A DNA stretch of 64,000 nucleotides from an uncultured Bacteroidales bacterium (GCA_964411555.1 CAYPLF010000005.1:8013-72012), one strand, 5' to 3'. Positions 1 through 64,000 are shown, counted from the first letter of the stretch. The notes: generated by a model not told the origin, from the sequence alone. Program-made: numbers and translations.

Positions 1-646
1 TCTGCGTAAAGCGACCTTTCGTGTGCTGGTTGTTTTGAAGAATACGGGGTGCATAGCGTAGAGCATCCTTGAGGTCAACGATCAACGAGTCAATTACATC
101 TTCCTGGTTTAACTGAGGAATAAAGTAATTTTGAGTATCATCAATACTGGGTACAGTTGTATAAGGCACCTTGTCAAATGCACGTACCAAGTAGAAGTAT
201 GATAAAGCGCGAATGGCTTTTACTTCTGCTTCCATGGAATGTAAGCTTGCTATAGTGAAGTTTTCATCCCTGGTTTGGGCCATCGGAGCATAATACAATA
301 AGGTGTTGCACATATTGATGACATCATAGAAGCAACTCCATTTTGTATATTCATGAGTAGGTTCAATTTCCTGAAGAAGAACATCATTGACTGTTTCGCC
401 AGAACTTTCTCCTTCTACTACATTATCTGAGCGCATCTCACCATAGGCAAAGATTCGTGTAATGTATTCATTTTTAATCATTCCTCTGTAACAGGCAGCC
501 ATGACAGATTGAACGTCAGATTCTGTTTGCCAAAACTCAGGTAGAAGAATTTCACCTTCCGGACGCACATCTAGCCAGTCTGAACAACTTGTGGCACCAA
601 TCAATAAAGCAATTGATGATGCTATTATGGATATTTTAATTTTCAT
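1..646 (-). CDS. RagB/SusD family nutrient-uptake lipoprotein (3'-truncated by window edge; not in ORF track)
   Basis: Hand translation from ATG 646: MKIKISIIASSIALLIGATSCSDWLDVRPEGE (lipobox ATSC), then GEMRSDN, W..FYDVINICN, AEVKAIRALSYFYLVRAFDKVP; directly after SusC. Confidence 0.92.
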   Translation of the reverse strand, partial: MKIKISIIASSIALLIGATSCSDWLDVRPEGEILLPEFWQTESDVQSVMAACYRGMIKNEYITRIFAYGEMRSDNVVEGESSGETVNDVLLQEIEPTHEYTKWSCFYDVINMCNTLLYYAPMAQTRDENFTIASLHSMEAEVKAIRALSYFYLVRAFDKVPYTTVPSIDDTQNYFIPQLNQEDVIDSLIVDLKDALRYAPRILQNNQHTKGRFTQ

Positions 647-659
647 TGGTAGAATAGTA

Positions 660-3600
660 TTAAAGTCCTACAGTTAAACCGAATGTTAAGTCTCTTGTTC
701 GAGGTGTTTTGGAATTATCTTTAGCGACGTTCCCCATACCTGCGCTTCCTCCTACTTCAGGATCTACACCCGTATACTTTGTGAATACGGCAATGTTGTT
801 AATATTGAGGTATAATGACACACGTTCAATCTTATAAGGTTTCAGTTTTGCTGTAGGAATAGCATAGTTAAGCTGAATGTATTTGAAACGAACGAAAGAA
901 GCATCTTCAACATAACGGCTACTACCCAGCGAGTTAAAACCGGCTTGATATAATGCACGTGGTATGGGTGTATCATCACCATCCTTACGCCAGCGCCAGT
1001 TAACGGCGATGCTTTGGTTGTCATAACCGTACATGCTTTCAGCATTCATCCTGGCCTGATTTACAACCTTATTTCCTATACGATAATTGAAGAACATATT
1101 GCATGAAAGATCCTTGTAACGCAACGATGTACCAAAACCACCACTGATGAGCGGGTTACAGTTGCCAAGATATATGATATCCAATTCATCAATTGTTCCA
1201 TCTTTGTTGACGTCCTCATACATGGCGTCACCACCCCTGAACTTATACTGTTGGGTTGTACCGTAAGCAAAAGTCATAGGAAGTCCATTTCCCCATTCAT
1301 CAACGATAACCCTGCCTTGTTTATCACGAGCAACAGGTGCCTCTTCTTGTTCTACGGGTATGTATTTGTCGTATTTGTAAACACCCAAGTACTTGAATCC
1401 GTATATAGAACCATATGAATGACCGGTTTCAAGTCGAGTCATGTATGTTTGGTTCTTGAAATCATAGTCTTTGTTGTATGTTCTTAAGATGGATTCGTCG
1501 ATTTCAATAATCTTGTTCATGCCGTTCGAGAAGTTCATATTGAAGTCAGCACTAAACTTTCCATATTTAATCAGACGACTGGCATTGAAGTTCAATTCAT
1601 ACCCTTTATTATCCATTGTACCGGCATTGATGTTTGATATGGAAGCAAAACCGGAAGTCTGTGGAATAGCATAATTACTGAAAATCATATTGGAAGTGCG
1701 CTTGAAATAGGTATTCCATTCAACGTTCAGTTTATTATCAAACAAACGCAAGTCTGCACCAAAGTTGAACTGACTTGTGGTTTCCCACTGAAGATTGGAT
1801 AAACGCAACGATACCGGTCTGATAGCTTGCATATCAATGTATTTGTCATATGCAGTATATCGACTGAAGTGCAAATAACTTCCGCTAGGTTCTCTACCAG
1901 TCAAACCCCAGCTGGGACGAATGGATAAATCACTGACAATCCCCCTAGCAAAATCCATGAATGGTTCATCAGAAATAATCCATTTGGCAGATAAACCTGG
2001 GAAATAACCAAATCTCTTACCTTCACCAAATTTATTACTACCACTACGGTTCAGCGTTCCTGAAAGTACATACTTTTGTTTATAGGAATAATTGAAACGG
2101 CCAGAAAGAGAAACACCGCGTGAGGAGCTTCTTCCTGAACCAATCGAGTTTAAATATGCCTCTTGAGTGGCATCATGGCTGGTCCTTGAAGAAATTCCGT
2201 ATGAGCTGACATTTTGAGAACCACCGTCACTGGTGTTCATTCGTTGATTGATGGAGACAACTAGACTGTGATCTCTCGTTGAAAAACGAGGCTGCCACGA
2301 TAGTGAGTTATCAACGTTGATGCCTGAATTTTGTGATGCACTGTTGCTGGCTGCATTAACTCTGCTGTTGTCCCAAGCTACATTGGACACTTCCCACGGA
2401 GTAAATGAAGCGCTCTTGCTGTTGCTTACATTAAAGGAGAAAGAGGCGGTATAACGCAGATAATTTTTGTCAGGATCAGTCAAATCATAAGTGAGCCGTA
2501 ATACAGGTTGGAGGCTGTAGCTGGTATTGTCACTCTTACCCAACATGGCCAATGCTACCGGGTTCTGCAAATCGCGCTGCGCGCTGTTCAGGACGGAAGT
2601 ACGTTTAATCACATAGTACTTCTCTGTATCATTGCCATAGAGATCTTGTTCATAGATACTGACATTCGGCATTTTTCTGTAGGCGATGTCAAGAATACTT
2701 CCATTAGCATTGTCTGTTTTCTGATAAGAAAAAGAAAATTCACTGGAGAATCTCAAACGGTCTGATACCGTATAATCCATGCTGGTTCTAGCCGTTATAC
2801 GGTTCGTTCCCGTTCCGATGATGGTTCCCTTGTTGTCAAGGAAACCTGCGGAAATACGGAACTGAGCGCGATCACCACCACCAGATATGCTTAAGTTATG
2901 GTCATGGATGACACCAATACGAGATACTGCTCTAATCCAGTCTGTATTGTTATTGAACTCTTCGTAGTCGGAGAAAGATTGATCATAACTGAGTTCAGGA
3001 ACATTAGAAGCTTCTTCATTTTGTTCGGCATTGAACAAAGCCTGTTTCATCATCATGGTATAGTCATCACCGTTAAGGATATTCAAACCCTTCGGCTGCT
3101 TCGTACCTGAAAGACGATATGTGTACTGAATCCTTGTCGGACCAATAGCTCCTTTTTTCGTTGTGATTGAAATAACGCCGTTAGCGCCTTTGGTACCCCA
3201 GATTGCTGTCGAAGCAGCATCTTTCAAAACCGTGATTTCCAAGATATCATCCGGGTTGATACTCAACATGGTTGCCCATTGTTCCTGACTTGAATTGACA
3301 AAGTCAAAGTTCGGGTCGGAATCAACCGAGTAGGGTATACCGTTCATAACGAGCAGTGGTTCTGAATTTCCAGTAATGGACGAGGTACCGCGAATGCGCA
3401 TGGAAGAACCGCTACCGGGGTCACCTGAGTTTGATACGATATCAAGACCGGCAATACGACCTTGAAGCGCTTCGTCGATTGATCCTACCTGCAGACCTTC
3501 AATTTCTCCAAAATTGAGCGTTTGGGCTGCAATGGAGATTTCACGCTGGGGGATACTGAAACCGTCATCACCAAACTTTTTTTCTCCTCTGATCTCGACT

Positions 3601-3941
3601 AAACCAAGTTCGACTGAAGCATCTTCCATCGTGACATTGATGGTTCTGGTGCTTCCAATGGCAAACGTTTGTTTCGTGAAGCTGAGAAGGTTAAAAGTCA
3701 GCTTGTTGTTGGGGTTTTTAATTTTGATGAGATATTCACCGTCTTCATTAGTGACGGTACCGCTCTGTACACGGTTTGTCGCATCTACTTCACTAACCTG
3801 TACGCCAATTAAGGTCTCACCATTTTTGGCTTTCACGCTACCCTTTACGATAATGGACGAAGATGTTTGTCCCATCGCAAAAGTACACAGTGCAACAAAG
3901 AGCAGTAATGCTATGTTAAATTTGGATTTCATAATGCACAT
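660..3941 (-). CDS. SusC/RagA family TonB-dependent outer membrane transporter
   Basis: Signal peptide, N-terminal extension, plug signature INPDDILEITVLKDAASTAIWGTKGANGVISITTKKG, LQWETTSQFNFG, C-terminal TFGLTVGL; alternative start 3932. Confidence 0.96.
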   Translation of the reverse strand: MCIMKSKFNIALLLFVALCTFAMGQTSSSIIVKGSVKAKNGETLIGVQVSEVDATNRVQSGTVTNEDGEYLIKIKNPNNKLTFNLLSFTKQTFAIGSTRTINVTMEDASVELGLVEIRGEKKFGDDGFSIPQREISIAAQTLNFGEIEGLQVGSIDEALQGRIAGLDIVSNSGDPGSGSSMRIRGTSSITGNSEPLLVMNGIPYSVDSDPNFDFVNSSQEQWATMLSINPDDILEITVLKDAASTAIWGTKGANGVISITTKKGAIGPTRIQYTYRLSGTKQPKGLNILNGDDYTMMMKQALFNAEQNEEASNVPELSYDQSFSDYEEFNNNTDWIRAVSRIGVIHDHNLSISGGGDRAQFRISAGFLDNKGTIIGTGTNRITARTSMDYTVSDRLRFSSEFSFSYQKTDNANGSILDIAYRKMPNVSIYEQDLYGNDTEKYYVIKRTSVLNSAQRDLQNPVALAMLGKSDNTSYSLQPVLRLTYDLTDPDKNYLRYTASFSFNVSNSKSASFTPWEVSNVAWDNSRVNAASNSASQNSGINVDNSLSWQPRFSTRDHSLVVSINQRMNTSDGGSQNVSSYGISSRTSHDATQEAYLNSIGSGRSSSRGVSLSGRFNYSYKQKYVLSGTLNRSGSNKFGEGKRFGYFPGLSAKWIISDEPFMDFARGIVSDLSIRPSWGLTGREPSGSYLHFSRYTAYDKYIDMQAIRPVSLRLSNLQWETTSQFNFGADLRLFDNKLNVEWNTYFKRTSNMIFSNYAIPQTSGFASISNINAGTMDNKGYELNFNASRLIKYGKFSADFNMNFSNGMNKIIEIDESILRTYNKDYDFKNQTYMTRLETGHSYGSIYGFKYLGVYKYDKYIPVEQEEAPVARDKQGRVIVDEWGNGLPMTFAYGTTQQYKFRGGDAMYEDVNKDGTIDELDIIYLGNCNPLISGGFGTSLRYKDLSCNMFFNYRIGNKVVNQARMNAESMYGYDNQSIAVNWRWRKDGDDTPIPRALYQAGFNSLGSSRYVEDASFVRFKYIQLNYAIPTAKLKPYKIERVSLYLNINNIAVFTKYTGVDPEVGGSAGMGNVAKDNSKTPRTRDLTFGLTVGL

Positions 3942-3943
3942 AT

Positions 3944-6664
3944 TTATTCGAATCTCAACACTTTACCAATTCTGTGAATTACTGCAGTGGAAGACGTGGT
4001 AATTTGACTTTTCAAGTAGTTTTCGTCTGTACGTGAAGTAATGGTTACAGGATTACGATTAAAGACGTAGTCTCTTGTCATAATGTTGTAATACTTTTCA
4101 TCAGAAACATCCACATTGACAGTGTAAGGCTTAGCACCGTTAATTTCGCATGTCAACGAAACAGTCTTTTGACCACCTGCTAATAAAGAATCAGCAACTT
4201 CGATGCGATAAAATTTATTCTGTGCCGTACCCAAATAGGTAGGATCAGTTTCAGGGTCCGTTGTCTTAATCGTTGCAGTCTGGAACTTGCCTGTAAACGA
4301 TTGATTCGGTGAAATGAATACAGAATTATCCTGGAAGTGGTAACGAACAAATCGTTCCAGTTTACTGACTTCTTCATCTCTAAGTGCTACCTCTGCTGGT
4401 GTGGTAGTAGGCATATTTTCGATATACGTCCACGTTTTGATAAGCCCCTGAGCGTAAGCATCGTCCATGGCGCCATTGTCGGGTACATATACCGTATACC
4501 TGAAAGAATTGAAGAACTTTATGTTGAAATCATCAATTCCAAAATAGTTAGTAGCTTTGATGAATACCTCATTCTTGGTGAAACCATACAACAAATCAAA
4601 GAATTTTTGGAATTCAGGGTAGTTGGCAGCATCATTCAAAATGGAGAATACGCTTCGAAGCGGAGTCTGTACCAACGTGTCAGAAAGGAAGGTTGTACCA
4701 TTTTCCTGATGGTAAATGCCGCTATCCCTCGGGTGAACAACTTGTTCGTTTGTCGGAGTTGATTCAATCAAATCGCCGCCACCTTGGAATTTTGTATTGT
4801 ATGAAGTAATGACATCTTCACCAATGCCTTCAAGTCCTGTAACCTTGATTACGTTGCCATCTTTGGTCAGGTAGAAACCATCACAATAATCACCATTTTT
4901 GTCAACGAAGTCTTTTACAATAATACTCTGGTCAAGGATATTGACAAGGCGGGTCTTGATAAAGGAAGCGTCGGTAGCTTCACCAACATAACTTCCAACC
5001 GTTTTGGTTGTTTTGTCAAACTCGTAAATATCGGCCCTAACTTTCTGCATCGAAGGTGAATTATCGTACCAGAATTTAATAGCTGTTGGATAGCTTGTAC
5101 CGTAGCTAAACGGGTCGATATAAAATTCAAGCGCCTTATCAGTTGGGGCCACAAAGGCATACTTGTTTACCATTGAATTTAGGTACAAATTGTACTTGTA
5201 TTCATTAATAGCCCAATTTAAGACATACGTCTTGTTACTGAAGAAAACCGGGCCATAGACAGAAATAAAGTCATCGGGAGGATAAACCTTATTTGTTGCA
5301 TAAACAAGACCGTTCAATCCAATATAATTCAGTGAATCGACAATGTCTGATCTATCGGTACGCAATAATGAACTGGTGTTGTCAACCATCTTGTAAAAGA
5401 GACTGGGTACGGAAATAACCAGTGATTCACGCAAATGTCTGTTGATCAACTTTGCCAGGATTTTCATTTTAAATGTCTTCAATTCTTCGTTGTCCGTTTC
5501 ATTAGGAAGGATGTTGTCCCAAGTACCATAACGATCGAACAGCGCGCGCCCTTGGCCACCTGTCAAGTAATCCTCCAAAGCTTGGTTGGTAGGGGCAAAG
5601 ATAGAGGCCATATCTGATTGAAGGGCTCCTGATTTGTTAATCAGGTTGTTGAAGCCAGGGCTAAAGGCAAGCAATGAAGTAGTGGGTACTGACGAGCCAC
5701 TTGGATATGACGTTCTTGCACCATTGTTCTTGGAACTATTGAAATATCCCAAGACAAAAACCGAATCGGTAAACGGAATATCCCTATCTGCCAGATAAGC
5801 TCTGTATTGCCGGGTTTTTTCCGCGTCATAATACGGAGCACTGAACCAGTCCAACATGTTGGAAAACAAGCTCAAGGATGGCACGTTACGGATGTAGGCG
5901 GCCATGCTGGTGGGAAGAGTCAACACGTCATCAAGTTTATGGATATACCCATTCTTACAGGTAATATCCCTATCAATGACCTTGTGGGAGAAAATATGAG
6001 CGTCGTTGCGTACACGATCAATACCAGTCATGATTTTGAAATCAGGATCGGTAATGCCGTAATAATCCAACGATTTCTGGAGCAAATGCACCAAGGGGTA
6101 GGCTGAACCGTCTTGCAACAAGTACAAACCATTCTTGCTATCGCTCTTGTATTTCTTCCATTGATCGGTTTCCGGAAGTTTGTTGTCCAAAACAAAAGGA
6201 ACGGAGTCCAAATAAGTCACAGTTGTACTTCTCCTAAGTGCGGATCCTTCCTGAAGACCATTGTCATAATAATTGGACAGCGTTTCAATCAAGTATGCGT
6301 TGTTGATAACAGAGAAGTTCAGGATTAACTTCTTTTGCGATTCGGTTAAATCACTGTACTGGGAAGCTCCCCATTTGTTGCTGTTATAAAAGCGCTGGAA
6401 GGCATCATCATCAGCCACAAACAATGTTTTGCTACCGGTTTTTCTAAGTACTTCGGAATACCCAAGATCGTCGATGATTTTCACAAAGTTTTTGTAGTTC
6501 CCATCTGCGGCCAGATACTCATAGATGCTTTCGCCAAGCCAGGGAGGCTCGCCGTCATCGTAAGGGTAATCGTCCTTACAGGAAACAAACAAAGAACTCC
6601 AGACCACTAGTCCAACCAAGAACATGGGCAGTCGATGATAGAGTTTTTTTACGTGATTTTCCAT
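3944..6664 (-). CDS. Multi-fasciclin (FAS1) domain surface lipoprotein
   Basis: Lipobox FVSC followed by KDD; repeated FAS1 motifs KTLFVADDDAF, SIFAPTNQAL, YAFVAPTDKAL, YTVYVPDNGAM, NGYIHKLDDVL, AVIHRIGKVL. Confidence 0.88.
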   Translation of the reverse strand: MENHVKKLYHRLPMFLVGLVVWSSLFVSCKDDYPYDDGEPPWLGESIYEYLAADGNYKNFVKIIDDLGYSEVLRKTGSKTLFVADDDAFQRFYNSNKWGASQYSDLTESQKKLILNFSVINNAYLIETLSNYYDNGLQEGSALRRSTTVTYLDSVPFVLDNKLPETDQWKKYKSDSKNGLYLLQDGSAYPLVHLLQKSLDYYGITDPDFKIMTGIDRVRNDAHIFSHKVIDRDITCKNGYIHKLDDVLTLPTSMAAYIRNVPSLSLFSNMLDWFSAPYYDAEKTRQYRAYLADRDIPFTDSVFVLGYFNSSKNNGARTSYPSGSSVPTTSLLAFSPGFNNLINKSGALQSDMASIFAPTNQALEDYLTGGQGRALFDRYGTWDNILPNETDNEELKTFKMKILAKLINRHLRESLVISVPSLFYKMVDNTSSLLRTDRSDIVDSLNYIGLNGLVYATNKVYPPDDFISVYGPVFFSNKTYVLNWAINEYKYNLYLNSMVNKYAFVAPTDKALEFYIDPFSYGTSYPTAIKFWYDNSPSMQKVRADIYEFDKTTKTVGSYVGEATDASFIKTRLVNILDQSIIVKDFVDKNGDYCDGFYLTKDGNVIKVTGLEGIGEDVITSYNTKFQGGGDLIESTPTNEQVVHPRDSGIYHQENGTTFLSDTLVQTPLRSVFSILNDAANYPEFQKFFDLLYGFTKNEVFIKATNYFGIDDFNIKFFNSFRYTVYVPDNGAMDDAYAQGLIKTWTYIENMPTTTPAEVALRDEEVSKLERFVRYHFQDNSVFISPNQSFTGKFQTATIKTTDPETDPTYLGTAQNKFYRIEVADSLLAGGQKTVSLTCEINGAKPYTVNVDVSDEKYYNIMTRDYVFNRNPVTITSRTDENYLKSQITTSSTAVIHRIGKVLRFE

Positions 6665-6998
6665 TTGAAACTGTGTTTAAAATTCAAGCGCTTTCGTCAG
6701 ACCTTCCAAACCGGTAAATCATTCGATAGCATCTATAACTTATGATTGTTTTAAAATTGTGGGTAAACAAAGTGGGAAACGACAATCAACAACACAAGAA
6801 TTCGTGTGTTGCAGCTGCTTTTTTATAAAAAGTTGTTTGGAGTGCCTAAATGGACGCTCTCCCATCGAGGAAACAGGAGTAGCAACCCAAAGTAGCCTTC
6901 TTTGTAATGATGTGTTTTTCAAGGTCTTGGTTCTTGTTGAGTACAAAATACACCGGCTAAAGGGCGAAATTCTCCGCCTCTAGTCCGAGAAACAGGCG

Positions 6999-7028
6999 TA
7001 AAGATATGTTTTTTTTCTTGCTCCCAAA
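6999..7028 (-). promoter_or_regulatory. Putative primary-sigma promoter of the fasciclin-SusC-SusD operon
   Basis: Minus strand TTTG (7028-7025), 18 nt spacer, TATCTTTA (7006-6999); one mismatch to TAnnTTTG. Confidence 0.4.
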
Positions 7029-7183
7029 AAAAAAGTGTCAAAAAATCACAAAAGAATCCGAATGAATGCGGTTTTTAACAAATTAACCTTAAAAAAACAT
7101 ACTGTATAATGTTTCGGTTTATATCCAAGTTGTCTGCGGAATATGGTTTTTCGATGGGATTGTGTTAATACCAATATCTGAGT

Positions 7184-7191
7184 TATCTTTG
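7184..7191 (+). promoter_or_regulatory. -7 promoter box upstream of DUF3467 gene
   Basis: TATCTTTG matches Bacteroidota TAnnTTTG consensus. Confidence 0.5.
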
Positions 7192-7284
7192 CCATTCGGA
7201 TATTTTTTTATAGTTGAGCGGATGTTCCGCTGTTTTTTGTAGCACATATATATAAGGTGTATTATTTAAATGAAATACTGAATC

Positions 7285-7602
7285 ATGGACATACAAGACG
7301 AACAAAACCAGCTGAACATTGAATTGACTGAAGAGGTTGCCCAGGGCATATATTCAAATCTGGCTGTGATCTCACACTCGAGCTCTGAATTTATTTTGGA
7401 CTTTATCCGATTGATGCCTGGAGTCCCCAAGGCGCACGTGAAATCGAGAATCATTGTTACACCCGAACACGCCAAACGCTTGTTGGCTGCTTTACAAGAC
7501 AACATATCAAGATATGAACGTCAATTCGGCACCATCAAAAAAGCTACGGATGGTACTACCTTCATGCCTCCAATAGCAGGATTTGGAGTAGGTGAGGCGT
7601 GA
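7285..7602 (+). CDS. DUF3467 domain-containing protein
   Basis: LNIELTEEVAQGIYSNLAVISHSSSEFILDF...KSRIIVTPEHAKRLLAALQDNI family pattern. Confidence 0.9.
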   Translation: MDIQDEQNQLNIELTEEVAQGIYSNLAVISHSSSEFILDFIRLMPGVPKAHVKSRIIVTPEHAKRLLAALQDNISRYERQFGTIKKATDGTTFMPPIAGFGVGEA

Positions 7603-7670
7603 TGCTTAAAATAATCAGGCGCAAAAGCTGTCGCATACATTTATTGTATGCAATTGAATATCTTTTTTTG

Positions 7671-7751
7671 TATATTTGCACCCGCTTTTGGGCAAAAACG
7701 CAGTATTTTTTTGGTAAGCCATTGGTTTATCGAAAAGAAGCTGTAATTTTG
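7671..7751 (+). promoter_or_regulatory. Tandem -7 promoter boxes of the ribosomal protein superoperon
   Basis: TATATTTG at 7671-7678 and TAATTTTG at 7744-7751, both matching TAnnTTTG, upstream of rpsL. Confidence 0.55.
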
Positions 7752-7817
7752 CAGTCCTTTTTGGGCTTGACAAAAAGTAAACGAGTTGAAACCATATAAA
7801 TAGTAAAAATTTCTAAA

Positions 7818-8225
7818 ATGCCTACAATTCAGCAATTAGTAAGAAAAGGAAGGGCTGCGCAGGTGGATATGAGCAAATCACCGGCATTGAGTTCTTGTCC
7901 TCAAAGACGTGGCGTTTGCGTGCGTGTTTACACCACGACACCCAAGAAACCAAACTCAGCGATGCGTAAGGTAGCCAGGGTACGTCTGACAAACTCAAAG
8001 GAAGTGAACAGCTATATCCCCGGTGAAGGTCACAATCTTCAGGAACACTCAATTGTGTTGGTTCGCGGCGGTCGTGTAAAAGACCTCCCCGGCGTTCGTT
8101 ATCACATTGTTCGTGGTACCTTGGATACTTCCGGCGTGAATGGTCGTAAGCAAAGACGTTCCAAATATGGGACGAAACGCCCGAAACCAGGACAAGCAGC
8201 CGCTACAACAGGTAAAAAGAAGTAA
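7818..8225 (+). CDS. rpsL: 30S ribosomal protein S12
   Basis: [43 protein letters not shown]. Confidence 0.99.
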
Positions 8226-8380
8226 GACTTCCCAAACCTATTAAACATCTTACCGTTTTATTTAACAACGCTGTTTTTTATTGGTAGACGCTTTATAGCA
8301 CAGGTTGAGTAAATGTTCCGGCGGGAACGTTGAAGAAACACAAGAAGACAACCAAACAAAAACGGAAAATTTTTGAGAAA

Positions 8381-8857
8381 ATGAGAAAAACAAAACCGAA
8401 AAAACGGGTAATCCTTCCGGACCCTGTTTTTAATGACATCAAAGTGACCAAGTTTGTGAATCACTTGATGTACGATGGAAAGAAAAGCACTTCCTATGAT
8501 ATTTTCTATTCCGCCTTGGAAACCGTTAAGGCCAAGCTGCCCAACGAAGAAAAATCAGCTCTTGAAATTTGGAAGACCGCTCTCGACAACATAACTCCTC
8601 AAGTCGAGGTCAAATCACGCCGTATCGGCGGTGCCACCTTCCAGGTACCCACAGAAATTCGTCCGGACCGCAAAGAGTCCGTTTCAATGAAGAACGTAAT
8701 TTTATATGCCCGCAAACGTGGTGGAAAATCCATGGCGGACAAATTAGCTGCTGAAATTGTTGACGCATTCAATAATCAAGGTGGTGCGTTCAAACGCAAA
8801 GAAGACATGCACCGTATGGCTGAGGCCAACCGTGCGTTTGCAAATTTCCGTTTTTAA
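8381..8857 (+). CDS. rpsG: 30S ribosomal protein S7
   Basis: Start reassigned to ATG 8381 (158 aa); [28 protein letters not shown]. Confidence 0.98.
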
Positions 8858-8905
8858 GAATTAGGTTAGGTTAGGTAGAAAAGAGTTGTAAAAGGTAATC
8901 AGACA

Positions 8906-11023
8906 ATGGCAAAAGCAGATTTGAAATATACCAGGAACATCGGGATCATGGCCCACATCGATGCAGGAAAGACTACGACATCAGAGCGTATTCTTTTCTA
9001 CACCGGTCTTACGCATAAGATCGGTGAAGTGCACGATGGTGCCGCCACGATGGACTGGATGGAACAAGAACAAGAACGAGGTATCACCATTACTTCCGCC
9101 GCGACGACGACAAGTTGGAACTATGCCGGTGACAAGTACAAGATTAACTTGATTGACACCCCGGGGCACGTAGACTTTACTGTAGAAGTGGAGCGCTCAT
9201 TGCGTATTCTGGACGGTGCAGTCGCCACTTATTGTGCCGTAGGCGGTGTTGAACCCCAATCGGAAACCGTTTGGCGTCAGGCTGATAAGTACAATGTGCC
9301 CCGTGTGTGCTATGTAAATAAGATGGACCGTTCCGGTGCCGACTTTTTCGAGGTTGTTCAACAAATGAAGGACATTCTTCATGCCAACCCGTGCCCTGTT
9401 CAAATTCCAATCGGAGCAGAAGAACGCTTTAAGGGAGTTATTGATCTAATTAGCATGAAAGCCGTTTTGTGGCACGATGAAACCATGGGAGCCGAGTATT
9501 CTATTGAAGAAATACCGGCCAACCTGTTGGAAGAGGCCAAAGAATGGAGAGAAAAAATGTTGGAATCAGCAGCCGATTGCGATGATGTCTTGATGGAGAA
9601 ATTTTTTGAGGATTCTTCCACAATCAGCGAAGATGAAATCATCAACGCACTGCGCAAAGGAACCATAGCCATGAAGTTGAATCCAATGTTGTGCGGATCA
9701 TCCTTCAAGAACAAAGGTGTTCAGACATTGTTGGACGCTGTTTGTAAATTCTTACCAAGTCCGCTTGATACAGAGGCAATTGAGGGAACAGACCCTAATA
9801 ATCCTGAAAAGATGATTTCACGTAAACCGGACGAAAGCGAACCCTTGACTGCTTTGGCATTCAAGATTGCTACCGACCCGTATGTTGGCCGTCTGTGTTT
9901 CATACGTGTATATTCGGGCAAGTTGGAATCGGGTTCATATGTATATAATGTTCGTTCTGACAAGAAGGAACGTATTTCGAGGTTGTTCCAGATGCACTCC
10001 AACAAGCAGAATCCGGTTGAAGCGATTTCTGCCGGTGATATTGGTGCAGGTGTTGGTTTCAAGGATATCCGTACCGGTGATACACTGTGTGATGAGAAAC
10101 ACCCCATCGTATTGGAATCCATGGACTTCCCGGCTCCTGTTATCGGAATTTCCGTAGAACCCAAGACACAAAAAGACTTGGACAAGTTGGGTATCGGTTT
10201 GGGCAAATTAGCCGAAGAAGATCCAACCTTCACCGTCAAAACCGACGAACAAACCGGTCAGACCATCATTTCCGGTATGGGTGAACTTCACCTGGAAATC
10301 ATCATCGATCGTTTGAAACGTGAATTCAAGGTTGAATGCAACCAAGGAAGACCTCAGGTATCTTACCGCGAAGCAATCACGCAGGAAGTTCAAATCAGGG
10401 AAACCTACAAGAAGCAATCCGGTGGACGTGGTAAATTTGCAGACATGATTGTCAAGGTAGGCCCGAGAGATCCTGAATTTGAAGGCGATCTTCAATTTGT
10501 TGATGAAGTTAAGGGTGGTAACATTCCCAAGGAATACATTCCCGCCATCGAAAAAGGGTTCAAGAATGCCATGCGCAACGGTGTGTTGGCAGGATTCCCT
10601 CTGGATGGATTGAAGGTGACGGTTGTGGACGGTTCGTTCCACCCGGTTGACTCCGACCAGCTTTCATTTGAAATATGTGCAAACATAGCCTTCAAGAATG
10701 CTTGTGCAAAAGCCAAACCCGTTTTGCTTGAACCCATTATGAAAATAGAGGTCATCACTCCGGAAGAAAGCATGGGTGATGTGATTGGTGACTTGAACAA
10801 ACGTCGCGGACATGTGGGCGGTATGGAATCCAACCGTTCCGGTGCACGCGTTGTAAAGGCAAAAGTTCCCCTTTCTGAAACGTTCGGTTATGTAACCGCC
10901 TTACGTACGATTACGTCAGGTCGCGCAACCAGCAGCATGGAATTCTCCAACTACGCTGAGGTATCAAAAGCCATTGCGACGGCCGTCTTAACAGAATGCA
11001 AGGGTAGAGTTGATTTGATTTAA
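8906..11023 (+). CDS. fusA: Elongation factor G
   Basis: [42 protein letters not shown]. Confidence 0.99.
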
Positions 11024-11077
11024 TAACGTTCCATGGTGTGTAAATAGCTCTACATCAGGAATATAATATAAATAAAC

Positions 11078-11383
11078 ATGAGCCAGAAAATTCGTATCAA
11101 ACTCAAGTCCTACGATTACAACTTGGTAGACAAGTCTGCCGAGAAAATCGTAAAGACCGTGAAGGCGACAGGTGCTGTAGTAAGCGGCCCAATTCCCCTT
11201 CCCACGCACAAGCGCGTGTTCACCGTGAACCGTTCAACGTTTGTCAACAAGAAATCGCGTGAGCAATTTCAATTGTGTTCATTCAAAAGGCTGATCGATA
11301 TTTACAATACGAGTGCCAAAACCGTGGATGCATTGATGAAGCTTGAACTGCCAAGCGGTGTTGAGGTAGAAATAAAAGTGTGA
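11078..11383 (+). CDS. rpsJ: 30S ribosomal protein S10
   Basis: [23 protein letters not shown]. Confidence 0.99.
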
Positions 11384-11403
11384 TCTAGTAAATTAAGTAA
11401 GAA

Positions 11404-12018
11404 ATGCCAGGATTGATTGGAAAAAAAATCGGAATGACTTCCGTTTTCAGTGCCGATGGAAAAAATGTTCCATGCACTGTTGTAGAAGCTGGTCCCTGTG
11501 TGGTCACTCAGGTAAAAACGTTGGAAACTGACGGATATGAAGCCGTTCAGTTGGGCTTTCAGGAAAAAGCAGAAAAGCGCACCAACAAAGCTGAGGCCGG
11601 TCACTTTAAAAAAGCAGGCGTAGCTCCGCAAAAACACTTGGTTGAGTTCAAGGGATTCGAAGGGTTGAAATCCGGAGATGTGGTAACAGCCGAACTATTT
11701 GAGGCTGATGAGTATGTTGACGTTGTAGGTACCTCAAAAGGTAAAGGTTTCCAGGGTGTTGTCAAGCGCCATGGCTTTTCCGGTGTAGGTGAAGCTACCC
11801 ATGGTCAACACAACCGTTTGCGTGCACCGGGTTCTCTGGGTGCATCTTCATGGCCTTCACGCGTATTCAAAGGAATGCGTATGGCCGGACGTACTGGTGG
11901 TGATCGAGTGACCGTCCAGAATCTACAGGTTATTAAAGTGATTCCAGAACACAATTTGGTGATGATCAAAGGTTCTGTTCCGGGCGCTAAAGGTTCAATC
12001 GTAATCATTGAAAAGTAA
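11404..12018 (+). CDS. rplC: 50S ribosomal protein L3
   Basis: [34 protein letters not shown]. Confidence 0.99.
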
Positions 12019-12647
12019 TGGAACTGAGTGTATATACAATAAAAGGTGAAGATACGGGCAGGAAGATCACGCTCAATGATGCGGTCTTTGCAATAGAGCC
12101 CAACGATCATGCCATCTGGTTGGACGTGAAGCAGTATCGTGCCAACAGCCGTCAAGGCACACATAAAGCGAAAGAAAGAAGCGAGATGTCCGGTTCTACC
12201 AAGAAGTTGGGACGTCAAAAAGGAGGCGGCGGTGCCCGTCGCGGTGATATCAACTCGCCTGTTTTGGTGGGTGGAGCCCGTGTATTCGGTCCGAAACCCC
12301 GTGATTACAGCTTCAAGTTGAACAAGAAAGTGAAAGCTTTGGCCAGAAAATCGGCATTGGCTTATAAAGCCGCTGAAAATGCCATACTGGTTATTGAAGA
12401 TTTTGCTTTTGAAACCCCGAAGACCAAGGACTTTGTGACAATGGCCACTAATTTGAAAGTTGCTGATAAAAAGTCACTTTTCGTATTGGCGGAAGGAAAT
12501 AAAAACGTATATTTGTCGGCCCGTAATTTGTCGTCTGTAAAGGTGGTAACGGTTTCTGAATTAAACACTTACAAGGTGTTGGATGCAAAATCGCTCATCC
12601 TTACGGAAAGTGCTGTTGCCGGCATTGAATCTCAATTAAACGCATAA
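12018..12647 (+). CDS. rplD: 50S ribosomal protein L4
   Basis: [36 protein letters not shown]. Confidence 0.99.
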
Positions 12648-12659
12648 GGAGGGTTAATC

Positions 12660-12950
12660 ATGGGAATTATCATCAAACCAATCGTAACAGAGAAGATGAC
12701 AGCCATTACCGAGAAATTGAATCGGTATGGTTTCCGTGTACAGCCTGAAGCAAATAAGATTGAGATTGCCAAGGCCATAGAAGACATGTACAATGTGACG
12801 GTAATTGACGTCAACACCGCCAATTTCCGTGGTAAGAACAAGAGCCGCTATACAAAAGCCGGTCTCATTAAAGGAAAAGAATCCGCTTTCAAAAAGGCCA
12901 TTGTGACCTTGAAAGAAGGCGATGTGATTGATTTTTACAGCAATATATAA
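12660..12950 (+). CDS. rplW: 50S ribosomal protein L23
   Basis: IIKPIVTEK, ANKIEIAKAIE, FKKAIVTL. Confidence 0.98.
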   Translation: MGIIIKPIVTEKMTAITEKLNRYGFRVQPEANKIEIAKAIEDMYNVTVIDVNTANFRGKNKSRYTKAGLIKGKESAFKKAIVTLKEGDVIDFYSNI

Positions 12951-12956
12951 GAAAAA

Positions 12957-13781
12957 ATGGCAGTACGTAAACTAAAGCCCACAACGCCGGGGCAGAGACA
13001 TAAAATTATTGGTGCCTTTGAAACCATCACAGCATCGGCACCAGAAAAGTCGCTTGTATACGGCCTGAGAAAATCAGGAGGTCGAAACAATACCGGTAAG
13101 ATGACCATGCGCTACTTAGGTGGTGGTCACAAACAAGCGTATCGTTTCATTGATTTCAAGCGGACGAAAGATGGTATACCTGCTACAGTAAAAACAATCG
13201 AATACGATCCGAACCGTTCGGCACGTATTGCGTTGTTGTTTTACGCTGATGGTGAAAAAACGTACATACTTGCACCCAACGGTCTGCAAGTCGGCATGAA
13301 ACTGATGTCTGGAGAACAAGCAGCTCCTGAAGTAGGTAACGCCCTTCCTTTGAAAAACATACCTGTAGGTACGGTGATTCACAACATTGAGCTGCGTCCC
13401 GGACAAGGAGCCAAGATGGTTCGTTCGGCCGGTACATTTGCCCAGCTAACATCAAAGGAAGATAATTATGCAATTATTCGTATGCCTTCAGGTGAAACCA
13501 GAAAAATTCTGCTTGCCTGTAAAGCTACGGTTGGTAGTGTCGGTAACTCGGACCATGCTCTTGAAAGTTCAGGTAAAGCCGGTCGTTCGAGGTGGTTGGG
13601 ACGTCGTCCCAGAAACCGTGGTGTCGTGATGAATCCTGTCGATCACCCCATGGGTGGTGGTGAAGGTCGTGCATCAGGTGGTCTTCCAAGATCCAGGAAG
13701 GGCTTATTGTCCAGAGGATTAAAGACCAGGGCGCCGAAGAAACAATCGAGCAAGTACATCATCGAAAGACGGAAAAAATAA
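12957..13781 (+). CDS. rplB: 50S ribosomal protein L2
   Basis: [38 protein letters not shown]. Confidence 0.99.
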
Positions 13782-13802
13782 CCTTCAACATTCAAGCAAA
13801 TT

Positions 13803-14072
13803 ATGAGTCGTTCATTAAAAAAAGGACCGTACATCAATATCAAGCTGGAAGCCAAGATTCTGGCAATGAATGAATCGGGAAAGAAAAGCCTTGTGAAGAC
13901 CTGGGCACGTGCCTCGATGATTTCTCCCGACTTTGTTGGTCATACGATCGCCGTTCATAACGGAAATAAGTTTATCCCGGTTTATGTTACTGAAAACATG
14001 GTTGGACACAAGTTGGGCGAGTTTTCACCCACACGCACGTTCAGAGGCCATGGCGGAAACAAAAAGAAATAA
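13803..14072 (+). CDS. rpsS: 30S ribosomal protein S19
   Basis: [23 protein letters not shown]. Confidence 0.99.
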
Positions 14073-14106
14073 ACCGTTGTAAGAAAAAACAAAACTCGAA
14101 TATAAC

Positions 14107-14514
14107 ATGGGTGCAAGAAAAAAATTAGCAGCTGATGCTAGAAAAGAAGCGCTGAAGAATCAGTACTTCGCCAAGCTCAACGGCGTTCCCTCGTCACCGC
14201 GGAAAATGCGCTATGTCGCTGACATGATCAGAGGCAAGGAAGTATTTTTGGCACTTGGCATCCTGAAGTTTTCCAACAAGGAAGCTTCCGGTCGCCTGGA
14301 AAAATTGCTTCGTTCGGCTATTGCGAACTGGGAACAAAAGAACGAACGCAAGGCTGAAGCCGGTTTGTTGTATGTGAAAGAACTGAAGGTGGATTCAGCT
14401 TCCATGCTGAAAAGACTTCGTCCGGCCCCTCAAGGTCGCGGTTACCGCATACGCAAACGCTCCAACCACGTTACCTTGAGCATCGATACACTAACCACTA
14501 ACGAACAAAACTAA
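14107..14514 (+). CDS. rplV: 50S ribosomal protein L22
   Basis: [39 protein letters not shown]. Confidence 0.98.
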
Positions 14515-14520
14515 GGCTAC

Positions 14521-15267
14521 ATGGGACAGAAAGTAAATCCGGTAAGTAACCGCCTGGGTATCATCAGAGGTTGGGATTCCAACTGGTATGGTGGCCGTAA
14601 GTATGGCGAAACACTGTTGGAAGACAGCAAAATCCGTAAATACCTGATCGCGCGTTTAGCCAAGGCTAGTGTATCTCGTATTGTCATTGAACGTACACTC
14701 AAACTGGTTACCATCACCGTATGCACTGCCCGTCCGGGTATCATCATCGGTAAAGGTGGTCAGGAAGTGGACAAGTTGAAAGAAGAACTGAAGAAAATCA
14801 CCGATAAGGACGTACAGATCAATATCTATGAAATCAAACGTCCCGAACTCGATGCTGAAATCGTAGCCGCCAACATCGCCCGTCAAATTGAAGGTAAGAT
14901 TGCTTACCGTCGTGCGGTGAAGATGGCTATCCAGTCAACCATGCGCATGGGTGCCGAAGGCATCAAGGTCTTGGTTGCCGGTCGTTTGAATGGGGCAGAG
15001 ATGGCTCGTTCAGAAATGTATAAGGAAGGACGTACTCCGTTGCATACGTTCCGTGCAGACATCGATTATGCACAGGCTGAAGCCCTGACCAAGGTTGGTC
15101 TGATTGGTGTGAAGGTCTGGATTTGCCGTGGCGAAATCTATGGCAAGGTCGATTTGGCCCCACAATTTGCCGCATCGAAAGAAGGCGGACGCAATACCGG
15201 CTCCTCTACCGGTGGCGAACGTCGCGATGACCGCAGGGGTGGTTTCCGCAAAAAGAGAAACAAATAA
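14521..15267 (+). CDS. rpsC: 30S ribosomal protein S3
   Basis: [45 protein letters not shown]. Confidence 0.99.
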
Positions 15268-15292
15268 GTGTCAACATTAGCACAAGAGAGAA

Positions 15293-15727
15293 ATGTTACA
15301 ACCTAAAAGAACAAAGTTCAGAAGACAGCAGAAAGGTCGCATGAAGGGCAATGCCCAACGTGGGAACCAGTTGGCATTCGGTTCTTTTGGCATCAAGACG
15401 TTGGATTCGCACTGGATCACAGGTCAGCAGATAGAAGCAGCCCGTATTGCGGTTACCCGTCATATGCAACGTCAAGGTCAAATCTGGATTCGTATTTTTC
15501 CGGATAAGCCCTTCACCAAAAAACCAGCCGAAGTACGTATGGGTAAGGGTAAAGGATCACCCGAAGGTTTCGTGGCTCCCATTACCCCGGGCAGAATATT
15601 GATTGAAGTGGAAGGAGTGCCTTTCGAACTGGCCAAGGAGGCTTTACGTTTGGCAGCCCAGAAACTCCCTGTTGCTACAAAATTTGTAGTGCGCAGAGAT
15701 TACGATTTTCAAAACACTAATGCCTAA
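15293..15727 (+). CDS. rplP: 50S ribosomal protein L16
   Basis: [25 protein letters not shown]. Confidence 0.99.
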
Positions 15728-15732
15728 GCCGT

Positions 15733-15933
15733 ATGAAAATTAAAGAAATCAGAGAACTCACGACAAAGGAAATAGAAGAACGCGCAGATGCTCATGTGGC
15801 ACAGTTGGATCAACTGAAATTACAGCACACGATTTCTCCGTTGGATAATTCCAGTCAGATCAAGTTCATACGCCGGGATATTGCTCGAATGAAAACCGTG
15901 TTGAGAGACAGAGCATTGAATCAACAAAATTAA
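15733..15933 (+). CDS. rpmC: 50S ribosomal protein L29
   Basis: [20 protein letters not shown]; position after rplP. Confidence 0.96.
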
Positions 15934-15940
15934 GAGCCCG

Positions 15941-16195
15941 ATGGAAAGAAATTTAAGAAAAGAAAGAGCCGGGGTGGTTTTCAGCAACAAGGGTGACAAG
16001 ACCATTACCGTTGCTGTAAAGTGGAAAGAAAAACACCCCATATACGGTAAGTTTGTCCAAAAGACAAAGAAATACCATGCTCACGACGAAAAGAATGAAT
16101 GCAACATCGGTGACACCGTGCGGATCATGGAAACTCGTCCTTTGAGCAAGACCAAGAGATGGAGATTAGTGGAAATCATCGAAAGAGCGAAGTAA
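15941..16195 (+). CDS. rpsQ: 30S ribosomal protein S17
   Basis: [31 protein letters not shown]. Confidence 0.98.
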
Positions 16196-16196
16196 T

Positions 16197-16562
16197 ATGA
16201 TACAAACAGAATCTAGACTATTAGTCGCTGACAACTCAGGCGCCAAGGAAGTCCTGTGTATCCGCGTATTGGGCGGCACCGGCCGTCGTTACGCGTCGGT
16301 GGGGGATATCATCGTGGTTGCCATCAAAAGCACCATTCCCTCCAGTGAGATCAAGAAAGGAACTGTATCGAAAGCCGTCATTGTACGTACGAAAAAAGAA
16401 ATCAGACGTGCCGACGGATCATACATTCGTTTTGACGATAATGCCTGTGTGTTGTTGAACAACGCCGGTGAATTGCGCGGAAGCCGTATTTTCGGTCCCG
16501 TAGCACGTGAGCTTCGTACGACAAACATGAAGATTGTTTCGTTGGCTCCTGAAGTACTTTAA
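16197..16562 (+). CDS. rplN: 50S ribosomal protein L14
   Basis: [25 protein letters not shown]. Confidence 0.99.
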
Positions 16563-16580
16563 CCAGTAGAACGAAAACAA

Positions 16581-16901
16581 ATGAGTAAGTTACATATCAA
16601 GAAGGGTGACACCGTCTATGTGAATGCAGGCGAAGACAAGGGTAAGACCGGTCGCGTGCTCCAGGTGCTGGTAGATAAACAGCGCGCCATTGTAGAAGGT
16701 GTGAACATGGTCTCCAAGAGTGCCAAACCCAATGCGAAGAATCCTCAGGGAGGAATCGAAAAGAAAGAAGCTGCCATCCACATTTCAAACCTCAACCCGC
16801 TGGATCCCAAAACAGGAAAGCCGACACGGGTAGGTCGTGTTAGAAATGAAGAAGGCAAGTTAGTACGTGTATCTAAAAAATCTGGGGAGGAAATCAAATA
16901 A
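16581..16901 (+). CDS. rplX: 50S ribosomal protein L24
   Basis: IKKGDTV...[22 protein letters not shown]. Confidence 0.98.
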
Positions 16902-17458
16902 TGGCAAATACCGCATCTCTTAAGAATGAATACGCGGAACGCATCGTTCCCGCGTTGACCAAGGAATTCGGCTACACCACGATCATGCAGGTCCCTGTGT
17001 TGAAGAAGATTGTCATCAATCAGGGATTGGGTCTTGCCGTTGCCGACAAGAAGATCATTGAGACCGCCATCACCGAGTTGACCGCCATCACCGGTCAAAA
17101 GGCAGTAGCCACGATTTCCAAGAAGGACATTTCCAATTTCAAACTGCGTAAGAAAATGCCCATTGGCGTGCGTGTTACACTGCGTCGTGAGCAAATGTAC
17201 GAGTTTTTGGAACGCCTTATCCGTGTTTCATTGCCTCGTATCCGCGACTTCAAGGGTATTGAGAGCAAATTGGACGGAAGAGGAAACTACACGTTGGGAA
17301 TCGAAGAACAAATCATATTCCCCGAAATTAACATTGACAACATCGTCAAATTGTTGGGAATGAATATTACCTTTGTGACTTCCGCAAAAACGGACGAAGA
17401 AGGGTATGCTCTGTTGAGAGAATTTGGCTTGCCCTTTAAAAACAACAAAAAAGATTGA
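16901..17458 (+). CDS. rplE: 50S ribosomal protein L5
   Basis: [38 protein letters not shown]. Confidence 0.99.
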
Positions 17459-17465
17459 TAGAACT

Positions 17466-17735
17466 ATGGCAAAAGAATCAATGAAAGCACGCGAAGTGAA
17501 ACGTGCCGCCCTTATCGCCAAGTTTGCCGAAAAAAGAGCAAAGCTCAAGGCAGAAGGTAATTATGAGGCGTTGCAGGCACTTCCCAAGAATTCTTGCCCT
17601 GTACGCATTCACAACCGCTGCAGCATGACAGGACGTCCGAAAGGCTATATCCGCCAATTCGGAATTTCCCGTATCCAGTTCCGTGAAATGGCGTCTCAAG
17701 GTTTGATTCCCGGTGTGCGCAAAGCAAGTTGGTAA
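17466..17735 (+). CDS. rpsN: 30S ribosomal protein S14 (89 aa, lacking the four-Cys zinc ribbon)
   Basis: Start reassigned to ATG 17466; [35 protein letters not shown]. Confidence 0.98.
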
Positions 17736-17813
17736 TCCTAACGGCGACCAACGTTACCAAGTAACTGATGTTAAATATTGTCCGGAGAGTCCGGATCAAT
17801 TTAAATTATTAAT

Positions 17814-18209
17814 ATGACTGATCCAATAGCAGATTATCTGACCAGATTGCGGAATGCCATCAAGGCCAAACACAGAGTTGTGGAGATTCCCGCATCGAAT
17901 TTGAAAAAAGAGATCACCAAGATCCTTTTTGACAAGGGCTACATCCTGAACTACAAGTTCGTGGAAGACGGTCCTCAGGGTTCCATCAAGATTGCCCTGA
18001 AATACGATCCCGTAAACAAGGTTAACTCGATCAAATGTTTGAAACGCGTTTCCACACCGGGTTTGCGTCAATATGTTGGTTATCGTGAAATGCCCCGTGT
18101 CCTCAACGGACTGGGTATTGCCATTTTGTCTACCTCCAAGGGGGTGATGACCGATAAAGAAGCCAAGGATTTGAAGCTCGGCGGCGAAGTATTGTGTTAC
18201 ATCTATTAA
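17814..18209 (+). CDS. rpsH: 30S ribosomal protein S8
   Basis: [35 protein letters not shown]. Confidence 0.99.
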
Positions 18210-18225
18210 TGTGGAGGAATAGACT

Positions 18226-18783
18226 ATGTCAAGAATTGGAAAATTACCCATCAATATACCGGCCGGTGTAACCGTAACTGTCAGCAATGACAACCTGGTT
18301 GCCGTTAAAGGGCCGAAAGGTGAATTGAAACAAGTTGTCAACCCCGATATTACGGTTGAAGTTAAAGAAGGTACCGTTTTGGTTACCAGGCCATCTGATG
18401 AACGCGAACACCGTTCAATGCACGGTTTGTACCGCTCGTTGATCAACAACATGGTTGTTGGGGTATCTGAAGGTTATCACAAAGAGTTGGAACTGGTCGG
18501 TGTCGGTTTCCGTGCACAGAACAACGGTCAGGTGCTCGACCTTTCATTGGGTTACACGCATAACATCCTTTTTGTATTGCCACAGGAAATTAAGCTTGAA
18601 ACCAAGAACGAACGTAACAAGAACCCGTTGATCATTCTTGACTCCTGCGACAAGCAGTTAATCGGTCAAGTATGTGCCAAGATTCGTTCCCTGCGCAAAC
18701 CAGAGCCTTACAAGGGCAAGGGTGTTCGCTTCGTTGGTGAAGTTGTTCGCAGAAAAGCAGGCAAATCAGCTGGTAAGAAGTAA
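18226..18783 (+). CDS. rplF: 50S ribosomal protein L6
   Basis: MSRIGKLP, KGPKGEL, PEPYKGKG. Confidence 0.99.
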   Translation: MSRIGKLPINIPAGVTVTVSNDNLVAVKGPKGELKQVVNPDITVEVKEGTVLVTRPSDEREHRSMHGLYRSLINNMVVGVSEGYHKELELVGVGFRAQNNGQVLDLSLGYTHNILFVLPQEIKLETKNERNKNPLIILDSCDKQLIGQVCAKIRSLRKPEPYKGKGVRFVGEVVRRKAGKSAGKK

Positions 18784-18805
18784 TTACGCTTAAAATCAAT
18801 CAGAG

Positions 18806-19150
18806 ATGACAACGAAAGAGTCTAGAAGACAAAAAATAAAACTGGGAATCCGCTCAAAAGTCAGCGGCACTCCCGAAATGCCCAGGATGACTGTTTTCAG
18901 AAGCAACAAGCAGATTTATGTGCAGTTGATCGATGATAAGTCCGGCAAAACCTTGGCTGCTGCCTCTTCCCTTAAAGTAGAAGGAAAGATGACTAAGAAA
19001 GAGCAAGCTGCCAAAGTGGGCGAAATGATCAGCAAGAGTGCACTGGAAGCAGGCATTACCACGGTTGTATTTGATCGTAACGGTTACCTGTACCACGGTA
19101 GAGTAAAAGAAGTTGCAGATGCCGCACGCAATGGCGGTCTTAAATTTTAA
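18806..19150 (+). CDS. rplR: 50S ribosomal protein L18
   Basis: [31 protein letters not shown]. Confidence 0.98.
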
Positions 19151-19155
19151 TCAAC

Positions 19156-19674
19156 ATGGCAGGACAAATGAATAGAGTTAAGACTACCAATGATTTGGAG
19201 TTGAAGGACAGACTGGTTGCTATCAACCGTGTCACCAAGGTAACCAAAGGAGGACGCGCATTCAGCTTCTCCGCCATTGTTGTGGTAGGAAATGAAGAAG
19301 GTATTGTGGGCTGGGGTTTGGGTAAAGCCGGTGAAGTAACCGCCGCCATTGCCAAAGGTGCCGAAGCAGCCAAGAAAAATTTGATCAAGGTGCCTGTTCT
19401 GAAAGGAACCATTCCTCACGAACAATGGGCTAAATTTGGTGGAGCTGAAGTTTTCCTGAAACCGGCCACACCTGGTACCGGGGTCAAGGCTGGTGGTGCT
19501 ATGCGTGCCGTACTTGAAAGCGTGGGCGTTACCGATGTGTTGGCCAAATCAAAGGGATCATCGAATCCTCACAACTTGGTTAAGGCAACTATGGAAGCCC
19601 TCAGTGAACTACGTGATGCCAGAATGGTGGCACAAAACCGTGGTATTTCCGTTGAAAAAGTATTTAAAGGTTAA
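19156..19674 (+). CDS. rpsE: 30S ribosomal protein S5
   Basis: [41 protein letters not shown]. Confidence 0.99.
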
Positions 19675-19685
19675 ACAGAAAGAAC

Positions 19686-19862
19686 ATGGCAACGATAAAG
19701 ATCAAACAGTTCAAGAGCCGTATTGGTGCACCGGCCGTTCAGAAAAAAACACTTGATGCCCTTGGCCTTAAGAAACTGAACAACATCGTCGAGCACGAAG
19801 CAACCCCGTCCATTCTGGGCATGGTTGAAAAAGTCAAACACTTGGTAAAAATCGTAGAATAA
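19686..19862 (+). CDS. rpmD: 50S ribosomal protein L30 (58 aa; not in ORF track)
   Basis: Hand translation [58 protein letters not shown]. Confidence 0.97.
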
Positions 19863-19873
19863 AGCATATAACT

Positions 19874-20320
19874 ATGAATTTAAGCAATTTAAAACCCGCA
19901 GCCGGATCAACAAAAACCGGTAAACGAATAGGTCGTGGACCAGGTTCAGGTTTGGGTGGCACCTCTACCAGGGGGCACAAAGGAGCCAAGTCACGTTCGG
20001 GTTATTCCAGAAAACGTGGATTTGAAGGAGGTCAGATGCCTCTGCAACGCCGCGTTCCTAAATTTGGATTCAAAAACATCAATCGAGTAGAATACAAGGC
20101 CATCAACATTTCCACGTTGCAAACCTTGGCTGAAGCAAAGAAGTTGACGGCCATCACGCCGGAAACATTGATTGAAGCTGGCTTCATTTCAAAGGGACAT
20201 ATGGTTAAGATTCTGGGAAATGGTAGCCTGACCGTTAAGATCGACGTAACGGCCAACGCCTTTTCAGCATCGGCCCTAAAAGCCATTGAGGCTTTAGGAG
20301 GTACTGCAACCACATGTTAA
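19874..20320 (+). CDS. rplO: 50S ribosomal protein L15
   Basis: [39 protein letters not shown]. Confidence 0.99.
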
Positions 20321-20355
20321 TCGGATAACGGGTATATACAATAAAACGTGTTCCA

Positions 20356-21699
20356 ATGAAATTCATTCAAACCTTAAAAAATATCTGGAAAATTGAGGAG
20401 TTACGCAGTCGGTTGCTGATCACAGTCGGTTTTGTGGCTGTCTATCGTTTTTGCTCCTTCATTGTTCTTCCTGGTATTGATACTGCGTCACTGACAGCTT
20501 TGCAAAGTCAGACCCGCGAAGGCATCATGTCCTTACTTGACATGTTTTCCGGTGGAGCCTTCTCAAATGCATCAATTGTAGCACTGGGTATCATGCCTTA
20601 CATTACCGCATCCATTGTGATGCAGTTATTGGGTATGGTATTTCCCTATTTCCAAAAGTTGCAACGCGAAGGAGAAAGCGGCCGCAGGAAAATGAACCAA
20701 TACACCCGTTACTTGACCATTGCCATCTTATTGCTTCAGGGTCCGGCCTATCTGGCCAACCTAAGTGTACAGATGGCTGCAGTAGGTTCAGGTTTACCGT
20801 ACGGTTTTTGGTTCAAGGCGTCTTCCGTGTTGATTCTTGCTGCCGGTAGCATGTTTACATTGTGGTTGGGAGAACGCATCACGGATAAAGGAGTAGGCAA
20901 CGGTATTTCGTTCATCATTTTGATCGGTATCATTGCCCGTTTGCCTCAATCGTTTGCGCAGGAATTTGTTTCACGCTGGTCAGCTGACTCTGCCGGTGGC
21001 TTGGTCATGTTGTTGGCTGAAATTCTTTTGCTGCTGGCGGTGACGGTATTTTCCATCCTCTTGGTACAAGGCACCAGAAAAGTGCCCGTACAATACGCCA
21101 AACGCATTGTCGGTAACAAACAATACGGCGGTGCCCGTCAGTATATACCCCTCAAGATCAATGCAGCCGGTGTTATGCCCATCATCTTTGCTCAGGCTTT
21201 GATGTTCATACCTGTTGCATTTGTCGGTTATTCAAACGCTGCATCAACCAGCAAGGCTGGTATGGCGTTGACAGACATGTACGGTTTTTGGTACAACCTG
21301 ATATTCGGATTACTGGTAGTTGCCTTTACCTATTTTTATACGGCCATTACCATCAATCCAACCAATATGGCTGAAGAAATGAAACGGAACAACGGGTTTA
21401 TTCCCGGAGTTAAGCCTGGAAAAAGAACGGCCGATTACATTGACTTGATCATGTCAAGAATCACGTTCCCGGGTTCCGTCTTTTTGGCTTTTATCGCTAT
21501 CATGCCTGTTTTTGCTCGCGTGATGGGTATTAACTCACAATTTGCTCAATTCTTTGGCGGTACGTCCTTGTTGATCTTGGTCGGTGTCGTTTTGGATACC
21601 CTGCAGCAAATTGAAAGTCACTTGTTGATGCGTCATTACGACGGATTGCTGAAGTCAGGCCGCATCAAAGGAAGATCGGGCAGTATTGCTGCTTATTAA
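20356..21699 (+). CDS. secY: Preprotein translocase subunit SecY
   Basis: ALGIMPYITASIVMQLL, GVGNGISFII, AGVMPIIFA, GGTSLLILVGV; about 10 TM segments. Confidence 0.99.
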   Translation: MKFIQTLKNIWKIEELRSRLLITVGFVAVYRFCSFIVLPGIDTASLTALQSQTREGIMSLLDMFSGGAFSNASIVALGIMPYITASIVMQLLGMVFPYFQKLQREGESGRRKMNQYTRYLTIAILLLQGPAYLANLSVQMAAVGSGLPYGFWFKASSVLILAAGSMFTLWLGERITDKGVGNGISFIILIGIIARLPQSFAQEFVSRWSADSAGGLVMLLAEILLLLAVTVFSILLVQGTRKVPVQYAKRIVGNKQYGGARQYIPLKINAAGVMPIIFAQALMFIPVAFVGYSNAASTSKAGMALTDMYGFWYNLIFGLLVVAFTYFYTAITINPTNMAEEMKRNNGFIPGVKPGKRTADYIDLIMSRITFPGSVFLAFIAIMPVFARVMGINSQFAQFFGGTSLLILVGVVLDTLQQIESHLLMRHYDGLLKSGRIKGRSGSIAAY

Positions 21700-21709
21700 T
21701 GAGTATTGA

Positions 21710-22498
21710 ATGATTTATTTAAAGACAGAGGATGAACTGAGCTTGCTCCGGGAAAGTGGTCAAATCGTCGCCAAAGCGTTGGGCGAAGTGGCCAAATACA
21801 TACAACCCGGTGTGACAACTAAATTTCTTGACAGTATTGGCGAAGAGACGATTCGTTCGTATGGAGCGACTCCTTCTTTTCTTCATTACAACGGTTTTCC
21901 TGCTTCACTCTGTATTTCCGTCAACGAGGTCGTGGTACATGGAATTCCTTCTGAAACCATTTTTCTGAAAGAAGGTGATATTGTTTCGGTTGACTGCGGC
22001 GCGTATAAAAACGGTTTCCATGGCGATTCAGCCTACACATTCAGAGTGGGCGATGTTAGTCCGGCAACTGTTGCACTCCTGAAAACAACCAAGGAGTCTT
22101 TATACGAGGGCATCAAACAAGCAGTTGAAGGAAAACGAATCGGAGACATCGGGAACGTGGTTCAGGACTATTGCCAACGACGCGGATACACGGTAGTACG
22201 TGAACTGGTTGGTCATGGCGTAGGAAAGAACTTGCACGAAGAGCCGGATGTGCCCAATGTAGGAAAAAGAGGAAGTGGGGTCCAGATGAGAAACGGTATG
22301 GTGATAGCCATCGAACCGATGATCAATATGGGAACCAGAAATGTGGTTATCGAACGGGACGGTTGGACAGTCCGTACCATGGACAGGAAACCATCAGCTC
22401 ACTTCGAACACACTGTGGCTGTCTGCAAAGGACGCGATGCTGAAGTATTAACATCCTTTGATTACATACAGGATGTTTTAGGCGACAGGTTTATCTAA
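21710..22498 (+). CDS. map: Type I methionine aminopeptidase
   Basis: CISVNEVVVHGIP, GDIVSVD, GFHGDSA, GHGVG..LHEEP, AIEPM, SAHFEHT. Confidence 0.97.
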   Translation: MIYLKTEDELSLLRESGQIVAKALGEVAKYIQPGVTTKFLDSIGEETIRSYGATPSFLHYNGFPASLCISVNEVVVHGIPSETIFLKEGDIVSVDCGAYKNGFHGDSAYTFRVGDVSPATVALLKTTKESLYEGIKQAVEGKRIGDIGNVVQDYCQRRGYTVVRELVGHGVGKNLHEEPDVPNVGKRGSGVQMRNGMVIAIEPMINMGTRNVVIERDGWTVRTMDRKPSAHFEHTVAVCKGRDAEVLTSFDYIQDVLGDRFI

Positions 22499-22516
22499 CA
22501 GTAATTGAATCACAAT

Positions 22517-22735
22517 ATGGCTAAACAAACGGCGATAGAACAAGATGGTGTGATTGTGGAAGCTCTTTCCAATGCGATGTTCCGAGTAGAACTCGAAAAT
22601 GGACATGAGATTACCGCGCACATTTCCGGAAAGATGCGCATGCATTACATAAAAATACTACCTGGTGACAAGGTACGTGTGGAGATGTCTCCCTATGATT
22701 TGTCAAAAGGACGTATATCATTCAGATACAAATAA
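22517..22735 (+). CDS. infA: Translation initiation factor IF-1
   Basis: Start reassigned to ATG 22517; [30 protein letters not shown]. Confidence 0.99.
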
Positions 22736-22746
22736 ATACTAAAGAT

Positions 22747-22863
22747 ATGAAAGTAAGAGCTTCTTTGAAAAAACGCACGGCAGACTGCAAGTTGGTTCGT
22801 CGTAAAGGCGTTTTGTTTGTGATTAACAAAAAGAATCCTAAGTTCAAGCAACGTCAGGGATAA
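22747..22863 (+). CDS. rpmJ: 50S ribosomal protein L36 (38 aa; not in ORF track)
   Basis: Hand translation [38 protein letters not shown]. Confidence 0.97.
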
Positions 22864-22889
22864 GTAAAATTAGATAAAATAAGTAAAGT

Positions 22890-23270
22890 ATGGCTATAAG
22901 AATCGTAGGTGTAGATTTGCCACAAAACAAAAGAGGCGAGATTGCCCTGACCTATATCTATGGGATTGGTCGCAGTCGTGCCCAACAGATCTTGGAAAAA
23001 ACCGGTGTTGACAAAGACATCAAGGTAAAGGATTGGACGGACGAACAAGCCGGTAGTATCCGTGAATACATTGGTGAGAGCTTCAAAGTTGAAGGAGATT
23101 TGCGTTCAGAAGTTCAATTGAACATCAAACGTCTCATGGATATCGGTTGCTATCGTGGCATCCGTCACCGTATCGGGCTTCCGTTGAGAGGTCAAAGCAC
23201 CAAGAACAACGCTCGTACACGCAAAGGCAAGAAAAAGACCGTTGCCAACAAGAAGAAGGCTACCAAATAA
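22890..23270 (+). CDS. rpsM: 30S ribosomal protein S13
   Basis: [42 protein letters not shown]. Confidence 0.99.
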
Positions 23271-23313
23271 TTGGTTGTTCTTGATCACACAAGCTATTTA
23301 ATTCAGAACTGAT

Positions 23314-23703
23314 ATGGCAAAGAAGACAGTCGCAGCTAAAAAAAGAAACGTAAAAGTTGATGCAATCGGACAAGCGCACATCCATTCATCTTTCAACAAC
23401 ATCATTGTATCCCTTTCAAATGGTGACGGACAGATCATCTCATGGTCGTCTGCCGGCAAGATGGGATTCAGAGGTTCAAAGAAGAATACTCCTTATGCAG
23501 CCCAAATGGCAGCACAGGATTGTGCAAAAGTCGCATTCGATCTTGGCTTGAGAAAGGTCAAGGCGTATGTAAAAGGACCCGGAAACGGTCGTGAGTCGGC
23601 AGTACGTACCATTCATGGTGCAGGTATCGAGGTAATGGAAATTGTCGATGTGACACCCATTCCTCACAATGGATGCCGTCCTCCGAAAAGAAGAAGGGTA
23701 TAA
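23314..23703 (+). CDS. rpsK: 30S ribosomal protein S11
   Basis: [41 protein letters not shown]. Confidence 0.99.
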
Positions 23704-23704
23704 T

Positions 23705-23832
23705 TGATTTTTCCGTATTGAAGACAATCCAGTCGGCGATACGGAATCATTCATGTAATAAACAAAAGTATTAATTACTGAAAGCGGAGTACGTGTTTTG
23801 ATTGCACACAGTCAGGCGACTGCACAACTCCG
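23705..23832 (+). promoter_or_regulatory. Candidate structured ribosomal leader upstream of rpsD
   Basis: TTCCGTAT(23711-18)/ATACGGAA(23739-46), CGGAGT(23785-90)/ACTCCG(23827-32), CAGTC/GACTG stems in a 152 nt intergenic gap. Confidence 0.5.
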
Positions 23833-23855
23833 ACATCAGATTTTTCAAAACAAAA

Positions 23856-24461
23856 ATGGCTAGATATACTGGACCAAAAACGAAAATCGCCCGTAAGTTT
23901 GGTGAACCCATCTTCGGCCCCGACAAAGTATTAAGCAAGAAAAACTATCCTCCGGGCATCCACGGCAACAACCGTAGAAAGAAAACGTCCGAGTATGGTA
24001 TTCAGTTGCGCGAAAAGCAGAAAGCCAAGTACACCTACGGCGTTCTGGAAGCTCAATTCCGCAACCTGTTTGAACTAGCATCCCGCACCAAAGGTGTCAA
24101 GGGTGAAGTATTGTTGCAGTTGCTCGAATCAAGATTGGACAATGTTGTGTTCAGACTTGGATTCGCACCTACCCGCAGTGCAGCTCGTCAATTGGTTTCA
24201 CACAGGCACATCACAGTTGATGGTAAAGTTGTGAACATACCTTCCTATTTGCTCAAACCCGGCCAGATTGTTGGCGTACGCGAAAAAGCAAAATCCATGG
24301 AAGTTATCAACAATTCACTGTCCGGATTCAATCACAGCAAATATCCTTGGTTAGAATTTGATCAGTCCACAAAAGCCGGAAAGTTCTTACACATGCCTGA
24401 AAGAGCAGATATTCCCGAAAATATCAAAGAACAACTGATCGTAGAATTGTACTCTAAATAA
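23856..24461 (+). CDS. rpsD: 30S ribosomal protein S4
   Basis: Start reassigned to ATG 23856; [35 protein letters not shown]. Confidence 0.99.
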
Positions 24462-24471
24462 TCCTGATTCA

Positions 24472-25464
24472 ATGGCAATATTAGCATTTCAAAAACCCGA
24501 AAAGGTAATCATGCTTGACGCGGACAACAAATTCGGTAGATTCGAGTTTCGTCCCTTGGAGCCTGGTTTTGGCATTACTATTGGAAATGCCTTGCGCCGC
24601 ATCCTTCTTTCTTCACTGGAAGGATTTGCCATCACCTCGGTACGCATTGATGGTGTAGAACACGAGTTTTCAACCATTCCCGGTGTACTGGAAGATGTGA
24701 CAAACATTATCTTGAATCTGAAACAAGTACGTTTCAAACAACTTGTAGAAGAATACGAGTCAGAAAAGGTGGTGGTATCTGTTTCAGGCGCATCTGAATT
24801 GACCGCAGGTGACATCAGCAAGTTGTTTACCAGCTTCGAAGTATTGAACCCTGAGTTGGTTATTTGCCACATGGATCCCACAGCCGCTTTCCAATTGGAA
24901 ATCACGGTGAACAAAGGTAGAGGATATGTACCTGCCGATGAACAGAACAACACATCAGCCGAACTGAATGTCATTCCCGTTGATGCCATCTATACACCCA
25001 TCAAGAATGTCAAGTACGTCATTGAAAACTTCCGCGTGGAGCAAAAAACGGACTATGAAAAATTGGTGCTGGAAATTCAGACAGATGGATCGATTCACCC
25101 AAAGGATGCGTTAAAAGAAGCTGCAAAGATTCTGATTCACCACTTCATGTTGTTCAGCGACGAAAAAATCACGTTGGATACAACAGAGGTAGATGGAAGC
25201 GAAGAATTTGATGAAGAAATTCTTCACATGCGTCAACTTCTCAAATCAAAATTGGTCGATATGGATCTTTCCGTCCGTGCATTGAATTGCTTGAAAGCAG
25301 CCGATGTTGAAACGCTGGGCGAATTGGTTGTCTTTAACAAGACCGACTTATTGAAGTTCCGCAACTTCGGTAAAAAATCCTTGACAGAATTGGAAGATCT
25401 GCTCGAAAGCCTGAACCTATCTTTCGGCATGGATATTGCCAAGTTTAAATTAGATAAAGAATAA
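24472..25464 (+). CDS. rpoA: DNA-directed RNA polymerase subunit alpha
   Basis: [51 protein letters not shown]. Confidence 0.99.
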
Positions 25465-25468
25465 AACG

Positions 25469-26032
25469 ATGAGACACAATAAAAAATTCAATCATTTAGG
25501 ACGTCAAGCAGCTCACCGTTCTGCCATGCTGTCAAACATGTCGGCTTCGCTGATCATGCACAAGCGAATCGTCACGACCACAGCTAAGGCAAAAGCGCTT
25601 AAGATGGTGGTTGAACCCATTATTACCAAATCAAAAGTTGATTCAACAGCCAATAGGAGAGATGTTTTCGCAGAACTCCAAAACAAAGAAGCCGTTACGG
25701 AACTGTTCAAGATAGTTGCTCCCAAGGTAGGCGACCGTCCGGGTGGATATACCCGCATCATTAAAACGGGTTTCCGTCAAGGTGACAACGCTCAAATGTG
25801 CTTTATTGAATTGGTTGACTTCAACGAGAATATGCTCAAGGCTAAGGTTGAAAAGAAAACCCGCACCCGTCGTGCCGGTGGTACCAAGAAAAAAGCTGAA
25901 GCCGTTGCAGCTGAGCCCGTTGTAGCAGAGGCAGCTCCTATAGCTGAACCTGTTGTAGCAGAGTTGGCTCCTGCAGTTGAACCCGTGGTTGAAGCTCCGG
26001 CCGAAACACCTGCTGAAGAAAAGGCAGAGTAA
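25469..26032 (+). CDS. rplQ: 50S ribosomal protein L17 with Ala/Glu/Pro/Val-rich C-terminal tail
   Basis: [29 protein letters not shown]; low-complexity tail. Confidence 0.98.
25910..26005 (+). repeat. Three imperfect 33-nt tandem units encoding (A/V)EPVVAE.AP. in the L17 tail
   Basis: Units start at 25910, 25943, 25976 (GCTGAGCCCGTTGTAGCAGAG / GCTGAACCTGTTGTAGCAGAG / GTTGAACCCGTGGTT). Confidence 0.75.
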
Positions 26033-26051
26033 AGAGCAAGCAATAACACAT

Positions 26052-26099
26052 AAGGACCGTTCCATTTGCAGGATAATGCATGGGATGGTCCTTTTTTTT
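26052..26099 (+). terminator. Intrinsic terminator closing the alpha operon
   Basis: AAGGACCGTTCCAT...ATGGGATGGTCCTT stem followed by a T-run. Confidence 0.85.
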
Positions 26100-26109
26100 C
26101 ACCAGTAAA

Positions 26110-27102
26110 ATGCCAAGAAACATGTTCAAATCAATGTTTGAATCCTATAAAAGGATATCTTTCAGGCATAAGAATCCAAAATTTCTCTATTATTTGGGCA
26201 ATTACATAGCCCTATTCATACCTGCCTGTTTTTATCAGGTAAAGCTAAAGAATGAATTAAATGTGCGTAAAGGCATTGATTTGGATAGCGTACGTCAACG
26301 AGTTGATTATTACAACAAACTATACGGCGAAGCCAAACCTTTGACGGATGCAATCAAACTGTCACAGCTTAAGCTTGGAAAAAAGCAGAAAGTGTATTTT
26401 TTTGATACTCGCGTTATTACTCGTTATTTTAACCAAGGTTTATTCATGAATGTCTGCTTTGGCGATGTAATCCATATTCCTGACCGGCCCTCCATCGTAA
26501 AAAGCCGTCCAATCCAGGGGGATAATCAAAATTCAGTGGTTTTAAAGCTTGAAAAAATCAGACATTTCTTGTTTTTGAAGGACAAACACTCCTTTCATGA
26601 AAAAACAAACAAACTGATAGGACGTGGGAAAATCAATCAGCCACACAGGGCGCGTTTTATGGAAATGTATTTTAATCACCCCTTATGCGATGTTGGCGGT
26701 GTGTCAACCCGAGCCAAATACCCTCAGTGGATACGACCACGAATAACGTTGGAAGAACATCTGAAATACAAATTCATACTCTGCCTGGAAGGAAACGATG
26801 TGGCCAGCAACCTAAAGTGGGTCATGTCCTCCAATTCGCTGGCAGTCATGCCTGTACCCACCTACGAGACTTGGTTTATGGAAGGAACACTGATTCCGGA
26901 TTACCACTATGTGGCTATAAAAAGTGACTATTCAGATTTGGAGGAGAAGCTTCGATACTACATCGAACATGAAGACGAGGCCTTGGCCATTATTGAACAG
27001 GCACACCAATACGTTGCCCAATTCAAGAACAGACGACAGGAAAAACTGATTTCCTTGTTGGTGATGAAGAAGTACTTCGAACAAACTGGGCAAAAAATCT
27101 GA
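26110..27102 (+). CDS. Glycosyltransferase family 90 (CAP10-domain, LpsA-like) protein
   Basis: YKFILCLEGNDVASNLKWVMSSNS...P.YETWFMEGTL.PDYHYV...DYSDLEEKL; start uncertain (26110/26122/26134). Confidence 0.8.
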   Translation: MPRNMFKSMFESYKRISFRHKNPKFLYYLGNYIALFIPACFYQVKLKNELNVRKGIDLDSVRQRVDYYNKLYGEAKPLTDAIKLSQLKLGKKQKVYFFDTRVITRYFNQGLFMNVCFGDVIHIPDRPSIVKSRPIQGDNQNSVVLKLEKIRHFLFLKDKHSFHEKTNKLIGRGKINQPHRARFMEMYFNHPLCDVGGVSTRAKYPQWIRPRITLEEHLKYKFILCLEGNDVASNLKWVMSSNSLAVMPVPTYETWFMEGTLIPDYHYVAIKSDYSDLEEKLRYYIEHEDEALAIIEQAHQYVAQFKNRRQEKLISLLVMKKYFEQTGQKI

Positions 27103-27129
27103 ATGCAGTGCGCACTCAGGAATGTGCAA

Positions 27130-28011
27130 TCAATTCTTTAGGGTAAAACCGGCAGTGCCAATCATGTAACCATCGGCGAAGATTTCCACCTTGTAGTTTC
27201 CGGGGTGTAAATACTCTTCGACGTCCCAATAAATGGTGACCGAGGTGTCTTCCCCCTCGTATTCAATGGGTCGACGGGCAGAGTAATTGATGTACCTGTT
27301 TTCAAACAGGAACACATTGTCGTTCTTTTTTACCAAAGGAGATTCATCCGGTTGAATGATACGCAGGTAAATGTATTTTTCACCCGTGGGTGCTGAAATG
27401 TTTTTGCTGATGATGAACGTAAACTTGAGTTGAGCAATCTTGTTCAAACGTGTGGCTTTTTTCCCCTTGTTGGTCAGGTTTTCAACAGCGATGTTTCTTG
27501 CTTGCAAAATAGAAGCCAGGGTTACTTTTTCCGTCAACACTTTCTTTTCTTCAGAAAGAGTGAGGACTTGTTCTCTTTCCTGGTGGTAACGTTGGGTGAC
27601 AACCTGGTTTTCTTCACGCAACTGGGTGTTGATTTGACTGAGCGAGTCGATTTGAGCCACATAGGTTTTAATGATACCCCTTAATGTCTCAAGCTCTTTT
27701 CTTAGTTCAGAGATACGTCTGGCATTCGTGGCCTTTGTTGTTCTAAGCTCTTCCAGTAACCGTTGGACCTTATAGCGTTCGTTGTCCAGCAAAGTGGCCA
27801 GTGAATCATTGCCAATCCGTAAGCCGTATCCTTCATATTGCAATGCCAATTGGGAGTATTCGTCGGTCAATGCTTCTTTTTGCAATTCAAATTCCTGTGT
27901 CATCTCACGAATGACCACATCTTTATTTCGAAGACTTAGGGCCAGATAGACGGAACCTCCTACAAGCAATACGACTAGAATGATCAGTATGATGGTTGTT
28001 TTTTTCTTCAT
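27130..28011 (-). CDS. Conserved hypothetical protein: N-terminal membrane anchor, long coiled coil, C-terminal beta-rich domain
   Basis: MKKKTTIILIILVVLLVGGSVYL anchor, heptad-rich middle, C-terminal GNYKVEIFADGYMIG; start reassigned to ATG 28011. Confidence 0.7.
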   Translation of the reverse strand: MKKKTTIILIILVVLLVGGSVYLALSLRNKDVVIREMTQEFELQKEALTDEYSQLALQYEGYGLRIGNDSLATLLDNERYKVQRLLEELRTTKATNARRISELRKELETLRGIIKTYVAQIDSLSQINTQLREENQVVTQRYHQEREQVLTLSEEKKVLTEKVTLASILQARNIAVENLTNKGKKATRLNKIAQLKFTFIISKNISAPTGEKYIYLRIIQPDESPLVKKNDNVFLFENRYINYSARRPIEYEGEDTSVTIYWDVEEYLHPGNYKVEIFADGYMIGTAGFTLKN

Positions 28012-28130
28012 GACGCAAAAATACAAATTTCCTCACGCTGTATCAACTGAATCAAGGGTGACAACCCTCAATAATCGTCAATTTTTATTAAAATCAATTA
28101 CGGAAAATTTTCGTCAATAAAAAGATTGAG

Positions 28131-28138
28131 TACCTTTG
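28131..28138 (+). promoter_or_regulatory. -7 promoter box of mdh
   Basis: TACCTTTG, 56 nt upstream of the start codon. Confidence 0.55.
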
Positions 28139-28194
28139 TATCGCTTAAAAAGGTTTATCAATTGGATTAGGTATCACATTAACAAAGATAAGAA

Positions 28195-29139
28195 ATGTCA
28201 AAAGTAACAGTTGTGGGTGCAGGTAACGTAGGGGCTACTTGTGCCAATGTAATGGCAATGAATGAAGTTGCCAATGAGATCGTTTTATTGGACATCAAGG
28301 AAGGTATTTCCGAGGGGAAGGCCATTGACATGATGCAAACCGTTACACTCTTGGATATTGATACCAAGGTTATAGGTTGCACAAACGATTATGCCCATAC
28401 AGCCAATTCAGACGTTGTTGTCATCACATCAGGTCTGCCCCGCAAACCTGGTATGACCCGTGAAGAACTCATCGGTGTCAATGCAGGCATTGTCAAAACA
28501 GTGGCGGACAACATACTGGCTCACTCACCCAACGCAATCATCATCATCATCAGTAATCCGATGGATACGATGACCTATTTGACATTAAAAGCCACCGGTC
28601 TTCCCAAAAACCGTGTAATCGGTATGGGTGGTACACTGGACAGTTCCCGTTTCCGTTACTACCTGAGCACCGCCCTGGGAGCCAACGCCCGTGAAGTGGA
28701 CGGTATCGTAATTGGTGGCCACGGTGATACTACCATGATTCCTTTGAAGCGTTTTGCCAATCTGAAGGGTGTTCCTGTCTCAACCTTGTTGGATGCAGAA
28801 ACCTTGGACAAAGTTGTAGCCGACACCATGGTGGGCGGTGCCACATTGACCGGTTTGCTTGGTACATCAGCCTGGTATGCTCCGGGTGCTGCAGGAGCTT
28901 ATTTGGTAGAGTCCATTTTGCGTGACCAGAAAAAAGTGATTCCATGCTGTGTCCTGTTAGAAGGCGAATATGGTCAAAAGGATATTTGCATCGGTGTGCC
29001 TGTTGTTATCGGCAAGAACGGTGTTGAATCCATCATCGACTATAAATTGAACGATGAGGAAAAAGCCTTGTTCGAAAAGAGCGCCACCGCCGTTCGAAAC
29101 ATGAACAACGTGTTGAAAGAACTGGGCGTATTGGCATAA
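28195..29139 (+). CDS. mdh: Malate dehydrogenase (LDH-like)
   Basis: VVGAGNVG, GLPRKPGMTREEL (Arg specificity residue), SNPMD, GGHGD. Confidence 0.95.
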   Translation: MSKVTVVGAGNVGATCANVMAMNEVANEIVLLDIKEGISEGKAIDMMQTVTLLDIDTKVIGCTNDYAHTANSDVVVITSGLPRKPGMTREELIGVNAGIVKTVADNILAHSPNAIIIIISNPMDTMTYLTLKATGLPKNRVIGMGGTLDSSRFRYYLSTALGANAREVDGIVIGGHGDTTMIPLKRFANLKGVPVSTLLDAETLDKVVADTMVGGATLTGLLGTSAWYAPGAAGAYLVESILRDQKKVIPCCVLLEGEYGQKDICIGVPVVIGKNGVESIIDYKLNDEEKALFEKSATAVRNMNNVLKELGVLA

Positions 29140-29158
29140 TCAGCTAAGACAATAATCA

Positions 29159-29193
29159 GGGTGCTTTAGCCAAAAGGTTGAAGCACCTTTTTT
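29159..29193 (+). terminator. Intrinsic terminator after mdh
   Basis: GGTGCTTTAGCC-AAAA-GGTTGAAGCACC followed by T6. Confidence 0.8.
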
Positions 29194-29275
29194 ATTGGAA
29201 AAGCCTCGAACATAAGTAAGCCATACGCTTGATCGATTAAAAAAGTGTATTTTTGCTTTACAATCCAGACACAGT

Positions 29276-29797
29276 ATGCAGCGAAATCTGTTTATCATAA
29301 GCTTGCTTTTTGTTTCTTCCACATTGCTGGCCCAAGTATCAGAGACCTCCATCGGGGATTTACCGGATACGGTGGACTCAACTGCTGTAACCTTACCTTC
29401 CATCGTTGATCGCATAAACACCATTGAACCGGGGAAGGGCAGGGTACGGGTCATACAGGACAAGCTTGTTGATGACCGTATCGGGCGTCCCAAAAAAAAG
29501 ACAACAACCCTTCGTGATGAGTACATTGAAATGAGTGGTTGGAGGGTTCAGGTATTTGCGGGCAACAATCAACGTAATTCAAAAGAAGAGGCGTTTCAGA
29601 AAGAAACCGAGATAAAATTATCATTTCCTGAACTGCCCACCTATGTTCAATACACCGCACCTTTTTGGAGGTTACGGGTAGGGGACTTCAGAACCTACAA
29701 GGATGCCAGTGATGTGCTGGCTACACTTAAAAGGTCTTTTCCGTCATTTGGACGGGAAATGTCCATCATCAAGGAAACCATCTTAGTTAAGAAATAA
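29276..29797 (+). CDS. SPOR domain-containing periplasmic protein
   Basis: Signal peptide; C-terminal GWRVQVFAG...[17 protein letters not shown]. Confidence 0.85.
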
Positions 29798-29804
29798 AGG
29801 AGAC

Positions 29805-30398
29805 ATGGTAGATAAGCGTGTAGTCCTCGCAACGGAATCAAATCCCGTTCAGGAAGAATTGGCCCAGCACTATAAGGAAATTTTACGCCTGTTGGGTGAG
29901 GACCCTGACAGGGAAGGTTTGCTGAAAACGCCCAAGCGGGTGGCAAAAGCCATGCAATTCCTGACATACGGGTATGAACTCGATCCGGCAGAAATTCTTC
30001 GCTCCGCCATGTTCAAGGAAGAATACCGGCAAATGGTCATTGTCAAGGATATTGACTTCTACTCCATGTGTGAACATCATATGCTACCGTTTTATGGCAA
30101 GGCTCATGTAGCCTATATCCCCAACAACTACATCACCGGTCTGAGCAAGATAGCACGTGTGGTGGATATTTTTGCTCGCCGCCTTCAGATTCAAGAACGC
30201 ATGACCACCCAGATCAAGGACTGTATTCAGGAAACGCTGAATCCGCTTGGTGTCATGGTGGTCATTGAAGCACAGCACCTGTGCATGCAGATGCGTGGTG
30301 TGGAAAAACAAAATTCCATCACCACCACTTCCGATTTTACCGGTGTGTTCCAGCAGGCCAAAACGCGCGAAGAGTTTATCAACCTGATTCGTAAGTAA
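29805..30398 (+). CDS. folE: GTP cyclohydrolase I
   Basis: [45 protein letters not shown]. Confidence 0.98.
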
Positions 30399-30416
30399 TC
30401 TGTTGGATAGTAGGAA

Positions 30417-31526
30417 TTAACGATTGAGCTTAAACAAAAAGGGCATTGTATAAAAAGACGACACGTTGACACCATCTCTTTTTGCCGGTTTCCATTTAGG
30501 CATGCCCTTGATGACGCGGATGGCTTCCCGGTCACACTCAGGACTCACACTTTTCAGTACTTCAACATCGCCGACTTTGCCATTTTCATCTATGACAAAA
30601 CGGACGGTCACGCGCCCTTCAATGCGCATTTCCTGTGCTGTTCTGGGATACACCAGGTTTCTACTAATGTACGCCATTAAAGCCTTGTCGCCGCCCGGAA
30701 AGGTAGGCATGTCATCCGCCATGGTTACAGGTTTCAGTACCAGTTTATGAACTTTTCTACGTATCACGATAACACCATACTTTCCACGTTCACCCAGCAA
30801 TTTTTTTGCCGCCTTGTCTTTGACGACATGCGTTGATTCAATGTCTGCCTGCTTCAGATTGAGCGCATTGAAGAAGTCATTATCGTTTGCTTTTGTCCAA
30901 TCAAGTCCCACGATCTGATAGGGTTGATCGTCAACAACAATCACCGGAAGTCGTGGGAGAACGTTTGGAATATTGACGGGTCTTGCCTGTTTATCGTTGA
31001 ATATAATCTGGATAATCGGGGTAGGTTTTTTGGCTTTTTTGGCTTGCTTGAGCAGTTTGGATGGCGTCTCCCCGTTCAGCTTGAAAAGAACGGGTATGTA
31101 ATAGTAAACTGGTACATTGACTCCCTTTTCGCGTCCCGGTGTCCATGGAGGCATGGACAGTATAATGCGGATGACTTCCTGGTCCAAAACCGGATTGACA
31201 CCTTTAAGAATCTCTACGTTCGTTATAACGCCGTCACTGCCAACAACAAAGCGGGCGTTGACACGCCCTTCTATGCCTGCCAATTGAGCTGAAATGGGAT
31301 AGCGCAGGTTCTTGGACACGAATTCCATCAAAAGTGCATCTCCACCAGGGAATACAGGCATAACTTCCACGGAAGTTCTGGGTGTGGTTGCTGATTGGAT
31401 AGCGGTGGCGTTTTGATTGTCCTGCTGAATGCCCTGGCCCCAAACATTGATGCCAAACAGTAAGCTGGTAAATAGTGGCAGGTACAGGGCAACTGGCTTC
31501 AATCCAGGCCGATTTCTTTGAGTCAT
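30417..31526 (-). CDS. Atypical TonB family protein (TonB-C, plug-signature-like segment, TonB-C)
   Basis: Two MP.FPGG...YP..A....IEGRV..RFV....G domains flanking DIES.HVVKD..A..LLG..GKYGVIVI. Confidence 0.85.
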   Translation of the reverse strand: MTQRNRPGLKPVALYLPLFTSLLFGINVWGQGIQQDNQNATAIQSATTPRTSVEVMPVFPGGDALLMEFVSKNLRYPISAQLAGIEGRVNARFVVGSDGVITNVEILKGVNPVLDQEVIRIILSMPPWTPGREKGVNVPVYYYIPVLFKLNGETPSKLLKQAKKAKKPTPIIQIIFNDKQARPVNIPNVLPRLPVIVVDDQPYQIVGLDWTKANDNDFFNALNLKQADIESTHVVKDKAAKKLLGERGKYGVIVIRRKVHKLVLKPVTMADDMPTFPGGDKALMAYISRNLVYPRTAQEMRIEGRVTVRFVIDENGKVGDVEVLKSVSPECDREAIRVIKGMPKWKPAKRDGVNVSSFYTMPFLFKLNR

Positions 31527-31629
31527 GGTCGTGTTTCTTTAGGGTATGTTGTAATAACACCAACAAATCTACAATTAAAATATAGAAAATAAACGTGACG
31601 GTTAAAAAAAGGACAAATTAATATGCAAA

Positions 31630-31661
31630 AAAATAAAACCTCCCTGTCAATGACGGGGAGG
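31630..31661 (-). terminator. Intrinsic terminator after DUF349 gene
   Basis: CCTCCCTGTCA/TGACGGGGAGG stem with A-run on plus strand (U-run on minus). Confidence 0.75.
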
Positions 31662-31697
31662 CTATATTGATTGAAACGAAAAATGATTACTCAGCAG

Positions 31698-33650
31698 TTA
31701 GAGCTGCTCGTCTATCATCTTGATTTTCTTGTAGATGATGTCGCGTTCTTCCTTCAATGCCTCAATCTTTTTGGTCATATCGGCAAGGAGCGAATTTCCG
31801 GAAGACTTTGACGTTGTGAAAAAGCCAATGTTGTTTTCGGCTGTCTTGATCTCGTTTGACAAGCTGTCGAATTGACGCAGCAGGCGTTCTCTTTCGTGGA
31901 GCACTTTGCCCTGCCCTTTGTTTGACATGTCTTCCAAATTGCTTTGGAACTTGTTGAGTCGATGCGATTCCTTCGAAACATGAAGAATGTCCCCGAAAGC
32001 AGAAAGGCTTTCGTGCCATTGTATGTAGATGGCATCTTTTTCCTTAAACGGAACATGCCCAATGGCATTCCACTTTCCTATCAACTCCTGAACCGTGGAC
32101 TGCAACTCATCTTTTGGCATATCCTTTGAAAGGGCTTGCAATTGGGATATCAGTTCCTTCTTGGCTTCAAGGTTCTTAGCTTCTTCATTTTTCTGAGAGG
32201 GTGCGTTCTTTTCCTTTTGCTCAAAGAAATAGTCGCAGGCTTTGATGAATCGCTTCCAGATAGCATCGGAAACCTTCTTGGGAACGGGGCCTATGGTTTT
32301 CCATTCTTTTTGAATCTGGATGAGTGTCTCCGCCGTCGCCTTCCAATCTGTGCTCTCTTTTAACGCTTCCGCCTTCTCACACAGTTGTTTTTTCTTTTCA
32401 AGGTTTTGGTTCAATACGTCCTTTGCAGCTTTATAAAATTCGCTTTTTTGCTGGAAAAAAGCATCGCAAGCTGCCCTGAATCGTTCAAATATTTTATTGT
32501 TTACCTTTTTTGGAGCAAAGCCTATGGTTTTCCATTGTTCCTGAAGTTGGAGTATTTCTGTGGTTTTTTCATCCCAGGTTTTGTAAGTAGTCAACTGTGT
32601 CAAATCAACAGCCTCGACCTTCTCGCAAATCGCAGTTTTCAGTGCTAGATTTTCCGATTCGGCAGACTTCAACCGTTCAAAGAACTGTTGGTGGTTTTTA
32701 TTGATGATGCCGGATGCATTTTTAAACCGATTCCAGGTATCTTCACGGTATTCCCTTGCCACCGGACCAGTTTCACGCCATTCTTCGTGGAGTTTCTGCA
32801 GTTGCCTGAACGCAACTACCACGTCGGGTTCCTCTGCCAAACGTTCTGCGCTTTCGCACAGGTTTGTTTTGATTTCCAGGTTTTTCTTGAAATCGTATTC
32901 GCGAAACTCGTTATTGATTTTGAGCAGATCGTAAAAACGTTCTACCTGAATCTGGTAATTTTTCCACAGTTCGTTAACCTGTTCCTGTGGTACATTTCCG
33001 GTATCTTTCCATGCTTGTTGCAACCGCCTGAACTCAGGTAATGTGCGTCCGATATCTTCAGTGCTTTCCGTGAGCGACTTGATGCTTTCTATGAGTTGAA
33101 GTTTTTTAGTCAGGTTATCCTGACGTTGCTTTTCCAATTCTGCAACTTGTCCGGCCCTTTTTTCCTTCCAACTGTTCAGTAATTCTTTAAAAGTTGCTTC
33201 CAATGGGTCAACAACATCTTCTTGAACAATATCTGTAGCTTTCTCTGTTTCAGAAATGGCCTTCGTTTCGACTTCTGCTTTTTGAATCCGGTAGAAGGTT
33301 TGTTTTAGATGGTCAATGCGTTCCTTCTTGTCGTTACCAGGCAAATCAATCAATTGTTTTAGTTGGTCGATTACTTCTTGCCGGGTTGTTGGAGCTGGCA
33401 AAACGGCTTCTTCCAAGAGGTTTTCCTGTGTAGCGATTGCAACTTCTTCCAACAAGCTTTCCTGTGTGGTGATTGCAACTTCATCCAACGGGCTTTCCTG
33501 CGAAGCAGCAGCTACTTCTTCTAACGGTGTTTCCTGTGTTTCAGGTAACTGTTCAGGCATTTCTGCTGTCATGGCTGCAGCATCTGTGAGAGTTTCTTCC
33601 ACGCCTGTTTCCTGAATCAGGTCGTTGGTTTCTTTGTTGTCCATATTCAT
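31698..33650 (-). CDS. DUF349 domain-containing helical repeat protein
   Basis: Repeated K..LCE.AE.L...W......L..LQ..WK.IG.VP....IW.RF..A.D.FF units. Confidence 0.92.
   Translation of the reverse strand: MNMDNKETNDLIQETGVEETLTDAAAMTAEMPEQLPETQETPLEEVAAASQESPLDEVAITTQESLLEEVAIATQENLLEEAVLPAPTTRQEVIDQLKQLIDLPGNDKKERIDHLKQTFYRIQKAEVETKAISETEKATDIVQEDVVDPLEATFKELLNSWKEKRAGQVAELEKQRQDNLTKKLQLIESIKSLTESTEDIGRTLPEFRRLQQAWKDTGNVPQEQVNELWKNYQIQVERFYDLLKINNEFREYDFKKNLEIKTNLCESAERLAEEPDVVVAFRQLQKLHEEWRETGPVAREYREDTWNRFKNASGIINKNHQQFFERLKSAESENLALKTAICEKVEAVDLTQLTTYKTWDEKTTEILQLQEQWKTIGFAPKKVNNKIFERFRAACDAFFQQKSEFYKAAKDVLNQNLEKKKQLCEKAEALKESTDWKATAETLIQIQKEWKTIGPVPKKVSDAIWKRFIKACDYFFEQKEKNAPSQKNEEAKNLEAKKELISQLQALSKDMPKDELQSTVQELIGKWNAIGHVPFKEKDAIYIQWHESLSAFGDILHVSKESHRLNKFQSNLEDMSNKGQGKVLHERERLLRQFDSLSNEIKTAENNIGFFTTSKSSGNSLLADMTKKIEALKEERDIIYKKIKMIDEQL
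33407..33539 (-). repeat. Four imperfect 36-nt tandem units (QExxLEEVAxxx) in the DUF349 N-terminus
   Basis: TTCCTG recurs at 33423, 33459, 33495, 33531. Confidence 0.8.
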
Positions 33651-33743
33651 TGTAACGTTCTGTTAACACGCTAAAACAGCGGCATATCTACAAATTAAAT
33701 GAAAACTTTTTGCAATGCATCATGATTGCGTTCATTTTTTACC

Positions 33744-34682
33744 TCATAACCATTTCTTACGCTTGAAGAAGAGTAGGATAATACCTGAAAAAACGACCAT
33801 CAACAACAACGAAATCCAGAACCCCCAGGATTTATCTATAAAGGGCATACCTGGGAAATTTTGACCGAATATGCTGGCCACCAAGGTGGGGGGCATAAAA
33901 ATGACCGAAACGATGGTGAAAATCTTGATGATTTTATTTTGTTCAATGTTGACCAAACCAAGGAAGGTGTCTTGCAGGTAATCAAGTCGTTCAAAACTAA
34001 ACTTGGCGTGTTCAACCAAAGAATTGACGTCTCTCAATACGATGGTCAACTTGGGATGAAGCTCCTTGGGCATAAGCTCACTTCGAAGCAGATTGGACAA
34101 TGAACGTTGTTTTTCAATGATGTTTTGACGGATGACCATGATTTGTTCCTGCAACTCTGTGATATCCATTAAGACATCCTCATTTGCGCTGCTGATGGAA
34201 TCACTCAGTTTGGTGATTTTATCAATGATGTCCTCAATCAAGTCGGCATCCCGCTCAACCCTGGTTTCCAACAAGGCAGTCATGACGTGGTATCCTGTTG
34301 GAAAATTCCGTGGATTGCTCATCAGTTTTTTCTGAGTTTCGTGCAAAGAGGGTAGTTCCTCGTTGTGTACAGTAACCAGAATGTCGTTTTTAAGGATAAA
34401 AGAGACGGTTTCCAGTTCGTAATTGGCCAACATGAAGTTGGAGTTTACTACCAGTGAATCGGACGTTTCGATGTAACGGGAAGACATCTCGATCTCTTCC
34501 ATTTCTTCTTCTTCCTGGATGTAGATTTTCAGAAAATCTTCCAATTGGTTTTCCACTTCTTCATCAACATCGTGTAAGTCTATCCACAGGAAATTATCGA
34601 TGGGGGTGCTTTTCAAGAATTCGAAACTGCGGCTCATTTTGATGCGGCCAGCTTCGTGATAGAATAACTTGATTTCTGCCAT
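33744..34682 (-). CDS. CorA-family divalent cation transporter (GQN in place of GMN)
   Basis: WIDL.D, EIEMSSRY, LQDTFLGLVNIEQNKIIKIFTIVSVIFMPPTLVASIFGQNF; two C-terminal TM helices. Confidence 0.9.
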   Translation of the reverse strand: MAEIKLFYHEAGRIKMSRSFEFLKSTPIDNFLWIDLHDVDEEVENQLEDFLKIYIQEEEEMEEIEMSSRYIETSDSLVVNSNFMLANYELETVSFILKNDILVTVHNEELPSLHETQKKLMSNPRNFPTGYHVMTALLETRVERDADLIEDIIDKITKLSDSISSANEDVLMDITELQEQIMVIRQNIIEKQRSLSNLLRSELMPKELHPKLTIVLRDVNSLVEHAKFSFERLDYLQDTFLGLVNIEQNKIIKIFTIVSVIFMPPTLVASIFGQNFPGMPFIDKSWGFWISLLLMVVFSGIILLFFKRKKWL

Positions 34683-34764
34683 GGCGTTTGCTTGTTGTTT
34701 ACTTCGGTTTCATCACGCTGAAAACCGAAAGGTTGAACGCTGGTTTAAGTGCTGAGTGAAGCCG

Positions 34765-35550
34765 TCAAGGTGTTTTTACGAGTGGCTCAATCAGATTGGT
34801 CAACTCCACGAACTCTTGAACGGACAATTGTTCCGGCCGTTTATCGAAAATCTCCTGGCCACGTTCGGGGAAGTCTGATCCGATGAGTGGCTTCAACGAA
34901 TTTCTCAGGGTTTTCCTCCGTTGGTTGAAACCGGTCTTCACCACCTGTTTGAGCAACGTTTCGTTGCATTCCAGGCGCTCCACCTTGTTTCTGACCAGTC
35001 GAATAACGGCCGACTGCACCGCCGGCGGAGGGTCAAAATGCTCTTTGTCGACCGTAAACAAATATTCGATGTCGTAATAGGCTTGTAATAAAACGCTGAG
35101 GATGCCGTATGCTTTCTTGCCAGGCTTGGAGGCTATACGTTCTGCTACTTCCTTTTGAAACATGCCGGAACAGCAAGGTATCTTATCTTTGTGTTCCAAG
35201 ACCTTGAACAGGATTTGGGAGGAAATGTTGTACGGATAATTCCCAATAACGCTGAATGGAGAAGCAAACAGTTTATCCAGGTCTAACTGTAGAAAGTCGC
35301 CCTCAATGATGCGGTCCTGCAAATCAGGAAACGTTGACTGAAGGTAACGAACAGATTCGTTATCCAGTTCAATAACAGTAAGATCGTGTTTGTTTTGAAG
35401 TAAAAAACGTGTCAACACACCCATGCCCGGCCCTATTTCCAAGACAGGTAGGTCCCTGTACGAGTCAACAGTACCGGCAATCTGGGCAGCTATATCCAGG
35501 TTTTTCAGGAAATGCTGTCCTAGCGATTTTTTGGGTTTTACACGAATCAT
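34765..35550 (-). CDS. rsmA: 16S rRNA adenine dimethyltransferase RsmA/KsgA
   Basis: KKSLGQHFL, VLEIGPGMG.LT, GNYPYNISS, MFQKEVAERI, F.QRRKTLRNSL. Confidence 0.97.
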   Translation of the reverse strand: MIRVKPKKSLGQHFLKNLDIAAQIAGTVDSYRDLPVLEIGPGMGVLTRFLLQNKHDLTVIELDNESVRYLQSTFPDLQDRIIEGDFLQLDLDKLFASPFSVIGNYPYNISSQILFKVLEHKDKIPCCSGMFQKEVAERIASKPGKKAYGILSVLLQAYYDIEYLFTVDKEHFDPPPAVQSAVIRLVRNKVERLECNETLLKQVVKTGFNQRRKTLRNSLKPLIGSDFPERGQEIFDKRPEQLSVQEFVELTNLIEPLVKTP

Positions 35551-35633
35551 CCACCTCTGTACGAAAAAATGAGTACATTTGTGCCCTTATGTACGGGCAA
35601 GACGTACAAAAGTACTATTTTTTGCTGAAGAGT

Positions 35634-36623
35634 ATGCCGCTGATAAAAAAAATACTTCAAGTTGTCGTACCCCTTGCACTGGCTGCTATCTTGTTTTGGC
35701 TGGTATACAGGAATATGGACTTTGGTAAATTGGCCGATGTATTAAAACGTGGTCTCCATTACGACTGGTTGTTTGTTGCTGTTGCGCTCAGTGCACTCAG
35801 CAATGTGTTGCGTGGATTGAGGTGGCGTCAATTGTTGGAACCTGTTTCTGATCAAAGTAAAAACTCGACAGCTATTCTTGCTGTTTTTGTCAGTTATGCG
35901 GTCAATTTATTGTTTCCCCGTGCCGGTGAAGTGGCACGTTGCGGCATTGTTGCCAAAAACGATGGGGTATCTTTTTCCCGTTCACTGGGAACCGTCATTT
36001 CAGAACGAATTCTTGATGCCTGTTGTCTGCTACTGATAGCCATTTTTGCGATTCTGTTGCAACTTGGTTTTTTTGCTGACTTTTTTCAACAGAATCCAGA
36101 CTCGTTGAACAAGTTGAAAGACACAATTACCTCACCCACTCTTTGGGGTAGCCTGCTGTTGCTTGTTGTTGTTTACTTTTTAATCAGGAGGCAAGTCAAG
36201 AAGAGTCGATTATACGAAAAAACGAAAGCCTTCCTTGTGAAGATGTGGGAAGGGATGAAAACAATTGGAACACTGAGACGTCCCTTGTTGTTTGTCGGTT
36301 ATTCGTTGTTGATTTGGGTTGTTTATTTCCTGATGTTTTATGTAGGTCGCTATTTCTTTCCCTTTGAAGTAAACCTGGGTGTTGTTCCCATGCTCAGCGC
36401 TTTCGTTATGGGAAGCCTTGGTGTCCTGGCACCGGTTCAGGGGGGGATTGGTGCCTATCATTTTATGGTAATCTATGCGCTGACATTTTATGGTATAAAC
36501 GAGCCGGAAGCTGCCATCTTTGCACTGGTGGTTCATGGGGTTCAGACCGTACAGTCTTTGGTTTTTGGTTTTTTGGCATGGGGATGGATTTCTGTAAGGA
36601 AGCGTTCAAAAACTTTAGTCTAA
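35634..36623 (+). CDS. Lysylphosphatidylglycerol synthase TM-region (flippase-like) membrane protein
   Basis: RGLRWRQLL, NLLFPRAGEVARC, GTVISERILD, APVQGGIGAYH; start reassigned to ATG 35634. Confidence 0.85.
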   Translation: MPLIKKILQVVVPLALAAILFWLVYRNMDFGKLADVLKRGLHYDWLFVAVALSALSNVLRGLRWRQLLEPVSDQSKNSTAILAVFVSYAVNLLFPRAGEVARCGIVAKNDGVSFSRSLGTVISERILDACCLLLIAIFAILLQLGFFADFFQQNPDSLNKLKDTITSPTLWGSLLLLVVVYFLIRRQVKKSRLYEKTKAFLVKMWEGMKTIGTLRRPLLFVGYSLLIWVVYFLMFYVGRYFFPFEVNLGVVPMLSAFVMGSLGVLAPVQGGIGAYHFMVIYALTFYGINEPEAAIFALVVHGVQTVQSLVFGFLAWGWISVRKRSKTLV

Positions 36624-36676
36624 GCCCATTTTAACTGCTTTTAAATCTATTTATTTCTCACTTTTCAAAAAAGACC

Positions 36677-36684
36677 TACCTTTG
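36677..36684 (+). promoter_or_regulatory. -7 promoter box of the CotH-DUF2490-VTC-DUF4956 operon
   Basis: TACCTTTG 21 nt before ATG 36706; TTTC at 36654-57 in the -33 position. Confidence 0.55.
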
Positions 36685-36705
36685 TGTCAACCTTATCGAT
36701 CAACC

Positions 36706-38445
36706 ATGAACAGATACCTTTTCTTTGTCAGCCTACTCTTCTTGACTTCTCTCGTTGCATGCGAAGACGACGGTGTCTATTCTCCACCAAGGTACGATGG
36801 CGACGATACCACGTATGTTGTATCGGAACCTTCTGATGGCTCGATTGAAACGGGTGTATCAGGGACACCTCCTTACTTCATGAGTGAAGAGGCTGTGGCG
36901 CATCGATTGAAAATGGGCGTAAAGGAACAAGCGGGTTTATATTCATTGAATACCATTAAACACATTGAGTTGACCTTCTCCGTTATCAACTGGGAAGAAC
37001 AACTAAGAGCCCTTGCCGATGGTGATAGCGAATTGGACGCAACTATAACCTATGAAGGGTATGCATATCCGGCAAAGGTTGGTGTCAGGATAAAAGGAAC
37101 CCTTACGAACTCGTCGGCTAAACCGTCCTATTACATTGCGATAGATGCATATGATGATAATCAACTGTTGAACGGGTATTATACATTGGCCCTGAACAGT
37201 ATTGAGGACGATACATCCTGCTTGCGCGAAGCCATATACCGCCAGTGCATCCGACGCTACATACCGGCACCTCAGGTCAATTTTGTCAATCTTCGCATCA
37301 ATGACGTTGATCAGGGACTCTATATCAATACGGAGCACCTGAATGCATCTTTCATTAATGAGTGGTTTGTATCAACCAATGGATCGAGATGGAGAGCAGA
37401 GCCATCGAAAAATGCGGATTCTGCAAAAGTAGGAGCTTACGGCACAGGTTATTGCGGGTTGAATTACCTGGGAGAAACGGCTGATGATTATGCTCTCTAT
37501 TACGATTTAAAAAACAACCCTTCACAAGTTGAACCATTGGACGACGTGATTGCTGTTTGCCGCATTCTTGAAAAAACCGAACCCGATTCATTGGAAGCAG
37601 TCATTCGAAAAGAATTGGACCTGGACAGGACATTATGGTTCCTGGCCTGTGAAAACATATTTACCGATGAAGATGGGTATGTTAACAAGGGCGGAACCGA
37701 TTACTACCTGTTTTGGAACAAAGAAACGGGTTTGCTGACGCCTCTTGAGTACGACGGCAAAGACACCTTCCATGAACTGAATTTGGGTTGGGATCCTTTC
37801 TATCATGCAGACGATGCGCGTTTTCCCTTATTGAACAAATTATTGGCAGTGCCGGCCATTCGTCAACGCTACCTGGCCCATTACCGCACCATATTAAACG
37901 AAGTATACAATCCTGAATTCCTCAACCCATTGATTGATGGTTTTGTTGCAAAAATTGATTCTGCAGTATCGGCAGATCCGAGGAAAACGTATACCCACAG
38001 TGATTTTACAGCAGCGGTTGGTGCAATGAAACAAACCATAGCGCAACGTTCTGCTTTTTTAAACAACCACGATTCCATTAAGGTGAGTGGAATGACCATC
38101 AATGCGGCTGAATGGTCTGTCGACGACATTGCATGGAAGCAACCGGTTTCCACTGATACGGTAAAAGTTACGGCAACCATTGGGGGGACAGGCCATGCCA
38201 GTAGTGTTTTCCTGTGTGCGGGTACAGGTATGTTCGGTGGATTCAAACGATTGCAAATGTTTGATACCGGAGATTATGGTGACACCGTGGCCGGTGACGG
38301 CGTTTTTACGGCACTCATCAATCCACAACAATCCGGAGTCCGTGTACGCTTTTACATTGAGGCGGTTCGGGGAAATGCTGTCAGAACCCGTTCATACATG
38401 CCGGCTGGAGCTGAACACGATGTATTCACGTATGTAGTGCAATGA
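36706..38445 (+). CDS. CotH kinase family lipoprotein
   Basis: Lipobox LVAC followed by EDD; VGVRIKG, KPSY.I, LALN...D.SCLRE, GLYINTE, ENIF.DEDGY...DYYLF, PLEYD; C-terminal GDTVAGDGVFTA domain; start reassigned to ATG 36706. Confidence 0.85.
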   Translation: MNRYLFFVSLLFLTSLVACEDDGVYSPPRYDGDDTTYVVSEPSDGSIETGVSGTPPYFMSEEAVAHRLKMGVKEQAGLYSLNTIKHIELTFSVINWEEQLRALADGDSELDATITYEGYAYPAKVGVRIKGTLTNSSAKPSYYIAIDAYDDNQLLNGYYTLALNSIEDDTSCLREAIYRQCIRRYIPAPQVNFVNLRINDVDQGLYINTEHLNASFINEWFVSTNGSRWRAEPSKNADSAKVGAYGTGYCGLNYLGETADDYALYYDLKNNPSQVEPLDDVIAVCRILEKTEPDSLEAVIRKELDLDRTLWFLACENIFTDEDGYVNKGGTDYYLFWNKETGLLTPLEYDGKDTFHELNLGWDPFYHADDARFPLLNKLLAVPAIRQRYLAHYRTILNEVYNPEFLNPLIDGFVAKIDSAVSADPRKTYTHSDFTAAVGAMKQTIAQRSAFLNNHDSIKVSGMTINAAEWSVDDIAWKQPVSTDTVKVTATIGGTGHASSVFLCAGTGMFGGFKRLQMFDTGDYGDTVAGDGVFTALINPQQSGVRVRFYIEAVRGNAVRTRSYMPAGAEHDVFTYVVQ

Positions 38446-39152
38446 AAGTGATGGTAATAGATAAGTCAAAATTGGTCATTTTTCTGATGCTTTGTTCGGT
38501 GTGCTCAACCCTGGCAGCTCAGGAAACAGACTTTGGAATTTGGTCAAGTGCAGAAGTCAGTAAGAAATTCCAAAACGGATTAAAACTAAGTATTGAAGAA
38601 GATTTCCGTTTACGAAACGACCTAAGGACAATAGATAAGTTTGAATCATCGATTGGATTGAGTTACGGCCTTACAACTTTTTTAGATGCAGGCATATCGT
38701 ACTCATTGATCAATTATTTTCATCCAAGGGATGATTATCATGAACACAACTTCTTTGAAACGAGGCATCGGCTCAATGTATTTGGAGAAGGAGAATGTAA
38801 GCTCGGTCGCTTTGATATTACCCTCAGAGAACGGTTGCAAGGCACGTACAGGGTGCTTGATTCACTTTCTACCGCAAAGACCAATCCAAAATATGTGTTA
38901 CGATCAAAATTAGGGGCATCGTATAACATTAAAGGGTTACCATTGGAACCGTTTGCCTTTCTCGAATTCTTCAACGCAATAGAACGGGGTTCGAATTTAG
39001 AGTTTAAAAGCTATCGATGGAGTACAGGTTTGAAGTACACCTACAACAAGAAACTATCGGTGAAACTGGGTTATTTATTTACTTCCGACGTGGACAGCGA
39101 TGAGGCAGATCGTTCAAATGTGCTGACCATAGGATTGGGCTATAAATTGTAA
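38442..39152 (+). CDS. DUF2490-type outer membrane beta-barrel protein
   Basis: Signal peptide, D.GIWSS.EV.KK, E.R.R, alternating beta-strands, terminal IGLGYKL; start overlaps CotH stop (ATGA). Confidence 0.75.
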   Translation: MKVMVIDKSKLVIFLMLCSVCSTLAAQETDFGIWSSAEVSKKFQNGLKLSIEEDFRLRNDLRTIDKFESSIGLSYGLTTFLDAGISYSLINYFHPRDDYHEHNFFETRHRLNVFGEGECKLGRFDITLRERLQGTYRVLDSLSTAKTNPKYVLRSKLGASYNIKGLPLEPFAFLEFFNAIERGSNLEFKSYRWSTGLKYTYNKKLSVKLGYLFTSDVDSDEADRSNVLTIGLGYKL

Positions 39153-39158
39153 GTAACG

Positions 39159-39947
39159 TTGACTGAAAATAGTTCAACCATTCCACTGCAGGCACTTTGT
39201 GATCAATTGAAGCCCATTACGTTGGCAGAGATGAAAAGTGTTCGCCTGATGAACCGGATAGACACCAAATATCTGGCTCCAATTACTTTATTGCCTAAAT
39301 TGCTTACATTTGCAGCATCTGATTTTCGCATTCAACACGTGAACAACCATTCAATCAGTAGCTATTCTACTCAGTACTACGACACTCAGAACCTTGAGAT
39401 GTATACTAACCATCACAATGGCAATCTGCCCCGTCAAAAAGTACGATTGAGAACGTATGTTGATTCCAACCTGCACTTTCTGGAAATAAAGAAAAAAAGC
39501 AATAAAGGACGTACCGATAAAGTCAGGATGGAGTTGACCAAAAAACCCGGTTTGTGTGGCATGTTGGAGCCCGAATGGCACGACTTTATAGCATCAAACT
39601 CACCTTACGATGAACTTGGATTGTTACCTCATATAAATACCAACTTTGATCGCATCACGTTAGTGAATTATAACCTATCTGAACGCATTACCATCGACAC
39701 AAACCTTCAATTCATAAATTGCCGAAATGGAAAGCAAGTGAGCGTACCTGAACTGATGATCATTGAGTTAAAACAAGACGGCAGGGTACATTCAAGGATG
39801 AAAGATTTCTTATTCGCTTGCAGAATACGCCCCAAAGGTATCAGTAAATATTGTCTTGGAACTGTTATGACAGACCCAACAGCAAAAAGCAATCGCTTCA
39901 GAGTAAAAATCAGATACATCAATAAATTAATCAATACCGAAAAATGA
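39159..39947 (+). CDS. VTC-domain (polyphosphate polymerase-like, CYTH/TTM fold) protein
   Basis: MNRIDTKY, YYDT, RQKVRLRTY, FLEIKKK, RITID, IIELK, ISKY; TTG start. Confidence 0.9.
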   Translation: MTENSSTIPLQALCDQLKPITLAEMKSVRLMNRIDTKYLAPITLLPKLLTFAASDFRIQHVNNHSISSYSTQYYDTQNLEMYTNHHNGNLPRQKVRLRTYVDSNLHFLEIKKKSNKGRTDKVRMELTKKPGLCGMLEPEWHDFIASNSPYDELGLLPHINTNFDRITLVNYNLSERITIDTNLQFINCRNGKQVSVPELMIIELKQDGRVHSRMKDFLFACRIRPKGISKYCLGTVMTDPTAKSNRFRVKIRYINKLINTEK

Positions 39948-40681
39948 TATCAACCGATCAGATTCTTAATAGCCAGTTACTTTCATCAGAAGTAATTGAC
40001 GATTCTCCTGCCCCAAATTTCTTTGACATTCCTCTTTTTGATGGTCCAAGTCTAACACAACTGCTGATTCGTTTTGGTTTCAACCTGTTGATTTGCTGGA
40101 TTATCATTCAATTCTTCTATTACAAAAAGAGTGGACGGAGGGATTATTATTTCACCTTCCTGTTGTTCAGTGTCACCATTTTCCTACTGATTTTCTTATT
40201 GGACAACGTGAAATTACAAATGGGTTTTGCCTTGGGCTTGTTTGCCATTTTCGGCATGATTCGCTATCGGACCGAAACCGTGCCCATCCGGGAAATGACC
40301 TACCTGTTTGAAATCATCGGCATCTCGGTCATCAATGGCCTGGCCATGACGGTAAGTTATACGGAAATTGCGGTGACAAACGTGTTGTTCTTGTTGGTTA
40401 CCTGGATACTGGAGAACAACAAGATACTCAAACACACGGCCTCAAAGATTATCCTGTACGATAAGATTCAGAATGTAGTTCCCGAACGTGAGAAGGAATT
40501 GATTGAAGATTTAAAGGCACGTACAGGTCTCAATATTCTCAGGGTAGAAGTAGGAAACATTGACTTCCTTCGTGATATAGCTTATATAAAGGTTTTTTAT
40601 AAGCCTCTTGGTGAGGAGCTTACAGCTAACGCTACATCCAAGCAACTCAAACCGGAAGATTTTAAACCGGAAAACTTCTGA
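39944..40681 (+). CDS. DUF4956 domain inner membrane protein
   Basis: About 5 TM segments, GFALGLFAIFGMIRYRT, REMTYLF, C-terminal soluble domain with LKARTG; start overlaps VTC stop (ATGA). Confidence 0.9.
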   Translation: MISTDQILNSQLLSSEVIDDSPAPNFFDIPLFDGPSLTQLLIRFGFNLLICWIIIQFFYYKKSGRRDYYFTFLLFSVTIFLLIFLLDNVKLQMGFALGLFAIFGMIRYRTETVPIREMTYLFEIIGISVINGLAMTVSYTEIAVTNVLFLLVTWILENNKILKHTASKIILYDKIQNVVPEREKELIEDLKARTGLNILRVEVGNIDFLRDIAYIKVFYKPLGEELTANATSKQLKPEDFKPENF

Positions 40682-40727
40682 TTTTTACACTTTTTGAGCG
40701 AATAAACCATTGGTTGTGTTATTTTTG

Positions 40728-40761
40728 TGTACCACCTGAATATAAGGTGGTACATTTTTTT
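40728..40761 (+). terminator. Intrinsic terminator-like hairpin between DUF4956 and pepD
   Basis: Perfect 10-bp stem TGTACCACCT/AGGTGGTACA, 7-nt loop, T7. Confidence 0.7.
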
Positions 40762-40779
40762 CACAAAAAAACCGGAACA

Positions 40780-42234
40780 ATGGAACAACTGATTCGTCAA
40801 CTACAGCCCACTGCTTTGTGGAACTATTTTTATGAGCTGACTCAAATCCCCAGACCTTCAGGTTTCATGGGCCCTATTCAGGAATTCATGTTGAATTTTG
40901 GTAAAGCCATGGGATTGCATACCATCAAAGATAAAGCAGGTAATATCATAATTACCAAACCGGCCACCAGGGGTATGGAAAATAAAACGCCCGTAGTACT
41001 GCAATCACACTTGGATATGGTGCCACAAAAAAATAGCCATGTGGTACATGATTTTACAAAAGACCCGATAAAGCCTAGATACGTGGACGGCTGGGTGTAT
41101 GCTACCGATACCACGCTAGGTGCCGATAATGGCATTGGTGTGGCAGCCATCATGGCTGTATTGGCTTCCGATACCCTGAATCATGGTCCGATTGAAGCAT
41201 TGTTCACCATTGATGAAGAAACCGGTATGGACGGTGCGTTCGCATTGAACAGACAGTCATTTGTGGGACGAACCATGATCAATCTTGATTCTGAAGACGA
41301 AGGAGAATTGTTTGTGGGATGCGCCGGTGGTGTAAATGTTAATGCTTCATTTGCTTATAATCAGCTTGTTTCAGTACCCGGAAACCACGTGCCGTATTCC
41401 ATTGCCCTGACAGGATTAAAAGGGGGCCATTCAGGTGTAGATATTCACCTGGGTAGAGCCAATGCCAACAAACTGTTGTTTCATTTACTAAAAGACCTGG
41501 TAGGGAAATGTGGGGCCAGATTGGCTTCTTATAAGGGCGGAACGCTGCGCAATGCAATTCCAAGGGAGGCATTTGCCGTGATTACGATACCTGAATCTGA
41601 GAAAGAGGTGCTAGTTCAGCATGTGAAACAATACGAAGCAACCATTCAAGAATTGTTCAAGGGCATAGAAGAGACAGTTACCATAAACGTATCACCCGGT
41701 GGCATGCCCATAGGATTATTGCCCGAGGAAGTACAGGACGATGTGATCAATGCCATGGTAGCTGTACACAATGGTGTGTTGCGATACATACCCGAACTTC
41801 CGGAAACCGTAGAAACTTCCTCAAATTTGTCCATTGTGGAAACAATGGAAGGCGAAGTACTGTGTCAATTCCTGGCACGCAGCGCCTCTTCCTTCATGAT
41901 GGATCAGCTGGTTTCAACCATTCAAAGTACCTGTTCGCTGGCAGGGGCCAAGGTAAACACCTCGGGTAAGTATCCGGGTTGGATGCCCAACCTGCAATCA
42001 CACCTGATGGATGTAAGCGTGGAGTCGTATGAACGCCTGTTTGGTGTCAAACCTGCCGTCAATGTCATTCACGCCGGTCTGGAATGTGGCATCATCCAAG
42101 ATGGGGTGGGGAAAATGGAAATGATATCCTTTGGCCCCACCATATGCTTCCCCCACTCTCCCGATGAAAAGGTGGAAGTGGCCAGCGTAGAACGTTTCTG
42201 GACGTACCTCACCAACGTGTTGGGCTCAATCTAA
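40780..42234 (+). CDS. pepD: Aminoacyl-histidine dipeptidase (peptidase M20C)
   Basis: QIPRPSG, LQSHLDMV, TTLGADNGIG, FTIDEETGM, NLDSE, GGHSG, IHAGLECG, HSPDE; start reassigned to ATG 40780. Confidence 0.93.
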   Translation: MEQLIRQLQPTALWNYFYELTQIPRPSGFMGPIQEFMLNFGKAMGLHTIKDKAGNIIITKPATRGMENKTPVVLQSHLDMVPQKNSHVVHDFTKDPIKPRYVDGWVYATDTTLGADNGIGVAAIMAVLASDTLNHGPIEALFTIDEETGMDGAFALNRQSFVGRTMINLDSEDEGELFVGCAGGVNVNASFAYNQLVSVPGNHVPYSIALTGLKGGHSGVDIHLGRANANKLLFHLLKDLVGKCGARLASYKGGTLRNAIPREAFAVITIPESEKEVLVQHVKQYEATIQELFKGIEETVTINVSPGGMPIGLLPEEVQDDVINAMVAVHNGVLRYIPELPETVETSSNLSIVETMEGEVLCQFLARSASSFMMDQLVSTIQSTCSLAGAKVNTSGKYPGWMPNLQSHLMDVSVESYERLFGVKPAVNVIHAGLECGIIQDGVGKMEMISFGPTICFPHSPDEKVEVASVERFWTYLTNVLGSI

Positions 42235-42278
42235 GCCCAACACTACAAGGCAATCCCAGTACTTCTCAGGACATTCGG

Positions 42279-42800
42279 TTATTTCGGCAATTTCTTACCG
42301 CCGTTCTCGAGCAAGAAGTTCACGTTCTTGACAACAGCGTTTGCCGTGAATGTGGCACCAGTGTATCCGTCAACCTTGTCTTTTTTGGCTTCTTTTATCT
42401 TTTTATCTGACCAGTTCTTGAAGAAGCCGCTGGCATTCAGGCGTTGGACAAAATTGGGCGATTCGTAGTTGGACAACAAGGCTACCTTTTTGATGACAAA
42501 CTTCTTATCCGTAACGATCATGACCGGAGTGGCATTGGCATAACCTTTCACGTCCTTGCAGTATTCGGAACTGTTCATGGCATAACCCAGGGTTTTGCCT
42601 TTGGCATTGACAATCTTGAACCAATAGTCGTTGGCTTTTTTCAAATCTGTTCCCTCCGGGAATATTTCCTGAAACACGGATTGCGTCGAGACTTCCACAA
42701 GTACAGCCGGTCTTCCCTGGCGGCGTTGTTGCTGTTGTTGCCCAAAGGTTGAAAGACTGGTCAAAAGGATGAGGCAGGCGAAAAAGGTGTTTTTGCTCAT
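42279..42800 (-). CDS. Stand-alone extracytoplasmic FMN-binding domain protein
   Basis: Signal peptide; VKGYANATP, NYESP, VDGYTGATFT covalent FMN attachment motif. Confidence 0.85.
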   Translation of the reverse strand: MSKNTFFACLILLTSLSTFGQQQQQRRQGRPAVLVEVSTQSVFQEIFPEGTDLKKANDYWFKIVNAKGKTLGYAMNSSEYCKDVKGYANATPVMIVTDKKFVIKKVALLSNYESPNFVQRLNASGFFKNWSDKKIKEAKKDKVDGYTGATFTANAVVKNVNFLLENGGKKLPK

Positions 42801-42823
42801 AAAAATTGTAAGTAGTTAGTAAT

Positions 42824-42868
42824 AAATGAGGCCATATTTGTCTATTTGACAGAAATATGGCCTCGTTT
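42824..42868 (-). terminator. Terminator-like hairpin after eno
   Basis: GAGGCCATATTT(42828-39)/AAATATGGCCTC(42853-64) 12-bp stem. Confidence 0.7.
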
Positions 42869-42888
42869 GTTTAATGGGTTATCGGTAT

Positions 42889-44169
<1,281 letters not shown>

Positions 44170-44210
44170 TTAATCGTTTTGTTAACAGGCAACAAGTTAG
44201 TGATTTTTTC

Positions 44211-44756
44211 TCACATTTTCAACTGCTTGGCCAACTCTTCTGCCCGCTCTTCTCCCCTGAATTGTTGTACAATGATAAGGGCAAATTTGATGGCGGCTCC
44301 AGGGCCGTTTCCGGTCAATACGTCACCGTCCTGGACCACTGGTTTTTTGGAGAGCCTGGCTCCGGTCAGCAATTGTTCGTGTCCGGGGTAACACGTTGCT
44401 TCTTTGCCGTTCAGTAAGCCAAGTTGACCTAAAATCAACGGGGCTGCACAGATGGCAGCGATGGGTTTGTTAGCTAACGCATGTTCCTTGAGGGCTTTTT
44501 TTAGTCCCTCATGGACGTTCAGGTTGTTCGTGCCCGGCATTCCTCCCGGTAGAATCAGCATGGCAGCTTCTTCCAGATTGACATCAGGGTACAGTGCGTC
44601 CGCCTGGACGGTTATGCCATGTGATCCGGTAACGGCTGTATCACCGGATAATGAAACGCTTGTTATGTCTAACTGAGCCCGTCTGAGCACATCAATGATG
44701 CTGATGGCTTCAATTTCTTCAAATCCGGGCGCCAAAAAAATGAAAAGGGGTTTCAT
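44211..44756 (-). CDS. DJ-1/PfpI (ThiJ/YajL-like) family protein
   Basis: GFEEIEA, ILPGGMPG, IAAICAAP (nucleophilic Cys), TGNGPG. Confidence 0.93.
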   Translation of the reverse strand: MKPLFIFLAPGFEEIEAISIIDVLRRAQLDITSVSLSGDTAVTGSHGITVQADALYPDVNLEEAAMLILPGGMPGTNNLNVHEGLKKALKEHALANKPIAAICAAPLILGQLGLLNGKEATCYPGHEQLLTGARLSKKPVVQDGDVLTGNGPGAAIKFALIIVQQFRGEERAEELAKQLKM

Positions 44757-44767
44757 AGGCGTGTGTA

Positions 44768-45517
44768 TTAGCGTAGTCTGAATCGATACGTTATGGTGCC
44801 ACTTTGGTTTTGTGAGCCGGTAATGTCGTTGAATCGTGCATTTTTTGCTGCACTCAAGGCAGCAGAACGAAGGGTAGGACTTTCGGTTGTGGTACCTTGC
44901 AGGTTGACCGAAGCAGAGACCACCGATCCTTTGGGGTTCACCACAATCCTGACCACCACAATGCCTTCTTCTTGAATGGCGTACGAAGGCCTGGGAAGCG
45001 CACCCGTTACACTGCGTCCGTCAAGTGAAAAATTCCCGTAGCCTTGTCCGCCCCCCTTGGTGTTGTCGGAGTTTGGGTCTCCGTTCGGATTTCCCTGGTT
45101 TCCCGTTCCCGTAGAGGCTGTTCCCTGGCTGCTCGACTCCGTGGATGAACGGGCAAAAACGTTGGCTGTTTGCTGTCGAATTTCTGAGGCTTTCCGTTCC
45201 TGTTCAGACTTGACCTTTTCAGCTTCTTGTTCTTTTTTTTTCTCCTCGAGGTTCACCGAGGCCTCCATATCCTGTGTGATCAACTCTTCCGACGAGCTTT
45301 CAGGTTCAGCTTCTGCAACTTGCTCCTGTTGCTGAGTACCCATGGGCTCAAACAAGCCCGAAGAAGCATCTACGGTTCCAAAGTTAACAAACAATCCCTC
45401 TTCCTGATTGTTCGGAATGGTGCGTTTCAAACCGAAAAAAAGAAGAAGAGCGGCAAGAATCAGGTAAATCCCGAAGGTAGCCGCCAAGGCAGTACGGTTA
45501 ACATTAGGGAGTGTCAT
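44768..45517 (-). CDS. TonB/TolA-like energy transducer
   Basis: N-terminal TM anchor, charged linker, C-terminal P.Y....EGIVVVRIVVNP.G.V...GTITYRF; co-operonic with exbD/exbB. Confidence 0.88.
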   Translation of the reverse strand: MTLPNVNRTALAATFGIYLILAALLLFFGLKRTIPNNQEEGLFVNFGTVDASSGLFEPMGTQQQEQVAEAEPESSSEELITQDMEASVNLEEKKKEQEAEKVKSEQERKASEIRQQTANVFARSSTESSSQGTASTGTGNQGNPNGDPNSDNTKGGGQGYGNFSLDGRSVTGALPRPSYAIQEEGIVVVRIVVNPKGSVVSASVNLQGTTTESPTLRSAALSAAKNARFNDITGSQNQSGTITYRFRLR

Positions 45518-45926
45518 TCTTTTGTGGGCGGGTGGCCAATACCAGCTTGAACTTGTTATTGTTGCAAATATTTAACACTTTGACCAATTCCTTGTAGGGA
45601 ATGGACTCGTCAGCGTAAAGTGCCACATACATATCAGGCTCTTCCAGGAACTTCGATTGCAAGAAGGGTTCAATGTCGTTGAAAGCCACCTTGTGTTCCT
45701 TCTCTTTTCCGAAAGCAACGTAGTAATTCAGGTTTTTATCTATGGTAACCCGTGTCAGTGGCTTTGCGGACGTTTGTTGCCTGCTTTCGGGCAATAGTAT
45801 TTTGATGGCGTTCGGGTTGACCACCGTTGAGGTAATCATGAAAAACAGCAGCAGCAGAAAAATGATGTCCGTCATGGACGACATGCTGAAACTGGCATCA
45901 ATCCGATTTCGTTGTTTTAAAGCCAT
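45504..45926 (-). CDS. exbD: ExbD/TolR biopolymer transport protein
   Basis: MSSMTDIIFLLLLFFMI (conserved Asp), LYADESIPY..LV.VL; start reassigned to ATG 45926. Confidence 0.9.
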   Translation of the reverse strand: MALKQRNRIDASFSMSSMTDIIFLLLLFFMITSTVVNPNAIKILLPESRQQTSAKPLTRVTIDKNLNYYVAFGKEKEHKVAFNDIEPFLQSKFLEEPDMYVALYADESIPYKELVKVLNICNNNKFKLVLATRPQKNDTP

Positions 45927-45930
45927 GAAT

Positions 45931-46638
45931 TTACTGATTTGCTGGTTCGTGCAAGAGGTCCATAAATTCCATGGTCTTAGATTCAAGCTTGTCCATTATG
46001 CGCTTGATTCTGGATACCAGGTAGTTATACGCAAAGTAGGCAGAAATGCCCACAATGAGTCCACCGACTGTGGTTACCATGGCCACATAGATTCCGGAAG
46101 AAAGTACGGTGATGTCCACATTGCTCCCTGCCGTTGACATGTCATAAAAAGCCTGGACCATACCCATTACCGTGCCCAGGAAGCCAATCATAGGAGCACC
46201 CCCTGCAGCTGACGCCAAAACGGGAAGTCCCTTTTCCAATTTAGCCACTTCAACGTTTCCCACATTTTCAATGGCAATCTGCACATCGCTCAAGGGGCGC
46301 CCGATTCGGGTGATGCCCTTTTCAATCATTCTGGATGAAGGGGATTGTGTCTTTTTGCACAACTTCATGGCAGAATCTATGTTTCCGGCTTGTAGGTAAT
46401 CCTTAATCCTTTCCATAAACGAGGGATCATCCTGGGAGGCCTTGTTGAGCACCAGCAGTCGTTCGATAAAAATATAGATGGCCAGAAACAGTAATAAGAA
46501 TAAGGGGATCATCAACCATCCTCCCTTCATGGCCATGTCAAAAAAACTCAGGGAAGGAGCCTGTGAGGCGGCATCTTGAGCGGAGGAAAGAACGGGAAGT
46601 GTTTCTCCTGCAGATTGAAGGAACAGGAATAGGTTCAT
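45931..46638 (-). CDS. exbB: ExbB (MotA/TolQ/ExbB) proton channel protein
   Basis: GGWLMIPL, AGGAPMIGFLGTVMGM, GIYVAMVTTVGGL. Confidence 0.92.
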   Translation of the reverse strand: MNLFLFLQSAGETLPVLSSAQDAASQAPSLSFFDMAMKGGWLMIPLFLLLFLAIYIFIERLLVLNKASQDDPSFMERIKDYLQAGNIDSAMKLCKKTQSPSSRMIEKGITRIGRPLSDVQIAIENVGNVEVAKLEKGLPVLASAAGGAPMIGFLGTVMGMVQAFYDMSTAGSNVDITVLSSGIYVAMVTTVGGLIVGISAYFAYNYLVSRIKRIMDKLESKTMEFMDLLHEPANQ

Positions 46639-46652
46639 GGTGTTTGAATTAG

Positions 46653-47366
46653 TTATATTAGGCAGTTCTTGTACGATTCTATGGTCTTTTTCAGCCCCAG
46701 GTAGAGCGCATCTGCAATCAGTGCGTGACCGATGGAAACCTCTTCTACCCAGGGGATGTTTTCGTGGAAGAACGAAAGATTTTCCAAGCTGAGATCATGC
46801 CCAGCATTGACACCCAGCCCCAGGCTTTTTGCCAGTTTTGCGGCTTCAATAAAGGGTTTGATGGCAGCATCCCTGTTTGTGGCATACCCCGAAGCGTAAG
46901 GTTCTGTGTATAGCTCAATTCGGTCGGCCCCAATCTTGGCTGCATTTTGAATGTCTTTGGGGTTGGTGCCCACAAAAATCGAACTTCTGATGCCATTGTT
47001 CCTTAATTCGTCGATAATCTCGGTCAGGAAAGTAAAATAGGTGGTCGTATCCCAGCCGGCGTTGGAAGTAATGGCTTCGTGCGTATCCGGCACCAACGTT
47101 ACCTGATTAGGTTTCACCTTGATAACCAACTCCATGAACCGTTTTTCCGGATTGCCTTCAATATTGAATTCGGTTGTGATGAGTGGTCTAAGCTGCAAGA
47201 CGTCATTGTATCGGATGTGCCGTTCATCAGGCCTGGGATGGACAGTGATACCCTCCGCACCAAATGCTTCGCAATCGATGGCTGTCTTCAGTACGTCAGG
47301 AACATTCCCACCTCGTGCATTGCGAAGAGTAGCAATTTTATTGATGTTTACGCTTAGTTTTGTCAT
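46653..47366 (-). CDS. pdxJ: Pyridoxine 5'-phosphate synthase
   Basis: [43 protein letters not shown]; start reassigned to ATG 47366. Confidence 0.97.
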
Positions 47367-47570
47367 ATCATGAATAATTCTCACTTTTGTATGTTTTCCA
47401 CCTGCAGAAAGGGAAAGTTGCGGTGGCGATGCAACCATGTCTTGCAAAGTTACATCTTTTTTTTTTGGTATGAGGGTGTCAGGTTTTGATCAATTCACGT
47501 TTGAGGTGTTAAATCGATTTAAAAAAAGAGCCGGCGAGACACGTTTTACCGTGCACGAACATATGCAGTT

Positions 47571-48461
47571 ATGAATAAATTGAAGGTTGCTATTTTCGGA
47601 AGCCGTTTTCAGTCAGAGAAGCGTTGCCATGTGGTCAGTTTGTTTGAAATTTTTCGCAAGGCCGGATGTTCCTTGATCATTTGCCGCGAGTTTTACAATT
47701 TTCTGACTACTGTGATGACGGATCCTCCCGTTGTGGATGGATTGATTGACGAAGACGATTTTTCGGCTGATTTTGTGGTAAGTGTTGGAGGAGACGGCAC
47801 TTACTTGCGCACGGCTCATCGAATCGGAAACAAGGGAATACCTATTTTAGGGGTCAATACGGGTCGGCTAGGATTCCTTGCCGATATTGAATGTGTCGAT
47901 TTGTCGTATTTTTTAGTCGAAATCAGCCGTGGAAACTATGTCATTGACGAGCAAAGGCTGGTTCAGTTGAGGGTGAACGGTGAGGTGTTCGACAAATATC
48001 CCTGTGCATTGAATGATATTGCAGTTCTTAAAGGGGAGAATTCATCGATGATCAACATCCATGCGTCAGTAAATGGAGAATACTTGAACGGTTACCAGGC
48101 CGATGGTTTGTTGATTGCCACTCCAACCGGTTCAACCGCCTATGCATTGAGTGTGGGAGGGCCCATCATCCTGCCTAATAGCCGCGATTTGTTGATTGCA
48201 GCCGTGGCACCTCACAACCTGGCCGTTCGCCCCATTGTAGTTGATGATTCATCCGTGATTGATTTGGAAATTGAAAGCCGAAGCCAAAACTTCCTGGTTT
48301 CTTTAGACGGTACTTCATTTCAATTACCCTGTTCGGCTCATTTGCAAATTTCTCTGGCCGATTATACCATCAGGGCCGTAAAGCCGTCGAATCATTCATT
48401 CCTGCAAACCTTGAGAAGGAAGCTGTTTTGGGGCATTGATCCCAGGCAAGATCCCAGGTAA
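47571..48461 (+). CDS. nadK: NAD kinase
   Basis: SVGGDGT, GVNTGRLGFL, ALND, DGLLIATPTGSTAYALS.GGP. Confidence 0.95.
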   Translation: MNKLKVAIFGSRFQSEKRCHVVSLFEIFRKAGCSLIICREFYNFLTTVMTDPPVVDGLIDEDDFSADFVVSVGGDGTYLRTAHRIGNKGIPILGVNTGRLGFLADIECVDLSYFLVEISRGNYVIDEQRLVQLRVNGEVFDKYPCALNDIAVLKGENSSMINIHASVNGEYLNGYQADGLLIATPTGSTAYALSVGGPIILPNSRDLLIAAVAPHNLAVRPIVVDDSSVIDLEIESRSQNFLVSLDGTSFQLPCSAHLQISLADYTIRAVKPSNHSFLQTLRRKLFWGIDPRQDPR

Positions 48462-48470
48462 AACAGGGGT

Positions 48471-50918
48471 TTATTTTCCGGTGTTTATTTTTCCCTGATA
48501 ACGAATGATCTTTCCATCAGGACCAACACCTTCAATGGTAAGGGTGCAGGGCCCTTGTCCATCTCCCATGAAAAATCTGACAGTTGCATTTCCATTACTA
48601 TCACACACAACATTGGGTTTCCAATATAAGGTGCTTCGTACATCGGGAACGCCGCTTAACATGATTTCTGACTTGAAGTAGTTCGGTTCAGGAAAGGGTA
48701 ACGGCTTGCAAAAACCGAGCGGTTGGATTATAGCCTGGTTTGCTTCAGGCTCTTTCGAGTAGGCAAGCGTTTCCCCTCTTTTTAAATGAATGAAGATGAT
48801 GCCATTCGATCCATTATAACCATAGGAAGCCAAATCGGCAGGATCCTTGATGATGTCAATCAATTCCACATCAGATGGCATGAGTATGGACAATTCATTC
48901 ATATCACGTTTGATATTGTCCACCATGATCATGGGTGTCTTATTGTTCAACAACACGCTTCTTCCATCGGCACTGACTGTCATACCGGGAACGGTAATCA
49001 ATAGGTCGATAAGTGTATTTGCTGTCTCCAACTTGTCCTGTTTAATGGTTTGGGTTGGATTGAAATAGAGAACGCCTCTGTCTAATCGGTAACGCTTGAG
49101 CTTTTCTTGCTCCTGTCGCTGTGCGACAACTTCCACTTCTTTTAAATTGATGGTCCTGACACCGTTTTCCTGATAGTAACGTTCACGGCTTTTTTCCATG
49201 ATTTTTTTCACGTTGGTCGTTATCCCTGCATCGTAAGCAACAGGAATTGACAATCGGACCTCAGGAAAGGTGTCGTTATCAACCAGCAACCGTATAAAGT
49301 TGGTAGAAGCCATTTTGGCTTCCAGCATGATTTTAGTACTGTCCGGGAACTCAAAACCATCAAACAGAAAGCGGCCGTTTTTGTCGGTGGTTTTATTGTC
49401 AATGTGGTTGGAGTTTTGAACAAATAAGGAGACTTGACTGCCCGACAATCCTCTTTTGCTGGGGTAGCTCACCACCTGTCCTGAAATTGATGTTCCTCGC
49501 TCCAGAGGGAAGATGTCTCCTTTAAGCAGATTCCCTTTTATGGCAGATGCCACATTGTAACGTTCCCAGGAAGAGGTCAGCATCAATATATCCAAGTCTG
49601 ATGAAGCTTGCTTATTCTTTCCGTCTAAGTAATAAGCGGGTTGATGGATCATGTCAGAGACATCCGATTGCAGCAAGAGTCGGCTTTCAATGGTCTCATC
49701 GTATTCGTTGTAGATCACATCGTTATCGTCCGTGATGCTGATGGAAAAATTGCCTGTGATTGGTTTTCCCGTAGCATCGGCCAGGTGAATCGTCGCGCTG
49801 ACCCGTTCCCTTCTCCTATAGGATGGTTTGTCGGTGGTAACGGTTACCTGAACGCAATCTTGCTGTTGAATAAAAATCTGACGCTCACTCAATACATTAT
49901 ATCCCCGGTCAATCAACACAAACTGCAAAATGCCTGCCGGAATGCCTTTTTTTATTAATCCCAATTCCTTCTTATCAGCAGTAAAGTAATTCTGATACAA
50001 GGGTACCCCGCGTTGATGGACCAACATCAGTAGAGAGTCTTTCGGCATTGAACCGTCAGTTGTATTGAGACTAATTTGTATAGCCGACTGGTTTTGCACG
50101 ACGCCTAGGGAATAGGCATTGGTCAAAACGGATGGTATGGCCACTTTTTGCGAATTACCCTGTTCGTCCTGGTAGACTGCTTCATACCGTTGTCCTTCTT
50201 CCGGCACGAGATGAATCAATCCAAGTCCCCGGTTCGTGGTAAAAGAACCAACCTCGTTGTTGGATGCATCCACCAGTTTTCCGGATATGACCGCCGGTGT
50301 TCCGTCGGCGTGGGTAGATCTGATTCCTATTTTTTGAAGGTTGCCGGGTAAAAGGGATCCACCTTCAGGGAAGAAAGAAACTTGAAACGGGTTTGCCTTA
50401 CTCGATTCGATTGATTTAGAGTAGGTATCTTTCAGTGCTTTTTCCTGATCCTTCAAACTATTACCAATATATAGTTGTCTCCGGTAAAAAAAGGATTCGT
50501 CCGTATTGCGCAGATACTTGGTGTATGCTCTAATGGAATACCAACCTTCCTGCAAATCGGTCGACAGGGAGAATTGACCGTAGTACATGCGATCTATAGG
50601 TCTGATCTTGGTGCGTGTTATCACCGCGTTTTTGCTGTCGATCAACTCAACATAAATGTATCGGCTTAATTCATAGGGTAGCCCCAAAGCGGCATGAACC
50701 ACATGGGCCCTGAACCAGATACAGTCTCCGACTGCGTAATAAGGTTTATCAAGATGGAGGTAGATTTTTTCCTGTGGAAACGATGTGATTTGAGTTTTCA
50801 ATCGTGACACGACATTTCTGGCTACTTCTGCCATGGTGGGTTGTTCAGCCCCGTAAGCGGATAGGTTCAACAATGCCAGCAGTAAACAGGTGGCTGTAAG
50901 TTTAAGGTGCTTCAACAT
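48471..50918 (-). CDS. Macroglobulin-domain (MG2-like) protein carrying a TonB-dependent-receptor plug but no beta-barrel
   Basis: QEKIYLHLDKPYY.VGD.IWF, TDKPSY, carboxypeptidase-regulatory-like segment, plug motif VE.IDIIKD...YG..GSNGIIFI, terminal RSTLYWKP; start reassigned to ATG 50918. Confidence 0.75.
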   Translation of the reverse strand: MLKHLKLTATCLLLALLNLSAYGAEQPTMAEVARNVVSRLKTQITSFPQEKIYLHLDKPYYAVGDCIWFRAHVVHAALGLPYELSRYIYVELIDSKNAVITRTKIRPIDRMYYGQFSLSTDLQEGWYSIRAYTKYLRNTDESFFYRRQLYIGNSLKDQEKALKDTYSKSIESSKANPFQVSFFPEGGSLLPGNLQKIGIRSTHADGTPAVISGKLVDASNNEVGSFTTNRGLGLIHLVPEEGQRYEAVYQDEQGNSQKVAIPSVLTNAYSLGVVQNQSAIQISLNTTDGSMPKDSLLMLVHQRGVPLYQNYFTADKKELGLIKKGIPAGILQFVLIDRGYNVLSERQIFIQQQDCVQVTVTTDKPSYRRRERVSATIHLADATGKPITGNFSISITDDNDVIYNEYDETIESRLLLQSDVSDMIHQPAYYLDGKNKQASSDLDILMLTSSWERYNVASAIKGNLLKGDIFPLERGTSISGQVVSYPSKRGLSGSQVSLFVQNSNHIDNKTTDKNGRFLFDGFEFPDSTKIMLEAKMASTNFIRLLVDNDTFPEVRLSIPVAYDAGITTNVKKIMEKSRERYYQENGVRTINLKEVEVVAQRQEQEKLKRYRLDRGVLYFNPTQTIKQDKLETANTLIDLLITVPGMTVSADGRSVLLNNKTPMIMVDNIKRDMNELSILMPSDVELIDIIKDPADLASYGYNGSNGIIFIHLKRGETLAYSKEPEANQAIIQPLGFCKPLPFPEPNYFKSEIMLSGVPDVRSTLYWKPNVVCDSNGNATVRFFMGDGQGPCTLTIEGVGPDGKIIRYQGKINTGK

Positions 50919-50959
50919 GTGTCCTTCATTAATAAAGGCCAAAAGTACGCAAAAACAAT

Positions 50960-50990
50960 AAAAAAAAGGCACCCTTTAAAAAAGGATGCC
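50960..50990 (-). terminator. Intrinsic terminator after rplS
   Basis: Minus strand GGCATCCTTT-TTTA-AAGGGTGCC followed by a T-run. Confidence 0.75.
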
Positions 50991-51037
50991 ATTCTATGAG
51001 AGGTTGCAACCGTGCCAAGGCAAGGATGCCGTTTTGA

Positions 51038-51385
51038 TCAAGAGCGTTTTTCCTTGATACGGGCTTTTTTACCGGTGAGGTTACGCAAGTAGTACAGTTT
51101 TGCACGACGCACTTTACCAACCTTGTTCACGGTAATGCTTTCGATAAACGGAGACTCAATGGGAAAAATACGTTCCACACCAACATTTTCGGACATCTTG
51201 CGTACGGTGAAACGTTTCTTTTCGCCGTGACCACTGATTCGGATAACAACACCGCGGTATTGCTGAATACGTTCTTTGTTGCCTTCCTTGATGCGGTAAG
51301 CGATGGTTACGGTGTCGCCACTTTTAAAAGCGGGATGTTCTTTCCCTGTGGCGAAGGCCTGTTCGGCCACTTTCATTAAATCCAT
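51038..51385 (-). CDS. rplS: 50S ribosomal protein L19
   Basis: [33 protein letters not shown]. Confidence 0.99.
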
Positions 51386-51544
51386 GATTCAAAGGATTTT
51401 ACAGATTACTACTGGCGCAACATAACAGGCAACTCTGATTCCTGCCAGCGATTACGCAAAGCGGATGCAAAGGAAGGAAAAAAAAAGTGCATACACAAGC
51501 ACAACACGCTATTTTTTAGCTAAATTGGCCCGTAAAAAAGATCG

Positions 51545-52297
51545 ATGAAACTCCACCTCTTTATACTGGCTTTTCTGTTATCCACTTTGTGTACGGCACA
51601 AGAATCGGCCAAGGTTGTGTTGAAATCGGCCGCTCAATTGGAGCTGGACGCCCGGTATGATAATAAGCTGAATCCATCCATGCAACGGCAATTGGATAGA
51701 TTCAAGCGTCAAATGGAACAAACTGTCAACCGGAAAATAGGTACCGTACCCAAGCGGATGACGGCGGGACGTCCTGAAAGCTCACTGTCGAACTTCTTGG
51801 CCGATCAGCTACTGGAAAAGGCCAGAAAACTGACAACCGATTCTGTTGACTTGTGTGTGATCAATATGTCAGGAATACGGTCTACATTCAACAAAGGAGC
51901 TCTTACTGTCGATGATGTATATAAGGTACTCCCTTTTGAAGACAAAGTGGTTGTTTTGGCACTCTCAGGCAAGGAGTTGATGTCTTTGTTCCAATACATG
52001 GCCAAATCGGGAGGAGAAGGTCTTTCAGGTGCTACCCTCATCATTAAGAATAAAAAAGTTATTCAGGCAACTGTCAACAACACCCCCATCGATTTAAACG
52101 TGCACTATACAATTACCACATATGATTATCTGGCACAAGGAAACGGTGGCTTTACGGTGTTGCAACAGGCTACTAAAAAAGTTCCACTTAATCGGATAGC
52201 CAGGGATTGTATTATCGAACAAATTGAAGCATTGACAGCTGAAGGGAAGCCCATTCAGGCAAAACCGGATGGAAGAATAACCATGGAAAAAAACTAA
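51545..52297 (+). CDS. 5'-nucleotidase C-terminal domain protein
   Basis: ESSLSNFLAD, INMSGIRS, DVYKVLPFED, DYLAQGNGGF. Confidence 0.88.
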   Translation: MKLHLFILAFLLSTLCTAQESAKVVLKSAAQLELDARYDNKLNPSMQRQLDRFKRQMEQTVNRKIGTVPKRMTAGRPESSLSNFLADQLLEKARKLTTDSVDLCVINMSGIRSTFNKGALTVDDVYKVLPFEDKVVVLALSGKELMSLFQYMAKSGGEGLSGATLIIKNKKVIQATVNNTPIDLNVHYTITTYDYLAQGNGGFTVLQQATKKVPLNRIARDCIIEQIEALTAEGKPIQAKPDGRITMEKN

Positions 52298-52307
52298 TTA
52301 CAGGCAT

Positions 52308-53156
52308 ATGAAAAAGCTCTTGAATGCTCTTTTTGGTTGTTTGCTTCTTCTTGTTTTATTCAGCAAGGTGTTATCAGCAGAAGTGCCTGTTGTCATTTTG
52401 CACACCAACGATATTCACAGCCAACTCGAGCCATTTCCTTCCTCCGATACAAAAAACGGAAATAAAGGCGGGATTCTTCGTTGGGAGGCGTTGTGTAGGC
52501 AAGTGCGTGCAACCGAGCCAAACGTATTGGTTTTTTTCTCTGGAGATGTGGTCCAAGGGACCCCTTATTTCAATTTTTTCAAGGGGGAAGCGGAAATTGC
52601 CATGTTTAATTTTATTAAACTAACTGCGGCAACCTTGGGTAATCATGAATTTGACAATGGAGTGGATCAGCTGGCAACCATATTAAAAGGGGCTAAGTTT
52701 CCAATCATTTGTACAAACTATCAAGTGGCAGGTACACCCTTATCCGGCTTGGTCAAACCATGGATGGTGGTGCGATGCGGGTCATTGCAGGTAGGTGTGG
52801 TTGGCGCAAACCTTAACCTGGTAGGTCGGATTGACAAAAGCAAATTAAAGGGTGTTGAATACCTTGAACCCATAGAATTGGTTGAAAAGACCGCTTTATG
52901 GTTGCGGGAAACAAAGAAATGCGACATGGTGATCTGTTTGTCTCATTTAGGTTATGAAGCAAGAGGGAATGCGCCGGACGATTTGAAACTGGCAACCCAA
53001 ACACGCAGCATTGATGTGATTCTGGGTGGTCACTCGCATACATTACTAAAGGAGCCAAAAGTGCTGAAAAACCTTGATGGGGAGGATGTTGTTATCAATC
53101 AATGCGGAAAATCGGGCGTTTACGTAGGGCGTCTTGATTTGATGGTAGAGAAATAG
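52308..53156 (+). CDS. Metallophosphoesterase (5'-nucleotidase N-terminal domain)
   Basis: LHTNDIHS, GD..QGTP, LGNHEFD, SHLG, GGHSH. Confidence 0.9.
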   Translation: MKKLLNALFGCLLLLVLFSKVLSAEVPVVILHTNDIHSQLEPFPSSDTKNGNKGGILRWEALCRQVRATEPNVLVFFSGDVVQGTPYFNFFKGEAEIAMFNFIKLTAATLGNHEFDNGVDQLATILKGAKFPIICTNYQVAGTPLSGLVKPWMVVRCGSLQVGVVGANLNLVGRIDKSKLKGVEYLEPIELVEKTALWLRETKKCDMVICLSHLGYEARGNAPDDLKLATQTRSIDVILGGHSHTLLKEPKVLKNLDGEDVVINQCGKSGVYVGRLDLMVEK

Positions 53157-53164
53157 CCCCTGTA

Positions 53165-53881
53165 CTATTCGAATTGCAGTGAAAAAACGACCAATCGCGA
53201 CGTAATGCGTTCAAATGCTTTTGTGTAACGGAGAAAAGCTTCACTGTCCTGATCGGTTCTGTTGTGAACCAACACATCGTTCATACCCAAACACAGTTTC
53301 AATTCCGGAACAAGCCTGAAAAATGGCAGGTACAAATCACATCCGACACCAAATTCCAGATACGGATGAACGCTCGATAACAAGATGGGTTCGCGTTTGT
53401 CTCTTCCCATGTCAATACCAGCACTGATTCCTCCCATAATATAAGGTCTGTAGTTGTTTGTCCTGGCTCCCCTGTAGCGTACATTCAGTGGAATCATGAC
53501 ATAGTTGGATCGTATTTCAGACCGGACAATATCCAACGTAGGGTTGTCTGATGCCAATACAACGCTTTTACTTCCAAAGTGAATGGTGGGAGAGGTGCGA
53601 AGACTCAGAAAATCAGTCAACCTAAGGTCTCCCAACACTCCCACAGAGAATCCGGGCGCATACGAAGGGATGCTTCCATACCATTGATTGCCTTCTGCGT
53701 CGGGAACGCCGCTGTGTTCAAGAATCAAGTCTTGCGTATGTGTGCCAATGAGAAAACCAAAGTGATAGGGTTTCAGGTCTTCGTATTGGAGGTACTGAAC
53801 CCTTTTCTGCGCGTTAAGGGGTAAAGAAAGCACACTTATCAGGAAAACGACTATGATGGGTATGTTGTGGTAATGTCTCAT
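53165..53881 (-). CDS. porT: PorT/SprT type IX secretion outer membrane protein
   Basis: YHFGFLIGTHTQDL, PGFSVGVLGDL, NNYRPY..GG, GCDLYLPFF...PELK; recalled resemblance to Porphyromonas PorT. Confidence 0.8.
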   Translation of the reverse strand: MRHYHNIPIIVVFLISVLSLPLNAQKRVQYLQYEDLKPYHFGFLIGTHTQDLILEHSGVPDAEGNQWYGSIPSYAPGFSVGVLGDLRLTDFLSLRTSPTIHFGSKSVVLASDNPTLDIVRSEIRSNYVMIPLNVRYRGARTNNYRPYIMGGISAGIDMGRDKREPILLSSVHPYLEFGVGCDLYLPFFRLVPELKLCLGMNDVLVHNRTDQDSEAFLRYTKAFERITSRLVVFSLQFE

Positions 53882-53959
53882 GTTGTGCTACCGGATTGTC
53901 ATACAAACCTGCCCCGGGAATTATACAAACGAAATTCAATAGGATTTATTGCAGGATTG

Positions 53960-53990
53960 TTTGTAAGTCCTGCAATTTTACGTACATTTG
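53960..53990 (+). promoter_or_regulatory. Primary-sigma promoter of the ferredoxin gene
   Basis: TTTG(53960-63)-N19-TACATTTG(53983-90), full consensus. Confidence 0.7.
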
Positions 53991-54025
53991 CCTCGTCAAA
54001 AAACACTCATTTAAAAATTCTCATC

Positions 54026-54193
54026 ATGGCTCACGTAATTAGTGAAGATTGCATCGCCTGTGGTACATGTATTGACGAATGTCCGGTGGAAGCCATTTCC
54101 GAAGGTGATATCTATAAGATTGATCCGGAAATTTGCACCGATTGCGGTACCTGTGCCGATGTTTGTCCGGTTGAAGCTATTCATCCGGCATAA
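54026..54193 (+). CDS. 2[4Fe-4S] ferredoxin (55 aa)
   Basis: Two CxxCxxCxxxCP motifs; start reassigned to ATG 54026. Confidence 0.97.
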   Translation: MAHVISEDCIACGTCIDECPVEAISEGDIYKIDPEICTDCGTCADVCPVEAIHPA

Positions 54194-54217
54194 AGTCATT
54201 TTCCACATCATTTTAGG

Positions 54218-54245
54218 AGGCTGCCTGTTTTCAGGTAGCCTTTTT
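54218..54245 (+). terminator. Intrinsic terminator after ferredoxin
   Basis: AGGCTGCCTG-TTTT-CAGGTAGCCT followed by Ts. Confidence 0.8.
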
Positions 54246-54349
54246 GCATTGCATCAATAATAAAACAAAATTTTTTTATACATTTGAGAAATTTGACTTT
54301 CATACATCAAGTACCCTCCTAGGATGTGTTTTTTCATGAAACGGATACC

Positions 54350-56923
54350 ATGATTACACAGACTCTTTTTATCAGCCTGCTTCAGAATACGGCCATTCTG
54401 ATATCTGCCGTGTTGTTGTATGACTACCTGTGGGTGCAGGGAGAGGTCATGCGCAAGTGGTACGGCAAGTTTTTGGCCGGGATACTGGTGGCACTTATCG
54501 GGTATTTGTTGATGTTGACCCCATGGTTCATCCAGCCCGGACTCTTTTTTGATACCCGATCCATCTTGCTGGCTATTACCGGTTATATGATAGGCCCCAT
54601 ACCAACCCTCATTGCAATGGCGCTTTTATCAGCCTTGCGTTTCATCATGGGAGGTCCCGGACAATGGATGGGCGTCGCGGTGACACTATCTTCGGGTTTG
54701 ATTGGCATTCTATGGCGTTATCCAACATGGTTCAAGCGTCCATCTGTTCAATGGCTCTCCTTGTTTCTGTTGGGAATATCCGTCCATTTGGTCATGTTGT
54801 TGTCAACTTTATTGCTGCCTAAACCGATTATTTGGCCAACCATACGCTACATGGTTCTTCCCCTCATACTCCTATATCCATCAGGAACCATGTTGTTGGG
54901 GCTGATCATGCAACGCAGGGTGGAGAATTGGGGATACAGGAAAATGCTCATCGAATTGAAGGCACTGTATTCTTCATTGGTCAATCACATTCCGGCAGGT
55001 GTGTTTCGAAAAACACGAGATGGCCGTTTTGATTACGTGAACGAACTATTCTGCAATCTGAAAGGATTGACAGAGGATGAAATTGTTGGAAAGACCCCTC
55101 AGGAGTTGGCCGAATACGAAAAACAGAAAGAAAAAGATGGGGGGTATCATATGCCTCCCGTGCAGCGTACAATGGCCTCTTCCGGTACCGAACACCATAA
55201 ATGGATCATGCGTCACGGCATGCCCATTGTTGTGGAAGAGGCCTATCCCCATGAAAATGGACTGGTGGATTATTTTCAAGTGGTCAAGACGCCCATTATG
55301 GACGCTGATGGAAGTGTGATTGGTTCTCAGGGTATGCAGTTTGACATTACCCAGCACAAACGGACGGAAGAAGCCTTGTTGGCTGAACAGTATTTACTGA
55401 ACACGTTCATGGACAATACACCCGATGTCATTTATTTTAAAGACCGTGAAAGCCGGCTCATTCGGCATAATAAGGCATACGCGTTGTTACTTGGTACATC
55501 CGAAGAACATTCCTTGATAGGAATGACCGACTTTGACCTGTTTACGGCAGAACATGCCAAAAAGGCCTTTGACGATGAACAGGCCATCATGCGGACCGGC
55601 CGTCCCATGATCAACATTGAAGAAATGGAAACCTGGAAAGATGGCAGGCTGACATGGGTCATCACGTCAAAATTTCCCTTAAAGGATAAAAAAGGAGAAA
55701 TCATAGGTACGTTCGGTGTTTCAAAGGATATTACATCCATCAAGAAACTGGAGCAGGAATTGACCGGAGCCAAATTGAATGCTGAGGAAAGTGATCGGTT
55801 AAAAACGGCTTTCTTGCACAACATATCGCACGAAATACGTACACCGATGAATGCCATCATGGGCTTTACCGGTTTCCTGTCCGATCCTGCGATTGATGAA
55901 AGCCAGAAAATACATTTCATAGATGTCATTCAGCAAAGTAGCCATCAGCTGCTTTCCATCATTGATGACATCGTACGAATAGCCACCATAGAAGCCGGGC
56001 AGGAAACGTTGTCACAGAATGAGGTGAACCTGAACCACCTCATGCAATTCGAACTCGATCAGTTCAGTTCAAGAGCAAAAGAAAAAAACGTAAAGTTTGA
56101 ATGTTCCATAGGTTTGGATGACAATCGGTCTGTTATCAAGGCTGACGAAACCAAGTTGCAGCAAATACTGTCCAATTTGTTGGTCAACGCATTTAAGTTT
56201 ACCCAATCAGGCAGCATTCGCTTCGGCTATCAGCTAAAGCAAGGATCAATCGAATTCTTTGTCAAGGACACAGGTATTGGAATACCTGAATCCATGCAGG
56301 AAAGTATCTTCGATCGTTTCAGTCAGGTTGAGAGTTCGATCAGTCGCCAATATGGAGGTTCGGGTTTGGGCTTGTCCATTTGCAAGGCCTATGTGGAATT
56401 ACACGGTGGTAAAATCCGAGTGGATTCCACGCCTGAGAAGGGTTCTTCGTTTGTATTTACCATCCCTTACAAACCAATCTCATCTACCACTCCAAATCCG
56501 GAATCTACTGTAAGAGAAGAATCAACAGCGAATCAAGCAAACCAGGGAGACAACCTCGATTTCACCATTTTGGTGGCGGAAGATGAAGATCTGAATTTCA
56601 TGATGGTTCGCGAGATATTGAAACGGTTGAACGTAAAGGTATTGCGTGCTTCAAACGGACAGGAGGCTGTTGATTGCGCAAAAGAGAATCCGGTTGATCT
56701 GGTGTTGATGGATTTAAAAATGCCGGTGATGGATGGGTATGAGGCCACGCGTCTTATCAAGGAATTCAAACCAACGCTCACCATTATTGCTTTAACAGCC
56801 TACTCGCTGGAATCAGACAAGGAGAAGGCGTTGAGTAGTGGATGTTCTGATGTTATCGTTAAACCCATCAACCGGGAAAATTTTTACAAACGCCTTGAGG
56901 AGTATATTAGCAATCGGAAATAA
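54350..56923 (+). CDS. Hybrid sensor histidine kinase (5TM LytS/YhcK-type sensor, 2 PAS, HisKA, HATPase, REC)
   Basis: DTRSILL..TG...GP, two VKTP/TSKFPL...G.IIG..G PAS ends, FLHNISHEIRTPMNAI, NAFKFT, DTGIG, GGSGLGL, VLMDLKMP; start at ATG 54350. Confidence 0.93.
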   Translation: MITQTLFISLLQNTAILISAVLLYDYLWVQGEVMRKWYGKFLAGILVALIGYLLMLTPWFIQPGLFFDTRSILLAITGYMIGPIPTLIAMALLSALRFIMGGPGQWMGVAVTLSSGLIGILWRYPTWFKRPSVQWLSLFLLGISVHLVMLLSTLLLPKPIIWPTIRYMVLPLILLYPSGTMLLGLIMQRRVENWGYRKMLIELKALYSSLVNHIPAGVFRKTRDGRFDYVNELFCNLKGLTEDEIVGKTPQELAEYEKQKEKDGGYHMPPVQRTMASSGTEHHKWIMRHGMPIVVEEAYPHENGLVDYFQVVKTPIMDADGSVIGSQGMQFDITQHKRTEEALLAEQYLLNTFMDNTPDVIYFKDRESRLIRHNKAYALLLGTSEEHSLIGMTDFDLFTAEHAKKAFDDEQAIMRTGRPMINIEEMETWKDGRLTWVITSKFPLKDKKGEIIGTFGVSKDITSIKKLEQELTGAKLNAEESDRLKTAFLHNISHEIRTPMNAIMGFTGFLSDPAIDESQKIHFIDVIQQSSHQLLSIIDDIVRIATIEAGQETLSQNEVNLNHLMQFELDQFSSRAKEKNVKFECSIGLDDNRSVIKADETKLQQILSNLLVNAFKFTQSGSIRFGYQLKQGSIEFFVKDTGIGIPESMQESIFDRFSQVESSISRQYGGSGLGLSICKAYVELHGGKIRVDSTPEKGSSFVFTIPYKPISSTTPNPESTVREESTANQANQGDNLDFTILVAEDEDLNFMMVREILKRLNVKVLRASNGQEAVDCAKENPVDLVLMDLKMPVMDGYEATRLIKEFKPTLTIIALTAYSLESDKEKALSSGCSDVIVKPINRENFYKRLEEYISNRK

Positions 56924-56950
56924 GATGCCAATTGAAGGTATTATAAAATG

Positions 56951-56982
56951 GAAAGCCGGCGGTAACCACTCCACCGGCTTTC
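56951..56982. terminator. Hairpin between convergent genes (possible bidirectional terminator)
   Basis: GAAAGCCGG(56951-59)/CCGGCTTTC(56974-82). Confidence 0.65.
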
Positions 56983-57049
56983 ACTCTTAAAAACCAAAAA
57001 CCACCTAATTACGATAAACAAAAGAAAAATAATCCTGGTCGGACAGAGG

Positions 57050-57436
57050 TCATGAAGCATGAGCCTCATATCCATCGCCCAGGGCTATGTCATGTAAAGC
57101 AAAATTCAATACATTATAGGCGCTAAAACGAGTCAGGTAACCCGAAGCACCCAAGTGGAAAGCACGTTGGGCGCTTTTACCCTCAGGCTGCTCCGTAAAG
57201 ATGAGTACACGCGTCTGTTTTTTTGTACTTCTCGTCCGTTCCAGCACATCAAGCCCCTTTACTCCGTTGGCATCTTCTTCAAGGATGACCAAGTCATAAC
57301 TGCCTGATTCTATTTTTGTCAGGGCATCGTCCCCGTTGTTTATTTCATCAACCTGTGCTTCCATAGGTAAGGAAGAAAGTAAGTTCTTTACATTATCCCG
57401 GATAATGGAAAGTGTATCGGCGATTAAAATTTTCAT
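57050..57436 (-). CDS. Single-domain atypical (pseudo-)receiver protein
   Basis: CheY-like pattern ILIAD...YDLVIL...GLD.L...RVLIF...GASGYL with phosphoacceptor Asp replaced by Glu53 and Lys by Arg103. Confidence 0.8.
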   Translation of the reverse strand: MKILIADTLSIIRDNVKNLLSSLPMEAQVDEINNGDDALTKIESGSYDLVILEEDANGVKGLDVLERTRSTKKQTRVLIFTEQPEGKSAQRAFHLGASGYLTRFSAYNVLNFALHDIALGDGYEAHAS

Positions 57437-57491
57437 AGTTGTGTGGTTATAAGGTAAGTGTGGTTACGAATGTGGTTAGAGAACAGCGAAA

Positions 57492-57998
57492 TCAATTGTA
57501 ATTGACAGTTACCGGGAAGGGGGTGGCAGAGGTGTATTCTCCCAGTTGTTGATCACCGGTGACAACCAGTGTAGCTCCAACATAAACGTTCTTGCTGCCA
57601 TCGGCCAAGTCGCTAAAACCGTTTGGAGTGCTGGTGAAATCGGTCACCATCATGTTCTTGCTGCCGTTGTTGATGATAACCGGAGTGGTTGGCAACGAGA
57701 TGGAGAACGTGGCACCTTGGTATCCCTTTACGGCGAAGGATGCAACGGAAACATCACCGCCATCCATCAATTCAACATTTCCGGAGGCTGAGCGGTTCCT
57801 GCTTTCAGGGGATAAGGTAACAGCACCTGCACCCGATTCAACGGATACATTCCCAAAATTCATGTCCTGTACCTTGGCTATCGAGATAGGCGATACGATG
57901 GTAACAGAAACATGTCCAGTGGCTGTAGTTTGTGAAAACGCGCTGAATGCAAACGTCGCCAGTGCGGCTGCCGTGAGCAATGTAACTTTCGCTTTCAT
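57492..57998 (-). CDS. DUF4402 domain secreted protein (pilin-like beta-sandwich)
   Basis: Signal peptide AFS-Q; ATGHVSVTIVSPISI.K..DMNFG, YVGATL.V...Q..GEY...F.VTVNYN; start reassigned to ATG 57998. Confidence 0.8.
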   Translation of the reverse strand: MKAKVTLLTAAALATFAFSAFSQTTATGHVSVTIVSPISIAKVQDMNFGNVSVESGAGAVTLSPESRNRSASGNVELMDGGDVSVASFAVKGYQGATFSISLPTTPVIINNGSKNMMVTDFTSTPNGFSDLADGSKNVYVGATLVVTGDQQLGEYTSATPFPVTVNYN

Positions 57999-58028
57999 GA
58001 CCTTTGGTTTTAGGGGGTTTTTGTACTC

Positions 58029-58036
58029 CAAAGGTA
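58029..58036 (-). promoter_or_regulatory. -7 promoter box of the DUF4402 gene
   Basis: Minus strand TACCTTTG; no TTTG at the -33 position. Confidence 0.55.
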
Positions 58037-58102
58037 TGGCGGGGGCGATCCCTTTTTTGAAAGGGATTGTGGTGTCTGCCGAGTGTGTTTACCGAAAATT
58101 GA

Positions 58103-58120
58103 TGTAAGGGAAACCCTACA
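58103..58120. promoter_or_regulatory. GacA/UvrY-type binding box upstream of the DUF4402 gene
   Basis: TGTAAG-GGAAAC-CCTACA, one mismatch to TGTAAG-N6-CTTACA, next to a UvrY-like regulator gene. Confidence 0.5.
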
Positions 58121-58140
58121 AAGAGAAGTGCGATGCTTAT

Positions 58141-58770
58141 TTATTCAATCAGCTTGTTTTTAAGCGCATACATGGTAAGGTCGGCATTTGTTTTCAGGTC
58201 CATTTTCTCGAGCAGCCTGGCTCTGTAGGTGCTTACCGTTTTGTCAGAGAGAAAAAGCGTGTGGGAGATTTCGGTGACAGATTTTCCTCTGGCCAACATG
58301 ACCATGATTTGAAATTCCCGCTCAGAAAGAGACTCGTGCGGTAACTTGTCATCCCGCTCCGAATCGTGAAAAATAAGTCGTTCTGCCAGCGCGGCAGAAA
58401 CGTACCTGCCCCCCGCCGCAATCTTTCGGATGGCAGCAGCCAGTTCATCGAATGCGCTGTCTTTCGACAGGTAACCGGACGCTCCCAGTTTGAAAGCACG
58501 GATGGCGTATTGTTCTTGCGGGTAAAAGCTGAAGATAAGCACCCTGGCGGTTATGTTTCTGTCTTTCATGCGCTGCAGGATGTCCAAACCCGTCATGCCC
58601 GGCATGGAGATGTCAAGAATAACGATGTCGTAGGGCGTAGAACAAATCTTTGAGAAAGCCTCATTCCCGTCAGAAACTTCTTCAATCAACTTCACCTCGG
58701 GTAATCCGCGAACGATTTGCTTGACTCCTTCGCGAACAATGGCGTGGTCATCGGCTATGAGTATGTTCAT
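58141..58770 (-). CDS. NarL/FixJ (UvrY/GacA-like) response regulator
   Basis: ILIADDH, VILDISMPG, GASGYLSK, LSEREFQIM...GKSVTEIS..L.LSDKTVSTYR. Confidence 0.95.
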   Translation of the reverse strand: MNILIADDHAIVREGVKQIVRGLPEVKLIEEVSDGNEAFSKICSTPYDIVILDISMPGMTGLDILQRMKDRNITARVLIFSFYPQEQYAIRAFKLGASGYLSKDSAFDELAAAIRKIAAGGRYVSAALAERLIFHDSERDDKLPHESLSEREFQIMVMLARGKSVTEISHTLFLSDKTVSTYRARLLEKMDLKTNADLTMYALKNKLIE

Positions 58771-59864
58771 GATTCAGACTTGTTGGGTATATTGACAGTA
58801 ACAAGCGTTCCCTTTCCATTGTTTGATGAAATCTCAACTGTTCCACCACATCGGCTGATACGTTGACGCATACCGATGATACCGAACGATTTTCCCGAAG
58901 TTACTTTCTCTGAAGCAATGCCGACTCCGTTGTCCCCAATGGTTAATTGAGTATGAGGTGTATACGAGAGTCGAATGTCTACGGTGGTAGCGTTGGCGTG
59001 ACGAATGATGTTTGTCATGGATTCCTGAAAAACACGGAATAGAGCCAAATTTATATCGGGTTGGATTGCCTCTGTTTCTTCGAGATCAAGGTCACAAATA
59101 ATACCGGTCCGTTCGCTGAACTCCCGGCAATACCATTCGATGGCTGCAACCAAACCCAGGTCATCCAGCAAACCGGGATGCAACTCGGAGGAAATACGCT
59201 GCACCTTTCGAATGACATCGTTCGTCATGTGCATCATACGGTCTATCTTTTCTTCTGCAGCCTCTGCGTTCATCCTATTTTGACGCAGCCAACTCAAGTC
59301 CATTTTCAGCGCAGTCATAGCCTGTCCCAATTCATCGTGCACCTGCAATGAAATGGAAGAACGCTCCTCCTCAATGGCCATGATGAGGTAATCGTTCATC
59401 TGTTCAAGCTGCTTTTTTGCTTCGAGCAAATTAGCCTCTGAAGCCATGAGCTTCTCCGTGTTTTCCACCACGCGGTTTTTTTGCCAGTGTAATTCCAAAA
59501 AAACCTTGATCTTGCTGGTCAGGATGATTTCGTTGACCGGTTTGATGATGTAATCTACAGCCCCGGCCTTGTATCCTTCAAGAATTCGCGCGTTTTCCGG
59601 AAAATTGGCCGTGAGAAAAATAATGGGCACCTTGTTGTCAACCCTGTCTTTGTTTAGCAACATGGCCAGTTCGTAACCGTTCATGATGGGCATTTGAACA
59701 TCCAAAATGGCCAGTGACAGGTCTACATCCTTGGTGAGTGCCAATGCCTCTTCCCCCGAAAGGGCTTTAATCAGATTGGCCTGGATATTCCTCAGAATTA
59801 TTTCCAGGTAAAGTATGTTCGTGGAATTGTCATCAACGATGAGGACATTCGGCAGGGCTTGCAT
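58767..59864 (-). CDS. Cytoplasmic REC-HisKA_3-HATPase histidine kinase
   Basis: VLIVDD, AILDVQMP, GAVDYIIKP; H-box VHDELGQAMT, QESMTNIIRHA, DNGVG, FGIIGMRQR; no TM segment. Confidence 0.92.
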   Translation of the reverse strand: MQALPNVLIVDDNSTNILYLEIILRNIQANLIKALSGEEALALTKDVDLSLAILDVQMPIMNGYELAMLLNKDRVDNKVPIIFLTANFPENARILEGYKAGAVDYIIKPVNEIILTSKIKVFLELHWQKNRVVENTEKLMASEANLLEAKKQLEQMNDYLIMAIEEERSSISLQVHDELGQAMTALKMDLSWLRQNRMNAEAAEEKIDRMMHMTNDVIRKVQRISSELHPGLLDDLGLVAAIEWYCREFSERTGIICDLDLEETEAIQPDINLALFRVFQESMTNIIRHANATTVDIRLSYTPHTQLTIGDNGVGIASEKVTSGKSFGIIGMRQRISRCGGTVEISSNNGKGTLVTVNIPNKSES

Positions 59865-60049
59865 GGTAAAGTGGTGTTTGGCTAAACAAAGATAAAAAAA
59901 CTATGAAATAAACGAACATAAAGTGGCTGGTATTTCGCATATATAACAGATTGAGCAAAAAAACTTGAAAAAAGTCGATTATAAAACACAAAAATTTGAT
60001 TGGAAAGTAAATTTGGCGTATCTTCACGAAGCATTATACATGATTGCGT

Positions 60050-60880
60050 ATGCCTAAAAATAGAATTTTAGTCGTTGATGACAACCCTCATGCAGTTTCG
60101 TTAGTATCCATTGTCCTATCACGAAAGATTGACTGCGAATTATTGGTTGCCTTTGACGGGTCATCTGCCATTAAACAAGCAAGGGAAACAAATCCTGATC
60201 TGATTCTGATGGATTGGCAAATGCCCGGCATTGACGGCATACGGGCTGTTGAGATTCTTAAGGAAGATCCGGAAACGGCCATCATCCCCGTCATCATGAT
60301 TACCTGCTATTCAGAGAAGGATTATTTGGAAAAGGCCTTTCAGGCTGGAGTGATCGATTTTATCCGGAAACCGTTCGACAACATCGAATTGTTGGCACGT
60401 GTCAAATCGGTGTTGGCAATCAGGGATTATTACGGCAAGATGATCGAAGCACAAAAACGCGAGGCTGTGGCCATGTCTATGCAGAAAGTGCAAAGCGAGG
60501 AATTTCGTAACAAGGTGGTCGGAGACCTTAAACAGCTCAAGGCTCAGTGCGCAGCTGATCCGTCCAAAACCCTCGACAATATCGAACGGATGATCCGTGA
60601 CATTAATTCCGAAGGAACCGCTTCATCCTGGAATCAAATCGAGCAACGCATCAAGGATACCGATCAACAGTTCTTCCGCAGCATCGGGGAAAAGCACCCC
60701 AATCTGACTCCGGCAGAAATGAAGCTGTGCCTGTACCTGCGTATGAACTTGTCCACCAAGGAAATATCCGGTCTGACCTTCCAAACCTACGATAGCGTGC
60801 GTATTGCCCGTACCCGCTTACGGAAGAAACTGAATTTGGGCAACGACGAGAATCTGGTGGGGTATATTTCTACCTTTTAG
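60050..60880 (+). CDS. Response regulator: REC plus C-terminal LuxR-like HTH
   Basis: ILVVDD, ILMDWQMPG, FIRKPF; NLTPAEMKLCLYLRMNLSTKEIS...SVRIARTRLRKKL; start at ATG 60050. Confidence 0.88.
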   Translation: MPKNRILVVDDNPHAVSLVSIVLSRKIDCELLVAFDGSSAIKQARETNPDLILMDWQMPGIDGIRAVEILKEDPETAIIPVIMITCYSEKDYLEKAFQAGVIDFIRKPFDNIELLARVKSVLAIRDYYGKMIEAQKREAVAMSMQKVQSEEFRNKVVGDLKQLKAQCAADPSKTLDNIERMIRDINSEGTASSWNQIEQRIKDTDQQFFRSIGEKHPNLTPAEMKLCLYLRMNLSTKEISGLTFQTYDSVRIARTRLRKKLNLGNDENLVGYISTF

Positions 60881-60967
60881 CGGTTTTCCGGTTTTCATTG
60901 GTCGTCTGCTTCCTTTTTGTATCCTTCTCATGCTCCTTGGTGTTACTTTTTGCTCTATAAAAGCAGC

Positions 60968-60997
60968 TTTGTCATTGACTTTTGGCATGTATCTTTG
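60968..60997 (+). promoter_or_regulatory. Primary-sigma promoter of the large surface protein gene
   Basis: TTTG(60968-71)-N18-TATCTTTG(60990-97). Confidence 0.55.
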
Positions 60998-61022
60998 AAA
61001 CTGCTAAATAAGGCCTTTTTGT

Positions 61023-64000
61023 ATGTTGGCCATAATAGGAATGATAGTGACGGTTTATTACTTTCATCATACTACATCTCATCCAAAGACAACAAGAAAA
61101 ACCGCTTGGTTTCGTGTGTTGTTGTTCAGCTTGTTGATTGGGCTTCAGGTGGTTCCTGTATTTGGAGCTGCCTCTTGGGACTATACAACAAACACTGGCT
61201 CATTTGGCACTACTTATGATTGGATTGATTGCTCATCGGGTAGCAACATTGTTTCCGGTGATAATGAAGCAGCCAATCTGGCCTGGCCCTTTAATTTCGA
61301 GTGTTATGATGACGTATACACTACAGCAAATAACCTGAGTGTCTGTACGAATGGTTTTATTCGACTGGATGGTTCTGCCAATACAAATGGGTCTACAGCC
61401 AGCGGTTTTCCATCTTGGAATTGGTCCGGGAGAAATTACGGTGAGCTGGGACAAATCGTTGCGCTTGGGGTATATAACAATATGATAGGCGACAACGGAG
61501 GTTGGGTACGATCTCTTGTAACAGGGACAGCTCCGAACCGTATTCTGACAATTGAATACAACAATCTTGAAATCGATTACAATGATAACGGGTATGCCAG
61601 CGTGCAGGTAAGTTTCTACGAAACTTCAAACAAAATCGTCTTAAAATTTAAATCCGAGAATATCAATAGGAGTTCTGTAGAAATGGGTCTCTACAGTGGG
61701 AATAACGATTACTATTCGTATTGGCAACAAATCAATGGTGCAACCGCCAATACTTGGATGGAGTTTTCTAAACCGGTTGTGGTAACCTCCACGTCGGGCA
61801 CTGCAAAAGCAAAATACGACAACCTTGGAGCCGCATTTACAGCCGTTAATAATGGAACTCATCAAGGTGTTATCAACATTACATTGGTAGGCAACACCAC
61901 AGAAACAACTACTGCATCGTTGAACCAGAGCGGCTCAGGCAGCGCCAACTACACTTCGTTGACTGTTAAACCCATCGTTTCCGGTGTGACGGTCTCCGGC
62001 TCCGTTGACGGAGGTTTGGTCAACTTGAACGGTGCCGACAACGTGGTGGTCGATGGACGGCTCAATGCCGCAGGAATACAGCCTGATCTCACGTTTATCA
62101 ATAACTCTACAGGAAGCAGTACTTATACCATGGGCTTTACCAACAGTGCCCAAGGTAATACTGTCAAGTTTGTCAACATCAAGGGTGGGGGCGGCTCAGC
62201 CAGCAATGGTACTGTATTTTTCGGTACAGGAACCAACACCAACAATACGCTGGCTTATTGCCGTGTTACCAACAACGGAACCCGACGCATCAACGCCATC
62301 TATTCACAAGGAGGAACCACAACAGGTACACAGCTGACTGGCAATGCCGTTTACGATACCTGGAGTACAACCGCTTCTTCGTATGGTGTAAATGCTTCTA
62401 CGGGAACCTCGGGATGGAATGTGGCCAACAACAGCTTCTACGAAACCAGTAACTTTCAGCCATCAGCCGCTACAACGTATTCAGCCATTTACCTAAACAA
62501 CACGGGCGGGGTGTACACCCTTACCAACAACTACATTGGCGGGCAGGATTCCTTGTGTGGTGGAACCGCACTGCGGTTTGGTGTTGACGGAACGGTTACG
62601 ACCAATATGTTCCGACCGATTTACATCAACGTAGGATCAAGCACTACGTCCGTACAGGGAAACACAATCAAGAACATTGCCCACAGAAGTAGTAATGCAA
62701 CACCCTTCTATGGGTATTGCATCGATGGCGGGCGTGTAGATTTGGGAACAGTGGAAGGCAATGTGTTGGGTGACACCACAGGCACCGGTTCAATTACGTT
62801 GACGGGAACCTACGCCTCAACACTTTCTTATGGCATATACATTGACGGAACATCGACGGTGAATGTGAACAACAATTTGATTGGGTCAATCACCACGTTC
62901 AACAGTGCTACCAATGCGCACAGCCTTCATGCCATCAGCAAATCAAACACTTCAGGAGCTGTTGTAATATCAGGGAACTATATTGGAAGCGAAGGAACAA
63001 CCATGAATATCCAGACGAGTTCTACCTCTACAGGGAATAACCAAGTTCTATATGGCATTTATACAGAAGGAACCACCACAACCGGAATCAGTAACAACAG
63101 GGTGGCAAATTTAAAAAACAGCACAACCGAAACCAACAGAAGCTCAAAAATATATGGAATATATGCCCGGGATGGAGGGACTAATTGTGGAAGCAATACC
63201 ATTACCGGAAACACAGTGCATGATTTGACCACAGACGGGGCTGCCAGTGGCCAAAACTACGCCAACGTGTCAATGACAGGTATCCATCTGAATTGTATGA
63301 GCGGTAGCCAGTCCATTAAAAACAATACCGTATACAATCTGATCAGCACCACTACCCAGAAAGTGGAATTCTACGGCATCATGTTGAACGGAACGTTGAC
63401 GGGAAACGACACCATCTCCGGCAATTTTGTGTATGGCTTCAAAATGACGTCTGCAAATACCAGTTGTTACCTGCATGGCATTTCAACCATTAACGGTACA
63501 GCGACCGGAGGCGTGCTGACCATCAGTAACAATGTTGTCTTTTTGGGCGATGAAGTGACTACCGGTTGCAGCATATTCGGCATCCTTAAGTATACAAACA
63601 AGCAAACGAACATATATCACAACACCGTCCATTTGGGGGGTACTGTGGTTGATGGAAGTGGAATCTACTCCTACTCATTGAGGGACAGGACAGATGGGAC
63701 GCCTTTTGCCCGTGAAGTCAAGAACAATATCTTCTATAATACCCGTTCGGGTGGGGGATCAAACAACTCCATCTATTTTCAAACCACCGGAAATCTAACC
63801 ATTGATTACAACGATTACGGTTGGTCGGGGACTTATTTTGCTGAAGTGGGTAGTACAGGAATCAAGTATGTAACACTCCAGGAATGGTCAACCTACCTAT
63901 CCGGTCAGGATTCACACAGCTTGACCGTAGACCCGATATTTGACAACATGGGTGGAAATAATGCCACCGATTACAAAACAGGCATAGGTTTGGATGGGGT
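61023..64000 (+). CDS. Large secreted parallel beta-helix repeat surface protein (3'-truncated; not in ORF track)
   Basis: Hand translation is open from ATG 61023 (or 61041) to the window end; hydrophobic signal VLLFSLLIGLQVVPVFG; N-terminal PFNF..Y...SVCTNGFI domain; many I.GN.I/I.NN.V...YGI repeats; DYNDY...LQEW...DSHSL..DP cap. Confidence 0.85.
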   Translation, partial: MLAIIGMIVTVYYFHHTTSHPKTTRKTAWFRVLLFSLLIGLQVVPVFGAASWDYTTNTGSFGTTYDWIDCSSGSNIVSGDNEAANLAWPFNFECYDDVYTTANNLSVCTNGFIRLDGSANTNGSTASGFPSWNWSGRNYGELGQIVALGVYNNMIGDNGGWVRSLVTGTAPNRILTIEYNNLEIDYNDNGYASVQVSFYETSNKIVLKFKSENINRSSVEMGLYSGNNDYYSYWQQINGATANTWMEFSKPVVVTSTSGTAKAKYDNLGAAFTAVNNGTHQGVINITLVGNTTETTTASLNQSGSGSANYTSLTVKPIVSGVTVSGSVDGGLVNLNGADNVVVDGRLNAAGIQPDLTFINNSTGSSTYTMGFTNSAQGNTVKFVNIKGGGGSASNGTVFFGTGTNTNNTLAYCRVTNNGTRRINAIYSQGGTTTGTQLTGNAVYDTWSTTASSYGVNASTGTSGWNVANNSFYETSNFQPSAATTYSAIYLNNTGGVYTLTNNYIGGQDSLCGGTALRFGVDGTVTTNMFRPIYINVGSSTTSVQGNTIKNIAHRSSNATPFYGYCIDGGRVDLGTVEGNVLGDTTGTGSITLTGTYASTLSYGIYIDGTSTVNVNNNLIGSITTFNSATNAHSLHAISKSNTSGAVVISGNYIGSEGTTMNIQTSSTSTGNNQVLYGIYTEGTTTTGISNNRVANLKNSTTETNRSSKIYGIYARDGGTNCGSNTITGNTVHDLTTDGAASGQNYANVSMTGIHLNCMSGSQSIKNNTVYNLISTTTQKVEFYGIMLNGTLTGNDTISGNFVYGFKMTSANTSCYLHGISTINGTATGGVLTISNNVVFLGDEVTTGCSIFGILKYTNKQTNIYHNTVHLGGTVVDGSGIYSYSLRDRTDGTPFAREVKNNIFYNTRSGGGSNNSIYFQTTGNLTIDYNDYGWSGTYFAEVGSTGIKYVTLQEWSTYLSGQDSHSLTVDPIFDNMGGNNATDYKTGIGLDG

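Follow-up and report, generated by a model that had tools for sequence, protein, structure and literature searches.

What might be done by four co-oriented genes, for a CotH-family kinase, a DUF2490 barrel, a VTC-domain enzyme and a DUF4956 membrane protein, that lie together in the DNA of an uncultured Bacteroidales bacterium (Table 1)? Here 'the window' is the whole stretch analysed, 64,000 nucleotides long. The module to which the genes belong is widespread in bacteria and uncharacterised, and it may make polyphosphate (polyP) and pass the product out through the cell envelope. An envelope-spanning system of polyP synthesis and export is the reading favoured below, though with somewhat more doubt than confidence.

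Table 1. Features of the four-gene locus, numbered from the first nucleotide of the window
Feature	Position	Strand	Basis
-7 promoter box, TACCTTTG	36677..36684	+	pattern search; matches Bacteroidota consensus TAnnTTTG
CotH-family atypical kinase, 579 aa	36706..38445	+	Pfam PF08757, E 6e-36
DUF2490 outer-membrane beta-barrel, 236 aa	38442..39152	+	Pfam PF10677, E 8e-25
VTC-domain triphosphate-tunnel enzyme, 262 aa, TTG start	39159..39947	+	Pfam PF09359, E 7e-30
DUF4956 inner-membrane protein, 245 aa	39944..40681	+	Pfam PF16316, E 7e-57
Intrinsic terminator, GTGTACCACCT-GAATATA-AGGTGGTACAT then TTTTTTCACA	40727..40765	+	hairpin search and sequence

The four are real, tightly packed genes of one operon. 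Read directly, the cotH/DUF2490 junction (GTGCAATGAAAG) and the VTC/DUF4956 junction (GAAAAATGATAT) are both ATGA overlaps of stop and start, and six nucleotides separate DUF2490 from VTC (TAA-gtaacg-TTG). All four Pfam matches exceed the gathering cut-offs. The original prediction, made from the DNA alone, holds for gene order, junctions and family assignments. It holds also for the compartments, as the VTC protein has no signal peptide, DUF4956 has five transmembrane (TM) helices, DUF2490 a Sec signal with a barrel pattern, and CotH the features of a lipoprotein. The cotH ORF, as called, has two possible starts on the + strand, 36682 and 36706, and ends at 38445; an identical 579-aa protein (P0121) supports ATG 36706 as the likely one, which gives MNRYLFFVSLLFLTSLVAC with an LVAC lipobox and then, after the cysteine, the acidic EDDG. 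The predicted promoter box is present within the 82-nt gap 5′ of cotH, 22 nt before that ATG, though the window has many such motifs (69 matches found, 52 expected) and the box is therefore weak evidence alone, only its position speaking for it. The predicted terminator is likewise there, its hairpin at 40727-40755 having an 11-bp stem that includes 5 GC pairs and a 7-nt loop, with TTTTTT after it. The neighbours of the module in the window are rsmA, an LPG_synthase_TM gene, pepD, an FMN_bind gene and the gene for enolase.

Is the VTC-domain protein of a kind that could make polyP? Its match to PF09359 scores 104.8 bits (cut-off 23) and covers model positions 1–231 of 235. With its AlphaFold model (pLDDT 91) the best Foldseek match is Vtc4 (3G3R/8I6V_E, E 2e-12) and the top 13 PDB matches are all Vtc4, Vtc3 or Vtc2 (E 2e-12 to 2e-10), YgiF and CYTH proteins ranking lower (E 4e-9 or worse). 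The basic tunnel motifs to which attention had been drawn, RQKVRLRTY (92–100), LEIKKK (108–113), IIELK (201–205) and SKY (229–231), are all present. Aligned by hhalign to a Vtc4 reference checked against 8I6V_E, K37, R96, R98, K111, R165 and R176 correspond to K200, R264, R266, K281, R361 and R373. By motif and secondary-structure order E203 corresponds to E426 and S229-K230 to S457-K458, this C-terminal mapping having been done by eye (motif pairs IIELK/VLEVK and PKGISKYCLG/PKFSKFIHG) where local alignment gave another register. The mapped ligands are invariant in an alignment of 29 homologues, and the claim that Vtc4-type catalytic residues are retained is borne out for 8 of the 9 triphosphate and Mn ligands. 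Also kept, as K230, is the lysine by which active Vtc4 differs from the inactive Vtc2/3, in which K458 is Ile or Leu. The exception is Tyr359, a triphosphate contact in Vtc4, for which the aligned residue is F163, a Phe invariant in the 29 homologues; Y359F in Vtc4 reduces polyP in yeast, and the change counts against the favoured reading. So does the literature searched, in which no published activity of any bacterial VTC-domain protein was found. As the first step of that reading, fold and active-site residues suggest a cytoplasmic Vtc4-like polymerase, which would join the gamma-phosphate of ATP into polyP at the inner face of the inner membrane.

How could such a chain leave the cytoplasm? 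DUF4956 has, after its five TM helices, a C-terminal beta-alpha-beta-beta domain; its AlphaFold model (pLDDT 70), of moderate confidence, has five long helices. The motif GLFAxF...RYRT...(R)EMTYLF is universally conserved among 129 representatives at 50% clustering. A single DUF4956::DUF2490 ORF occurs on many contigs, in 36 sequence variants, and retains within it a signal peptide directly after the DUF4956 C-terminal domain; this fits a cytoplasmic C-terminus, and a topology with the N-terminus out and the C-terminus in is supported. The protein probably oligomerises. In the second step DUF4956, translationally coupled to VTC, would take the polyP chain and pass it to the periplasm, with an invariant arginine ring (RYRT) where TM3 meets the cytoplasm and with the inside-negative membrane potential aiding passage; of this step the genetic coupling and the topology are supported. 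The arrangement would mirror the yeast vacuolar VTC complex while using an unrelated membrane protein. Against the PDB no fold match of the DUF4956 model is significant (best E 0.07), no solved channel was matched, and no VTC chain is among the 50 fold matches listed. The original prediction of a split VTC machine made from VTC and DUF4956 has thus to be recast as analogy, not homology, since DUF4956 shows no resemblance in structure to the membrane domain of Vtc1/3/4. Membership of the MgtC/SapB family has been proposed for the Streptococcus intermedius DUF4956 protein; the DUF4956 profile, so narrow that the test is a weak one, gives an hhalign probability of 0.1% against E. coli YhiD of the MgtC family, and there is no MgtC match in Pfam.

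For the outer membrane the DUF2490 barrel is the candidate route, either for polyP or for a phosphate species derived from it. It scores 88 bits to PF10677, with weak OMP_b-brl and PorV tails, and has a Sec signal ending LAA/QE and about 12 amphipathic strands. An alignment of 76 family members shows hydrophobic residues in alternation and conserved R-x-R pairs whose phase differs from that of the residues facing the lipid; conserved basic positions number 15 against 5 acidic, and the median net charge is +8. The window's own protein is near neutral overall (29 K+R, 28 D+E), and that counts against the favoured reading. The family is listed in TCDB as putative porin family 1.B.81 (PMC4827864), and an independent report has outer-membrane barrel models and, for 51 of 60 members, Sec/SPI signals. 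A 2026 preprint describes a buried Arg/Glu/Tyr (salt-bridge) network inside many DUF2490 models, which could mean an occluded rather than an open barrel, again to the disadvantage of the export reading. As predicted, every context in which DUF2490 was seen is a diderm one. In other diderms other barrels replace it: a Porin_O_P phosphate-selective porin (E 2e-47) 2 nt 3′ of DUF4956 in Pseudoalteromonas, and a porin-like barrel and a YaiO barrel that accompany DUF4956 in loci L088 and L179, respectively.

Which of these components belong together elsewhere? In 73 of 81 Bacteroidales loci VTC lies next to DUF4956, as it does in Deinococcus, Alphaproteobacteria and Streptomyces; with the single, rare VTC::DUF4956 fused ORF, this bears out the expected co-occurrence. 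These two are the conserved core, and DUF2490, in 69 of the 81 loci, is the usual companion. CotH is a rare accessory outside that core, present in 3 of the 81, and is met less often there than Cthe_2159 beta-helix lipoproteins or a small secreted repeat protein. The earlier proposal that CotH uses or transfers polyP phosphate cannot, given that rarity, describe a general function.

The window's CotH keeps both catalytic aspartates of its family. It matches PF08757 at 125 bits and also NF041940, its C-terminal region is a 'choice-of-anchor X' beta domain, and residues 106–455 match Bacillus cereus CotH (PDB 5JD9, E 1e-6). D323 and D350, invariant in 29 homologues, align with the catalytic D228 and metal-binding D251 of B. 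subtilis CotH, the 5JD9 chain numbering being assumed offset by 4. Among 17 metagenome loci with short-type CotH genes, 11 have VTC, DUF4956 or DUF2490 no more than 3 kb away, the gene orders numbering six or more, and nearly all the CotH proteins from those loci have a lipobox followed by acidic residues; related Bacteroidota CotH proteins have type IX secretion tails. In locus L179 VTC is followed by DUF4956::CotH and then by three further CotH genes. DUF4956-CotH pairs with no adjacent VTC also exist, and count against the favoured reading. In its fourth and least certain step the CotH-family lipoprotein, with catalytic aspartates intact, would act on or with the product at the cell surface, a place that in most relatives the Cthe_2159 or repeat proteins take.

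Is the module new? Uncharacterised it is, as had been said, but not wholly unnoticed: the CotH-VTC-DUF4956 trio had already been noted beside Gram-positive Pel operons. Whitfield 2020 (PMC7112168) described cotH, 'poly-phosphate polymerase', DUF4956 and DUF4832 accessory genes beside Gram-positive pel operons, and S. intermedius SIR_1594-1592 belong to this accessory set (PMC12345266). In that species deletion of VTC did not affect aggregation, a silence that counts against the polyP export reading, whereas deletions of DUF4956 and CotH altered Pel level and aggregation (PMC12345266). The same 2025 paper did not find the synteny outside Pel loci; its occurrence in the window, in Deinococcus taeanensis and in many metagenome loci contradicts this. 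The window's module is not contiguous with pelDEADAFG, and no Pel or other polysaccharide gene lies within 10 kb of it; nor, by Pfam annotation, does the syntenic locus L003 have Pel families over the same distance.

Could phosphate instead flow inward? On such an account, possible though on balance unlikely, the module would scavenge and store: the barrel would admit phosphate, pyrophosphate or polyphosphate, surface proteins would capture or process phosphorus substrates, VTC would store polyP in the cytoplasm, and DUF4956 would be no channel but a membrane anchor and/or a sensor. The C-terminal domain of DUF4956, with weak ACT or ferredoxin-like fold matches only, would suit a ligand sensor. 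The Pseudoalteromonas neighbour of DUF4956 is of the Porin_O_P family, whose characterised members, OprP and OprO, serve in uptake and are induced on phosphate starvation. Phosphate-uptake neighbours in other phyla speak against export. In Nitratireductor DUF4956-VTC adjoins genes for a phytase-like esterase and for the phosphate transporter PiT; such an esterase follows it in Aminobacter and Shinella, and in Deinococcus VTC-DUF4956 has an acid phosphatase gene and phnDCE as neighbours. The S. intermedius authors, moreover, assumed that polyP stays cytoplasmic (PMC12345266). However, a separate PiT beside DUF4956 suggests that the latter is not a phosphate importer, inward movement of a polyanion opposes the membrane potential, and PPK1 already stores bacterial polyP with no membrane partner. 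Scavenging also leaves unexplained a catalytically intact extracellular kinase, the runs of CotH paralogues behind DUF4956 and the Gram-positive exopolysaccharide link.

Might the VTC protein not be a polymerase at all? It would then be some other tunnel metalloenzyme, a tri- or polyphosphatase or a nucleotide-processing enzyme, in a module with another envelope role, e.g., surface polymer regulation or modification, of which DUF4956 would be the real hub. This seems to us decidedly improbable, though hydrolysis is the activity of most bacterial tunnel enzymes characterised (YgiF, CYTH proteins), which are fold matches too, and the change of Tyr359 to Phe, the silent S. intermedius deletion (PMC12345266) and the pairing of DUF4956 with CotH or a porin where VTC is missing all lean that way, as does the higher conservation of DUF4956 (60–90% identity) than of VTC (45–60%) among the same genomes. 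Against it, the best structural matches are Vtc4 and not hydrolases, the basic triphosphate ligands, K230 (=K458) and the Mn-binding Glu are all kept and invariant, and the Pfam VTC match is strong (E 7e-30). That the four genes are chance neighbours, or share a promoter and no common function, is scarcely credible and already contradicted by the neighbourhood data: LPG_synthase_TM upstream and pepD downstream are kept only within the window's own lineage, so part of the synteny is plain inheritance, but the four families keep turning up together in various phyla, in six or more gene orders and on dozens of unrelated contigs, which is clustering far beyond chance, stop and start codons overlap, and fused ORFs exist.

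To return to polyP synthesis and export, how does such a module compare with known systems? PPK1 and PPK2 share with it the presumed product, polyP from ATP, but are unrelated to it in fold and have no membrane or envelope partners of their own. OprP and OprO, phosphate- and pyrophosphate-selective, are brought to mind by the Porin_O_P protein in the DUF2490 place in Pseudoalteromonas and by the lumen-phased arginine pairs of DUF2490, which is however far smaller (about 210 mature residues), has no detectable sequence relation to them beyond barrel class and in many models contains the buried charge network. Bacillus CotH (5JD9/5JDA) is of the same family with both catalytic aspartates, but acts in the mother cell with ATP at hand, while the window's protein, with its lipoprotein signal and extra C-terminal beta domain, is predicted to be outside the cytoplasm. 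The Pel accessory genes have CotH, VTC and DUF4956 contiguous and CotH predicted secreted, and the S. intermedius DUF4956 and CotH deletions are the sole experimental handle so far; the window has neither pel operon nor DUF4832 hydrolase within 10 kb, adds an outer-membrane barrel, and has CotH as a lipoprotein. The yeast VTC complex (Vtc4/Vtc3/Vtc1; 3G3Q, 7YTJ, 8I6V) differs in that the window's module has no Pfam SPX match, has catalytic and membrane parts as separate proteins, five TM helices plus an alpha/beta domain in place of the 3-TM Vtc domain, Phe for Tyr359, and a diderm envelope with barrel and surface protein. Yet its tunnel catalytic domain is the best structural match, the basic ligands, Mn-binding Glu and Ser-Lys pair are shared, the catalytic unit is in both obligatorily tied to a membrane protein, and the rare fused bacterial ORF has the Vtc4-like order of tunnel domain and then membrane domain.

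What holds this module together is a Vtc4-like enzyme and the membrane protein DUF4956, the invariant pair of its neighbourhoods. Relatives of the VTC protein occur at at least 587 loci of a species-representative genome collection, the best 80 of these all being from Bacteroidales or nearby Bacteroidota. When contiguous same-strand neighbours were counted with HMMs made from the loci themselves, DUF4956 was present at 73 of the VTC loci from 81 non-redundant sources and DUF2490 at 69, followed by a secreted repeat protein of about 140 aa with weak DUF2963/MORN-like matches (62), Cthe_2159 beta-helix proteins, mostly lipoproteins (24), a CarboxypepD_reg-like lipoprotein (20) and, in the same non-redundant count, CotH (3). 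The co-occurrence of all four genes that was originally predicted thus holds for DUF4956 and DUF2490, and CotH lies outside the core. The usual order at the 81 loci is small protein, VTC, DUF4956, DUF2490; the order in the window, with CotH and DUF2490 preceding VTC and DUF4956, is a minority one that occurs in its own lineage only, where the flanking genes are also the same. The window lacks the secreted repeat protein, which is more frequent than any other additional gene product in the VTC-DUF4956-DUF2490 operons of Bacteroidales.

Positions in the window and at the neighbourhood loci compared (L numbers; '::' marks two families within a single ORF)
Feature	Position	Strand	Remark
CotH, DUF2490, VTC, DUF4956 ORFs	window 36706-40681	+	four co-oriented ORFs
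LPG_synthase_TM / flippase-like membrane protein (PF03706, TIGR00374)	window 35634-36623	+	directly upstream of cotH, co-oriented
DUF349-type protein	window 31698-33650	-	
SusD-like/SusC-like pair and 906-aa lipoprotein	window 2-6664	-	
ORF cluster, receiver-like N-termini	window 57050-63998		
~140-aa secreted repeat protein	L012 9519-9965; L036 9476-9883; L001 12443-12871		
Cthe_2159 (PF14262) beta-helix proteins	L001 8319-9995; L180 5280-7190		also at 22 other loci
460-aa DUF4956::DUF2490 ORF	L180 8001-9383		P0369/P0511 cluster
LTD (lamin-tail-domain) protein, DUF4956, Porin_O_P	L170 6279-8657		tight trio, Pseudoalteromonas sp. CuT4-3 plasmid
TPR-YaiO outer-membrane barrel, VTC, DUF4956::CotH, three more CotH paralogues	L179 6036-13919		one co-directional array, 714-kb contig
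Long ORFs, DUF4956/DUF2490 remnants into CotH	L085 8001-10319; L097 142-2586		look like decayed or rearranged module copies

In the window all four products are well over the Pfam gathering score (CotH PF08757, DUF2490 PF10677, VTC PF09359, DUF4956 PF16316), and the predicted operon architecture is present as described. Direct reading of the sequence gives an ATGA overlap at both the cotH/DUF2490 and the VTC/DUF4956 junctions and 6 bases between the DUF2490 stop and the TTG start of VTC; 46 nt past the last stop codon comes a hairpin of 11 bp and, after it, a T-run. The promoter-type motif TACCTTTG, found by pattern search 22 nt 5' of the cotH start, is too common to count for much by itself, there being 69 matches in the window with 52 expected. 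The surroundings are housekeeping genes (rsmA, pepD, enolase, a ribosomal protein operon), no jump in composition relative to them was found at the module, and PADLOC defence models gave zero matches for any of the four proteins. The LPG_synthase_TM gene was considered as a fifth component and rejected, as its place beside cotH is conserved in the lineage of the window (L003, L005, L090-L093) and not beyond, and a lone adjacency on a Shinella plasmid, where a gene of that family adjoins DUF4956-VTC divergently, is insufficient. Elsewhere in the window are a DUF349-type protein, assigned to its family via the syntenic locus L003, with N-terminal acidic near-repeats (ETPLEEVAAASQESPLDEVAITTQESLLEEVAIATQENLLEE), and, from N-terminal features alone, a SusD-like/SusC-like pair with a lipoprotein and a cluster of ORFs whose N-termini resemble response-regulator receiver domains.

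The AlphaFold model of the VTC protein is confident (pLDDT 91, pTM 0.88, from a 29-sequence alignment), and its best 13 solved-structure matches in Foldseek are VTC-complex subunits only, yeast Vtc4 ranking first (E ~2e-12, TM ~0.6) and YgiF, the CYTH 'adenylate cyclases' and thiamine triphosphatase coming behind. PDB sequence searches, with the protein and with a Bacteroidales VTC profile, found no Vtc4, and the link to it rests on Pfam, on the structure model with Foldseek, and on hhalign. The Mn-triphosphate ligands of Vtc4 are known from a cryo-EM study to be K200, R264, R266, K281, Y359, R361, E426, S457 and K458, the last being the only one of them that tells Vtc4, which is active, from the inactive Vtc2/3 with their Ile or Leu. 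With a Vtc4 188-481 reference (100% identical to PDB 8I6V chain E) aligned to the VTC family profile, K37 corresponds to K200, R96 to R264, R98 to R266, K111 to K281, F163 to Y359, R165 to R361 and R176 to R373. The C-terminal third, outside the program alignment, was mapped by motifs and by the shared strand-helix-loop-helix order, which places E203 at E426 (IIELK/VLEVK) and S229-K230 at S457-K458 (PKGISKYCLG/PKFSKFIHG). When the C-terminal parts were aligned pairwise and locally, K243-R246 fell on the latter pair instead; this was rejected because of the PK(G)xSK[YF]xxG motif, the order of secondary structure and the place where Pfam sets the domain boundary (residue 235). As every mapped residue is invariant in the 29-sequence alignment, eight of the nine ligands are retained, the polymerase-specific lysine included, and the Vtc4-type basic tunnel that had been claimed is there apart from the Tyr-to-Phe exchange at F163; in Vtc4 the Tyr359-to-Phe change lowers polyphosphate (polyP) in yeast (cryo-EM study). 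A signal peptide is absent from the window protein and from 82 of 83 homologues. No published report of activity for any bacterial VTC-domain protein was found in the literature searched.

The model of DUF4956, of moderate confidence (pLDDT 70), has five transmembrane helices, in keeping with the roughly five predicted for an inner-membrane protein, and a small C-terminal beta-alpha-beta-beta domain. Judged by the basic loops KKSGRRD and RYRTETVPIRE, the N-terminus would lie outside and the C-terminus inside, and independent support for the latter comes from the 460-aa DUF4956::DUF2490 ORF, known in 36 sequence variants on many contigs. There an in-frame join, with the internal Met kept, leads from the DUF4956 C-terminal domain directly to the DUF2490 signal peptide, which is intact, the product being either a cleaved precursor or one ORF translated into two proteins. 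The family, which forms 1,887 clusters at 50% identity, is a compact one, and its conservation within Bacteroidales is much higher than that of the VTC protein beside it; when representatives are taken at 50% clustering (129, with a median of 39% identity to the protein of the window), they share the conserved core GLFAxF...RYRT...(R)EMTYLF, the two arginines being present in 98-99%. Foldseek against the PDB gave nothing significant for the model, VTC chains being absent among the matches listed and the C-terminal domain having weak ACT or ferredoxin-like matches at most, so that DUF4956 is judged, on its model, not to be homologous to the channel of yeast VTC and any resemblance to be functional analogy. 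A relationship to MgtC, suggested in the literature, found no support in an hhalign profile comparison with E. coli YhiD. What survives of the 'split VTC machine' first proposed is the genetic coupling of its two parts, not a homology of DUF4956 to the yeast channel.

Diderm DUF4956 is almost always accompanied by an outer-membrane barrel, and where the barrel family has a known selectivity it is for phosphate anions. On the Pseudoalteromonas plasmid a Porin_O_P phosphate-selective porin (E 2e-47) follows 2 nt after DUF4956, and no VTC gene is nearby. DUF2490 itself has about 12 amphipathic strands, and family-wide there are 15 conserved basic versus 5 acidic positions, and the R-x-R pairs do not share the phase of the residues that face the lipid; the window's own protein is nearly neutral. 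Many DUF2490 models hold a buried Arg/Glu/Tyr network (2026 preprint), and the barrel may accordingly be occluded or gated.

The extracytoplasmic partner varies between lineages. For the window's CotH, of which an identical 579-aa protein is present in the protein collection, the start is most likely ATG 36706, giving a MNRYLFFVSLLFLTSLVAC-EDDG lipoprotein signal. The lipobox followed by EDDG resembles the Bacteroidota surface-export signal, and this, with the type IX secretion (T9SS) tails of related CotH proteins, makes an extracellular place likely. Members of both the CotH and the Cthe_2159 family are known in extracellular systems of the cellulosome type, a hint that the two share a substrate outside the cell; Cthe_2159 proteins, mostly lipobox-bearing, replace CotH in many modules. 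The catalytic residues D228 and D251 of B. subtilis CotH (PMC7821199) are both kept, as D323 and D350, so the enzyme is probably active. In a metagenome scan VTC, DUF4956 or DUF2490 lay within 3 kb of the short lipoprotein-type CotH in 11 of 17 loci, the remainder being mostly on short contigs; at least six distinct gene orders occurred, and long CotH-LTD-T9SS proteins were usually alone (58/63). DUF4956-CotH pairs without nearby VTC also occur (L089, L118/L121). Since DUF4956 also occurs with just CotH or just a porin beside it, it looks like the hub of the module. The singleton fusions VTC::DUF4956 (P0469) and DUF4956::CotH (P0399) are weak evidence, as one indel where stop and start overlap could be enough to give rise to each. 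A 772-aa protein, P0155, was rejected as a CotH and DUF2490 Rosetta-stone fusion, being a read-through of DUF4956/DUF2490 remnants into a CotH with its own lipobox, and the long ORF of L097 behaves likewise.

In Gram-positives the CotH/VTC/DUF4956 trio has been described as accessory genes contiguous with pelDEADAFG operons (PMC7112168), and the gene list of C. perfringens NELoc-2 includes VTC and CotH with, in between, a membrane protein annotated 'tubulin/FtsZ' that may be a DUF4956. Deletion of the S. intermedius DUF4956 and CotH genes changed Pel levels and aggregation and that of VTC did not, polyP being supposed by the authors to stay cytoplasmic and synteny being stated as absent outside Pel loci (PMC12345266). 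That the VTC deletion was silent counts as genuine evidence that the pathway is not a simple linear one. The present results extend and correct the account, as the module is often found where Pel is lacking, includes in diderms a component of the outer membrane, and has a core without CotH; Deinococcus taeanensis has CotH-VTC-DUF4956, with pel genes absent.

The predicted function, from sequence and models, is that of a Vtc4-type polyP polymerase linked with a membrane partner of an unrelated family and with a route through the envelope. Tentatively, the most likely mechanism is that VTC would make polyP from ATP at the membrane and hand it to a DUF4956 oligomer, whence it would travel outward with the inside-negative potential to the periplasm and, through the barrel, to the surface, where lineage-specific proteins, perhaps CotH, would act on it. 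Could the flow be inward instead? The main rival, a rather doubtful one, has the module scavenging phosphate, with polyP kept in the cytoplasm and DUF4956 as anchor or sensor, and it draws on phosphate-uptake neighbours in Proteobacteria and Deinococcus: VTC-DUF4956 adjoins an acid phosphatase and phnDCE in another Deinococcus, and Shinella and Aminobacter have DUF4956-VTC-phytase-like esterase, to which Nitratireductor adds a PiT phosphate transporter. However, that PiT is a separate protein beside DUF4956, and three further points count against this rival: the energetics of bringing a polyanion in, the arrays of CotH genes and the association with Pel in Gram-positives. The smaller rival, that the VTC protein is no polymerase, has to be set beside the retained lysine and appears improbable. 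The polyP synthesis and export of the original prediction keeps its footing in the families, fold, active-site conservation, genetic coupling and topology; it loses the core role of CotH and the kinship of DUF4956 with the yeast channel. Its fullest form is unlikely as a whole: a trans-envelope polyP synthase-exporter, of Vtc4-like enzyme, DUF4956 channel and barrel, would carry phosphoanhydride energy to an ATP-free surface, where CotH-type kinases (Cthe_2159-type proteins in other lineages) would take polyP as phosphoryl donor or substrate and modify surface proteins, glycans or matrix.

PPK1 and PPK2 are the standard bacterial route to polyP. Reviews place VTC domains across eukaryotes only and bacterial synthesis with PPK1 (e.g. 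PMC10657179), a picture that changes if a Vtc4-like polymerase is at work, widespread in gut and rumen Bacteroidales and with relatives encoded by Deinococcus, Alphaproteobacteria and Streptomyces replicons (in the last as DUF4956-VTC). If the polymer is exported, the placement of bacterial polyP outside the cytoplasm becomes testable, as do the phosphoryl donor of secreted CotH kinases where there is no ATP pool and the role of the accessory genes in Gram-positive Pel biofilm loci; B. thetaiotaomicron, whose BT3498-99 are annotated DUF4956 and DUF2490, is an available tractable model. The outward movement envisaged would be topologically in the same direction as that of polyP with eukaryotic VTC at the yeast vacuole.
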